DNA of 64,000 bases from Chrysemys picta bellii (GCF_011386835.1 NC_088797.1:87606001-87670000), one strand, 5' to 3'; shown: positions 1 through 64,000, numbered from the stretch's first letter. Numbers and translations are program-made. The notes: a model not told the origin generated them from the sequence alone.

Positions 1-1466
1 CTGACATTTTGCATACATGGATCATTCTTGGTCAGCTTGAAGGGACACAGTCTCAAAATGCAAAACTTCCAATTATATTTGCAGGCACATTTTATGAAAT
101 AAGAATTTCATTGCTCTTTCACAAACAACAACAACAACAAAACAACAAGACACTAAAAAAACCTCATGCCAGCTGCCAACAACAGGCCAGGCCATACGCT
201 GTTCTCAAAAAACCACCCAATTTTGTGAAGCCTCAATTTCAGTTTCTCCACTCCACAGACTTCATTATAAAACTGAAGAAAGTATAAAAGTGTTGCTTAT
301 AGTTCTTTGAGAGAGCCCATTTGATAGAAAGACCATGAGAGCATTTAGTCTCTAGAAAGAGCAGCCAGGCCATTAAATACCCTAGAACAAAACTGGCAAT
401 TTTTTTTTTTTAAAGAGTTTCTTTAATCTCTTAGGAGAAGGGGAAAGAATTAAAATAATGTGAGTATGCTATTATTTACAAAGAGATGGGGAAACACATA
501 AGAAGTCAGAGAGATTATGTTGTATAAGTTTTTTAATTAAGTTTCCTAAATTAGTCTTACTTCCAAAATGGGCTCTGCAGTATGAGGAAGAGGGAGATGT
601 CTATGCTGATTTCATTAGGTTCTGCAGCACTTCAACAATTTAAAAGATTTTTCTAAGGAACAAAATAATCCTGTGAGAATCACTGCTTTCACCCTGTAAT
701 GGCAGAAATAACCAAGGCATTGTACACCGAGCTGTCAACAAAATTTATGTTGATCAAAAAGTGCCATAATTACATCACTATTGCATGTTCACACTATGCT
801 CCCTCTGCCCACCGAGTGCATCCACAGTTGGTGCTCTAGGATCGGCAATGAGAGCAGTGCTCTGTGGGTAGCTATCCCACTGTGCTACTTGCCATCTTCT
901 GCAGCTAGGACTTGTGGGAAGGCGGAGTGAAACACAGTGCATCATGGGTGTGGGCTCAACATCCCATGATGTATTATTTTCTGTCCCCACATTCCATGGA
1001 TTTCCAACTGCTTTTCGCAGCATTTTTCCAACAGCCCGTTTACTGTGCACCCGCCATCTCTGTGCAAAAGGATGGATCCCGCACTGCTCTCTACTGTTGT
1101 GGTAACTGTTAACACATCGCGCATGGTCATGCACTATATCGTGAGCTCCCAATATGAACAGGAATCAGAGTTGCCTGACTGTTGTGTGCCATGGAAAGAA
1201 ACAACACCAGATTACTTTTGGCATTCATGGAGCACCTGCACATGGTGAACCATCGCTTTTGGGATCGGGAAACAAGCATAGAGCGGTGGGATTGCGTCAT
1301 TATGCAGGTCTGGGATGACGAACAGAGACTACAGAAATTTCCCATGTGGGAAGCCACCTCCCTGGAATGGTGTGCGGAGCTCGCCCCAGCCCTGCGGTGC
1401 AAGGACACCAAAATGAAAGCAGCCCTCTAGGTGGAGAAGCACCTGGCGACTGCAGCATAGAAGCTA

Positions 1467-1784
1467 TGGACTGGGAATGGCTGAGCCATTACAAACATTG
1501 AATCTATCTCCCCTTGTAAGTATTCTCACACTTCTTATCAACCTGTCTGTACTGGGCTATCTTGATTATCACTTCAAAAGTTTTTTTTCTCTTACTTAAT
1601 TGGCCTCTTAGAGTTGGTAAGACAACTCCCACCTGTTCATGCTCTCTGTATGTGTGTATATATATCTCCTCAATATATGTTCCATTCTATATGCATCCGA
1701 AGAAGTGGGCTGTAGTCCACGAAAGCTTATGCTCTAATAAATTTGTTAGTCTCTAAGATGCCACAAGTACTCCTGTTCTTTTTG
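1467..1784 (+). mobile_element. 5'-truncated Penelope-like element (3' end) inserted into the Harbinger transposase
   Basis: Penelope-type 3' end, homologous to the copies near 24600-24750 and 38720-39055. It is flanked by a 13-bp direct repeat AGCATAGAAGCTA (1454-1466 and 1785-1797). Removing the insert restores the transposase frame (..KLGTPDCYRSVANQF). Confidence 0.9.
1693..1732 (+). ncRNA. Minimal type I hammerhead ribozyme motif (U4C core variant)
   Basis: GCAU-CCGAAGA-A-GUGGG-CUGUAG-UCCAC-GAAA-GC-UU/AUGC. Stem I is GCAU/AUGC, stem II is present, GAAA is intact, and there is a palindromic AGCU at helix III. Confidence 0.6.
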
Positions 1785-4471
1785 AGCATAGAAGCTAGGG
1801 ACTCCAGATTGCTACCGGTCAGTTGCAAATCAGTTTGAAGTTGGAAAGTCAAGTGTTGGGGCTGTGTTAATGCAAGCATGCAAGGCCATTAATTGCATCC
1901 TGATACAAAGGACCGTGACTCTCAGCAATGTGTGTGAAATAGTGGATGACTTTGCAGAAATGGGATTCCCTAACTGCAGCGGGGCGATAGATGGAATGCA
2001 TATTCCAACTCTGGCTCTGGACCGTCTTGCGACTGAGTACATCAATGGAAAGGGTACTTCTCCAGGGTATTGCGGGTGCTTGTTGATCACCAGGGGTGTT
2101 TCACTGGGGTGGTCCAAGGTGGTGCATGATACACACATTTTCAGGAACACTGGCCTGTACAGAAAATCTAAGCATGGACTTTCTTTCCAAATCAGAAGAG
2201 TCCAGTGAGGGATGTTGAAATGCCCAGAGTGATCCTGGGAGACCCAGCATACCCCTTCCTCCCATGGCTCATGAAGCTTTACACAGGAAACCTGGACAGC
2301 AGCAAGGAGCACTTCAACAATAGGCTGAGTAGGTGCAGAATGACCATGGAATGTGCGTTTGGCAGATTAAAAGCGCGCTGGCAGTGCCTTTACAGCAGGT
2401 TAGATCTAAATGACAAAAACATTCCCATGGTCACAGTAGCCTGCTGCTCGCTCCATAATCTTTTGAGGCTAAAGGTGAAAATTTGCCCCAGGAGTGGAAT
2501 GCTGAGGCTGGTCCCCTGGCTGCTGATTTTGAGCAGCCTATACAGTGGCTATTAGAGGGGTGCAACGAGGGGGTGGGGGGGCAATTCAAATCAGGGAGGC
2601 TTTGAGGCAACATTTTGATAATGAGCACCAGTAATGTGACAGAACTCTTCCAGGCTTCATTAATTTCATTTATCTTATTCTGCCTAAAACTTGTGATGAT
2701 TCCTGAGTGGGATTTGTAAAAGCAATTGATTAAACTGCATGTATGTTTTACTACCAGCAGCAATCACTATGTGTAGTACACAAATAAAGATTGATTATCT
2801 TTCAGAGAGTTTGTTTTTATTAAACACCAATTAACACACACAAAAGCTTTGGTGGGAAGAGAGGCAACAGTGCAGGGCACTGGAGGCTCTCATAGCTGTG
2901 CATAAGTCCCACTATCATTTTGGAAGCTGTCTGAAGGAATGGAATGAACTGGATACCGAAATGTTCTGGAAAGTTGCAAGGAATGTGAGAGAGAAGCTTG
3001 GGGAGGGAATGGAAAACAATTCTGTATCGCCTGCTGGGAGGGAGGGGAGCAGCGGCAAGCATGCATCTGTTCTGACTGTAGCGTGATTATGGACTTCAAC
3101 ATCTCTGTTTGTTCCTCCACCACTTTTATTATCTGCTCATGGGCATTTAGAATGAGAGCCTCGCTGTCCTTTCTGTCCCGCCTTTTCAAGAGCAAGTTAA
3201 GACAAGGTACTCTCAATGCACTCTCAGAAAAAGAGACTAAGATCAAAACAGACTTTGATCATGCAGTGTGGCTTCTAGAACACAAGGCCAGTCTAGATCA
3301 TCACACCCTGGCCATATTGTGAAGTGTTTATGTAGTTCAAAAAAAAGTTAGCAGGACAGTTAAAAACTGTTCTTCTATTAGAATGCAAGTTCCGTGGAAG
3401 AGAGTCCACGTATTACAAGTTTGAAGAGAGTCAGATGTATGCCCATCTGTAAGTAATATGCTACACCTAGCAATTTTTCAAGAGATCCTGATTCAAAAGC
3501 AGCCTAACCAGTGAAGTTACTTGCTCCATCGCTTTTGGCAAAAGAAAAAATAGGTTCTGTTTCTGTCAAGTGACCTCTTGCACATGCCAGACTTGTGTCA
3601 GCCCTCACTATTGCAAAGTTTCCTCAATATAATGTGGTATTGCTCATATCCTATAAATGGATATATAGGCAACACCAGACATTACTTCACTGAAATTCTA
3701 ACAGTAAACACAAACCACAAGTCACATTCCCCTGCTACGTAGATCCGACCACCAGATCACAAGACGAGGAGAGAGAGAGAGAGAAGAGAATGAACAAGTA
3801 GGATCATATCAGCCACCATAACATCTTTTGTTCCACATTCTGTAATACTCTATATTTGATCTTGAAAGGGCCCGTGGCTAAAAAATAAGAGCATGGTAAC
3901 CTGGTTTAAGATGACCTTTGGTCATGCGTCTAGTATTTAAATACATACCCAGGACACTGCTATTGCAAAATACTCTGGTATACATACAGTACAATCAGAA
4001 CACTAGTACTGAGGGAACAGCTACTGTGTAATGCATTTTTGACAGCTGATTGAATTTTCAAGCACACCTAAATGACATGTACTTCTAAATCATTTAGGTG
4101 TTTGAAAATCCCACATTGTCTCTCAGACGTCCCTTTTCCACAATCCTTCAACCTTCGCTAAAAGGTAAGTAGTTTGCGTAGCAAGTGCCTTTGCATGCAT
4201 ACACACATACATCTGAGCTCTTTGCTTTCTGCATATAGTTCCCCATCCCCAATCTACCCAAGGGAATCACTGTACTAAACTCTGCAGAGCATTTTCACTC
4301 TCTCAGAAACACTCTTCCTAGAACATTGTAAAACTCGCATTTAAGGATGCTGCCCAGCGTAACTGAGGGGAGGTAAAACCAGCCATCCCACTCTTAATGT
4401 CAAACAAGTCTGCCAATCACTATATTTATCCTATATACAGAAAAGGAAATCAGAGTCATATAAGAGAGTAT

Positions 4472-4736
4472 GGTCATGGCTACACTGGAAACTTCAAAGT
4501 GCTGTCGCGGGAATGCTCCCGCAGCAGCACTCTGAGGTGCAAGTGTGTGGTCACGCATGAGCGCTGGGAGAGCACTCCTGGTAATCCACTTCCACAAAGG
4601 GCTTAGTTCCCAGCGCTCGTAGCCTGTTTACACTAGCGCTTTAAAGTGCTTAGACTTGCTGCGCTCAAGGGGGTGATTTTTCAAACCCCTGAGCCAGCAA
4701 GTTAGAGCGCTATAAAATTTAAGTGTAGAGAAGCCC
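4472..4736. mobile_element. Harbinger-type MITE
   Basis: Imperfect TIRs ggtcatggctacact / agtgtagagaagccc with a 3-bp direct repeat TAT on both sides. Confidence 0.75.
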
Positions 4737-5149
4737 TATGTGAAAATAAGTTGAACTACAACAGAGTAACATTCAAGAAGTAATAGCTGTCTTTGGAAAG
4801 ATGGGATTTTGAGTTTTAGGACACAGTTCCTGGCAATCAGGTTTATAAACAACCTACATGCTTGTTCTTCAGCCCCAATCCCCAAATTCTATCCCTGCTT
4901 TTAATCTCCTCTGGATATCATCTTAGCTGATCCTCCCCAGGCCACCACACAAAAACCCTTTTGTTTATTGCTATAGAAAAAGTTCATTTTTATAGCAGCA
5001 GAACACAGCCCCAAGAGAGCAGTCAGATTGAGAGAGCCTAATATAAAGGAACATTGCAAAATTACACGTTTTAAATAATTAGCTACACAAAACACACAAC
5101 AAGCCATAGAAATGAGCAATGCATGACATGGACAAATGACAGCTGTTTT

Positions 5150-5233
5150 GGGAATTAGTCCTACTTTGAGCAGGGGTTTGGACTAGATGACCTCCTGAGG
5201 TCCCTTCCAACGCTGATATTCTATGATTCTATG
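5150..5233 (+). mobile_element. CR1 LINE 3' end
   Basis: ggactagatgacctcctgaggtcccttccaac followed by an (ATTCTATG)n tail. Confidence 0.85.
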
Positions 5234-5665
5234 ACAGCTTACTATCCCACAACACTTAGTAAATAAAACTAGAATATGAAGAAGGTGCATGTGTGTCTGT
5301 AATAAAGAGGAACCAATCTTCAAAGAGATCAGTTTCACTGATATATATATACTGGTGTGGGGGACAAAAGGGGAACAATGGATGAAAAAGATCAGTTCTC
5401 TCTGTGTTAATTGTCTAGATGGGCAAACACATCTATTCAGGGGAAAACGCTGTGGAAGCAAATCCCTTGGAGACAGAGGAAGATGGCAGGGGTCCCAGCC
5501 CAGTTAACTCTAACACAGGATGTATTCTCTCTGACAGGTCCCCTTCCTTACTGACTAAGCCCACCACTAGAAGTGCTTTGGAGGCAGTAGTTTCACAAAG
5601 CATGACTTAATTATTCACACATTTAACAAGCCCCAGAAGTTTCAATGACTTCCCATTCCTGGATC

Positions 5666-5963
5666 TAAGAACCTAAGAATGGCCATACTGGGTCAGACCA
5701 AAGGTCCACGTAGCCCATTATCCTGTGACAGGTGCCCCACAGGGAATGATTAGAACAGATAAACATCAAGTGATCCATCGCATGTCCCATTCCCAGCTTC
5801 TGGCAAACAGAGGCTAGGGACACCATCCCTGCCCATCCTGGCTAATAGCCATATATGGACCATGAATTGATCTAGTTCTTTTCTGAACCCGGTTATAATC
5901 TTGGCCTTCACAACTTCCTCTGGCAAAGAGTTCCACAGGTTGACTGTGCCTTGTGTGAAATAT
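5666..5963 (-). mobile_element. CR1 LINE 3' fragment (second subfamily)
   Basis: The minus strand encodes the CR1 RT C-terminal motif (VNLWNSLPEEVVKAK...F.KELDQFM), followed by a 3' UTR and a short tandem tail. Confidence 0.85.
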
Positions 5964-6399
5964 ACAAGAACGGTAGTTTGCAAATCCTCATCAGAATGTG
6001 AAATCACTCCCTAGCAATAGGACAGGACTGCCTTTGTCCAATATGTTTTACTCTTCTAAGGCCATAGCTACACACAAAGTTGCACTCGTTTAACAAGAGT
6101 TGTGAATTTATACTTATGCAACTTCACGGGTAGACATACTTATATTGGTTTAAACCCAGTTTATTTCAAGTGCAAGGTACACCAATACATCCTGTTTTAA
6201 AACAATGTAAGAGCGAGCATAGATACACAAAAACTCGTAGCGATTTCACTAAAGCCAGATTTCCACTAAACCAGTACAACTTCTATGTCTAGACAAGATC
6301 TCGGCTGGCACAACCTCACTGCATAACCTCTTAGCGTCTTTAGCTTCTCGGTCACACCACCACCTTTCAGAAGCCAGGTTAACTCCACGGTCGCCACTA

Positions 6400-7060
6400 G
6401 CTCCCCCCGACAGCCCCTCTCCCTGGGGCGCGGCACAGCGCTCCGCGGGGGTGTCACACCGCCGGGCCCGCAAGAGACACACGGGCACTTACGACAACCG
6501 GGCCGGGGCTGCCCCGAAACCCCCTCTAAAGCCCAGGCGACAGCCTGAGCGGGCCCGGCCCGGGAGAGCGGGAGCCCCGGGCCGGCTCACAGCGATCCTC
6601 GCCGCCAGCTACCGGGGGAAAGGGCCGGTGCTCACCATCTTCGCCGCCTTCCCGGCTGCTCCGCGCAGGGGCCCTCGGAACGGGTCGGGATTCGCCTCCT
6701 CCCCGGGCCCGCCCCACACTCAGCCCACCCGGGCGCTGCGGTGCGGTGCGGTGCGGCTCGGCGGCTGGCCCCGGCGCGCAGGCCAGGCTGAGATTGGGAG
6801 CAGCGCCACCGCCTGTGCCTGTGCTGCCGGCCCGGAAATGGCCCCATCACCCGGCCCCGCTGCCTTAAGCTCAGAGAAAATGGCCCCGCCCGCCCCCAGG
6901 GAGGCGGCCGCAGCGCCCCCTGCTGGAGCAGAATTGATCCGACGACACTCCGCCGCAGGGCATCCAATTGACCCCAGGCGGTCCTGCGGGGTTCCCCCCG
7001 TTAACCCCTCGGCCCAAGGCAGGGCAGAACCTACCGCTCCTCAGCCTGGCATTGCTTTGA
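6400..7060. promoter_or_regulatory. CpG island / housekeeping-type promoter
   Basis: High GC and CpG density with no TE termini. Contains GC boxes (about 6701-6718 and 6885), an ETS-like CCGGAAAT (6832-6839), YY1-like AAATGGC motifs and an inverted CCAAT (about 6792). Confidence 0.85.
6636..6638 (-). CDS. Putative first exon ending in a lone start codon (GGCGGCGAAG ATG|GTGAGC) of a minus-strand gene; SGPL1 is possible by synteny only
   Basis: The reverse complement of 6630-6650 gives an ATG in good Kozak context followed directly by a consensus donor GTGAG, inside the CpG island. No downstream coding exon was recognised in 1-6630. In human, SGPL1 is the gene divergent from TBATA (recalled). 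Confidence 0.55.
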
Positions 7061-8109
7061 AGGGATGGTGGGTTGGTGTCACCTCTCCCCTGCAACCAGC
7101 CCCCCAGGCCGGGTTCTCCCTGCACAAGGGCTCCTCACCTAGCACAGCAGGTCAGAGGCTACTCTTTCTTCCTGCAGCCAGTGCGGAGATGTGCAGGGGA
7201 CTGGAGGCTACCGGGGGTTGCAGCTGGTTGGGGGGGAGGGGGGGAGTTCAAGTTTTTGATGACAAACTTAGCCGACTTTCCTCAGGGGTGCTCTACTCCA
7301 GCAGCCGGCACAGCTCCTGGGGGATACAGGCGGCTGGCCCAGTTTAAAACAGCCCACTTAGACTAATGCACTAAAGCAGTATCAGGAAGGGCACTGGCTT
7401 GGTATAGATACACAGGGAGCACAGGGGTTGCTTAAGGTCATTGTGCATACACCATGCCTGGCCTGTACCATGCTTCTCTGTCCAGCTCAGGAGGGGACCC
7501 CATTATCTGCCTCCTCCCCACCCTTCTCAACACCTCTTTTCTGTCTCCCACATTCGTGTTAGTGTCAGTATTGATTCTTCTCTTTATCCAGCCTCTTGTA
7601 CAATCCTGTCAATACTTTATTTTAACCTAAATCCACCCTTTCCCTATTAGCCTCATTGCTAAAGCTCTTGTTCTAGGTCTAGAGTCTCTCTCACAGCTTG
7701 ATTAATGTGACCGCCTCTTCTCGAAGCTCCCTGCCTCTCACCTCTTGTTCCCTTAGTATGTCACTATAACAGTGCTGCTAACAATCCTACATGCTGGAGG
7801 TGTGAGCAGTCTACACCCAAATGAAAACAAACTAGCCCTCAGTTGTGTGCAATAGAATACTCTGACAAAAATACCCTTACCTTCACCAGGGTTTTATGAT
7901 GTGAGATAGCTATAGTACCCTCTTCAGACTTTATCCATCCTCTTTCAAATATTAGCCTAGTCACCCAGGCTTCCACAGTTTACTTCCTTCTTTTGTGCCC
8001 AGCTTTTGAGTCTGGTAGAATATGCATGTGCGCCACACCTTTTAGCCCTTTCCTGTCTGTTTCCACATCCCTGCAGAGCTAACAGGAAGATAGACGGTTG
8101 AGATGGAGC

Positions 8110-8581
8110 CAGGGCCGGCTCTAGGATTTTGGCCGCCCCCCCGTTTTTTTCTTACCACACCCCCGGCCCCGCCTCAACTCCGCCCCTTCCCCAAATCCCC
8201 AGCCTTGCCTCCTCCCCCCAGGCTCTCAAGCCTAGGAGCGAGGGAGGGAGAGGGAGAAGCAGCGCGTGCGCAGCTTCTACTCGAGGTCTCCCCCTCCCTC
8301 CCAGGCTCTCAAACCCGGGAGGGAGGGGGAGATCCCGAGTGGCTGTGGCGCACGAATCAGCTGTTTCGTGCGCCGCAGCCGCTCAGGATCTCCCCCTCCC
8401 TTCCGGGTTTGAGAGCCTGGGAGGGAGGGGGAGCAGCGGTGCGCGAGCGGCAGCAGCGGAGGTGAGTTAGGGCGGCCGGGGCACATTTTTAGGGGCAGCA
8501 TGGCCTGCGCCAGAATGCCGCCCTTAAAAATGTGCCGCCCCAAGCACCAGCTTGTTTTGCTGGTGCCTAGAGCCGGCCCTG
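8110..8581. mobile_element. Non-autonomous hAT element (GC-rich MITE)
   Basis: TIRs cagggccggctctagg / cctagagccggccctg. 8-bp TSD GATGGAGC / GATGGGGC. Confidence 0.9.
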
Positions 8582-9009
8582 GATGGGGCTACCAATACTC
8601 AGACACTTGGGCCCTGAGCCTGCCATGAGCGCTGCACAAATGGACCCTGAACCCACATTAATCTGATAGCAGGATGAGAACATTTGGGTGATATTTCAAC
8701 ACTTTAATTCTGGTCATGGATAGGCTTCAGAAGTACAGAAGGATTCCCCCCCAAAAGGGAGGGGGGGACACATTTAGGAGGGGGGTGGAATGATGAAGTT
8801 CTTAGGTGACCTGAACTGATTTGTCTTTCAGCCCTACTTTATTTTATTGCTGTTACTAAATCGTTGAAAGGAAACTACATCACCAGACATGTTCCTTCAC
8901 TTTCTAGTTAAATTCATGTAGCTGGGACTACTGTTAGAAGACAGTGGTATCCCACTGCAACAAGGTGCTGGATGGATTTAACTATCAAACTCTTGTCATG
9001 CACTTGCCC

Positions 9010-10380
9010 TATGATATCTGGGACACTTCCAGAGGGTCTCCAGGGTTGAGGCTCCTCGCAACCACCTGCCCTTAAGGGGAGGAAGCCTTGTCTATACCAG
9101 TGGGGTGTCAGCTCCCCAACTTCACCGGCCACTGGCACCACAAGCACTCCTGAATAGGCCTAAGGAGGCCCTGCCATCTCTCTACAGGTTAACAATAAGC
9201 ATACTCCAAACCCTGAGCATCTCCCTGGAATGTCCAGACCCTATTCCACTGGACACTTACAGTATTTAAAGATCTACTGCTTCCAAAGACACAGCACACC
9301 CCAGCTTACAAATTCCAATTCAGATCACCATTGTACTTACCACACAGCACTTAGACATGTTTACAGTGAAATCAAAAATAGGTTTCTTTAACAAAGCATA
9401 GGGATTCAAAGTAAATGTATTGGAAACAAATGGTTAATGTAAAATAAAATCATAATTAAGTCTAGGCTCAGAATGCATGTTAACAAGATACTCTCATGAC
9501 TAATAAAGTTTTTCCTCACAAGCACTTTACAGCCAGGCTGGCTGTGACCCCGCTTTTATGAGACGCAACATGCTGTCATTTTGCCTCCTCGGTGAAGGAT
9601 CCTGTGTTTCTTTGCATTCCCTGATACACCAGACCAGGGGTCGGCAACCTTTCAGAAGTGGTTGCCGAGTCTTCGTTTATTCACTCTAATTTAAGGTTTC
9701 GCATGCCAGTAATACATTTTAACATTTTTAGAAGGTCTCTTTCTATAAGTCTAGAATATATAACTAAACTATTGTTGTATGTAAAGTAACTAAGGTTTTA
9801 AAAATGTTTCAGACGCTTCCTTTAAAATTAAATTAAAATGCAGAGCCCCCCAGACTGGTGGCCAGGACCCAGGCAGTGAGCGTGCCACTGAAAATCAGCT
9901 CACATGCCGCCTTTGGCACACGTGCCATAGGTTGCCTACCTCTGCACTAGACTAATCCTTTAATTTTAGTCATAAAGAGGATGCTCCCCTGATGATTGTG
10001 TTTTCCTGTCAATTTTCTCCTGTGGATTTTGCAATCCTTCAACTGGTATCTGGGCCAATATGCAAATAGGCATCCTTGTGAGGCAGACAATACACAATAC
10101 TCTCAGGGCCAGGCACAGAGGTAAGGATCTGTTGCCTCCTGTCTAAAAGGAACATGTCCAAGGTATGACAGTTCCTAGTGATCTTTCTTAACCTCCAGAC
10201 CTTAAGAATGTAATTTTTAGTTTAGATATATAATTCCTTAAATATTAACCAAACATACATTTCACTATGATTATGACAACCAGTGAACTATTATGCATAT
10301 ATCTGACCCAGAGGATCCCTTTAAAATCCTGCATTCCCCGTGCCCTCTGCCAGTTGGTAGCAACAGGTTATTGGGTCACA
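9010..10380. mobile_element. Probable solo LTR (Gypsy-like), interrupted by a hAT MITE
   Basis: Resembles turtle LTR-type repeats and ends in ...GTCACA at 10380. The left boundary and TSD are not resolved. Confidence 0.4.
9635..9944 (+). mobile_element. Non-autonomous hAT element
   Basis: TIRs caggggtcggcaacct / aggttgcctacctctg. TSD CACCAGAC / CACTAGAC. A second copy lies inverted at 51349-51646. Confidence 0.9.
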
Positions 10381-10689
10381 ATACCCCTCTCCCTTTTTAG
10401 AATGCTGTTATAAGAAGAAAGGTTTAGAAGAAAGACTTTGAAACTGGAAATTTCAGTAACACTTGATCTTTCTACCATTCTTTTGAGATTGTATGTAGGA
10501 CTTCAGTTTGCTGAAGAATATCATGAAGGTGACATTAAGATCCCATATCAGAGGTAACCTGCTCACTCCAATGAGAAATAAATCTGTCAAGATAGGAGAA
10601 AAAAAGGAAAGAGAAGTGGCAAGCAGTAAGATGTGTAGTTGTTCAATCTATAAGGATGGATTTAAAAAAAAAAAAAGAAGACAACTGTA

Positions 10690-10940
10690 TAGTGGAAAGG
10701 GTACTAGACTGGGAATTGGGAGACCCCAGTTCTATTCCTGGCTCTGCCACTGACCTTGGGCAAATCACTTTATTTCTCTGTGTCCGATTCTCCACCACCT
10801 TTTAGGTGTCTCATCTCTATAGATTGTAAGCTCTTTGGGGCAAGGGTTGTCTCTTATTCTGTGTTTATATAGTGTCTATCATGATGGGGCCCTAATTTTA
10901 GCTGGCATCTCTGGCCATTACTGTGATATATAATAAATAG
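10690..10940 (+). mobile_element. MIR/CORE-like SINE with L2-type tail
   Basis: Core-like ctggctctgccactgaccttgggcaaatcactt followed by the tail tagattgtaagctctttggggcaggg. Confidence 0.6.
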
Positions 10941-12150
10941 TAATTACTGAGGGCAACATCAGGTCTCACAACAAAGCTATTGGAATTACATCAGTCAAAC
11001 ATCAAATGGTTCAGGCTACAATTAGAAACAAATGTTGGTTAAAGTCAAATTTAGGATAATTCAAAAACAAAAAACAGTACTGTAGAAAGTTAAATGTTGC
11101 TAACCTAAACATAATACTAACTCATTAAAAAATGGGAATCAACAAGTAAGACATCAGTAAACAAAATCCGAGCCTAATTCTCAAAACATAATGCATACTC
11201 CTCAACCCCGTGTTCCCAGTGCTAAACAGCTCCACAATCTGACTACAAACAGGAATTGCAACCTTTACTTCAACTAATGATAGCCTGTAGGAGATGCGAG
11301 GAGGAATGTGTTGGCTTTTTAAAATACATTATGAGTGTGTCATATGTTACACCAACCCCATTTCCTTTTAATTTACTCCATATTGATTGACTAAAATTAC
11401 AGTGTATGTGGCTCTGGGCGTGATCCACCCCAGCTACAGCCACTGTGAGCCACTCTGGTAGCACAAAGAATCTGTAAAGTCAGCCGATCTGGACCTCCAA
11501 GAATTCCCCGTGTTGGCTAAATCCCTTGCACTAATATTTAAATGAGAAGTCAAGAGTATGTAATTACATCCTTCAAAACTAGGATCATGCAAAAACCCTG
11601 GCATAGATGCAGTTAAATAGTTCATACACCCACTTTACAATTGGCACCACACACAATTATTTTGTTTGACTACCACAAGAAAACATTTTAAGTTTAACCT
11701 GAGCCAATATTAAAATATATTGCCTCATAGTGTTGCCTCAGGTGAGGCCTACAGATACTCTGAACCTCTTTGACCCATTTTCCTGAGAAAAATCAAAGGC
11801 CCAGTGACTAGATCTCTCACAAAATATATCCTTTATAACATTTTCACTTATCCAATCAAGGAACAAAAACAATATCATGTGACCAAAGTGCTAATGAACA
11901 CCTCGGGCAGACAATGTTTGTAAACAATTCATAGGCTGAAATTTATTCACAAAAATCTGCAATATAATTTATATAGTTATTTGAATAATTTCAAGTACTA
12001 GATTAAATTTAAAGTGACAAATTCAGGAAAGATAAAGGAACATAATTAATTTGAATGAATTGTGCACTGCAAGATCTAGAATAGAATGTTCGCAATATGA
12101 AGTCAATCCAACTAACCTAACTCAAAACACTGCAATTCTCCTATTATTTA

Positions 12151-12813
12151 CAGTAACTCCCCACTCAATGTACTCTCTCAAGGTTGTTTCGATCTTACGT
12201 CCCTGCTCAGTTACAGAACATGCTCCATTTAAAGTTGTGCAATGCTTCGCTATAACGTTGTTTGGCTGCATGCTTAGTCCACAGCTGGCAGCCTCCGCAT
12301 CAGCTCCCCTACACACACACCCCAGCACCTCCCACCCGCCAGCAGACCCCGCAGATCAGCACATTCCCCCTCCTCCCACGCAGCAATCAGCTGGCTTGTG
12401 GCGTTCAGGAGGGAGGGGGGAGGAGCGAGGATTCGGCGGGTTAAGGGTGGGGGCTTGGAAGAAGGGGGGCGTGGGCGGGCCAAGGGTTGAGCGCCCCGCC
12501 CCTGGTGCTTGCAGACCAGGGGAAGCTGCCGCTGCACAATGTGCTTCTCCTAGCCTACAGCACCTTCAGCCTCCTTGCCTGCCTCATTGTCTCCAGTGCC
12601 AGTGGGTTGTGCCTGTGTGGGGTAAGGCGGGGGCACCTCCCAACTATATTACTGTACTGTATGGCAAAAAAAAAAAAAAAAAAAAAAAATTCCCTGGAAC
12701 CTAACCCTCCATTTACATTCATTCTTATGGGGAAATTGGATTTGCTTAACATCGTTTCACTTAAAGTCGCATTTTTCAGGAACATAACTACAACGATAAG
12801 TGAGGAGTTACTG
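12151..12813. mobile_element. Tc1/mariner (Tigger-like) non-autonomous element
   Basis: TIRs cagtaactcc(c)cact / agtgaggagttactg, flanked by TA on both sides (12149-12150 and 12814-12815). Contains an internal poly(A) run. Confidence 0.85.
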
Positions 12814-13223
12814 TAGTTTATTTGTTTTGTCAGTGTGATTATGCAATCTTGGGGAAGACAGGAGGTAGGAGTAATTGATTGAAAGAGCAAGATACACTGG
12901 TGCTCTTCTCCTCATTCTCTCCTCCACCCTATGATTCAGATCCTGTGTTGTTATCCTCACAGACTGCCACACTACATGGAACCACGTTGAGGTCAATGGG
13001 TCTCTGTGTTGGTGAGTGCACTGTCCACAGGCAACCAGTTGCAGGACTACGGCTTAATTCTTTACACAATTGTTATGCATTCAGATTAAGCAAATATAGG
13101 TCCTTCTGATCCTGCAGACACTTATGCTTGTGCCTAAGTTATGTACTGCAAAGTCGAAGGGACTCCTTGCAGCACATAAAGTTAAATAAATGTGAGAGTC
13201 TTTGCATGAGCATGGCCATAGAT

Positions 13224-13809
13224 TAGGGTTACCATATCTCATAAATAAAAAAAGAGGACCCTCCACGGGCCCTGGCCCCGCCCATTTCCCCACCCCTAGC
13301 CCCGCCCAACTCCGCCCCTTCCCCACCCTAACTCTGCCCCCTCCTCCCTCCCACTCCCAGCCAGGGGAAAAGGGCTGCCCCAGTGCTACCAGCTTCACGG
13401 TTTCCCGGGCAGCCCCCAGACCCTGCGCCCCCAGCCGGCGCTTCCCCAGCGCAGCTGGAGCCCGGGAGGGGAAGCGCCCAGCCGGGGGCGCAGGGTCTGG
13501 AGGGTGCCCAGCAAACCGTGAAGCCGGTAGCGCTCGGGCTTTGGGCAGCCCCTATGCCTCTGGACCCTGTGCCCCCAGCCGGGCACTTCCCCTCCCGGGC
13601 TCCGGCGGCGCAGGGTCTGGAGGCACGGGGCTGCCCGAAGCCGGTAGCATTCGGGCAGCCCGGCTCTTAAACAGAGCCGAAGAGTTGGGAAGGAGCAGAG
13701 CCGCCATTTTCCCGGACATGTTCCGCTTTTTGGCAATTCCCCCCGGACGGGGGTTTGACTGCCGAAAAGCCGGACATGTCCGGGAAAAAGAGGACGTATG
13801 GTAACCCTA
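13224..13809 (+). mobile_element. hAT (Blackjack-like) non-autonomous element, GC-rich
   Basis: TIRs tagggttaccata / tatggtaacccta. Degraded TSD CCATAGAT / CATTAGAT. Its left part is nearly identical to 47237-47620. Confidence 0.85.
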
Positions 13810-16800
13810 CATTAGATAGGACTCATTCTAATTGGACTTCATGAAAATCTATGGCTGATTAACACAACAATGCAAATAACACTCAGTCTGTTTTAACTAC
13901 AATCTTCCAACTGATTGGTGTTTGATTTATAACTAAAAACAAACAGACCATTATAGCTATTTTCTGTATTAGCACAGTTTGAATTCCACTTATTTCAGTA
14001 ACCATATTTGGGGGGTGATTAAAACAGCAATAAATGTGGCTGTTTAAAAGGTTGAGGCTTTCAAGTTAGGTTTTTCCTCCTTGTGCCACTGTTCTGGACT
14101 CATGAGTTGCTCAAAGTGCTGAAATGAGATTCATCCAAAAATGGATTAAAAACCAATACAACGTTCAGGTAGATCAAATATTTATATTTAAAGTCCCCAG
14201 ACATTAAAAGGTCATCATAAATTTTAATATTTCCTCAGAATTTAAGACCTGAATTGGTTTAAAGATTATAGTCACGTACCAGGAAAAGACAAAATAGTTG
14301 TAAGTTTAATTCCTGATTTAAAAAAATAGCTAAAAAAAAAAAATCTCTGCTCAGTTTCCTAGAGCCACATGCATCTCTTCTCGAAGAAGTTTTCTGCCTT
14401 TGGTTTCCAATAGATGACAATCTGACAAGTGCAAAAACACAACAGAAGCAAAGCACTGACAAAGCATTTTAAAATACACACACAGTAAAAATTTGCAAAA
14501 TGATTAAGTGTGGAGATGAAAGTAAAAAGGATTCAACACCTTAAGCTGTCCAGGGTGCTCAGCAACAAGCGTCATTTAATGATATGTCAGCCCTTGATGA
14601 GCCATGTAAATTGCAGCAGATCAATGATGGAGAAAGTGAATTGGGTTTAGATTTACTCGTCTCTTTGCCATTGTCTCTTTTTCCACTACATGGCTATGCA
14701 ATTGATGAGAATATTACCACTGTCAACCCCAAGCATTCAAAATTCATGAGTCAGGCCCTCAAAAAAACATGAAGTTTTGTTTTTCAAATAATAGAGTTGG
14801 GGATATTTTGTATTTACCTTCTGATTTCCGAGCCTTTAGATTGAACTCACTTCACGTTTTCAACTTTTTTCTGCTGATAAAAGCACATCCTCTTCTTGAT
14901 GGTATTGGAGACATTAACCTCACTGACATGAAAGCACAGGATTCTGGAGACAAACACTGTGATTAGAAACATACACTTTGATTGTTGCAAAAATTGTATT
15001 GTGGTTCTGAATTTATAATGATGCCACATTTGTCACTCTCACCTTTTAAAATGCAGCACCGTAACTTTTCCCAGTGATTTCTTCAGAGCTTTGTATCAAT
15101 AAGAAGCTTTCCCACAATCTCTCAGGATAGAATGGAAACATATATAGATTGTAAACTCTCCAGGTCAGGAACTCTTTATTATGTGTGTTCAGTATATAAA
15201 ACAGTGGGGCCCTGATCCCCCCCAACCAGGTCCTCTAGGCACTACCATAATTAATAACACAGACAAATTATCTTCTCAGCTCCCAGCCTGAGTAACCAGG
15301 CCATGAAGCAACAGCGGAGCCACTCTGTTCTACAAGTGGAACTGCCCATGGATTTTCATTGTCATGGCTCCACCTTCACTGCCCCCCAAAAAGACTTGTA
15401 CACATTGGGTTGCAAAGATCCCCTGCAAATCTCTGGCTTCTCTGTGTTTGCTCCCCCATGTTCTGGGCACTCGCCCACAATGGAACCACACTGGTCCTGC
15501 TGTGATCAGGGTTCTTTGCATCTATGGGAGGTGTAAAGAAAGATCTGACCCTTAGTCAGTTTTTGACATTTATGTCCAGCTTATCCATACAGTATTACCT
15601 TTTGTATATTCAAGGTATCAACTGAGGGGGGGAAAGGGAGGGGTTCTTAGATAGGTGGATGGGGGTGGACCCTTGGTCGTTTGTTCTAACGCCATAAAGC
15701 TCAGAATCTTGTTAATTATGAAGCCCTGACAGCTGGGCTCAGATTGTTATAGAATATTGATTGAGAGACTTCTGCCACTGCCATTTATTAAAAATAGTCA
15801 TCAGTATCAGAATCTCCACTCCATCCCCATGGTTTCTTCAATACTTCTTATCAAAACACTTTTTCTAAAAACTCTCCTGATCACACAATAAAAAGAAAAA
15901 CTATTAACCCTGGCACTGCAGACTAATTCCAGCCATGATCAGTCATAGTGATAAATTGTCCAGAGAGAAGAAGCCACAAGTGAGCTTTTGGAAGTAATAA
16001 GTTAAGCTGATTTTTACAGTGAAAGAGCATCTTACCCAGGTTCCAGGTCATGTGGCTGACATGGCACAGCTGATTTCCACAGCTGTAATTGCCTGTGTGC
16101 AGAAATAGGTCAGGTCAGAGGTGTTTGGGTTGGTCTCTTGCACCTCTATTATTCATTCTTACAAGTTAACTGAGTGGCCATCCTGTATAGACACCCCCAG
16201 CTATAAGTGGCATTTCATTGTGATGAGTATCCAATTCTCATACCCTTCCTGATCTGATGCAATTTGGCATAATTCCACAAATTTCCATGTTCTGAGAAGA
16301 GTAAATGCAACAATAGCCTAGGTCAGTTATGTCAACAAATCAGCAGAACCTAAGGACAGCAATCTGCCCTCACCTGCTGGAGGCAGTATTTGGTGCAGGG
16401 AGGCTTCATCAGCTGACTAGAAGGAATTATGTGATTGGCTGAGAGGATCATATAATTGGCTAAAATTGGTTTAGAGGCGCTCGCCATCTGTCTTTTACAG
16501 AAATACCAACTAGGAGTTTTATTCCAAAAGTAAGTGGTGGGTCAGGTAGTTTAGATCTCTTTACTCTAGCACAGGAAAATCATTGTCTTGTTTAGAAAGC
16601 AAATGAAATTGGATGTGATTTGGTCCTATTATGTCAGTAGCCGACTAGCTGTTTAGTTTTGTCCACAGAATCTACCTCTAACGTACAAAATGCATTCCAA
16701 CTGTAGGCGAGAGTCATGAGTGTTCACATTTCTAATATTGTGATGTCAGCGATCTGTGGCTTTTTGGGAACAGATTCTCAAATGATCCTGCTTGACTCTC

Positions 16801-19216
16801 CAAAACACTTGGTTAAACTGGAAAATGTGGTTTCTGATGAGCCTGCCTGCACTAGTAGTAGATACTCAAACCATCATTGCTTCTATCTGTTTGTCTAAGC
16901 ATGATGGAATGTCTCTAATGTTACACTCAGTGCAACAGTAGGTCAGATTCCAAAGTACAACACTAGGTCTGGCCTAGTTTGGCAATGCCCTGTCACATGA
17001 GTGACAAACGAAAAACCTGCCCTCTTCTTCACTCATGGGCTGGGAACACTACAGAGGCAGTACACATTCCTATAAGGTATGGATTGGGTCTTTGCAGCCA
17101 CATCATCTTCCCTTCTCATCCTCTGCTAGGAGTGATAGTGGTGGGTGTCAGAGGCAATTTTTGTAAATCAAGGGTTCCGATCAGTTAAAGACAGTAATGA
17201 TTTTATTGTTTAGTCATATTAACCCCAAATTAATTTAGCTTTAAGACCACATTCCTACTGCAGATTATGGAACTTCATTTTTAACACCTGGTTGTACAAG
17301 TGTATGAAACTTCTGCTCTAGCTCCCACTGATGTAACTCAAGGACAGCTAAACTCAACTTATTGAGCTCTCTCAGAGGAACATGACATGCCCAACTCTAA
17401 TTGAGTTAACCTGCAAGAGAGAGGTTTGTAACAGAAATGCTGATAGACACTTAACTCTAGTGGTACTACCAAATTTTAGAATAAGGTGTTTTAAAAAGGA
17501 ATATGAACAATGAGGACCAAACAATATGTCAAAAAAGTCATCCCTTATTCCATCCTCACACTCAAGCAAAATTGGTAGCTTTATTTTGCTTCATTCTTGT
17601 CAAAGATGGGTGGTCACTCAAAGGAACTAGCGCCAAGTGGGATGAGTAACTCTTTTCCTCCCTTGGAAGCCAGATTTTCTAAACTGCCTTTCTAGAGTGT
17701 GAAGTCACTTTTAGGAATAAATCTGAGAGCTGAAGTCCCATGACAGGATTTGGCATCGTAGCAAATCCTAACTGCAATATTGCACTAAGAGGGTAGCACA
17801 GTTTGAAGTGTCATTCTTCACTCAAAGACACTAAATGATGGGATTCTGCCATTACTTCAGGGGCTGTAAGCAACCTACACGGGACCTGGAGAGACCTTTC
17901 CCCAACATCAGCCATAGGTGGGCAAGGTTGCTGTAAGTGGACCTATGCTGGCCCCTCCCCCTGCAAACCCAGTGGTCCACTTGTGGGGCAAGTGAAAGTC
18001 AAAGATCCTATGGCCTACTCAAGAGTTAGGGAAAATGGGTTTTAACAGCCAACAATATTTTTAGCTATTACTTTGTGCATAGCAAATAGTATCCTGGCTT
18101 ACAGTCACTACACTACCACTATTTCATTGCTTAGCTAATTATACACATGGTGTTAATATATACACTTTAATAGTGTATTTTCAGGAAGCAAGGGGAAACT
18201 GTTCAGCATGGAAGTGCTACTTCTCCAGAGCTGAGCTGGCCTGGCAGCAGACAGTTCCAAATTTAAAGTGACAAGAGGAAAAAGAACCATAGATCCCTGC
18301 TATTTTGTCCAGCTTTATGTGCAAGACTCATTTTTTCCATAAAAGCTCCATTTCCAGTGAAAGCATTTTGCAGCATCATTGGAGCTAACATGGAAAGCTA
18401 TATTTCAGAATACCAACAGCAAGAGGCAGCATAGCAATCACTATTCTATTACATAATACAATATACTGTGACAAAACAATCCAGCATTTTCTAGACATAC
18501 CTGGTGTGTGTGGAATATTCTATGCAGAATGCATATGTTTTCATTGCAGCTCAGCACAGCCTGAGCAGAAGAGTGAGGAGAATGTTTGCAGTTTTCACTC
18601 TGACAGGTAGTGGTCTTTGCAGTTTTTTAGGGTTACATGCTGCTAGGTGGATGGCCAGTGAGGATTGCTGAGATTGAACTTTTTGTTAAGTTGTTGGGTT
18701 TTGTTGTAGTTAAGAAAAACCTTAAGAGACTTAGAACTATCAGCTGATACTCTTAGAAGAATGTAGTTATAAACCAGCTATCAGGGTTACCCTCATCTTC
18801 CTGTGTAGTAACCACACTTTTTACACCTGGTTTAAGGCCCTGATCCTGCAATGAACTCTGCATGGCAACAAGCCCCACTGGAGCCAATGGGGCCAACCCT
18901 CGCAAAGCCCCTCTGCAGTATCAGTTCCTTAGACCGCAAGCTCTCTGGGGCAGGAAGCACACCTTTCTATACAACTGTATGGAGGCCACAATCCCAACAG
19001 AGACTTCTGGGTGCTAATAAAGCAGCGTGCACTCACCAGCCAGGGATGGAAAAATAAAGTCCCAACTCCAAATCTTTCCACATCACTTTCTTCTGGGCTT
19101 CCTTTATTTCCCAAAACCCAAACTAAAAACCAGAATAAATCAACTCCAATTACTAGGTAATAACCAGCCAAGGTCTTGCCACCTGGGAAAAGAGACAACA
19201 CGCCCTTTCCCTATGG

Positions 19217-19737
19217 CAGTCGTTCTCAACCTTTCCAGACTACTTTACCCCTTTCAGAAGTCTGATTTGTCTTGCATTCCCCCAAGTTTCACCTCACTTA
19301 AAAACAACTTGCTTACAAAAATCAGACATAAAAATACAAAAGAGAGTCACAGCACACTATTACTGAAAAATTGCTGACTTTCTCATTTTTACCATATAAT
19401 TATAAAATAAACAATTGGAATATCAATATTGTACTTACATTTCAGTGTGATACTTGAGCCTGTTTTTCACTTGTGAGCCTTGTGTGAAGCCTGAGCCTCA
19501 GGCAGTGGGGCTAAAGCATGTAACTTAGCTTCACGGGGCCCCCCGTGGTGTGGAACCCCAGGCCATTTACCTGCTTGGCACCTCCTAATGCACGTGTGAC
19601 TCCCTATAACCTGTCCTGTGACCCCTTTGAGGGCTGCAACCCCCAGGTTAAGAAACACTGACCTAGATGAGTTGAGTACCCCCTGGAAGACCTCTGAGTA
19701 CCCCAGTGGTATATGTACCCCTGGCTGAAAGTCACTA
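19217..19737 (+). mobile_element. hAT (Charlie-like) non-autonomous element
   Basis: The left TIR is cagtcgttctcaacc. Perfect 8-bp TSD CCCTATGG. Same family as 34555-34952, in opposite orientation. Confidence 0.9.
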
Positions 19738-21269
19738 CCCTATGGTAACTTCCCCTACCCTACCTTCCCTTTTCCTTTTATAACTCTGCCCAGATCAACC
19801 ATCTGATAGGCAGGAACCTGGTAACTCCTTACATGCCAGAGAGCCTTTACACCTTGTCACAATGCTAATGGAGTAGAAAAACTGGCTTATCCCTATTGTA
19901 TTTTGAAATTGGAACAATATTTCATAAATACTTAAAAATAATCATCGTTTGTGCCTTACATTTACTTTAGCAGCTCTTATGTCTTAGTGCTTAAAGATGA
20001 AATGGCATGTAGTGATGATTAAATACACACTTCACATATTTGAGGGCTTTATCACCAAATATTAGTTATTTTTTCAAAAAATGCACAAATTCTGAGCCAC
20101 AAAATTCGTTGACTATAGCCTGCAAATAATACTGGCCCCATTTCCCAATATAGCAGATATAACTCATGCACAGAAGATGACGATAATGCTTCTTAGATGA
20201 GAATTAATGTAATTGGATATCATTTCCAGCTAAATTGTAGGTGCTCACTAGGGAAGAACACGTTCTTAATATATGATTAATTGCTGTTGCTGGTGTAGCT
20301 ACAGGAAAGAGATCTGACAGGGAATAGTCTCAATAGTTCAGATGAGGATTTGTAAAACTCTATAGCTCTTGAATTAAATGAATGTTTATGCTCAAGCTAC
20401 TTTTAAAGTGGAGACACTTATGGCAACAAGCATGTTTATGTTGATTACTTTAATCTTGCGCCTGTAAACTGTTGTTTTGATGTTCTTTAAATTACCAAAG
20501 ATATTTAAAGGATTCTGCCTAACATGCTTTCAAATTCTATCTTTTATGTGAATCTTATCAACTTGTTTAATTGTGAAAATATACATAAAATGCAGTGGGA
20601 GTTGGACTGGTGACTCATGCCTCTCATAATTCTTCAGAATATAGGGGAGCAAGAATTTTTGTAACTGCATTTGAAGCTTTTCAAATTTAATTCTCACTGT
20701 AAAACAGACCTTTCAGTGGCACAGCTATACCGTTGCAGTTGCAAAAGTGCTAGTGTAGACATAGCCTTAAAATAGCTGCAGGAACTCCCTCTTTTACTCA
20801 AAGAGGAAACATGGCACATTGTCCTTCATACAAAGGGATAAATACTTCTACCTAAAACACTCTTACCTCCTGAACTTGGATGTTTAGATAAAACTGTGAC
20901 CCACATCCAAATCTCCCCAGTTTTGCCCATCTCTCAGAAATCACCTGGAGCAGGTTGCTATTGGAGTGGAAACTCTTACTTCAAAGTAATTGATTCTTTT
21001 TTACCCCCAGCTACCCTTCAGCCAATGAGAAGTTCAGACACTAGACATCAGCTGTCAGAGGCTGATGAACCTTTGTGTAAAACACAAGGAACTCAAAGCT
21101 TAAAATGATCCCATGGAGGCTTGAAGATGGCAATATTTACCACAGATAGCAGAGAAGAGTTTTATTATGAAGTTGAAAAGAGAAGAATCTGGAAGGCCTA
21201 TCTGCCAAGCTAACGCAGCACTTACAAAACTATGTTGCAATCTCTAGAGATCCCAACTGAGACGTGTGT

Positions 21270-21490
21270 AGGTGCTGTGCACACACAGTAAGGGAGTCCC
21301 AGCCTTAGAGAGTTTACAATCTAATAGATAAAAGGTGGGAGAAAAGAAGCTTTGTTATTCCCACTTTTCAGATGGGGAATTGAGTCACAGATTAAGTGAT
21401 TTGTCCTTAATCATACAGGAAATAAATGGCAGAGCAGGAAATTAAACCCATATCTCCTATGACTCAGCCCAGTGCCTTAAACATAATACT
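21270..21490 (-). mobile_element. MIR-like SINE
   Basis: Core ttttcagatggggaattgagtcacagattaagtgatttgtcc plus an L2-like tail (tttacaatcta). Confidence 0.6.
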
Positions 21491-23755
21491 ATCCTTCCTC
21501 TTAAAAAGGTAGAAAGGCTCAGCTGGGTGAAAAATTTTATCTATTGTAAGATCATCTATGCTAACCACTATGCCACCAATTTATCTGAAACAAAGCCATA
21601 CAGTGTTCTTATTGTGCATCTCTAAACCGTCCTATTAAGAAACTTGTAGATTTATAAAAATAACAAACTTTCACTATGCACCTGCAGCTGACTAAACAAT
21701 TATTATTTGAAACTTTACTCTTGGGACATTTAATTGAGCTTGGAGTATGAGGAATCAGATGATGACCATTTCCTTGTTCTACTTTAGAGAGGAAATCTGT
21801 ATCACCATACAGTACCCTACATTAGTGTATATACAGTATCATGGAGTATGGACTGAGAGCTGCTAAAGTAGGCTGTTTTTCCATTTGAAGAAGGTAGTCG
21901 GGGAGGTGGGAAGGGAACTGTCCAAAGCAGCAGTGAACTTGGGTGGAAGGGCTGGAAGTAATTCTCTCCCCTGTATATAGCCTGTCATATGTGAGCTTCA
22001 CTTTCCCCAGCTGTCTGGCGGGGGTCATGAGAAGGCAGTGCCAGCCTGTGGCTCTGCTTTTGATAAGAGAGCGCACTGGCAAATGAAAAATGATTCTGGC
22101 ACTGACTTCTCTGGCTGTCTTGGCGTTTGTTACTGGAGTGTGCATCTGCACACAGTGAGTATAGATTACACTGGTGGATAGAGCATCTTGTATGATTGTT
22201 AGGATGTCCTCCCTAGCAAGTAACATTATATCAAGCACAAAGGGGTGATCGATTTTGTGATTAGAGCACAGGCTGTAAACAAATGCAGTGCTGATGGTAG
22301 CATGTCAACTGAAAAGTCGGGGTGTAAAAAGAGTAAAACATGCACAGACATGATGGTTTACATGCTCTCCAATTACGCCTATCTTCGCATCTAGTTGCCC
22401 CAACATGTTGTTAATAGCAGGACTAATGGACTGTCCCAATGACTTCTAGAGTTAAAGGAACAGTGTACACTAGCAAATGTGGCACACCAAAATATAAACA
22501 CAAAAGTCTTTTACTTTGACATTCAAAAAAGCATTTTTCCACGGGCTACACCAAAAACAGTATATTCCTTTAGCTGGTACTTAGAGACTTTCCAAAGTGA
22601 CTCATGCTATAGGGTGCCCTTTGAAAAAGGCCTGATTTGTTTCAAATGATAGGTGCTCAGTGCTTTTTGAAAGGAGGTCCCTTGAAGTAGTCTGTATTTG
22701 GGCCCCCATAATAAAAAAAAATTGTGATAATCAATGATATAAGTACCTAAAAGAAAAAAAATTGCCCACAAGAAAATCAAGTGGAGAGCAGAATAAATGT
22801 AGGTCTTTCATGGGGAAGAGAAATGTCAATCATCCAAAAATACCTCAGAGATAAGGAGGATTGCCCATTATATTTTTAAAATATTCTTTAGGATCCTGAA
22901 ATATCAATTCTGGTGTCAGTTACACTTACATCCTTTTCTATTCTGCTAAATCCTGCTTATTCAAGTCCTATTTAAAAACACTTTTATTCTCTGTGTTCAG
23001 CAGGAGAAGGAGGTTAAACTTGAAAGACCCTTCAATTATATATGAAGAGGCAAATCTGCTGGGGATGAGTAGCTGCATATCTGAGAGCAGGTGAGCACCT
23101 CTGCTCTTCCTGCAATTACCTATTTAAAACCCAAAAGGTGCTGTGCAGTAGCAGTACTGTACGTGTTAGCTGAGGTTTAGTTTTTGCTGAAATAAAAAAA
23201 AAAATCTACCAATGAAGGTCTGTTCTTCAACACTTCAGTAGGTTTTGCGCATCTATTCAGCAGAGCTTTCCATGTTGTTCCCTACTTCCCTGACAATCCA
23301 CCGTCTGCATCCTCTCTCCTAAGTACTTTGGAGCCTAAGCTTCATTGACCATCAGTTTTACACTGACTTGGCTTTTAAACTGTCTCCAGTCTAGTATTCT
23401 ACACTTAAAGGAAATCGCATAGTAAGACTTCTCCCTTCCTTGTCCCCTCCTCCCAACCATACCTTCCCAAGCCAACTGCTAGTCTCTCACCCTTGCAGAA
23501 GGGCCTTAACAATCCATTGTAAAGATCTTGTTAAACAGTCTCTTACTAAATCAAGATCTCAAATCAATAGCAAAGAATAGACTGCCTTCTAGCCCCTGCT
23601 AGCCCAAAGAGTGAGGGACTGAACCCTGTATCCCATATCATGGAGCCACTACGCTACCAATTCAGCCACCCCCAATACTTATTAATGCATCTATAGTGAA
23701 GTATAGATGCAGCAAAGAGTCCTGTGGCACCTTATAGACTAACAGACGTATAGGA

Positions 23756-23795
23756 GCATGAGCTTTCATGGGTGAATACCCACCTCTTCGGATGC
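23756..23795 (-). ncRNA. Minimal type I hammerhead ribozyme motif (best-preserved copy)
   Basis: The reverse complement reads GCAU-CCGAAGA-G-GUGGG-UAUUCA-CCCAU-GAAA-GC-UC/AUGC. The NUH triplet is CUC, and stems I and II are intact. Confidence 0.65.
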
Positions 23796-24057
23796 ATGTA
23801 GTGGAAATTTCCAGGGGCAGGTATAAATATGCAGGCAAGAATCAGTGTAGAGATAACGAGGTTAGTTCAATCAGGGAGGATGAGGCCCTCTTCTAGCAGT
23901 TGAGGTGTAAACACCAAGGGAGGAGAAACTGTTTTTGTAGTTGGCTAGCCATTCACAGTCTTTGATTAATCCTGAGCTGATGGTGTCAAATTTGCAGATG
24001 AACTGAAGCTCAGCAGTTTCTCTTTGAAGTCTGGTCCTGAAGTTTTTTTGCTGCAGG

Positions 24058-24585
24058 ATGGCTACCTTTACATCTGCTATTGTGTGTCCAGGGACCAATC
24101 CATGCAACAAACCTCGATGCCAACTCTGCCCACATATCTACACCAGCGACACCATCACAGGACCTAACCAGATCAGCCACACCATCACCGGTTCATTCAC
24201 CTGCACGTCCACCAATGTAATATATGCCATCATATGTCAGCAATGCCCCTCTGCTATGTACATCGGCCAAACTGGACAGTCCCTACGTAAAAGGATAAAT
24301 GGACACAAATCAGATATTAGGAATGGCAATATACAAAAACCTGTGGGAGAACACTTCAACCTCCCTGGACACACAATAGCAGATTTAAAGATAGCCATCC
24401 TGCAGCAAAAAAACGTCAGGACCAGACTTCAAAGAGAAACTGCTGAGTTTCAGTTCATCTGCAAATTTGACACCATCAGCTCAGGATTAAACAAAGACTG
24501 TGAATGGCTATCCAACTACAGAAGCAGTTTCTCCTCCCTTGGTGTTTACACCTCAACTGCTAGAAGAGGGCCTCATCCTCCCTGA
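24058..24585 (+). CDS. Penelope GIY-YIG endonuclease domain ORF (TE-derived, 175 aa)
   Basis: CxxPRCxxC, VIY...YIGQT, RKRINGH, HFNLPGH, RETAE and GLN motifs are present without a stop. The ATG comes from the inverted arm. Confidence 0.8.
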   Translation: MATFTSAIVCPGTNPCNKPRCQLCPHIYTSDTITGPNQISHTITGSFTCTSTNVIYAIICQQCPSAMYIGQTGQSLRKRINGHKSDIRNGNIQKPVGEHFNLPGHTIADLKIAILQQKNVRTRLQRETAEFQFICKFDTISSGLNKDCEWLSNYRSSFSSLGVYTSTARRGPHPP

Positions 24586-24917
24586 TTGAACTAACCTCGT
24601 TATCTCTACACTGATTCTTGCCTGCATATTTATACCTGCCCCTGGAAATTTCCACTACAAGCATCCAAAGAAATGGGTATTCACCCACGACAGCTCATGC
24701 TCCTATACATCTGTTACTCTATAAGGTGCCACAGGACTCTTTGCTGCTTTTAAAGATCCAGACTAACACGGCTACCCCTTTGGTATAAAATATTGTTACA
24801 GATGGAGGATTTTGAATAGCTTGAAATGTAGTGAACTCTGCAGTTCACAAATACTACTCTTTTAAGAGACTATGTCTTCATCCCAAGCTTGCCCCAGTCG
24901 CCGCACTGTGTGGTAGA

Positions 24918-25028
24918 TAGGGTGACCAGACAGCAAGTGTGAAAAATCGGGACGGGGTGGGCGGTAACAGGAGCCTGTATAAGAAAAAGACCCAAAAATC
25001 GGGACTGTCCCTATAAAATCGGGACATC
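24918..25028 (+). mobile_element. Short hAT Blackjack-like MITE, right end truncated
   Basis: Starts tagggtgaccaga and carries repeated aaaatcgggac subterminal motifs. Confidence 0.7.
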
Positions 25029-27409
25029 TAAGAAATGGAGTCTAATGACACAAGTTACAGACATTCTGCTTTTGATTTTGGTGCCTGGTGCCACTTTGTT
25101 TTCTGTGTGGCCTGTGTTGGGCTGTTACTGTGATGTCCCAGTTAATACTGTCACCACTCTAGCTTCACTGGATCACAGAGTTTCCCTGTTGCTGGCTTCT
25201 TTTCCCTTCTGTCTGTAATAATAGCAGTCTGTAATAAAAGCCTAATGCTTTCTACAGCTTCACAGTGCATTACTGAGCCTATGTTTCAAATTGGCAGACT
25301 TTAACACAGTGGTAGCATGCAAAACAGATGAATGTCAATACATATTCATGCCATGGGCTAATAATGCAGCAGCAGAAACACAAGAAAGATCAACATTCCA
25401 TCTAGTTTTGTGTTCTCTCCTTGACAGGAACATCTACTGAATGCTGCAGAAAAAGGTGAAAATGCCCAAATGTGTAGCTGTGTGGTGTGTTTGTGTTGAG
25501 TTGGTGGGGAAATTTCTTCCTCATTGCAGCTGATGATCAGCTCATGCACTGAAGCATAAAGATTGGTAGCTGATGTAAATCTTATCCTAGCTTGTATAAC
25601 TGCAGGTAAAGCAGTGGAGCGTATCCACAATTTGTGCAATTTTTGGTCCAATTGATATAGCGTGAGGACATGAAGGAACTTAGCTCGTTGGAACATAATA
25701 CGATTTTAGGAACAGGAAAAAATATTTTGTCCTAACAAGTCTGCTACATTTTATGTAACTTTCAGCCCACATTCTTGCAGTAAAAGTCTAGATTCTAAAT
25801 CCTAAATTCATGCCTAGTCTTTGCTGTGATGGCCTCCTATGACAATTTTTGCTATATGTTTAGTACTCACTTAGTGAAAATTTTCTGCTTGAGAATCCTA
25901 TTTTCTCTCAATCATTAAAAAGTTAGTAAAGATAATTTACTCTTAAACACCTTGTTCAGAGTCTGGAGGGCCTCCCACTAGATCACTTCCAAATCTCTGC
26001 CTACTGGAGGCCTTTTATTTCCAGATTTCAGTGTCTTACTGTTTTTCCAATAGGCACCATGAACTTCTTTCTCAGCCAGGTATGCACATATTGGGACTGT
26101 TTGGTGAAGGTAAGTATGACTGAATACACACCTCATGCCACATTCTCTTAATGGAATATATACTTCTCTACAGTGGCAGCTGTCCAGGGTAGAATGTGCT
26201 TCATCTGTTTAAATATCTGCCTTCCTATTTATATGCAATGTGTATATGCAATAATAATTCCAGAGAAAATGCATTACACTTTGCATCCTTAGGGTTTTTA
26301 AATTAGCAGGAAAAGTTCCGAGCCTCAAGAAGTACATTTTGCCCCCATAGAATTGAAGTACTGATTACGCCACTGCTCCCAGAAGAGAAAATTAACAACA
26401 GAATGAAAAACAAATCTCATTAGGTATTCAAGTAGCCTAGTCCTTTCTCAAGATTATCTGTCTTACAGGAGGCATATGTGGTTTGGCTGTGAGTCTGTCT
26501 GTTTAGATCTATGAGTACTTAGCTTCAGATGTACAGTGCTGGAACTTGCTTCTACCACTTTGACACACCCAAGCTGATCTTACTTGCCTCTCACATTGAA
26601 AGCTTCAAGATGTAACTATGGAGAGCAATGGAGAATAAGATTAGTAAGGTAAAGAGCAAGGGGGGTTATTTGACAGCCCCGTTTGGGGTGGAGGAAGAGG
26701 GGAAATTGAACACTGGGAGAAGGGGGGGGGAGGCTTGGCTGCTGTCACCAAAAGTGTAACCTAGCAACCTGAACACAATCAGGCACAAAGTAAACAGACT
26801 TTTTAACAGAAGTGAGGTAACTTTGCACGTCTCCCTCCAGACCGTGGGAGCAAAGGGGACTCATTCCCCAAGCTATGGTAGCAGTGTAAATGGTAAGTAG
26901 GTCCTTTATATATATTTAATAACAGGCACATTTCTGGCTTTTACTGCTTTTCTTTGTTCAAATATCACAGTCCCAACTTTCCCTTTGAAACAGCAGCCCT
27001 CTGAAATGTAGGAAGCTGGGGAGAGGGAGCTTCTAGCAAGTAGCCCTGATTTATGCAAATATGTACAAACAAGCTATGGTCCCGGGCCACCTGTGTGTGA
27101 AAAGAAAGGTACTCTTGCACATAAAATGGCTGGGATGGGCAGGTAGGTAGCTTCATAATTCCCAAAGTCTAAGACTTAGTGCTGCTGCTTTTATAGCCCT
27201 CATGTTTGAGTGTCCACGCCCCCACGTTACCTTGGTTATTACTGTTTGTGTTTTTCTTATCTCATACCTGAGCCTATGAGGTATTCAGGACTCTCAACTC
27301 CCATTGGTTTCAGAAGGAGTTGAGAGTGCTCAGCATTTTGCAAGGTCAGGCTAGTTTTGTTTCTTGGCTCTGACTATTTACATGATTAGCAGAGTCTCTG
27401 CTGGCATTA

Positions 27410-27700
27410 TTTTATGTATTTATTTGCATTACCATTGATCTTGGTTGGGGTCTCCAGGTACAGAGCCCCATTGTGCTAGTCGCTGTACATAAATGTAGAA
27501 TGAACCAGTCCCTGCTCTGAATAGCTTACAATCTATGTAAATAGATAAGATAATGGTACTTATCTTCTCCCATCATTTGTTTATCTTCATTTTACAGTGG
27601 AGGAATTGAAGCATAGAGAGATTAAGTGTCTTGCCCCAGGTCACACAAGAGATCTGTGGAACAGTTAGGATTTGAATCTAGCTCTGCTAAATTGCAGTCT
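27410..27700 (-). mobile_element. MIR-like SINE with L2-type tail
   Basis: gcttacaatcta tail and the core attaagtgtcttgccccaggtcacaca. Confidence 0.6.
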
Positions 27701-27778
27701 ACCTTCTGGGCATACTACTGTTAGGAAGGTTTCATCTGAATTAAAATACATTTTTAGGGAGTTTTCAAAGAGCTATAG

Positions 27779-28112
27779 CAGTGGTTCCCAAACTTGTTCC
27801 GCCGCTTGTGCAGGGAAAGCCCCTGGCGGGCCGAGCCAGTTTGTTTACCTGCCGCGTCCACAGGTTTGGCTGATTGCGTCTCCCAGTGGCCACGGTTCGC
27901 TGCTCCAGGCCAACGGGAGCTGCTGGAAGCGGCGGCCAGTACGTCCCTCTGCCTGCGCTGCTTCCAGCAGCTCCCATTGGCCCTGGAGCAGCGAACCGCG
28001 GCCACTGGGAGCTGCGATCGGCCAAACCTGCGGACGCGGCAGGTAAACAAACCAGCCTGGCCCGCCAGGGGCTTTCCCTGCACAAGCGGCGGAACAAGTT
28101 TGGGAACCACTG
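27779..28112. mobile_element. Fold-back hAT MITE
   Basis: TIRs cagtggttcccaaact / agtttgggaaccactg extend into a near-whole-element palindrome. TSD AGCTATAG / AGTTATAG. Confidence 0.92.
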
Positions 28113-30536
28113 AGTTATAGAAATGAGGGGTGAAAAGATTGATTAGGTCATCTAATTAAAGTACAAAATATACCAATCCTGTACACCTCAGCTGGGAAAC
28201 CAACTATATGTATACAGCTCACAATTTTGATTCATATGGTAGATGGATCACAACAGTGAAACTGCCACAAGTCTGTTTCACAAGGGGAAGAACCAGCCCC
28301 AAGTTACTGGGGAGATGATTATTTTCAGAGGATTTATTTAAATGAACTTTAATTAAATAACTCACAGTGACTTGTTAAGGTGTCATCTGTCTGATGACTG
28401 GTGAGGGCTGGCTGGACTTCTTACGGGCCCCTGTTTACATGTGACTGCATTGCTGGGGTGCTGCTGAATATGAGGTGGGTATCATAATCTCCTCCTAGAC
28501 CTGGTCACTGAGATCCACACTACAGGTTTGCAAAATACTTCTTTAAACTTCCTTTGCTTGCTGCCCAGCTGCCTCTTCAGCACCAGGCATTCTTTAGAAT
28601 TAGCGTGGGGGTGGCCAGGTGGGTGGTTTGGCCTAGGTGGGGCATGGACAAAATAGCTTTCAAACAGATACTCAGGCACTGATCTTTAAAAAGCTGTAGT
28701 TTCTAAGCTCCTAGCTAAAGAAATGCTCAAGCAAACACAGATAAACTGTATGTCAATGATTTCCCCAGTGGGCTCCACTTTAGTTACATTTGAATTGGTG
28801 AATTATGAAACAGAGGGTAGAGGGAAATGATAGCGCCTAAAGCTTCTTCCTGTGGTTTGTTCTGCTCTTTGTTAGCACGGGTGGAGTGTTTGAAACAAAC
28901 CTATGTCCATGGGTACTGAGCAATGACTCCCACTAATCCATGCTAAGCACCAACCCACACCCAGGGCCTGTTGTGTGATTTAGGGATTCATTGTGCAGTC
29001 ACAAGGTGACCAGTGTCATGTGGGTGTTTTTCACTGCCCGTTGCTTCCTGAGGGAACCCATTAAAGCCCTGAGGGAGTACCTCTTTGTTTCTATTTGTAA
29101 ATGCTACTTCAGGAAGCACCTGCCAAAACAGCGTGGTTTAATAATATTCCCCCCTTGCAGAATGCTTTATAAACATTCACTAATCCTCACAACACCCCTG
29201 TGAGGTAGATATTGTTAGCCCCATTTTACAGGTGAGGAAACAGACACAAAGAGAGGTCAATGGTTTGAGTGTTGTGAGAGCTCAACACCTCTCAAACCAT
29301 GGTATAAGTGAGTTTAGGACCTGAATGTACCTTAAATTATAGCAATTGTGTGAAGAAAGTTTCTGTCTCCCCACACAATAGATGGAGAGTTTCTCCATAG
29401 GTGTATATAGTACATGTACATAGAATCCATGTGTCTGAATTCCCACCTGAACTGTGCAGCTACGGATGCTGGAATAATCACCAACTTTTCTGTATTGTCA
29501 TAGAATCACTAAAATGGCAACAGAGATAAAGAACTTGGAACCTGTTCTTCAGCAGCTGGAGTAAGTACCCAAGTGCCATTCCCTACATTTGGAAGAAACA
29601 CCTAAGCAGCAATGCCATGAGTGAGCAGGTGGGAAAGCAGCAGCTTGTACCCCTGCAAACAGTAACTGAGCTGATGGGGCTTCTGACTTAAAAATGGTCA
29701 TATGGGGTGGTGATAGGTGTTTCATTGCTGACAGAGGGAAGCCTGCTGGGCCCATCTCCATCAGGCAGACAAAAGAAACATTCTGCTTGGAGTTTGAGTG
29801 TTAGCTTTCTAGCTAATAAACCTGCACACACCAGGTTTCCTGTGCAGTGACATAAGCAGAGTTCAAGTTACATTGTGCGGTAACAACACTGAGTGACATA
29901 CCATTAAAAAGTCTGGTTTTGGTTTTCATTTTGAAACCATGGGTGAATAACTACAGAGGCAGCATCCATTCCCAGAACTAAACCTGGGTGAATTGTTCAT
30001 AACAAATAATTCACAATGAATTTCACCATGTTTCCTGTTCCCACTTTGTTTGCAAAAAGAGAACATTTTTCTGAACTATATTTGCGGTATGAAATTATTC
30101 ACTAATTTCTGCTGATAATCCTTGGTCTGTGGCTTGTTTATGAGCAGTTTGTTGGGGATGTTCAGTGCTTTCAGAGTGAGCTGTTTTATTTGGATGTCCA
30201 GGGCTAGAGTCTCTATATTTGAGCTGGCCCTTTTACACTGTCCTTGGGACAAAGGAGGCATAACAGGATTCCCCTTTTGTAGGTGAATTCCAGGCTGGTA
30301 TAGAAGCCGAATAGCCAGTTGTATGCCATCTCTTCATGCCCTGCTCCAAAGATAGGGGGCACGTCAGGGAGAAAAGGCATGTTGGAGTAATTCTCAGACA
30401 GCAGAACAGCCATCTAAGGGGCTATTATAGCTGGGGAAGGTTACAGCAACCTGAGGCTGTTCTTATACTTACAGGAGGGGATGAACTGTCCCCTGGCTGC
30501 CCCCAGCCTCAGTAGGGTGCAAAGGTGGCTCTAAAC

Positions 30537-31409
30537 CAGGGGTGGGCAAACTTTTAGGGCTGAGGGCCACATCTGGGTGGGGAAATTGTATGCAGGGCTG
30601 GGGCAGGTGGTTGGGGTGTGGGAGGGAGTGCAGAATGTGGGAGGGGATGCGGTGTGGAGGAAGGGGCTCAGGGCAAGGGATTGGGGCAGAGGAGGGGTGC
30701 GGGGTCTATGAGGGGCCTCAGGGAAGGGGGTTAGGATGCAGGAAGAGTGCAGAATGCAGGGGGGCTCAGGGCAGGGGTGCAGGAGGGATGCGGACTGCGG
30801 GAGGGGGTGCATAGGGGTGCAGGGTGCAGCAGGGAGCTCAGGGCAGGGGGTTAGGTGCGCAGGGGTGTGGGGCCTATGAGGGGGCTTAGGGCATGGAGTT
30901 GGGGTGCAGGAGAGTGCGAGGTGCAGGCAGAGGGCTTAGGGCAGGGGGTGGGGGGCGGCATGCAGGCAGGGTTCGGGCTCCGGCCCGGCACCGCTTACCT
31001 AAAGCGGCTCCAGGGTGGCAGCGGCGCACACCAGGGCCAGGGCAGGCTCCCTGCATTCCTGCCCTGTCCTCGGCCCCGCGCCACTCCAGGAAGCGCTGCG
31101 GCCCCTGGGGGAGGGGGGAAGGAGGGCTTCTCATGCGCTGCCCTTGCCGCGCCTCCAGGTACCGCCCCCGAAGCTCCCACTGGCTGCAGTTCCGCGCTCC
31201 CAGCCAATGGGAGCTGCGGGGGGCAGTGCCTGGAGGCGAGGACAATGCACGGAGCCCTCTCCCCCCCACCCCGGGGGCCGCAGGGAGTGGTGCCGGCCGC
31301 TTCTGAGAGCGGCACGGGGCCCACGGTGCCAGGGTGGGCAATCCCGCGGGCTGGATCCAAAGCCCTGAGGGGCCACATCCGGCTGCTGGCTGTAGTTTGC
31401 CCATTCCTG
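30537..31409. mobile_element. Non-autonomous hAT element (GC-rich)
   Basis: TIRs caggggtgggcaaact / agtttgcccattcctg. Perfect TSD CTCTAAAC. Confidence 0.92.
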
Positions 31410-32331
31410 CTCTAAACCACCTTTTTCCCAACACCCCAAGTCTTGCCCATAGTACACAGAGTATGTTTCTGTTCCCTGATTGGATGAGCACAATGCTTAG
31501 AATCAGGTTTCTGGTGCTAATACTTATGGTAATGAATTCAAATTCACTTTCTACAAGAGTTGCCTGAAAACATGCCATTTCTACAAACATGGCTGTCAAT
31601 CAACTTGTATTCATGTGTAAAGTAAACACAGAAGGGCTCAATGAATATTCAGGCAAAATTCAGCATTCACTCAGCTCTACTCAGCAGTTAATAGCCCCTG
31701 TTTGAAATACTGCCTGGGCCTGCAAATCACTTCCAAAGAAACCTTCCCTGCTCATCATTCTTCTGCTGCAACAGAGAGCATTTTGAAAACTTTGTTCCTG
31801 CCAAAGCATAGAGCACTCTGACACTCAGTGGGCTGCCATCGGGAAGTATGTGGGGAGTCCTAAAATGGTCTTTTTTTGTAGCACTTCAAAAGGATCAGAG
31901 CTGAGTTAAGATGATCATGGGGGAAAATCAGAACCCACATATTCCTGGGTCTCCTCTGCTTCTGATCTAGGAAACAGAACACTGAGCCAGACACTCCAGT
32001 AAAATACGATGATGTTTTTTTCTAGCTAAGAAATGCAGTGAAGCATGAGCATGATGCTGCAAATGGCTCCTGCTCCTCATATTAGCGTTGATGCTGATAA
32101 TGCTGGGAGTCATCTGATGAAACGCCAGCTAACGATCCTCTGAGTGGAGGAGTTTTTGTCAGTCTTGAGAATGTGTTCTCAGTGCTTTGGTAAAGTTGAA
32201 CTTCTAACCTGGCCTGTCTCAGCAGATGACAGATTAGGAAGCCATGACTCTGAGTCACCCATCAAAGCTGCCAGCTGGGGCAGTTCTCAGTTGTTTTCAT
32301 GGGGGTTTCCTCAGAAGGCTCCTTTTTCTGC

Positions 32332-32387
32332 ATGTCAGCAGAAACCCAGGAGTCTGTGTGGGCTTGTTTCTCAGCTTCCATACTCAG
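32332..32387 (+). CDS. TBATA: TBATA probable first coding exon (MSAETQESVWACFSASIL)
   Basis: ATG at 32332 and a strong donor CAG|GTGAGC. Phase 2 matches the acceptor at 32871. Kozak context is weak; the alternative start is ATG 32899. Confidence 0.45.
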
Positions 32388-32870
32388 GTGAGCTCTTGCT
32401 GGCCTGCAGGTAACAACAAAGTGTTCCCATAAATACAGAACGGACCTGTTCAACACACAGCAAACTTTCCTATCAGCTTCTCTTCACTCAGGTATTTCAT
32501 TCAAGCTGTTTTTCCTCAGTAAATTTGTCTAGAGCATTAAGAGCATTTCAGGTGGGTACAAAATTCAGATCCAAGATTTCCCTTTCTGTAAATGAAACAT
32601 TCTAACAAAGTCTGCTCCAATGTCAATAAGGGAGAGGATTCCCGCAGTTTGCTGCAATCCCTTGGGATGTGGAGGAAAAGAATAGGTGATGGTGGATCTC
32701 TCTGCCTGGTCACAATGGACTTGGGGTGAAATCCCTGAGAGGAAGATAACCTGCACTTGGAATGGACTCTTATTCTGCCTTTCATGAACTGGACTTGTAC
32801 CTAAGATATAGACATTTTCATAAAATGTGATTGCATGCTGATAAGTGGTTTTCTTCTCTTTTTCTCCAAG

Positions 32871-33118
32871 AACCAAGTGTATATCTGCTAAGGAGAAGAT
32901 GGAGATGCTAAGGAGCCCAGTTGCTGGCCCATTCAAAGGAAAAGACATCACAGCATTAGCAGGGAAACTCAAACACGTGGCCCTGAACACGCCACTGCGG
33001 TTTAGTATGGAGGCCATGAGACCCCAGTCAAAGAACAACTCTCGCTTTGGCAACCTCAGCCACCATTCCTTCTTCTCACGGCACAACCCCCATCCTCACC
33101 GAGTGACCCACATCCAAG
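32871..33118 (+). CDS. TBATA: TBATA coding exon (..RFGNLSHHSFFSRHNPHPHRVTHIQ)
   Basis: Matches the human TBATA motif FGRLSHHSFFSRHHPHPQHVTHIQ (recalled). Polypyrimidine tract plus AG acceptor; G|GTATGG donor. Confidence 0.9.
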
Positions 33119-33800
33119 GTATGGCCTTAGGATGGGGGGCAGGAAACAGGAATTGAAGGCATTAATGATGTGGCCTTTCTTTGTTGAGGAGCAGAGGTCA
33201 GATGGGATGGGAGGAAACAGAAAAATCCATGTAATGCTTCAGCACAGGCCTGATTGTAGAGCACAGTGGGATATGAGGAAAGTAGTAGAACTCTGACTGC
33301 ATAATGTTTCTAGATTAAGTGTTGCCCTGGTGATTCTTCTGAGCAGCAGTGATGATCTGAGACTCCTTAGGTTAATCCCATGCATGTCTTTGCTCCATCC
33401 CAGGACCTAGTTCAGAAAATCAGCTACTGCATCATCTGGATAAAATAATCCCAGCTGTGTATTTGCAGTTTAAGAATTTATCCCATGCTTGGCTTCCTGT
33501 TTAAAGTTGATAGAGGCGGTAGTGTAATTCATCCAAATTGTATATTCCCTGACTAAATAGAGATCTATAAACAGAGGTGCTTCAGGAATCCATTCAGTAT
33601 TATTGGGGCAGGGGAGGAAAATTGATCTATGTATGCCACAGCAGAACTCATGCACCTACAGATTTATTATTCAGGCAGAAAGTAACTGTAAATGCTGTGT
33701 GTGTTATGCAAGGTGAAAGACACCTTGTGTGCTATTTTCTTGTGTGCTTCTTCCATTGAGTTACTCACTGATATTTGCCTCTTTTCATTTTCTTTTGTAG

Positions 33801-33971
33801 GCTTAAATGGCGTCCCCATCTGTATGGTTAATGACGGGTGGTCTGTGCTGACCCCTCTGTCACCTCATCCAATGATAAAAGGCCAGCTTTCTACTACCAT
33901 ATTGGGAGTACCAGGGGCTCAGATGCCAATTGGAGATCCACATAGTAATCTGGTCCCCAGGTTAACTGTAG
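33801..33971 (+). CDS. TBATA: TBATA coding exon (GLNGVPICMVND...MPIGDPHSN)
   Basis: Phase 1 to phase 1 with AG/GT boundaries. PIGDP.SN motif as in TBATA. Confidence 0.9.
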
Positions 33972-34554
33972 GTTAGTGTGCTGCTCACACACTCAAGTGC
34001 AGTAGACTGCTTGATCGGGATGCCCTGTTAGATGGCCTTTTGTCCAATTAAGTGGAATTCCTTAATTAACAGAATTAATCATGCTGTACCTGAAATGGTT
34101 CTCAAATGACTTCACTTGTTTTGACTTGCTACAGGACTGGAGGTAGCTCAGGTTTTACTTTGACAAAAGACTCAGCCGGATTATTTTTCCTGCCCCTTTG
34201 AGCTGAAGTGGTTTTGAACCAGAGGAACATAATGCCAGGTTTCAGAGACATCATGTATTGCCACACAGCATTGGTGGAAAAACAGCTTTGCCCTGGCAGA
34301 AGTCTTCCTGTTGCATACAAAAGCACCATCAGCGTCTCATTTTTACAAGGGCCAGATAGCCCTATTTGAGAACCACTTAATCGCTTGCACGTATCCCAAG
34401 CAAGTGGAATTACCATGGCAATTAAGTGATGGACCATGCCATTAAATATCATCATCAGGTTTAAATTGGTTCCTTGCAAACAACCTAATTAACAGTATCT
34501 CAAATAAATGGAGTGAGTAATTATTTCCTAATCCTAAAGCCTCTTAGGTTAGAG

Positions 34555-34952
34555 CAGTGGTTCTCAACCAGGGGTACGCATAGCACTGGGGGTACTCAGA
34601 GGTCTTCCTCATCTAGATATTTGCCTAGTTTTACAATAGGCAACATAAAAAGCACTAGCAAAGTCAGTACAAACTAAAATTTCATATTGACAGTGACTTG
34701 TTTATACTGCTCTATGTTCTATACACTGAAATGTAAGTACAATATTTATATTCCAATTGATTTATTTTATAATTATATCGTAAAAACGAGAAAGTCAGCA
34801 ATTTTTCAGTAATGGTGTGCTGTGACACTTTTGTATTTTTATGTCTGATTTTCTAAGCAAGTAGTTTTTAAGTGAGGTGAAACTTGGTGGTACACAAGAC
34901 AAATCAGACTCCTGAAAGGGGTACAGTAGGCTGGAAAGGTTGAGAGCCACTG
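34555..34952 (-). mobile_element. hAT (Charlie-like) non-autonomous element in a TBATA intron
   Basis: TIRs cagtggttctcaacc / ggttgagagccactg. Perfect TSD GGTTAGAG. Confidence 0.92.
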
Positions 34953-35763
34953 GGTTAGAGGTGCCTGCTTGTCCTTTCCCATCTTTCAGAGATATCACTG
35001 TGAGCAGAGTGCCCCTTTGTTCTGGACTCCTCCCCATTCTCCAGCAGCTTTATTTTTGGCAATATGAAGCCATGGGTTCTCCCTTCACCTGGAAGGCATC
35101 AGACCTCAGACACGCACAATGCTTTGGTGTTGCACCAACCGCCTGATACAACAGAATCCAAGGAGGGGGCAGTGTGTCTGATTCTGAACTGCCCATCTTG
35201 AGCAATAGGCTGTGGAGCACAGGGCTCTCACCATGATTTTAGTGGTCTCGTTTTTAGCCTTCTGTACCCCCGCAGCCCTGATCCTCCCTGCAGAGCCCAG
35301 AGCCCAAACAGGAGGTTTTAACAGTGGAAAAGATCAGAGATTTGAGAGATTCTCCCCTCTTCCTTCCCCTCCTCATCCTCTCATCCAGCTCTGCAACAAC
35401 CCTCCCTCCTGTATGAGCCTCTATCTCCTTCCTGTATTATACTATGACGTTTGCACGTGCATGTTTGTGTTACTTCTAGGGCTATTCATGGTGTGAAATA
35501 TGGGAACCTTCCTTTCCACTCACTCTCATACAAAGAGTATCACTGCTCAAGATACACTACATCCCATAATACATTGTAATGTATCCAGTGGTTGTAGCTA
35601 CCATTTATTTGCATCTATTTCCATCCAAGCTCTGCAGGGGAACTGTTGGCCTCAGGATGAGACCATGCAAATTCCTTTCCACAGTGAAAATAGGAAGTCA
35701 TGGATGCCTAAGGGGAGGAATTCAAGGTGTGGTCTATGTTCAGATATATGCAGGGTTTATAAG

Positions 35764-35939
35764 CAGGGCTGCCGAGAGTGGGTTCAGGCCCCGGTGAAAA
35801 AAATTTTTCGGGCCCCCCAGTAAGGGCGGACCGGCTAAACAGGGCCGACGAGAGGGGGAGGAAGCCGGGCCCCAGGCCCCCTTCCGGACCGCTGGGCCCC
35901 GGTAATTTGTACTGGCTTCCCCCCCTCCCATCAGCCTTG
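35764..35939. mobile_element. Short GC-rich hAT-like MITE
   Basis: cagggctgccga ... catcagccttg imperfect termini; TSD not matched. Confidence 0.45.
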
Positions 35940-35996
35940 AGGAACTAAGTGGTGCTACTGTACTGAGCTTTCTCACATGTCTCCTATCTCTCACAG

Positions 35997-36088
35997 GCTC
36001 GTTGTCAGATGCATGGAGAGAAGAACTGAGGGAACTCGCTGCCAGAGTTAGTGCTTCCTCCTCCACTGAAATGGAGCACAAGGAAGTG
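35997..36088 (+). CDS. TBATA: TBATA coding exon (SLSDAWREELRELAARV..)
   Basis: Matches human EAWKKELKELASRV (recalled). Acceptor cacag, donor GTGAGT. Confidence 0.92.
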
Positions 36089-37445
36089 GTGAGTTTTTCA
36101 TACTGTGAGCATGACACTTACGGCTGCTTTGCTATTGAGTGTCATCTAACCAACACCTGGAATAACATAAAGAAATGGAAGGGAGGGAGCAGAAAAAGAG
36201 AGTTTTTCATGAGGCTGCTGTATCACTACTGTAAGTCATGTGGCCCATGTCTGTTAGTGACAGCATCAAGACTTGAAGGGTCATGTGGAAATCTATTTTG
36301 TAAAGATAATTTAAAGCTACTTATTCCTAATCTAAACAAGGCAAAATGTGCAATGGAATGTGACCCATGCCCAGATCTGGAGATCCCCAAATTTTGAAGG
36401 TTGACCAAAATCTGAACCCAGATCCAAATTTTGCAGATGATTTCTTTGCTTTTATAATGTGCTGGATCATGACTTCTGGATCTCTACTATCCCATTCTCT
36501 ATGGTGTTTAATATCTGGAGCCAAAATTTGTAGTTTGAGTCTTTAACAACTACACAGAAGGGACCACACCAAAAGGAGAAGTGGGTCAACACTAGTTTTT
36601 CACCTCTTGACACATAGGCTCAAATCTATTTTAGGGTACAGATGAAATTGGTTTCAAACTCTTGTAAAAGCACATCACAAAACAATCGCACAACGGCACA
36701 ACTGTTAATCTCCAGTGGAGGGAGGATCAGGACCTACAGGATGTTGCAGGTCAAGATTATGGAGCCATGAAAGATCATGGCTGGACCCAGCAGAGGTGTT
36801 TTAGGTCAGGATCAAAGGACACTGGCAGTGCTGGGGGAGCGGGGGGAGGGCAGAGCTAGAATACCAATGCGTATTACAGATCAGGATTGAGGTGCATATG
36901 TAGCACTGTGTACAGGAAGTTTACACAACCTCTGCATGCACTGTATCCGCTCCAGTGAGTGCTATCAGTCATTCACTTTCAAGAGCACCAGATTCGGCAC
37001 CCTGGATTAGCATTCTTTAATACTGGGACCAGATAATGTCAGTGTTAACTTATAAACGATTATAGCTGCGTAAGGATAGCTATGGGTTTAGATGCAGTGT
37101 TTGGGTTTTGACCATTCAGTTGTCTGTCTCTTCTGACAGCAGTAGGTGGTGCACAAGTTTCAATTTTAAATAAAACATTGTTTGCAAAATCAGTGCACAG
37201 TTCACAGCTGGAGAGAAACACAGCTCCCAGGTGAACTTTTAGTACCACACAGTAGCTTCACTTTAACAGCAGCGGGTGCATTCATATTTTTTTGCAACAG
37301 CCAAGCACCTCTTTAATGAAGATTTCCCCTTTTGTCACAGCCTTTTTACACTCAGTCTTGTATTAAACATTTTATCTCCTGTGCAACCCCTGTCCCACTC
37401 TCAGCCCTCTAATCAGAAAGCATGTGTGCATTTGCATTTTAACAG

Positions 37446-37610
37446 GCAGAAGAGCCCCGGAGAGCAACACAGTACTCAGCAGAAACTGGGCGCCTCATCC
37501 CACCTTCTTCTCGGGCAACAGCCCACCATACATCCCAACAGTTGTGCCGGAATAATGCGAAGAACAAAGGCAAAGATGCTGCCCTGTCTTTCCAGGACCA
37601 AGAGCTGGTA
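37446..37610 (+). CDS. TBATA: TBATA coding exon (AEEPRRATQYSAETGRLIP...FQDQELV)
   Basis: YSAETGRLIP and QDQEL motifs as in human TBATA (recalled). 165 nt, phase 0/0, donor GTAAGT. Confidence 0.93.
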
Positions 37611-38313
37611 GTAAGTAGAACATAATGAGAAAGAGTAGCTACACCTGGAACTTCCTGCTGCTCACTTCCTCTGTGTGACTGTTTTTCCTTTAGGACTGTC
37701 GCAGTGTAGGTACACTCCATCCCGTGTGCCAGGTCAGGTATGGAAAAAAACTGTACAGCACCCCGTTAGGTCCTGTGTTCATGACTCTGACTATAAAACA
37801 TGGTACTACAGCCTAGTGGCTGGAGTCAGTAAAGCAGGGCAGCTTGGCCTAATGGCCAGAATCAATAGAGTAACCCACCTTGGTGGGACTGCATGGCCGA
37901 TTAGCCCGTTGGGGGAGTGGGCGCCATTTTGGGGTGTGTGGCGTGATACCTCTCCAGCATATCATCAAGGATCTACAAACTATCCTGAAGGACGATCCCT
38001 CACTCTCCCAGATCTTGGGAGAGGCCAGTCCTCTCTTACAGATTTGCTTCAGGTTGCCCCAACCTGAAGCAAATACTCACCAGCAACCACACATCACACA
38101 ACAAAAACACTAACCCAGGAACCTATCCTTGCAACAAAGCCCTTTGCCAACTCTGTCCACATATCTATTCAAGGACACCATCATAGGACCTAATCACATC
38201 AGCCACACCATCCGGGGCTCATTCACCTGCACATCTACCAATGTGATATATGCCAGCAATGTCCCCTGCCATGTAAATTGGCCAAACCAGACAGTCTCTA
38301 TGCAAAAGAAAAA

Positions 38314-38520
38314 GGGGGGAGGGATAGCTCAGTGGTTTGAGCATTGGCCTGCTAAACCCAGGGTTGTGAGTTCAATCCTTGCGGGGGCCACTTGGGGATC
38401 AGGGGCAAAATCAGTAGTTGGTCCTGCTCGTGAAGGCAGGGGGCTGGACTCAATGACCTTTCAAGGTCCCTTCCAGTTCTAGGAGATGGGATATCTCCAT
38501 TAATTTATTTATTTATTTAT
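38314..38520 (+). mobile_element. tRNA-derived SINE (tortoise PolIII/SINE type) with CR1-derived 3' end
   Basis: Box A TAGCTCAGTGG (38325-38335), box B GTTCAATCC (38370-38378), CR1-like ggactcaatgacctttcaaggtcccttccagttcta, and a (TTTA)n tail. Confidence 0.92.
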
Positions 38521-38964
38521 AAATGGACACAAATCAGACGTCAAGAATTATAACATTCAAAAACCAATCGGAGAACACTTCAACCTCCTGGACACTCAAT
38601 TACAGACCTAAAAGTTGCAATTCTTCAACAACAAAAACTTCAAAAACAGACTCTAACGAGAAACTGCAGAACTGGAATTAATCTGCAAACTGGACACCAT
38701 TAAATTAGGCTTGCAGAAAGACTGGGAGTGGATGGGTCATTATACAAACTAAAAACTATTTCTCCATGCTAATTTTCCCCCTCCTGTTACTCACACCTTC
38801 TTGTCAACTGTTTGAAATGGGCCACCCTGATTATCACTACAAACGTTTTTTTTTCCTCCTGCTGATAATAGCCCACCTTAACTGATTAGTTAGAGTTGGT
38901 ATGGCAACTCCCATTTTTTCATGTTCTCTGTATATATATCTTCCTACTGTATTTTCCACTGCAT

Positions 38965-39004
38965 GCATCTGATGAAGTGGGTTTTAGCCCACAAAAGCTT
39001 ATGC
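38965..39004 (+). ncRNA. Minimal type I hammerhead ribozyme motif, probably inactive (G12A)
   Basis: GCAU-CUGAUGA-A-GUGGG-UUUUAG-CCCAC-AAAA-GC-UU/AUGC. The CUGAUGA core is canonical, but GAAA has changed to AAAA. Confidence 0.6.
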
Positions 39005-39064
39005 CCAAATAAATGTGATAGTCTCTAAGGTGCCACAAGTACTCCTCGTTCCTTTTACTGTTAA

Positions 39065-39470
39065 AACTATGTGCCTTATTTCTAACTTGAATTGGTCTGG
39101 CTTCAACTTCTAGCCCTTGATTCTTGTTCTGCCTTTCTCTGTTATATTAAAATACCACTTAGTCCCTGGTGTTTTCTCCCCATGAAGGTACTTGTACATT
39201 GTAATCAAGTCATCGCTCAATAGTCTTTTAGATAAACTTAACAGATTGAGCTCTTAGAGATATTTTCTCTAACGTTCAAATAATTTTGTGCCTCTTTTCT
39301 GCACCTGCTTGAATTTTTCAACATCTTTTTAAAAATGTGGCCACCATAACTGGATGCAGTATTCTAATATCAGTCTTACCAATGTCATATGCAGAGGTAA
39401 AAATCACTTCCCTAGTCCTACTCACTATTCCCCTGTTTATACATCCAAAGACCATATTAGCCATTCTTTT
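39065..39470 (-). mobile_element. Old CR1 LINE fragment
   Basis: Reverse-strand similarity to the CR1 RT 3' region (aactggatgcagtattc, cttgaattggtctggcttcaacttc). Confidence 0.65.
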
Positions 39471-40456
39471 GTTCCTAGATGTATGACTTCATCTTTGGCT
39501 GAAAAAAATTGATATTTACTTCGAGATCATTAATAAAAATGTTGACTGATGACAGGCTGTAGTGGGCAGGGAATAGAGGACTGACATGTGTAAACAATGG
39601 GAAGGGAATAAATACTGCTCTTGTAGGAGTCATTTCCTTCCTCCCTCCCTCCCTCCCGGATACAAGTTTATTTACTAGAAGTCGGTTTGTTTCCCATATC
39701 TTGGATTTGATATTGTTTTGTTTTTAAAGGCTGAAGTGACAGTAGACAGCACCAGGTTAATTCAGCTGCCTTCAGAAAGGCAGCTGAAAGGGGTACTAAG
39801 AAGAGATATTCATGAGAATCTGCAGCAGTGCCCAAGAAACATTTTGAAATTCATCTCCTCTGTAGGCTGGGAGGAGAATGAGAAGTTCCAGTTTAGCATG
39901 TATAGCAAGTGTGACTAGGCCTGCCCCTGATTTGCTAACTATAGGCACAATAGATAGAGGGAAACAAGAGATGGTGAAAAAACACAACACAGAACATGGA
40001 GACATCAGTTCACTCCCAACTGATAATGTACTCTTATGTGGTGCGTTTGAGTGCCTGTATACAGGGACACTGGTCAGGAAGGGGTGAGATGCAGTGCAAC
40101 AGAAGATCCAATGTCCTAACAAGTTTAATCCAATTTAAACACTGACTCCGTGATCAGGGCCTTAGCCTAGTCTCTGTTGGGGTGGAGAGGGGGATATTTA
40201 CCCTTGCACAGTAGGCTTTGATAGATCATCCTCTACTTCTTTTATTATATTTTCAAATGTGTAGGTTAGACCCTGGGCAGGGAACAGTAACTCATAAAAC
40301 TGAAAGACAAAGTCCACACCTGTACGGTGTCTAGATAAGCAAGGTGCCTCTGTATGCATACCCTAATGACCTCCTGTTTGTCTGTGTTCCAGGTACAATC
40401 GGTGTCACTCTGACCTGATCATGCTGTCACTTTCTACTTTGCTCTTCTGCCAACAG

Positions 40457-40538
40457 ATTTTGGAGCTGCTGTGTCAGATCCTGCAGACAGACTCCTTGTC
40501 GGCTATTCAGCAATGGCTGCTCACAGCTGGTCAGAGGG
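40457..40538 (+). CDS. TBATA: TBATA coding exon (ILELLCQILQTDSLSAIQQWLLTAGQR)
   Basis: Matches human VLELLCRILETDLLSAIQFWLL (recalled). Donor G|GTGAGG. Confidence 0.95.
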
Positions 40539-41731
40539 GTGAGGAGAACCTGGAACCTCAACTTGGTGCCTGGGCAAGAGGAATAGACACCCACTTCTAT
40601 TCTCAGAGTTTGGCACCCTAATTATCTCTACTTCAGCAACCACAAGTTTATTCCCAATACACACTTTACAGCCTTTCAGAACAACCTGAGATTGTGGAGT
40701 ACACATTTTTCTATGAGGGAAAAGTTGCTTCTGGAGGAAAGATTCCTTCATATAGAATCTGTTAGTTCTTCACCAGTTACTGCAAACCAGGTCATTAGAA
40801 AACCCTAAGGATATGAATTTTGCTTGGTGTTCAAGGACTCAGAGGCTCCGGTGATGGGATTGGTATAGAATCTGGACAGATGGATGGCGTACATGGCTTT
40901 CTAAAAATTGTCTCTCTCTAGTCTCAGTTTTTTCTTCATTCTATCTTTCCTGCCAGTGATTGTCTTTTGGGTGTCACTGACTGTTATTAAATATGGCCCA
41001 GCATTAGAGTAAAGGACTGTTTCTATGTAAAAGCTGTAGGCCAAAATTTTCAAAGTAAGGCTTCTAAATCAATGACCTGATTTCCACACGTGCTGAGGAC
41101 CATTGACCTCAATGGGGGCTTCAGGTGCTTAGTACCAGTGAAAGTCAAATCACTTATTTATCTGCTTAAATAGGACTTTAGAGGCCTAGCTTCAGGCTTT
41201 TATGTTTGAATGTTTTGCTTCTGCGTTACAGGCTGCAGCTGAAGGTGCTGCTGCTGCTGAATTCAGGCTTCACTATTGAGTTCCAATATAAAAATGCAGC
41301 TGTAGGAAGATAAATATTGTTGGTCAGATTGTATTTATTGTATTCGTTTTAAGGGTATTTGCTCTGGGTGTGTTCCAGTTGAGTTGGGGAAATCCCTATT
41401 TCCACAAAAAGGGAATAGTGGGAGCTAGAGTGGCTCTTCTATCTTAGGTAGCACTGTAGCTCGTTTCTCCATGGACCTGTATTGCAGCAAGAGACCATTA
41501 CACATACCACTCGCCCAAGAACAGGATATCACTGGAGTCTTGCTGTACTTCTGATGGATCAACTTCTCTCTGCTCTGCTTGAGTACATGCAGAAAGTGAC
41601 AGAATCCAGGGCATAGGGAAATCATTTTATGACATTCACATGTTTCCAGATTGGAATCTCTCTCTCTCTCTCTCTCGTCACAGGTGAGATATTGTTTCTT
41701 CTGCTGCCTACTTGTCTTCCTCTCATTACAG

Positions 41732-41897
41732 AAAAGGATCTTGTTATGAAGATGTTGCAGACTGCAACTGCCAACCTACAACTGGAGCCCCAATCCTTGA
41801 GCACAAGCATGGACAAGAGGCTTCAGTCCCAGATGTCCCAGACTGCAGTGGGCCTGTCCTCCAGAGGGCAACACTTGGGAAGGAATCATCCAGCCAG
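41732..41897 (+). CDS. TBATA: TBATA coding exon (EKDLVMKMLQTATANL...)
   Basis: EKDL..LQTA motif. The 3' boundary CAG|GTTCTT is a weak donor but gives the phase 2 required by the next exon. Confidence 0.8.
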
Positions 41898-42428
41898 GTT
41901 CTTTCACAAAAACTATTCAATTGGATGTTCACAGTGTGACAGAACTGAAACATTTCACTTACTGAGGGCTGGAGACATGTTGGATACATTAGTTTGCATA
42001 TACAGCAGCAAGAAGAGAGAGAGATTCATCAAACAAGCAATAAAACTGATTTTGTCCACCTACTTAGCTCCCCTCTCCCCATTTCAACTGGTTTAACTGA
42101 GGGCCTGATCCAAAGCCCATTTAAGTCAATGGCATGGCTTGCAGACGTTGTTCAATGGGAGCCCATTGTTTCAGTAGCACATGGGTCAGAGATTAAGGTG
42201 AACTGGTAAAATTGTGCAGAGGCTTGGATTTCAGTACCTGTATGTGGACTTCCAGTCAATAGCATGAGCAGAGTAACTAGAAAATAAAAATACACATAAA
42301 CACAGGAAGTGAATGGCAAAGTGGCAGACTAATGCAACCTTTCATTTTCATGACTACCAGGTTTATTCAAAATTTAGAATTTTAGATTTAGAAAAATACT
42401 TAGTTTTCTCTGCATTTCTTTATAACAG

Positions 42429-42478
42429 ATTGTCTCAGAGTCAGAAGCAAGAACCCATTCCAGCGGAAGATAAGCCAG
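42429..42478 (+). CDS. TBATA: TBATA small coding exon (RLSQSQKQEPIPAEDKP)
   Basis: Acceptor aacag, donor G|GTAAAA. Phases 2/1 fit both neighbours. Confidence 0.75.
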
Positions 42479-42564
42479 GTAAAAATATTATATTAAATAA
42501 ATACTTTGTATTTATTACATACTCCCTTTGAATCCAAGGGTCTTAAGACATTTTATAAACATTA

Positions 42565-42740
42565 ATTAATTAAGCAGCAATAGACCTTTGAGGTAGGGAA
42601 GTATTTTACCCATTTTATGGGTGATGCCTTAGAGGAGTTAAGTGATTTCCCAAGAGTCACACAGTGAGCTACTGGCAGAGCTAAGAATAGAAACAAAGAG
42701 GTCCTGGCCCCGAGGCCAATGCTCTAACCACTTGATCAGA
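42565..42740 (-). mobile_element. MIR-like SINE
   Basis: ttttacccattttatggg...gttaagtgatttcccaagagtcacacag core. Confidence 0.55.
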
Positions 42741-42904
42741 CTTTCTGAACATTCACACCTTACTATGAGAGTAAGAATATACTACAGATAGACAAATAAA
42801 TGACAGCAAATTCCTTGCAGGCTATATTTTGGTAACACAGAGCAGGAGTTCAGATAGCCTTTTTGTGGTTGCCTCTGAGTGAACAGTAATGCATGCACAG
42901 TGAA

Positions 42905-43812
42905 AGAATCATAGAATATTAGGGTTGGAAGGGACCTCAGGAGGTCATCTAGTCCAACCCCTGCTCAAAGCAGGACCAATTCCCAACTAAATCATCCCAG
43001 CCAGGGCTTTGTCAAGCCTGACCTTAAAAACCTCTAAGGAAGGAGATTCCACCACCTCCCTAGGTAACCCATTCCAGTGCTTCACCACCCTCCGAGTGAG
43101 AAAGTTTTTCCTAATATCCAACCTAAACCTCCCCCATTGCAACTTGAGACCATTACTCCTTGTTCTGTCATCTGGTACCACTGAGAACAATCTAGATCCA
43201 TCCTCTTTGGAACCCCCTTTCAGGTAGTTGAAAGCAGCTATCAAATCCCCCCTCATTCTTCTCTTCTGCAGACTAAACAATCCCAGTTGCCTCAGCCTCT
43301 CCTCATAAGTCATGTGCTCCAGCCCCCTAATCATTTTTGTTGCCCTCCTCTGGACTCATTCCAATTTTTCCACATCCTTCTTGTAGTGTGGGGCCCAAAA
43401 CTGATAGTACTCCAGATGAGGTCTCACCAATGTCAAATAGAGGGGAATGATCACGTCCCTTGATCTGCTAGCAATGCCCCTACTTATACAGCCCAAAATG
43501 CCATTAGCACACTGTCGACTCAACCAGTTTCTTGTCCACTGTAGCCCCTAGATCCTTTTCTGCAGAGCTGCTGCCTAGCCATTTGGTTCCTAGTCTGTAG
43601 CAGTGCATGGGATTCTTCCGTCCTAAGTGCAGGACTCTGCACTTGTCCTTGTTGAACCTCATCAGATTTCTTTTGGCCCAATCTTCTAATTTGCCTAGGT
43701 CCCTCTGTATCCTATCCCTACCCTCCAGCATATCTACCACTCCTCCAAGTTTAATATCATCTGCAAACTTGTTGAGGGTGCAGTCCACACCATCTTCCAG
43801 ATCATTAATGAA
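42905..43812 (-). mobile_element. CR1 LINE 3' portion with internal deletion
   Basis: Minus ORFs 43504-43788 (KFADDIKLGG) and 42987-43334 ([24 protein letters not shown]) encode the CR1 RT C-terminus. ATTCTATGATTCT tail. Confidence 0.95.
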
Positions 43813-44525
43813 AGTTTTCAGTCTGGCTGGGATTTGGGCATGGGATCAGGATAGAATTTCATCCTTAGTTTTTCTGTGAAAATTCTGCTAAAGTGAATAA
43901 GAAGATTTTGCCCAATCATAAATCCCTGCCAGTAGAAATAAGTAAACTAGATTTTTAAAGAGTAATATATGTTGCGACTTGCCATTCTCCTGAGCTCCAG
44001 TTTTCAAAAAACAAAATACTGTATTCAAATCCAAATAAGCAAACCTGGCACTTCCTCCACAGTTCAGTTGTTCCAAGTCTTGGCGTTTATCGAAATGAAC
44101 TCTGCTATGAGCAATTTTTGTCTGTCTTTTCTAGCTAAATAAAGTGTATTGTTATAACCACCCAAAACAGTGGGAAACATTTTCAAAAACTCTTGAGACT
44201 TACAAGCCTACATCCCATTTTCAAAAGTGATTTAGGCACTTAGACACAGACTACATCTCTTAGATCCAGATTTTTATAGGTATTTAGATGCTTTAAGATG
44301 CAAATAAGCACCCAGTTGGAATTTTAAAAGTTACTAAGTACCTAGCTCCCATTGATTTCAATTGGAGATAGGTGTGTAGGGGCTTTTGAAAATCCTACTA
44401 GGTGCCTATCTACTTTTGTAGGTGCCTAAAATCTTTAAAAATCTGGCCTTTGGGCTCTGAAAATGTTATCCATATGGGTGAGGAGTTAGCTACTCTGTGT
44501 GATAACTGGTGTTGACCCACATCGA

Positions 44526-44941
44526 CATAGGCGCCGACTCCATGGGTGCTCTGGGGCTGGAACACCCATGGGGAAAAATTAGTGGGTGGTTAGCACCCAC
44601 AGGCAGCCAAGCTCCTCTCACCCCCCGCCCCACCTCCTCCTCCTCCCAGTGTGCCGCGTTCCCACTCCTCCACCACCTACCTCCCAGTGCTTCCCACCCA
44701 GCCACCACCAAACAGCTGTTTGGCAGTGTTAACAAGCTCCTGGAGGGAGAGGAGCGGGAATGTGGCACACTCAGGGGAGGAGGTGCGGAAGAGGTGGGTC
44801 CAGGACGTGGATTTGGGGAAGGGGTTGGAAGGGGGGCGGGGAAGGACATGACAGGGGCAGGGCCTCATGGAAGGGGTGGAGTTGAGGTGGGGCGAGGGGC
44901 AGTCGAGCACCCACAGGAAAGAGGGGAAGTTGGCGCCTATG
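44526..44941. mobile_element. Non-autonomous hAT element just upstream of the last TBATA exon
   Basis: TIRs cataggcgccgact / agttggcgcctatg. TSD CACATCGA / TACATTGA. Confidence 0.85.
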
Positions 44942-44977
44942 TACATTGACCCATCCCAAATTATTTTTCATTTTCAG

Positions 44978-45057
44978 TGCATATGGGTACTGCAGAAGTT
45001 CTCCAGTTCCATTTATCCCAGGATGGAAAGCAGAACCAGCCAGATCCACCCAATTAA
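44978..45057 (+). CDS. TBATA: TBATA last coding exon (VHMGTAEVLQFHLSQDGKQNQPDPPN*)
   Basis: Matches human YIGEAQVLQMHSSQ (recalled). Acceptor ttttcag, stop TAA at 45055-45057. The spliced CDS from 32332 totals 1110 nt (369 aa plus stop). Confidence 0.88.
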
Positions 45058-47236
45058 CATGGAATCTTCTCTCATTCCTGATGGAAGAACCTCAAGCACA
45101 TTTCCTGCTATAGCTACAGTGTTTTACTCTCATTACTCACCTAGTGAAAAAGTGTTCTGTAGAGTACATGAAAAGGCATGCAATATCCAGTATCACCTAA
45201 TCTCTCTCTTCACTTTGACATCGTATGTTGAGAAATTTAAACAGAATTTGTTTAATGACTGTGCCATAGACATTAAGTCATACTGTAAAATGGGTCTCTG
45301 TGAAATTATGAACATCCCCATACCTGTAGATGCTTAAAGTACTGCTTCTGCGATGATCTGGCTGGGTATTCGGTTCAATATGCAGAATCACAAAGAGAAT
45401 GTGGCTGTTTTTTTTCAGTGATCTCAGATGCAGGAGGTGCATGGCCCATGGGCTGGGTTGACTCGCTGATTGAAAGATTGGCCATTAAACATTTCAGTCC
45501 TTCCTCTTAGATCCCATGGGTAGCGTTGAGCAATTGCTCACCATTCCAAAGGACTCAAATCAGTCCTATCAGTGCTTCTTTAAAGCCACTGGAGGAGACA
45601 GAGCCATTCTGGGTGGTAGAGTCATCGGTATACTAGTGATTCTCAGCTCTTTGGCTCCTTTTCACTGAACACAGCTGCTGCCTCATTACTTTCCCACTAC
45701 ATGCCAGGAGGTAGCAATCTGGATGAAGAAGAACTGGTTGGAATTCAATCCAAATAAGAGAGAAGTGATGTTTGTTCATAGAGGCATTTAGAGGATTGGG
45801 TGGAAACACCACCTATGGAGGGTGCATGTTTGCATTCTGGCAAAATAGCTCACAGCTGCTTGATCTTACTAGATCCATCACTGCTGCTCTTGATTTCTCA
45901 GGTAGCAGTGGTGGCCTGCAATTCCTTTTGTCATAGATGGCTGTATGATTTTTCTTCTAATGTGGACCTTAGAATAATCTTCCATGTCTTTGTCTCCACC
46001 AGGCTTGGTTACTGAAATGTGCAGATTTCTTTGGTAAAGACATCATTGCATATCAATTACTTGTATAAAGAATGTATGACTCCTAATATTTGCCTGTGGT
46101 CCCTTTAGGAATAAACTATCTGCTTGTGTAGCCAGCTGATCTCCGTGACTCCTGCCACTCTGTGATCAGTTTAAAGCGTCTGGAAGAAGCAGAGCAGAGT
46201 ACAGCACTGCAGACTCACTGCAGTGGCCCTAGCGCTGTTACAAAGCAGAAACTGGAGATGTTGAGAGGCTTAATTAGGGTTTCTGAAGTGCTTTGGTGAA
46301 AGGTGCCATAACACTGTAATGTTGTATTCCCCATTTCATGTTGCCACCGAGATTTCAAATTACTGCACGCATTTGCACCAGAATATCATGGAAATTGGAG
46401 GTTCTTGCCACAGAGCTTCTGTCCAGTGGGCCACAGAACCAAACAAGAAAGTAAGCTGGGTCTGGTACTTTATGCACATGCAGAGAATTCAACAGCAAGC
46501 TGCTCATTAACAAGTTGAGGTGCTTTATGGTGTCCACACATCTCTTCAATGCAACTCTATTTCTTAATAAAAGTAGCGTTCCAAATCAGAATAATGTTAA
46601 GTTGGCTTTTCTGGAGACAGAAGAGCAAATCTATAAAGGAATACAGTAGTACTGCATGTAACACCTACACCATACCAACTCAATCTAGTGCCCAGTACTA
46701 TAAAGGTATGAGATATTGAACTTCTACGGTCCAAAGCCCATAGACCAAATCATTAGAATCCTCTGCGCCACAAGCCAGTAAGTCCAGTCTCCAACCACAT
46801 TATTCATGTGGGTGCGTGTATGCACCAAAGTGATTGCTGGTCTGTAATACATTTTCTTGCCTCAAACACAGGTTACATGGAAATGAATGAATGAACAGGC
46901 ATCCCACACCTGGCTGTGTGCTAAAACAGCTTCTGAGTGCACTAAGTGACTCCAAACTTGGTGCAGAAAAGGACAATGCTTCTGAGAGGAATGGGGGCTG
47001 ATGGGAGATGAGACAATTGCATGACCATCCATTCCATGAAGCAAGCTAAGCTCCATTACACCTTACTGTGAAAGATCTGAATTGGGATTTTAACGATCTC
47101 TTGTTATTTAAAAGTGATTTGCCAGCAGGGCTAGGCATATGCAGACTAAGCAATTGCTCGGGGCCCTGAGCGGCTCAAGGGGAACCTTGTATTCACTTTT
47201 TAGTATGTGTTGGGGGGCAAACTATTCCTGCTTAGG

Positions 47237-49341
47237 TAGGGTTACCATATCTTATAAATAAAAAAAGAGGACCCTCCACGGGCCATGGCCCCGCCCATTT
47301 CCCCACCCCTAGCCCCGCCCCAACTCCGCCCCTTCCCCCACCCTAACTCTGCCCCCTCCTCCCTCCCACTCCCAGCCAGGGGGAAAGGGCTGCCCCAGTG
47401 CTACCAGCTTCACGGTTTGCCGGGCAGCCCCCAGACCCTGCGCCCCCAGCCGGCGCTTCCCCAGCGCAGCTGGAGCCTGGGAGGGGAAGCGCCCAGCCGG
47501 GGGCGCAGGGTCTGAAGGCTGCCCAGCAAACCGTGAAGCCGGTAGCGCTCAGGCTTTGGGCAGCCCCTATGCCTCCGGACCCTGTGCCCCCAGCCGGGCA
47601 CTTCCCCTCCGGGGCTCCGGCGGCTCTGCGTAACTTAATAAGTTACACAGAGCCGAAGAGGAGCAGAGCCCCCGCAGCTGGAGGCTCTGCTCCTCTTAGG
47701 CTCTAAGAGCCGGGCTGCCCCAGCGCTACCGGCTTCGGGCAGCCCCCGTGCCTCCGGACCCTGCGCCGCCGGAGCCCGGGAGGGGAAGTGCCCGGCTGGG
47801 GGCGCAGGGTCCGGAGGCAAGGGGGCTGCCCGAAGCCGGTAGCTCTCAGGCAGCCCAGTTCTTAAACAGAGCCTCCAGCGGCTGCGGCTCTGTGTAACTG
47901 ACACTGGGTCAGTTACACAGAGCCCCGGGGGCTGGAGGCTCCAGCCGCTGGAGGCTCTGTTTAAGAGCCGGGGTGCCCAAGCGCTACCGGCTTCGGGCAG
48001 CCCCCCTGCCTCCAGATCCTGCACCCCCAGCCGGGCACTTCCCGTCCCGGGCTCCGGCGGCGCAGGGTCTCCAGGCACGGGGCTGCCCGAAGTCGGTAGC
48101 TCTGGGGCAGCCCGGCTCTTAAACAGAGCCTCCAGCGGCTGGGGCTCTGTGTAACTGACACTGTGTCAGTTACACACAGCCCCGGCGGCTGGAGGCTCCA
48201 GCCAGCCCCGCTCTGTTTAAGAGCCGGGCTGCCCGAGCGCTACCGGCTTCGGGCAGCCCCCCTGCCTCCAGACCCTGCGCCCCCAGCCGGGCACTTCCCC
48301 TCCCGGGCTCCGGCGGCGCAGGGTCTAGAGGCACGGGGCTGCCCGAAGCTGGTAGCGCTGGGGCAGCCCGGCTCCTAAATAGAGCGGGGGCGGCTGGAGC
48401 CTCCAGCCGCTGGGGCTGTGTGTAACTGACACAGTGTCAGTTACACAGAGCCCCAGCCGCTGGAGGCTCTGTTTAAGAGCCGGGCTGCCCCAGAGCTACC
48501 GGCTTCGGGCAGCCCCGTGCCTCCAGACCCTGCGCCGCCGGAGCCCGGGAGGGGAAGTGCCCGGCTGGGGGCGCAGGGTCTGGAGGCAGGGGGGCTGCCC
48601 GAAGCCGGTAGCACTCGGGCAGCCCGGCTCTTAAACAGAGCCTCCAGCGGCTGCGGCTGGCTCTGTGTAACTGACCCTGTGTCAGTTACACACAGCCCCG
48701 GCGGCTGGAGGCTCCAGCCGCCCCCGCTCTGTTTAAGTAGGGTTACCATATTTTGTGCCTCCCAAAGGAGGACACTCCACGGGGCCCCGGCCCCGCCCCC
48801 AGCCCCGCCCCCCTCCCCAAAGTCTCCGCCCCCTCCCCTGCTTCCCGCGAACATTTGAGTCGCGGGAAGCCTGAAGCAGGTAAGGGGGAGTGTGGGGGGA
48901 GGAGGTGCGGCCCAGGCTGTCCCCGGCCCTGGGGTGCCGGCCCCCGGCCCACCACCCCCGGCCCGGCCTGGCACCGCCGGCCCGGCCGGCGCCCCCGATC
49001 CCCCGGCCGAGCCCCCGAGTCCCCGGCCCGGCTGGCGCCCCCGAGCCCCCGGCCCGGCCCCGGTGGAGCCCCCGATCCCCTGGCCGACCCGACCCGGCTC
49101 CGCCGGAGCCCCCGAGCCCCCGGCCCCGGTGGAGCCCCCGATCCCCCGGCCGACCCGGCCCCGCCGGAGCCCCCGGCCCGACCCCCGAGCCCCCGGCCCG
49201 ACCCCCGAGCACCCGCACCGCCGGCCGGCATGTCCCGATTTTCCCGGACATGTCCGGCTTTTTGGGCTTTCCCCCCAGATGGGGATTTGGAGCCCAAAAA
49301 GCTGGACATGTCCGGGAAAATCCGGACGTATGGTAACCCTA
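47237..49341 (+). mobile_element. Composite hAT (Blackjack-like) structure: two left ends, one right end and an internal palindrome array
   Basis: tagggttaccata occurs at 47237 and 48738; tatggtaacccta ends at 49341. No matching 8-bp TSD for either left end. Confidence 0.8.
47600..48737. repeat. Tandem array (about 245-270 bp unit) of two alternating palindromes
   Basis: Hairpin TGTGTAACTGAC-N5-GTCAGTTACACA at 47891, 48148, 48419 and 48664 (variant at 47627), alternating with roughly 125-bp GC-rich palindromes gctaccggcttcgggcagcccc...ggggctgcccgaagccggtagc. Confidence 0.9.
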
Positions 49342-49511
49342 CACCAATGGCTAAAGTCCCAATATAGACAAGGCCTAAATCACTAGCTCAGTGAGTCAGT
49401 GGCAGAGCCAGGAATAATGCCATGGAGCAGGATTCAGTAGGACTAAAGTCCTATTTTGTATATGGGCAATCTGTGGGGAAATGGGCATGACCAGTTCATC
49501 ACCCCATATCC

Positions 49512-50686
49512 CAGGGGTCTCAAACTCAAATGACCACGAGGGCCACATGAGTATTAGTGCATTGGCCCGAGGGCCGCATCACTGAAACCCCCCATCACTG
49601 CCTCCAGCCCTGCCCCCACTCCACTCCTTCCATGAGGCCCCGCCCCTGCCCCGTCTCTTCTCCATCTCCTTCCCTGAGCACGCGGATCCCTGCTCCTCCC
49701 CCTCCCTCTCCCTCCTGGAAAGTGCTAAGCGCCACCAACAGTAATGCACCTCACTCAAAGGACAAAACACGCACTTAGTTAGGGTACATCTACACTACAG
49801 GGGGGAGTCGATTTAAGATACGCAAATTCAGCTACGTGAATAGCGTAGCTGAATTCGACGTATCGCAGCCGACTTACCCCGCTGTGAGGACGGCGGCAAA
49901 ATCGACCTCTGCGGCTTTCTGTCGGCGGCGCTTACTCCCACCTCCGCTGGTGGAGTAAGAGCGCCGATTCGGGGATCGATTGTCGCGTCCCAACGGGACG
50001 CGATAAATCGATCCCCGAGAGGTCGATTTCTACCCGCCGATTCAGGCGGGTAGTGTAGACCTAGCCTTAGATTTACTTCTATTAAAGCCCCCCCCACACT
50101 GCACTACCACTCCACCCCTGCTCCGCCTCTTCCAGGGGTAGCAGGTTTGTAGAAATTTTGGTGGTGCCCAGAACCTGCCCCCCCCCAAACTCCACCCCCA
50201 CCTGCCTAAGGCTCTGGGAGGGACTTTGGGTGGGGGAGGAGATCTGGGGTGCAGGCTCTGGGATGGAGTTTGGGTGCAGGCTCTGAGATGAAGTTTGGGG
50301 ATAGGAGGGGGTGCAGGGGTGAGGGCTGTGGGGGCTGGGGATGAGGGGTTTGGGGCATTGGAGAGGCTCAGGACTAGGGCAGAAGGGCAGGGGAAGGGCA
50401 GCCTGCCCTGGCCATAGTGCATGGGGGCACTAGAACCCTGCGGCAGCAGGTGATGCCAGAAGCCAGCAGAGTGGAGTGGAGTCAGCATGAGCTGCAGGCT
50501 CCAGGGCAGTGAAGGGGCAGCAAGTGAGCCCCGGGGACACTCGGGGGAGACGCGTGGGGGTGGCAGACGGGGCCGAGACCCGGCCCCAAACATTGGGGAG
50601 CAGGTTGCTTAACTGCCACATAAAATAACTCAGGGGTGGGGGAGAGGCGGAGAGCTTGGTGGGCTGGCCCGCAGGCCGCGTGTTTG
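49512..50686. mobile_element. hAT-like element(s) with nested insertions, right TIR truncated
   Basis: The left TIR is caggggtctcaaact; the right subterminal ggcccgcaggccgcgtgtttg is cut short. Confidence 0.55.
49782..50066. mobile_element. Harbinger-type MITE
   Basis: TIRs gggtacatctacacta / tagtgtagacctagcc with TTA TSD on both sides. High CpG retention suggests it is young. Confidence 0.92.
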
Positions 50687-51348
50687 TAAATAAATTAGGT
50701 CAAACCTTTCTTCACAAAAATCCTGTTAGAGCTCTTGTTTTCCCTCCTTTCCCTGGCTGCACCACACTTCCTTCCCCTGCCAACACATTTGTCTGAAATG
50801 TAAGACCCTGTGAAATGCGAGGCACACAGCACTTGGTATAGTCAGACACAGGCTCCTGAGGGAGAGGGCAAGTGGGACAGCAGGAGCAATGGGGCTGGTA
50901 AGTGAGTGTCCTTTGATCTCAAGCCAAATCCCTAACACACTGCAAGATGCATTCTTTAGTTATCTTTCCTCTCCAGAGGTCATTACTCTCTCTACATACA
51001 AATCTCTCCCAAAAACCCATTTCAGTTGTGACTCAGAGATGCAAACTGATTAAGGCCCCTCTGAATTGGGTGTTTGGAGATTAGACATCATACAAAAATA
51101 TTTCATTGTGTTATTAAAACATTATGGGTGGAATTTTCATAGGAGATCTAAGGGACTTAGACACCCAATTTCTACTGACTTAGGCTCATTTTACATCACA
51201 GCATTTGTAATCTAGCATGGCCAGTTACCTTACAACCTGTCATATGTTGTCGATCACAGTTCCCCAGCCTTTTGATTATGTGTTTGTCTATTATAAGCTC
51301 TTCCTGGTGAAGGACATTCCTCCTTCTGTGCTTGGAGAGCACCTAGCA

Positions 51349-51646
51349 CAGGGGTAGGCAACCTCTGGCACACGTGCCGAAGGTGGCACGCGAGCTGATT
51401 TTCAGTGGCACTCACACTGCCCGGGTCCTGGCCACCGGTCTGGGGGACTCTGCATTTTAATTTAATTTTAAATGAAGCTTCTTAAACATTTTAAAAACCT
51501 TATTTACTTTACATACAACAATAGTTTAGTTATATATTATAGACTTATAGAAAGAGACCTTCTGAAAACATTAAAATGTATTACTGGCATGCGAAACTTT
51601 AAATTAGAGTGAATAAATGAAGAATCGGCACACCACTTCTGACAGG
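51349..51646 (-). mobile_element. Non-autonomous hAT element (same family as 9635-9944), one end truncated
   Basis: Reverse-complement match to 9635-9944 over nearly its whole length. Confidence 0.88.
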
Positions 51647-54600
51647 TACTGTTCTCCTAACCCTAATGCCCTGCTTTTCTGAATTATTTCCTTCTGAAAC
51701 AGATTACAATTCTGATCATCTTTCACGGACACTTGGTGAAGTGCTGTGATAGAGGCCTGAGATTAATTGAAAGCTTGCATTCCTCTGTGTGTGCATGTGC
51801 GCGTGTGCGTGTGTCTGTGTTTTCTATTCAATAAGCTTCATTCACAGAACCAGCTTTCTTATTCCTCTCCAGCCTGGCCCTTTAAGTAACCTGATCCTAG
51901 AGGCTGGAACTCCTCAGCCCCTGAAAAGGGAAGGAAGAGGGATGATTCTGCTGCTGCTTTTTTGGCCACTTTCTTGTCAATTTTCCTTCCTTTCTTTCCC
52001 TTTTCTTTCTGGTACAGAGGGGGGAGTGGCTAGGAGCCGAGAGCGGGTATGTTTCAGGGGACAGAGCTACTCTTCTGAACCCCCAGGCAGATTCAGCAGG
52101 GCAGACTCCAGACTGTTGCCTTTTCTCCACCCAGAAATCAATTTTGCAGGTTTTGTTGATTTCCTTGTTGCAGGCTTTGGCAAATCCAAATGATTTCCAA
52201 ACCTTTTATTTCTTTTGCTGCTGTGGCTGCTGCTGCTGGGGGTTGGAGCAAGGGATTAATGATTTGCTTCTCCTTCAATGTGTAATTCAGGGATAGGGAG
52301 AAGGTCAGGCCTGGTCAGCTGACATTGTGAATCCTGTCAATTCTGGCCACTCTGGAGGGGGGTTATTGTATTTTCCTCCTGCCCCGCTTCCTGCCCTGTC
52401 TTTTCTTTAGCCTTCTCCTCGTTCCCTAGCACTCTGTTTTGCTCACACACAATCCCCACCATGAATTCACAAGCAGCTTCAGGACATATCTGGCTGATTT
52501 TCTTTTTCTTTACCAGCTCAGCAAAAGGTAAGTGACTTTGCACTTCAGCTTCTGAAATAACATGAAATGGGAAAGTATCCTGTGGACCTGAGAAACAGGA
52601 TGCTTGTCACACCTTACACAAAACTCTGTATAATGCCTAGTGCTTACTGGAATTCTAGATCTCAAAATTATAGTCCCACAGTCAAAGAAGGGAAGTAGAA
52701 GGAAAGCTCTGAAAATGCTCAGATTTCTAATCTCTTTATGAAAATTTATTAGCATAGCAAGTAACAACAGCTTGTGCATCTCCAGAATTCAGGGACAGGT
52801 GGCTGGCTATAACTTAGTTTCAGGCTTCGTGATTAGAAGCTTCTCTCTGGATGCCTGGAAATACAGGAATACTGGCCTTTCAAGGTTCAACTTCATGTAA
52901 AAGAGCCACCACCAGTTACCTCTGATACACAGAGAATGGTTTAAAGAATTCAGCTAGATTTACACCTATGTATCCCTGGATCTACTATGGAGTTTTCCTT
53001 TCATGGAGACTTTGGCATCCTTTGGGGAGAGTTTTAAAACCTGTTTTGCTGGTCATTATAAAGGATCAGATGACAGAATTCCAAAACATTTCAGTAACCT
53101 ACTACATTCACAATGAATTGGAAGAATAGTAGGTCCTTTTGAGAATTTCAAACACAATTGTATCTTTAGATAATGGATTGAACGGATTATTCCTCATGGC
53201 AAAAGCAAACACAAAAATCAGAGTCAATCTTTAAGTATATACAAAGTATAAAATACACAAAAAGATTGATCTCAGATAATTCTAGACATACTACGTAAAA
53301 TGAAAAATTAAAGAATACTAAGGCTGAGGTAGAAAAACAAAGACATTCTGAGGCAAGGCCTCTCCAGCAAGTTTATCCTAGCCTGCTGTGGTTAGGTAAA
53401 TGATTAAGTTAGGGACAGGGGGTTATGACTTAGCTGCACTTCTCATCACTGCTACTTTAAAACAGGCAAAACTGTGGATGAAAGGGGGAGTATGTCATCT
53501 CTTCCCTCACCATCAAATATTCTAAGTTGTCCAAGGTAGGATGGAATGAATGGTCATCTCTGTAAGAATTCTTCAAACTTTGCTGAGCATGAACATATCC
53601 ATGGAACTGTGCTATAGGACTAGAATTCAGTCCCTGGAAAGAAACCTCTGGCACCGGCAGCAGTGGACAGGAGTAGGAAATGAAAAAGAGACTGACGTCT
53701 TCTGTTGAGAGCTAATCTCCAAGGTCCCATCTGAGGTCTTGAAGTCCCACGGCAGGGTTCCCGTTTTTATTTACCTTTCAGCAGAATTGTGCAAGCTAAT
53801 CCTTAATGGGCCAATGAATCAACCACTATCAACCCTATCAATCAAAAGATCTCCTGACACTCAAATATTACAGCAATGGGCGTGTTACAAGAACCTACAC
53901 AGAATAACATAGAAAAAAACTGCAGCAAATTAAGAAAGTTTTTACAGGTTTCCACTGGTTGACAATAGCAAATGTTATTGTATTAGGATACCAGCAATCT
54001 GTAATTCAACAGTTTGTAAGGGATTAAGAAATAGAATGAAGGTTCCCAGTAAATTATGAGTGGATGGAGTTTACATACAGCACTACTCAAAGGTGAATGA
54101 TAGGGCTGCTTAGTAACTTTACCCAAGGTCTCAGAGACCACAGCAGAGAGTGGAAGAAGATCCTCATCTGATATAATTTGTCATAGCTCCATTGTTATAA
54201 TTCCATTGACTTCAGTAGAGTTATAACAACTTAAACCAGTTGAGGATTTGCTCCAGGCTGTGTATTCAAACTGGTGGTGAGACACTACAGTGCACATAAT
54301 TAATTTTAATAGGCCCACATTTGGCTGCTAAACTTGCTATGGACCTGTGCTGGGTAATTACATAGACCATTGAACCCTTCCATGCAGTGGTTTTGTTAAC
54401 AAAGGTATCTTACTAAATTTTCATCCTTAGTCCTTGATAAACCCCAGATATATGAGTGATAAGATGGGGAAGGTGGGATCAGGGAATCCATTCATTTATT
54501 TTCTCATTTAAACAAAAACACTTTCCCACAACCCAGGAAAGAAAACCAGTACCACTGGGCAAACAGACTTTTGTGCATTTGCTGGAAATGTATATCCATT

Positions 54601-55325
54601 CCTGAAAAATATAGTGAGAATATTGGTAGTGTAGTAGTGCCCTAATTGTATTGGTTGAAGAGGGGGACTGGGGAATTAAGCATTTTCTAACAAAGACTCA
54701 TTGTATCCACCTATCAGTATTGGTGCAATATTGTCTATTTCAAAAAGCAAAGCAATACAATTCAGAAGTATTTTCATGGGCCCAAGGGGTAAGTCATCAC
54801 TGGCAGAGAAGGGAGCGAACTCCATCAGAGTTTGTGAAATCAATCCCAATTCACCCTTCAATCTGATCATGGAACTGTATCAAGGAGCTTTTGATCAGCC
54901 TTTTACATTCCCTCCCTGCATCCATTAGAGCCAAGGGGAGTTCCCTGCCCCTCTTCCCAGCTGAATCTGTAGAAGCTGGGTTGATCTTCTCACCTGAAAG
55001 TCACCCTGTTCACATCAATTCAGCAGCATCCAAATATACGTTTGAGGCTAGAACATCAGCAGGTGTAAATTGGGGTAGCTTCATTGAAGTTTGGGCTAAT
55101 TTACACTAATTGAGGATCCAGGCCTTGAAATTCAATTTTCTGGGTTAGATACAATACATATTGCTAATTCACTCTCAGTTTTAGAAGTGATTCCATTTAT
55201 TTTTCGGCTCTGTTGTTGATACACTGTAAAATGGAAGACACAGGCAGATAAAGCAAATAGTTTTGTTGATGTAACATAAAAATGTTCTTTCCCCTGCCAG
55301 TCACTGGGTTAGGCTTTAGTGCAAA

Positions 55326-55362
55326 TGACCCAATGCAACTTTTTAAGGTGATATATATATAA
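55326..55362 (+). promoter_or_regulatory. Candidate core promoter of the MTTP-like gene
   Basis: TATATAA at 55356-55362, about 60 bp before ATG 55423. A TGACCC nuclear-receptor half-site and a CCAAT lie at 55326-55334. Confidence 0.4.
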
Positions 55363-55422
55363 TCTTTCAAGCTTTCAGAGTCAGTGGAGTTGGACAGAGA
55401 GAAATCCAAACGACTGTCAGAC

Positions 55423-55483
55423 ATGGAAGTAGTTTCATCCCTAGTGTCACTCCACTGGCTTCATCTGCAAATGTACATTGCCG
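55423..55483 (+). CDS. MTTPL: MTTP-like paralogue, probable exon 1 (MEVVSSLVSLHWLHLQMYIA-G)
   Basis: 61 coding nt, phase 1, the same size and phase as MTTP coding exon 1 (recalled). TATA box upstream, donor G|GTATTA. The peptide is only moderately hydrophobic. Confidence 0.6.
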
Positions 55484-56230
55484 GTATTATCATGGACATT
55501 AGAAATAGAAAAGCCCTTTTAGGTCACTTGGCCAGTGCTGGCCAGCCCTGTTCTGTACATTGTTTCTAATGCTTTATGAAGTCTAATTCTAAATGTCTCC
55601 CTGGATGGCAATTCCACCATTTGGGTGATTATGCCACAGGCTACGAATCTTGAGGTCAGGAAGCATTTCTTAGTATTTAGCCTGATTTTTCTCTTTTTAA
55701 ATTTTAATTCATAGTGCAAGACCCATTACTGGGCTAAAGCTCTCATAATGTCATAAATCACTGGTAGTTTTTGCAGGGTTCCACCTAAAGGCTCTTTGTA
55801 CAAATCACAGTCTTTGAAACATCTACATCTGTGAGGGGTGAGTCTGTTATTGGCACTTAGTGGGGAAAAGCAGAGCAGAGACACAAGCTCTCAGAAAGCT
55901 CAGTCAAATCTAAGGGTGTGGACAAGGTCCTTTCTAATCTTTACTCCTAATTGTACCCCTTTTTTGAAGGGCCCAGGAATAGGAGTTACTAAAGGCAGGA
56001 TAAGTGGAGGTTCTTTCTACCAACCCAGGCCTCAGCAGCAGGACCAGGGAGAGTAAGAAAACATATGTATTTCTCTCAGACAGGTTCTGATCTAAAGCCC
56101 ATTGAGGTCAATGGGATTCTTTTCATTGCCGCTTAACCTATATGCTGAGATAAATTTGAATCCAAGCCATCATGGGTACTGAAGAATGTGAAAGTGTGTG
56201 CGTGGCTTCAATTCTGGTCTCCTTTCATAG

Positions 56231-56412
56231 GGAACTTAGAGACACCATCTTTCCAGCCTGGAATCCTCTATCAATACCGCTACTCACTGGAGGTGCAGCT
56301 AGATTATGTCTCAAGGTTGTCCTTGCAAGGAAGTCGGATGCGGGCTGAAGCTTTGGTTCAGGTGCACCTGCTCTGGAGAAATCCTGCAGGGGAGCAGCTT
56401 CTCCAGATCCAG
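56231..56412 (+). CDS. MTTPL: MTTP-like paralogue exon 2 (LYQYRYSLEVQLD...VHLLWRNPAGEQLLQIQ)
   Basis: Aligns with MTTP LYKLTYSTEVLLD...VALLWRNPDGDDDQLIQI (recalled). 182 nt versus 188 nt; donor CAG|GTATGT. Confidence 0.9.
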
Positions 56413-56806
56413 GTATGTGATGGCTTTGTCCCCTAGTACCTACAAGCCTGAGAATAGCTATTGGTGCTTCTAGTACCAACAGGCTATGAGGATTTCCTTT
56501 TAGTTCAAGTGATGGAGCTACTACTGCTGGATCATCTTGGGCTCCATCAGCAACTGGTTCCTCCCATGTAAGCAGATGAAGTTTTTACTCAGGCATGCTG
56601 ACCTGAGAAACTGGCCAGTGGCTTGTCCTTACCCAAACATTAATAAGCCAGTTTAGGGCCAAAGCGCTTGCCTGAGAGTTTCTTCACTGAATAAACACAT
56701 AGCAATGCTAACTTCAGTTGGTGGGCACAGGAGACATTCAATCCCAACCATCTTCTGTTTCCGACATAAGTGGTGTCTGTGAAGAGTCTATGAGATATGT
56801 TAAAAA

Positions 56807-58153
56807 TAGGGCTGTCAAGCGATTTAAAAAATAATTAACAGCCTGATTAAAAAAATAAATCGCCATAAAAAAATTAATCACATGATTAATCGCACTATTA
56901 AACAATAATAGAATACAATTTATTTAAATATTTTTGGATGTTTTCTATATTTTCAAATATATTGATTTCAGTTACAACACAGAATACAAAGTGTAGAGTG
57001 CTCACTTTATATTTATTTTTATTACAAATATTTGCACTGTAAAAAAACCAAAAGAAATTTTATTTTTCAATTCACCTAATACAATGTAGTGCAATCTCTT
57101 TGTCATGAAAGTTGAACTTACAAATGTAGAATTATGTACACAAATAACTGCACTCAAAAACAAAACAATGTAAAACTTTAGAGTCTACAAGTCCATTCAG
57201 TCCTACTTCTTGTTCAGCCAATCCCTCAGACAAACAAGGTTGTTTATATTTATGGGAGATAATGCTGCCCAATTCTTGTTTACAACGTCACTTGAAAGTG
57301 AGAACAGTTGCTCACATGGCATTGTTGTCGCTGGTGTTGCAAGATATTTACGTGTCAGATGCGCTAAATATTCATATGTCCGTTCATGTTTGAACCACCA
57401 TTCCAGAGGACATCCGTCTATGCTGATGTTGGGTTCTGCTTGACAATGATCAAAAGCAGTGTGGACCAACACATGTTCATTTTCATCATCTGAGTCAAAT
57501 GCCACCAGCAGAAGGTTGGGGTTGTTGTTTTTTTTGGTGGTTCGGGTTCTGTAGTTTCCGCATCAGAGTGTTTCTCCACACCTTGTCCCTCTCGGATTTT
57601 GGACGGCACTTCAGATTCTTAAACCTTGGATCCAGTGCTGTAGCTATCTTTAGAAATCTCACCTTGGTACCTTCTTTGTGTTTTGTCAAATCTGCAGTGA
57701 AAGTGTTCTTGAAACAAACAATATGTACTGAGTCATCATCTGAGACTGCCATAACATGAAATATATGGCAGAATGTGGGTAACACAGAGCAGTTATGTAA
57801 CAAAAAAAAATCTACTGTAAATCGCACTTTCACGATAAAGAGATCGCACTACAATACTTGTATGAGGTGAATTCAAAAATACTATTTCTTTTGTTTATCA
57901 CTTTTACAGTGCAAATATTTGTAATAAAAATAATATCAAGTGAGCACTGTACACTTTGTATTCTGCATTGTAATTGAAATCAATATATTTGAAAATATAG
58001 AAGAACATCCAACAATATTTAGTAATTTTCAATTGGTATTCTATTGTTTAGCAGTGTGATTAAAACTGCGATTGATCATGATTAATTTTTTTAATTGCGA
58101 TTAATTTTTTTGAATTAATCGTGCGAGTTAACTGCAATTAATAGACAGCCCTA
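56807..58153 (-). mobile_element. Internally deleted hAT transposon with a C-terminal transposase remnant, in MTTP-like intron 2
   Basis: TIRs tagggctgtc / gacagcccta, perfect TSD GTTAAAAA. Minus ORF 57203-57505 encodes a hAT dimerization domain (PLEWW...LA.L.RKYLATPAT..PCE.LFS). Confidence 0.95.
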
Positions 58154-58273
58154 GTTAAAAATGAACTCTGTGGCTCCCCTCAAGTCAAATGGCCAGAGGT
58201 GCTGGGAAGTGGGACACACACATGCTCTGTGACCCATACCCTCATACCTTCCATCTGTCTTTTGTGGTTTTAG

Positions 58274-58417
58274 ATCCAAGACCTAAAAGTCTACCATGAT
58301 TCAAAACACAAGAAGATTCAGAATGTTACTGGAGACCCATCCACTGAGGTTGTGCTGGGCAAAGAGGACACCGAAGAGCTTCAGCTGCCAGTTTTCCTCC
58401 ACTGGAAGAATGGGAAG
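58274..58417 (+). CDS. MTTPL: MTTP-like paralogue exon 3 (IQDLKVY...LGKEDTEELQLPVFLHWKNGK)
   Basis: 144 nt, phase 0/0, the same size as MTTP exon 3. Aligns to [21 protein letters not shown] (recalled). Confidence 0.88.
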
Positions 58418-59674
58418 GTGTGTTAATAGTACCCTACCCACAGACACACAAAAAGCACCTCCCATCCCTATTCAAACCCTGAGGAGTCCCTCATTTTCCC
58501 TGCTTTACATTCTTGCCACTCTCAGTATGTGTCAAGCACCACTCCTCTGGCCATGGACCCCAAGATGAACCTCTCCTCAGATGCTATCAGTGCTGCTGTT
58601 TAACTGGCTAGTGGGAGAGACTGTTGAGTAGCAGAAGGCATTCCCTTTCTGGGAATAAGTGCCCTACCCCAGCCTTTCAGTGTCTAAACACCTGCCAGCC
58701 CAGACAGTTAGTCACTTCACTTCATGCACTAATGGAAGGCACTCCAATATTATGGTGAGGAAGGTGCTATGAGCACCTCTATAGAACAGAATAGAGCAAA
58801 TGAAAGAATTTGGAAGTAGATCTCCTGCACAGCTGTGGGACTATAGAGTCAGCCAGTGGGCTCCAGGTGTGATAGTTCTGTTAAAATAGAATAGTCTTGA
58901 GCAGTCTAGGTTAGCAGTGGTGGCTCTAGGTCAAATTTTTAGGTGGGAGAGTGTTGCTTATTACTGCATAGAAGCTGATTACTTAAGAGAACTCTTGAAA
59001 GCTCTCCTACACCCCTCCCTACTCAGACAGTCTCGCCTCTGCTGTGACTTGTAGGTTGTTCAGGGAGGTACCGACACTCTTTCTGAAGTCCTGCTATTGC
59101 TACAAAGCCGCCTGCTCTGTCGTACATTACACAATTGGGTGGTCTACAGGAGCTGCCCCTGCACTGGTCCTACATTTACTGTTCAGTTAACAGCTGTGGA
59201 TGCCTCATAGGATTCGGATGAAGATAAAAGAATGTTATTTCGACTCAGTAGAGCAGTGTTCCAGGTACCCACAGGTGGAACTGCCACTGCTTTAAGGTTT
59301 GCACAAAGTGCAGAGGCCTCACTTTTAAAAAAGACTTTGTGGCCATAAATGTATTGTGAAATTAAGCCCGTGCTAGTCAGGGATATCAGGGTGGTTTTTT
59401 TTAAGCCTTTCAAAGCAGTGTAATCGTCACCTAGTTCTAGTACAGTGTCAACACAATGAATGGAGTCCCATGCCTGAGGTTCTCCCTACTGCCCCCTCAT
59501 CTGAAATTTTTCTCCACCTTGAACTGCAAGATCAGTCTAGAAAACCCTTCTGAGAGCCTGGAGAGAGGGCAATTCTCTCATTATCATGCTATCTCCATGC
59601 CTTCATGCTGAGTTCTTGTCCCTTTCTCAGCAGAGTCTGGGATTCTCTCCCATAAATCAAATTTCTTCTCATAG

Positions 59675-59782
59675 GTAGAAGGCATCTACGGAGATAAAGG
59701 AGGAAGGTCCCAGACCTTGAATCTGAAACAGGGCCTCATCAGTCTCCTCCAATTCCAGCCACATTCTGGGACAGCAACTGAG
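59675..59782 (+). CDS. MTTPL: MTTP-like paralogue exon 4 (VEGIYG...NLKQGLISLLQFQPHSGTATE)
   Basis: 108 nt, as in MTTP exon 4. Aligns to [21 protein letters not shown] (recalled). Donor GAG|GTAGGA. Confidence 0.92.
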
Positions 59783-60275
59783 GTAGGAGCAGAATATAGT
59801 TTTTTGGGTGTTTTTTTTTTCCCAAAGAAAAAGATGCAGGAACTTAGTGCATCAATAAAACCATCCCTGGAGTGAGAGGATGTTTCCCTCTCCAAACGTA
59901 TTCTTCTTTTCTGCAATTGCTAATTAATGCCAGTTACAATAATGTTTTTCATAATTTCTGTCATTATATTCATGCTCTTTTTGAGTCTACTTGCTATAAT
60001 GACTTAAATGTCAAATACCCATTTGGGTGTGCAGTTGCCTGATTTTATACACTCAGTTTGTTGCAGTAACTATGCTAACTGGAATAGGCATGTGGTTTTT
60101 GAGCCTCATTTTCAAAATATGGCCCTTTATCTGGTTCTGTGCAGATTTTCTACATAATCTGTTCAAATTGGATTGAATTATTTTTGTGTATAGTGAACTG
60201 TATTTTATTCTGCCACAAGTTCTACTCACACATTGTCATTTCATGACATGATTTCTTATATTTGTTTGGCTTCAG

Positions 60276-60392
60276 GAAGATGTTTCTGGGAGCTGTCAAG
60301 TCACATATGTTGTTTCCGAGGATTCCATTGTAAAGACAAAAGATCTGCAAAGCTGCACAAGGCCAAAGTTTGGATTCACCTCCGTTAACAAA
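60276..60392 (+). CDS. MTTPL: MTTP-like paralogue exon 5 (EDVSGSCQVTY...KTKDLQSC...GFTSVNK)
   Basis: 117 nt, as in MTTP exon 5. LLTP motif DVSG.C.VTY and two Cys 20 residues apart. Ends at a GC donor (GCAAGT). Confidence 0.92.
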
Positions 60393-61199
60393 GCAAGTCC
60401 ATTCCTACATTGGTGGTGGTGGGTTAGAATGTTCCTGCCCCAGTCACACCCCTTTTAAATGTACTACACTTCTCCAGATCTTACCTTAGGGGCAGTAACT
60501 TCAGGGAGGTCCCAGAGTGAACAGTCTCAGGTGTATTATGATCATTTCATGCTAGGGCTTAAAGAAAGCTTTGAAAAGAAAGAAAAGTTCATTTTTGAAG
60601 CCTCCTTGGGGTCTCTTCTGCCAAAGCTTGGTGGCTACTGAAAAATTAAGGCAGAATCAGATTCAATGATCATTCTGAGCCTCATGCTCAAAAGGAGCAA
60701 AGGAGACTGAATATCCAGAAATATTTGCTAATAGTGAAATCAATTGGATTGTGGAAGTGGAAGAGTGTGACAAGGGAAATGGCAGAAGCCCCAATGGCTG
60801 GTTTCAGGCATTCCGACCTGGTAAAATTAGGTACAATTCTAATGATGCTAGTGGCCTTACATCTGCCTATGCCAAGAGTGATTTGACTCATATCTTAGAT
60901 TTCACTGAAAGCACTAGAGAATAAACTATAGGGAACGAACCTGCACTATAGGTGACCTAATAGGAATATTTATATAAAAAAGCCATTTAAATGTAAACAT
61001 GGCACATTTCCCACAGAAAATAATGGAATTTCTACCAGGACCAAATTCATGAGGACACAGGTTTGTCCAGGGTGGATGTGTGTGTGAGGATAAGGTTGAA
61101 GGCAGTGGTAGAACTTTAGGACTCAGTCTAATAATTCCCATTGAGTTAATGGAAGTCCTGATCAGGATCAGGACAATAGTGCCTTCACTGGGCTGAGAC

Positions 61200-61400
61200 A
61201 CAACATGGTCAAGTGAACTGAGTGCTTAACTAGAACTCAGGAGACCTGAATTCCATTCCTGACTCTCCCACAGGCCTGTAGTATGACCTCTCTGAACCTC
61301 AGTTTTCCCATCTGTAAAACAAAGCTAATGATACTGACCCACCATTGTAAAGTGCTTTGAAATCCACAGATGTAAAGCACTATATAAGAGCTGTGTGTTA
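61200..61400 (+). mobile_element. MIR-like SINE
   Basis: ctctctgaacctcagttttcccatctgtaaaac core and a gtaaagtgctttga tail. Confidence 0.65.
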
Positions 61401-64000
61401 TTACTCCTATAATTCACTATGTAAACTGGGTCACTGTATCTCATGTACAAACATTCACAAAGCAAACCTGGTAGTTTCCTGCAGCTCTATTCTTCCCCTG
61501 TGACTTCCCCATTCATAAAGAATCCTCCAGATAATGGCCCAGGTGCTCAGATAACGTCTCCTGAAGTTATCCGAGGTCTCTGAGTGAAGTTGAGGGCAGC
61601 AGAGAGGTGATGGTGAAGTCCGGCAAGTGCGTCATTTCTTTGGAAAGCAAAAGAATCTCGTGCAAGGTCACTCTGCAGCACAGCAAGGGAGCCAAGCATT
61701 TTTGGCTTGGGTTCACTTTTGATAATTTGTGCTTTTTCTCTCTTTTTTACTTTGTGAATGGCCTTGTGAATAAGCACACTAACCCAGGAGGCTTTCCCTT
61801 TCTGTGCTTTCCTTTTTCACAGGAGATTAAGGGGCGGGGGTAAGGGTATTGCTGGTGAAATTTGCTGGCTTGACACTGCTGCAGAATGAAGCTTCTCTTT
61901 ATCCACAAAAGATCCCCTCACATTGCCCCTTTAATATGATTTGGTCACACTCTGTATTAGGAATCTATTTACACATTGTTTATAAGGGGTTACTAAACAA
62001 ATAGTAGATGTTACAAATGTGAGTTGTTTGCATTATAGATGGTTATAAGCACAACAGTAGAAGATGTTATAGATATTTTTGAGCCATGGTTATAGTGACC
62101 TGCTAGTCTTTATAACAATCTATAACATCTGTTACTAATTCCCTGAACCATAATTCCCCCCAATTAAGAGTATCCCTTAATTGTAAGGATATTGGGGGTA
62201 TGGATGGGAGTTGTCTCTCTAGATTGTCTGAATGTTTGTGACCAGAATGAGTGTGATATGAGACAAAGGCAATAGGGAGTTACCTAGAAAGAGAGCTGAG
62301 GGCAGTCAGACCTGTAGTGCTGTCAACAGAGGCTGATGGAACGCCATTCAGAATCCATTGCTATTGCCATGTGAGGCATTCATTTCACATTTGTTTAGCT
62401 AGTTTTGCACAGAGCACTGTGTATCTCTTGATGACTAAAAGAAACAGCCAAGGCACCCAAAGCATAAGAGTTGCCCTGTGTTAATACATTTTCTTATTCA
62501 TCTCTGGAGACCAGGGCTCAAATATGGAGTAAGTCAAAAGTGAAATGTGTTTGGTGAGCTCAATATAGTCCCTGGGACATGTGCCCATAGCACAAAACCA
62601 CTTCACAAAATTATGTATCAAAACCCATCTTCAGTGCCTTTTCCTGGGCCACTACTTGTGCAGTCCTGTGCTGTACATGAGTGATTAGAGGCTGGCTGAC
62701 CCCAGACAGTAATTCTTTCTCCCCTAGTCCAAAATCCCTTCCTGATACTTTCACCCTGAGAAAGCATCACTATTTTTCCCTTTAGCTAAGGCTTTGGCAA
62801 TGACAATTTGTAATACATGGAACGTTCCACTGGGTGTCACTGTTCCTCCACACTAATCTCCGCTATAGCGTGGGAACCTGACAGGAAACATCTCTCTTTA
62901 GTTTAAGTGCTCTGGTGCTGAAGATGGCGCCAGATGTATCTTGGAAGACCCACTCCTCCCATGCAGGCTGGATGTTCCTCTTAGAGCCTGTTGGTTCCAC
63001 TTACAGAAAATTGCTGGTGGGAGTTATGCACGTTCTGGCAGTAGTGAAGGGACTAGCAAGATCCTACTGGTGCCCAGAGAATGCCCTAAGAGTAACAATT
63101 AATGTTGTGCTCTACAGTTAGATATAGAAAATAGAGTAGGCATTTCTTTATTTTTCCTTACATACATTTTAAGATGAATCTGGTGTTCATGAAAGGGTAG
63201 GATTGAGTTAACAACCTTTCTCCGCAGCCCCCAGCCTTGTTGAAGATGGCCCTACTCAGCTCTGCCAGCCCAGAGTTCAGGAACTGAACTAGACTGTTCC
63301 ATTCTTGGGCCCTACTCCATAGAGTTATTCCAATGCACTTGAGCTCTCAGATAAAGCGTCTCCAACTGTCCTACTCCTGTCCTCTCACAGCTCAGTCAGC
63401 CTTCCTCATTCCTTTTCTAGCTATTCCAAGCCTGTGCCACCTCCCAGCTCTTCAGTGCACTTAGCTGTAACCTGAAGCAGTCCCCCATAGTCTACTACTA
63501 GATCCCAGCTCAGTTTAGCAAATAGACACCAGTCTTAACCTGCAACAACCACTGATATCCCTGCCTTGGATTCCTAAATAGCTCTGTCTCTGTACTTCAC
63601 TTCTGATCTGACCCACCCTCTGCTGAACCACCTCTTAGTTCTGCTATTGCATCTCAATCCCAAGTTACAGTATGCCTTGTCATTATAGTCCTGGACTCCA
63701 CACAATAATGCCAATATATGCGATGCAGGACCTCCTACTATTATAGTCATAGATCTGTCCGGGCACCCACAAACAACATCCCCTCCTAGTTCAGTCCTGG
63801 GCATCTTCCCTAATGACCAGAAATAGACAAAGCTGCCAAATTGTGTGGTGGTTCTGTCATGAGGTGGTTCTTTCATCCAGTAGGCTCCAGGGTAAGACTA
63901 TCAAATGCATAGACACAACTTTTGTTAGAAATAAAAAGGAGAGCAAACACTGAAAGGAGAACAAGAAAGGAATAGATTGGCAAAAAGATGATGTGTTCGT

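What the first reader, a model, noticed from the sequence alone, without database searches (positions are those of the whole stretch)
55423..60392. Divergent second MTP (MTTP-like) lipid-transfer gene that is invisible in the ORF track
Five exons (61, 182, 144, 108 and 117 nt) splice in frame into 204 aa of an LLTP N-terminal beta-barrel. Their sizes and phases match human MTTP exons 1-5 (61/188/144/108/117, recalled), and the Cys pair equivalent to C174-C194 is kept. By hand alignment to the recalled human sequence, identity is only about 14/36 in exon 4 and 17/39 in exon 5. That is lower than I would expect for a true reptile orthologue, so this looks like an ancient paralogue with no counterpart that I know of at the human TBATA locus. 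An MTTP-like gene (MTTPL) is, as I recall, annotated in chicken, so the gene may not be new, but a second lipoprotein or vitellogenin lipid-loading factor in an egg-laying reptile is poorly characterised. Exon 6 was not found before the window ends, so I cannot show the gene is intact.
Basis: partly seen in the sequence, partly recalled or inferred. Interest (0 to 1): 0.8.

Follow-up and report, generated by a model that had tools for sequence, protein, structure and literature searches.

The report
Painted turtle MTTPL gene, 5' part
The stretch holds the first five of 18 coding exons of the painted turtle's MTTPL gene, an old sister copy of the lipoprotein-loading gene MTTP; it is real and intact, but already annotated in this genome and already studied in chicken, so it is ordinary.

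Summary
Its exon 1 (55423-55483) is a chance ATG-GT stretch inside intron 1. The true first coding exon is 52461-52527 (67 nt) and encodes a signal peptide.

With that exon, the 206-aa peptide is 100% identical to Chrysemys picta bellii 'microsomal triglyceride transfer protein-like' (XP_042712817.2, 889 aa). Window 42461-64000 is base-for-base identical to that genome's record.

The gene is intact, with 18 coding exons. Exon 6 starts 16 nt past the window end. A spliced transcript contig whose product is 99.8% identical to Mauremys reevesii MTTPL confirms every junction.

A tree separates MTTPL (sharks to birds) from true MTTP with full support, and six species carry both genes. Turtle MTTPL is 36-39% identical to MTTP, whereas bird and marsupial MTTP are 65% identical. 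Exon phases match between the two genes and 13 of 18 exon sizes are the same.

The predicted fold matches human MTP (TM 0.86-0.88). All eight cysteines and the PDI-contact residues are kept.

The 'ancient paralogue' reading is therefore supported, but the gene is known. In chicken, MTTPL is oestrogen-induced and promotes hepatic VLDL export.

The parts
52461..52527 (+). True coding exon 1 of MTTPL. It is 67 nt, starts at the ATG, encodes the signal peptide MNSQAASGHIWLIFFFFTSSAK plus the first base of Gly23, and has donor GTAAGT. 5'UTR sequence extends upstream to at least 52379.
   Evidence: tblastn with the N-termini of the turtle proteins gives 23/23 identity. The spliced peptide is 100% identical to P0106/P0149. 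The Mauremys transcript L002 aligns to 52379-52531 and then jumps to exon 2.
52528..56230 (+). Intron 1 (3703 nt).
   Evidence: Exon mapping. The false exon is one of 24 chance ATG...GT phase-1 candidates in this intron. It matches no homologue and is not in transcript L002.
56231..56412 (+). Coding exon 2 (182 nt, start phase 1): first strands of the N-terminal beta-barrel.
   Evidence: Alone it hits human MTP residues 32-82 and 16 library proteins, 9 of them at E<=1e-10.
56808..58160 (.). Internally deleted hAT DNA transposon inside intron 2. It is a passenger, not part of the gene product.
   Evidence: Long inverted ends. Dimer_Tnp_hAT remnant at 57206-57562 on the minus strand, E=4.8e-14.
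58274..58417 (+). Coding exon 3 (144 nt, phase 0). It is the least conserved part of the barrel and includes a low-confidence loop at residues 96-105.
   Evidence: pLDDT is below 50 for residues 96-105. No hit on its own in PDB or Pfam.
59675..59782 (+). Coding exon 4 (108 nt, phase 0).
   Evidence: 14/36 identical to human MTP (alignment).
60276..60392 (+). Coding exon 5 (117 nt, phase 0), with the Cys174-Cys194 pair. It ends at a non-canonical GC donor (GCAAGT).
   Evidence: Human MTP residues 169-205, E=1.5e-5, and Vitellogenin_N, E=1.2e-4. The GC donor junction is confirmed by transcript L002.
60393..64000 (+). First 3608 nt of intron 5. Exon 6 (140 nt) starts 16 nt beyond the window end, and exons 6-18 follow over the next 19.1 kb.
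   Evidence: No protein match in this stretch. Exons were mapped on the same genome record, L001.
16997..45054 (+). Coding exons of the upstream neighbour TBATA (SPATIAL domain). It is the synteny marker for the MTTPL locus.
   Evidence: tblastn of Chrysemys TBATA isoform X3 (P0152) gives ten blocks at 90-100% identity. PF15256 is recorded on the gene called upstream in L001.

Best explanation
The window carries the promoter side and coding exons 1-5 of 18 of MTTPL (microsomal triglyceride transfer protein-like) of the western painted turtle. The gene is intact and is an ancient sister gene of MTTP.

Shown here:
- The exons encode a signal peptide and the first two thirds of the N-terminal beta-barrel.
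- The full 889-aa protein has the same three-domain build as the MTP large subunit: beta-barrel, helical domain, and a C-terminal two-sheet lipid pocket.
- It keeps all four MTP disulfide pairs.
- It has no ER-retention tail of its own.

Inferred from homology:
- The protein enters the ER lumen and is held there as a heterodimer with protein disulfide isomerase.
- It shuttles neutral lipid and phospholipid from the ER membrane onto nascent apoB, so that VLDL can be built and secreted.

Taken from the chicken literature and inferred for the turtle:
- Its main job is in the liver of reproducing females. Oestrogen raises its expression there, and it supports the large export of triglyceride-rich VLDL destined for yolk.
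- Canonical MTTP covers housekeeping lipoprotein assembly.
For: Identity and integrity:
- The 206-aa spliced peptide is 100% identical to XP_042712817.2.
- Window 42461-64000 matches GCA_011386835.2 CM062324.1 at 21540 of 21540 bases.
- There are 18 open coding exons summing to 2667 nt plus TAG.
- A spliced transcript contig from run SRR27880521 aligns exon by exon with the locus. Its product is 99.8% identical to Mauremys reevesii MTTPL and it carries the complete reading frame from the true ATG.
- dN/dS between Chrysemys and Mauremys is 0.35 over the whole CDS.

Family:
- Pfam MTP_lip_bd E=2.7e-90 and Vitellogenin_N E=1.4e-50. The window part alone gives Vitellogenin_N E=2.8e-21.
- The close orthologue from Emys aligns end to end with human MTP, E=2e-188.
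- The AlphaFold model has pLDDT 83.5 and pTM 0.84. It matches 6I7S chain G at TM 0.86/0.88 and 39% identity. Lipovitellin is next at TM about 0.6.

Paralogy:
- The tree puts a 100% branch between the two gene clades, and the same species appear on both sides.
- Identity to MTTP is 36-39%, against 65% between bird and wallaby MTTP.
- Exon phases are identical and 13 of 18 exon sizes are equal between turtle MTTPL and bird MTTP.

Mechanism residues:
- C174/C194, C299/C302, C441/C446 and C829/C879 are kept.
- N606/Y607 (human N604/Y605), Q530/R540, and pocket residues L633, V664, V778 and F813 are kept. Their roles are described in PMC6717300.
- The C-terminus is ...TEAKEQ, with no KDEL.

Physiology:
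- Chicken MTTPL is 7.65-fold higher in laying-hen liver (PMC6839265).
- In chicken, overexpression lowers and knockdown raises intracellular TG, cholesterol and VLDL, and the gene is oestrogen-induced (PMC12947693).
- Two MTTP genes are reported as expressed in alligator small intestine (PMC7298530).
Against: - No expression data from Chrysemys itself were available. The transcript evidence comes from another turtle, and its tissue is unknown.
- Binding to PDI, lipid transfer and the apoB client are all inferred. No biochemical transfer assay exists even for the chicken protein.
- Several MTP positions differ in the turtle: human N780 is Thr, S662 is Ala and S590 is Arg.
- The barrel part encoded in the window evolves fast. 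dN/dS is 0.72 on only 21 changes, and identity to chicken MTTPL is about 50%. The client or its binding mode may therefore differ from MTP.
- No oestrogen or PPAR response element stands out above chance near the promoter.
- The tree has no outgroup, so the root, and hence the exact age of the duplication, is inferred from species overlap only.
Confidence: 0.85

Rival explanations
1. MTTPL has the MTP fold but has taken on a different job. It might load vitellogenin or another LLTP client rather than apoB. It might transfer mainly phospholipid, as invertebrate MTPs do. Or it might act mainly in intestine or yolk sac rather than in the female liver.
For: The apoB-binding N-terminal barrel is the least conserved domain: 31-36% identity to MTTP and 51-59% to bird MTTPL, against 70-72% to bird MTTPL in the C-terminal domain. 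dN/dS is 0.72 in exons 1-5 against 0.35 overall. Pocket positions N780 and S662 differ from MTTP. The alligator study lists both MTTP copies among intestinal fat-absorption genes. The gene is kept in egg-laying lineages from sharks to birds, and every mammal hit fell in the MTTP clade.
Against: Chicken overexpression and knockdown change VLDL, triglyceride and cholesterol export and apoB/apoVLDL-II expression, which fits an MTP-like role (PMC12947693). Most tested pocket residues and all PDI-contact residues are kept. The dN/dS difference rests on very few substitutions.
Confidence: 0.12
2. The exons are a dying or unexpressed copy (a pseudogene) that only looks intact in its 5' part.
For: The window alone ends in intron 5. 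Exon 5 uses a non-canonical GC donor. The barrel region shows relaxed constraint between two turtles.
Against: All 18 exons are open, with consensus splice sites apart from the one GC donor. The GC junction is used in a real spliced transcript from a related turtle. Whole-gene dN/dS is 0.35. Eight cysteines are conserved across about 450 million years of divergence. Full-length orthologues exist in many turtles.
Confidence: 0.02
3. It is simply the turtle's canonical MTTP orthologue, fast-evolving, with no second copy.
For: It is the best PDB match to human MTP, with the same exon count and phases. Some public records name members of this clade plain 'MTTP', for example Bombina, Xenopus, Columba and Calypte.
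Against: The tree places it with chicken MTTPL, apart from a fully supported MTTP clade that includes birds and lizards. Identity to sauropsid MTTP is 38-39%, while bird and skink MTTP share 68%. Exons 1 and 2 are 67/182 nt, as is exon 1 in chicken MTTPL, not 61/188 as in MTTP. The gene sits beside TBATA, and the chicken orthologue lies on chromosome 6 between an SGPL1-like and an ADAMTS gene. A painted-turtle MTTP was not itself retrieved here.
Confidence: 0.01

Closest known systems
Chicken MTTPL (GeneID 769580, chromosome 6) and its annotated orthologues in birds, crocodilians, turtles, squamates and amphibians
   Same: Same orthologue group in the tree. The length is similar (889 aa in the turtle, 881 aa in chicken). 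The 67-nt first coding exon is the same. The Pfam pair Vitellogenin_N + MTP_lip_bd is the same. The genomic neighbourhood corresponds (TBATA / SGPL1-like / ADAMTS block). The painted-turtle gene itself is already a RefSeq model, XP_042712817.2.
   Different: Protein identity to chicken is 61% overall and about 50% in the window-encoded part. The turtle gene spans 30.7 kb against 8.5 kb in chicken. Nothing is known of its regulation or tissue pattern in turtles.
[quoted passage not shown]
   Same: Same three-domain fold (TM 0.86-0.88). It has 18 coding exons with identical phases and 13 identical sizes. The four disulfide pairs, the PDI-contact Asn-Tyr and the Gln530/Arg540 pair are kept. It has a signal peptide and no KDEL.
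   Different: Identity is only 36-39%. It forms a separate clade and sits at a different locus. It evolves about 1.3-fold faster by identity loss: bird-skink identity is 57% for MTTPL against 68% for MTTP. Pocket residue N780 is Thr and S662 is Ala. Exons 1 and 2 are 67/182 nt instead of 61/188.
Other large lipid transfer proteins: vitellogenin/lipovitellin and apolipoprotein B
   Same: They share the N-terminal beta-barrel plus helical module (Vitellogenin_N) and the Cys174-Cys194-type disulfide.
   Different: The relationship is far weaker: lipovitellin E=2.4e-10, TM about 0.6 and 16% identity; apoB100 TM about 0.35. MTTPL lacks their long lipid-carrying C-terminal regions and instead has the MTP-specific lipid-binding domain.

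Membership tests
MTP large-subunit family (LLTP superfamily) | N-terminal LLTP module (beta-barrel plus helical domain, Pfam Vitellogenin_N) | tested here: met
   PF01347 E=1.4e-50 over residues 30-580 of the full protein. The 206 residues encoded in the window give E=2.8e-21 over residues 30-196.
MTP large-subunit family (LLTP superfamily) | MTP-specific C-terminal lipid-binding domain (Pfam MTP_lip_bd) in a protein of about 890 aa, without apoB/vitellogenin-type extensions | tested here: met
   PF19444 E=2.7e-90 over residues 595-885 of the 889-aa product. This part is encoded outside the window, on the same genome record.
MTP large-subunit family (LLTP superfamily) | Three-dimensional fold of the MTP alpha subunit | tested here: met
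   AlphaFold2 model with pLDDT 83.5 and pTM 0.84. Best PDB match is 6I7S_G: E=4e-77, TM 0.86/0.88, 860 aligned columns. The structure is predicted, not solved.
MTP large-subunit family (LLTP superfamily) | Conserved disulfide cysteines of MTP (C174-C194, the CxxC pair near 300, C440-C445, C827-C878) | tested here: met
   All eight turtle cysteines (174, 194, 299, 302, 441, 446, 829, 879) align with the MTP cysteines. Six are invariant in all 48 aligned sequences. Their roles are described in PMC6717300.
MTP large-subunit family (LLTP superfamily) | Heterodimer with protein disulfide isomerase, which supplies ER retention | not testable with these tools
   Indirect evidence only. The PDI b'-contact residues Asn604/Tyr605 are kept (Y invariant, N in 35 of 37 MTTPL sequences), and there is no KDEL tail.
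MTP large-subunit family (LLTP superfamily) | Lipid-transfer activity and support of apoB-lipoprotein secretion | not testable with these tools
   The chicken orthologue changes VLDL, TG and cholesterol export on overexpression and knockdown (PMC12947693). No transfer assay has been reported, and there are no turtle data.
MTP large-subunit family (LLTP superfamily) | Cleavable N-terminal signal peptide for ER entry | tested here: inconclusive
   The true exon 1 encodes MNSQAASGHIWLIFFFFTSSAKG, with a strong hydrophobic core (Kyte-Doolittle maximum 2.16) that is modelled as a helix at residues 3-18. No dedicated signal-peptide predictor was available.
MTTPL orthologue group (chicken MTTPL) | Groups with chicken MTTPL and apart from MTTP in a family tree | tested here: met
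   Turtles are sister to crocodilian plus birds (including chicken P0077) within a 31-sequence MTTPL side. The MTTP clade of 13 is split off by a branch of length 0.61 with SH-aLRT 100. This is a quick search with no outgroup.
MTTPL orthologue group (chicken MTTPL) | Conserved locus next to TBATA, in the SGPL1-ADAMTS14 block | tested here: met
   TBATA ends 7.4 kb upstream on the same strand. TBATA-MTTPL fusion models exist in lizards, a turtle and a sturgeon. Chicken MTTPL lies between a Pyridoxal_deC (SGPL1-like) gene and an ADAMTS gene. The identity of the chicken neighbours is inferred from Pfam domains only.
MTTPL orthologue group (chicken MTTPL) | Oestrogen-induced expression in the liver of laying females | not tested
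   Known for chicken (PMC6839265, PMC12947693). No turtle expression data were within reach. ERE and DR1 motif scans of the window were at chance level.
Canonical MTTP orthologue group | Falls inside the MTTP clade with orthologue-level identity (about 65% among amniotes) | tested here: not met
   It lies outside the MTTP clade. Identity to bird, lizard and marsupial MTTP is 36-39%, against 65-68% among those MTTPs.

The most novel reading that the evidence does not exclude
MTTPL is not a sauropsid oddity. It would be one of two MTP genes already present in the last common ancestor of jawed vertebrates. It is kept in cartilaginous fishes, non-teleost ray-finned fishes, lungfish, coelacanth, amphibians and sauropsids, always beside TBATA where tested. 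It would then have been lost independently in mammals and in teleosts. If so, the painted-turtle gene is a tractable reptile example of a dedicated, hormone-switched lipoprotein loader for provisioning large yolky eggs. Its loss in mammals would track the loss of yolk dependence. I found no paper in the searchable library that describes this history.
Probability: 0.35. Interest if true: 0.5.

Novelty: already known. Interest (0 to 1): 0.2.

Why it matters
For this window it matters little. The gene is a RefSeq model in this very assembly, and its chicken orthologue has been studied functionally.

Three things are worth keeping:
- The corrected gene start, with a real signal-peptide exon about 3 kb upstream of the reported range, plus the GC donor of intron 5.
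- The demonstration that the two MTP genes share one exon plan.
- The wide but patchy distribution of MTTPL across jawed vertebrates.

That distribution suggests egg-laying vertebrates run two MTP systems, one constitutive and one tied to reproduction. This bears on how very large amounts of yolk lipid are exported from the liver, and on why hen VLDL output does not follow MTTP levels.

Tried and rejected
- Single-exon searches. Exons 3 and 4 alone found nothing in PDB. In Pfam, exon 3 found nothing, exon 4 gave a weak Vitellogenin_N match (E=0.12) and exon 2 gave a spurious phage-domain match. The pieces are too short, so I switched to the identical stored protein (P0149:1-206).
- The ORF listing on 60393-64000 is uninformative for short eukaryotic exons.
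- Exon 6 inside the window: searched with three turtle proteins at small word size and not present.
- Locus look-ups of isoform X2 (P0106) and Varanus MTTP (P0217) are not on record. I used isoform X1 and Mesitornis MTTP instead.
The slowly evolving coelacanth protein as query finally returned true MTTPs.
- Oestrogen response element and DR1/PPRE scans gave counts at or below the shuffled expectation, with nothing close to the promoter except a 2-mismatch DR1 at 50907.
- Matching chicken neighbour-gene fragments to the window hit only a CR1 repeat, so SGPL1 or the START-domain gene could not be placed in the turtle.
- Rfam found no RNA family in the window.
- My exon mapper did not resolve chicken exons beyond exon 1, so only exon 1 is compared.
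- Literature searches for an evolutionary study of the second MTP gene found none.

Full report
**What is in the sequence.** The window has no N runs.
- 56231-56412 (182 nt)
- 58274-58417 (144 nt)
- 59675-59782 (108 nt)
- 60276-60392 (117 nt)

Each is preceded by a pyrimidine-rich tract and AG. They are followed by GT, GT, GT and, for the last, GCAAGT. They join in frame. Taken singly, exon 2 matches human MTP large subunit at residues 32-82, and exon 5 matches residues 169-205 (E=1.5e-5). Exon 5 also matches Pfam Vitellogenin_N. Exons 3 and 4 are too short to score on their own.

The two cysteines align with human C174 and C194.

**The first exon is elsewhere.** A search of 1.84 billion representative proteins with exon 2 found 16 proteins, three of them (near) full-length at about 890 aa. 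All full-length relatives begin with a conserved hydrophobic signal peptide (MNSQAASGHIWLIFFFF... in turtles).

That signal peptide is encoded at window 52461-52527, with 23 of 23 residues identical, and is followed by GTAAGT. With this 67-nt exon the spliced product is 206 aa. It is 100% identical to the first 206 residues of 'microsomal triglyceride transfer protein-like' of Chrysemys picta bellii (P0106; isoform X1 is P0149, XP_042712817.2, 889 aa).

It is one of 24 ATG-to-GT phase-1 stretches of 40-100 nt there, two of which are exactly 61 nt. So it is a chance feature, probably picked because it fitted the recalled human exon size.

**Source and completeness.** The genomic place of P0149 was fetched as L001 (GCA_011386835.2, CM062324.1:87648461-87699134). 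Window 42461-64000 equals L001 1-21540 at 21540 of 21540 bases. The window is therefore painted-turtle chromosome sequence, and window position x equals L001 position x-42460.

Exact exon mapping gives 18 coding exons of 67, 182, 144, 108, 117, 140, 154, 158, 169, 108, 213, 215, 98, 122, 228, 125, 171 and 148 nt. They sum to 2667 nt and are followed by TAG. Exon 6 begins at L001 21556, which is 16 nt beyond the window's last base.

**Evidence of use.** L002 is a 5198-nt assembled contig from sequencing run SRR27880521. It carries an uninterrupted reading frame whose product is 99.8% identical to Mauremys reevesii MTTPL. It aligns to the painted-turtle locus in 18 blocks at 94-100% identity. 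The block ends fall at the mapped exon boundaries, including true exon 1 with at least 82 nt of 5'UTR and the GC donor after exon 5. This is a spliced mRNA from a related turtle. The tissue is unknown.

Between the two turtles dN/dS is 0.35 for the whole CDS. For exons 1-5 alone it is 0.72, on only 21 changes. Rfam finds no RNA family anywhere in the window.

**What the gene is.** The full protein has Pfam MTP_lip_bd (E=2.7e-90) and Vitellogenin_N (E=1.4e-50). The window-encoded part alone gives Vitellogenin_N at E=2.8e-21. The Emys orthologue aligns end to end with human MTP (E=2e-188), while lipovitellin scores only E=2.4e-10.

An AlphaFold2 model built on a 48-sequence alignment has mean pLDDT 83.5 and pTM 0.84. 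It superposes on human MTP chain 6I7S_G with TM 0.86/0.88 over 860 columns at 39% identity. Next come lipovitellin, honey-bee vitellogenin and apoB100.

**Orthologue or paralogue.** Three homologue searches gave the following.
- MTTPL proteins came from well over a hundred birds, turtles, crocodilians, squamates and amphibians.
- With the coelacanth protein as query, MTTPL also came from lungfish, sharks, rays, a chimaera, paddlefish, bowfin and sturgeon.
- That same search returned true MTTP from birds, lizards, mammals, teleosts and a ray.

A maximum-likelihood tree of 44 sequences splits a 13-member MTTP clade from all MTTPL sequences by a branch of length 0.61 with SH-aLRT 100. The MTTPL side follows the species tree: turtles next to crocodilian plus birds, then squamates, amphibians, lobe-finned, ray-finned and cartilaginous fishes. 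The window's gene sits beside Emys.

Narcine, Varanus, Phrynosoma, Mesitornis and Podargus appear on both sides. Lerista also has both genes. Whatever the root, the duplication is older than the split between rays and birds.

Identities agree with this:

| Comparison | Identity |
|---|---|
| Turtle MTTPL vs bird, lizard and wallaby MTTP | 36-39% |
| Bird vs wallaby MTTP | 65% |
| Bird vs skink MTTP | 68% |
| Bird vs skink MTTPL | 57% |

**Gene structure.** The true MTTP gene of Mesitornis (L005) has coding exons of 61, 188, 144, 108, 117, 140, 151, 158, 169, 108, 213, 212, 98, 122, 228, 125, 171 and 166 nt.

Every phase equals that of turtle MTTPL, and 13 of 18 sizes are identical. Exons 1 and 2 differ (67/182 against 61/188) but sum to the same 249 nt. 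Chicken MTTPL also has a 67-nt first coding exon.

**Neighbourhood.** TBATA (SPATIAL domain) occupies window 16997-45054 on the same strand. Its last coding exon ends 7.4 kb before the MTTPL ATG.

Public gene models in Lerista, Hemicordylus, Zootoca, Pangshura and a sturgeon fuse TBATA with MTTPL. That shows the adjacency is old.

Chicken MTTPL lies in a 36.2-Mb chromosome record (CM028487.1). PMC6839265 places the gene (GeneID 769580) on chromosome 6. It sits between a pyridoxal-dependent decarboxylase-type gene (SGPL1-like) and a START-domain gene followed by an ADAMTS gene. From general knowledge, that corresponds to the human ADAMTS14-TBATA-SGPL1 region. This was not tested here.

**How it most likely works.**

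Shown here:
- A signal-peptide-like N-terminus.
- No KDEL-type tail (C-terminus ...TEAKEQ).
- All eight cysteines aligned with the four MTP disulfide pairs.
- Conservation of Asn604/Tyr605 (intimate contact with the PDI b' domain), Gln530/Arg540, the Leu713/Met714 and Trp770 surface patch, and pocket residues Leu633, Val664, Val778 and Phe813. Their roles come from the human MTP structure paper PMC6717300.

Different from MTTP:
- Asn780 is Thr and Ser662 is Ala.

Inferred:
- The protein enters the ER and is retained as a heterodimer with PDI.
- It moves lipid from the membrane to nascent apoB.

From the literature on the chicken orthologue:
- Hepatic expression is 7.65-fold higher in laying hens (PMC6839265).
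- It is induced by oestrogen.
- Overexpression lowers, and knockdown raises, intracellular triglyceride, cholesterol and VLDL (PMC12947693).
- An alligator study lists MTTP1 and MTTP2 among intestinal fat-absorption genes (PMC7298530).

Transfer of this physiology to the painted turtle is inference. Scans for oestrogen and PPAR response elements in the window are at chance level. That fits the chicken report of no classical ERE but proves nothing.

**Verdict.**
- The interpretation, an ancient MTTP paralogue equal to chicken MTTPL, is supported.
- The gene is already annotated in this assembly and functionally studied in chicken, so it is not new.
- The residual interest lies in the deep, patchy distribution of MTTPL. 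Every mammal and teleost sequence retrieved was MTTP. I could not test that exhaustively, and I found no paper in the searchable literature that describes it.

Noticed in passing
window 16997-45054 (+): Ten coding blocks of TBATA (SPATIAL domain, isoform X3) lie directly upstream of MTTPL on the same strand. Public gene models in several lizards, a turtle and a sturgeon fuse TBATA with MTTPL. These are either annotation artefacts or read-through transcription.
   Followed up: partly
window 56808-58160, in MTTPL intron 2: Internally deleted hAT DNA transposon. It has inverted ends of roughly 280 nt and a hAT dimerisation-domain remnant on the minus strand (57206-57562, E=4.8e-14).
   Followed up: yes
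window 47704-48721 and 48784-49215: A GC-rich 256-nt repeat in about 3.9 tandem copies, also matching itself in inverted orientation, followed by short-period GC-rich arrays. It lies in the TBATA-MTTPL intergenic region and overlaps a CpG-rich kilobase at 49001-50000. Related GC-rich translations recur near 8.1-8.6, 13.1-13.8 and 27.7-28.1 kb, which suggests a dispersed repeat family.
   Followed up: partly
window 42990-43845 (-); L001 33619-34552: A CR1-like reverse-transcriptase fragment lies inside TBATA's last intron (weak RVT_1 match). A 91% identical copy sits in inverted orientation in MTTPL intron 14.
   Followed up: partly
window 1792-2552 (+) and 24028-24582 (+): Remnants of other mobile elements: a Harbinger/PIF-type DDE_Tnp_4 transposase (E=6e-17) and a GIY-YIG domain ORF of the Penelope-like kind (E=7e-6).
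   Followed up: partly
window 6001-7000: A CpG island (GC 0.61, CpG observed/expected 0.82) with a 364-codon open frame of low complexity, about 10 kb upstream of the first mapped TBATA coding exon. It could be an alternative TBATA promoter or the promoter of a gene lying off the window.
   Followed up: no
L003 (chicken chromosome 6, MTTPL locus): Chicken MTTPL spans only 8.5 kb, against 30.7 kb in the turtle. It is flanked by a pyridoxal-decarboxylase-type (SGPL1-like) gene, a 278-aa START-domain gene and an ADAMTS gene, and no TBATA gene was called in the 10 kb upstream. A sturgeon fusion model also carries SPATIAL and START domains, so the START gene may be an old neighbour.
   Followed up: partly
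proteins P0197-P0241; tree: MTTPL orthologues exist in sharks, rays, chimaera, paddlefish, sturgeon, bowfin, lungfish and coelacanth. Every mammal (echidna, wallaby, macaque) and teleost (eel, two knifefishes) sequence retrieved was MTTP. This hints at independent loss of MTTPL in mammals and teleosts.
   Followed up: partly
window 60393-60398: Intron 5 of MTTPL uses a GC-AG splice pair (GCAAGT donor). The junction is confirmed by the transcript from a related turtle.
   Followed up: yes
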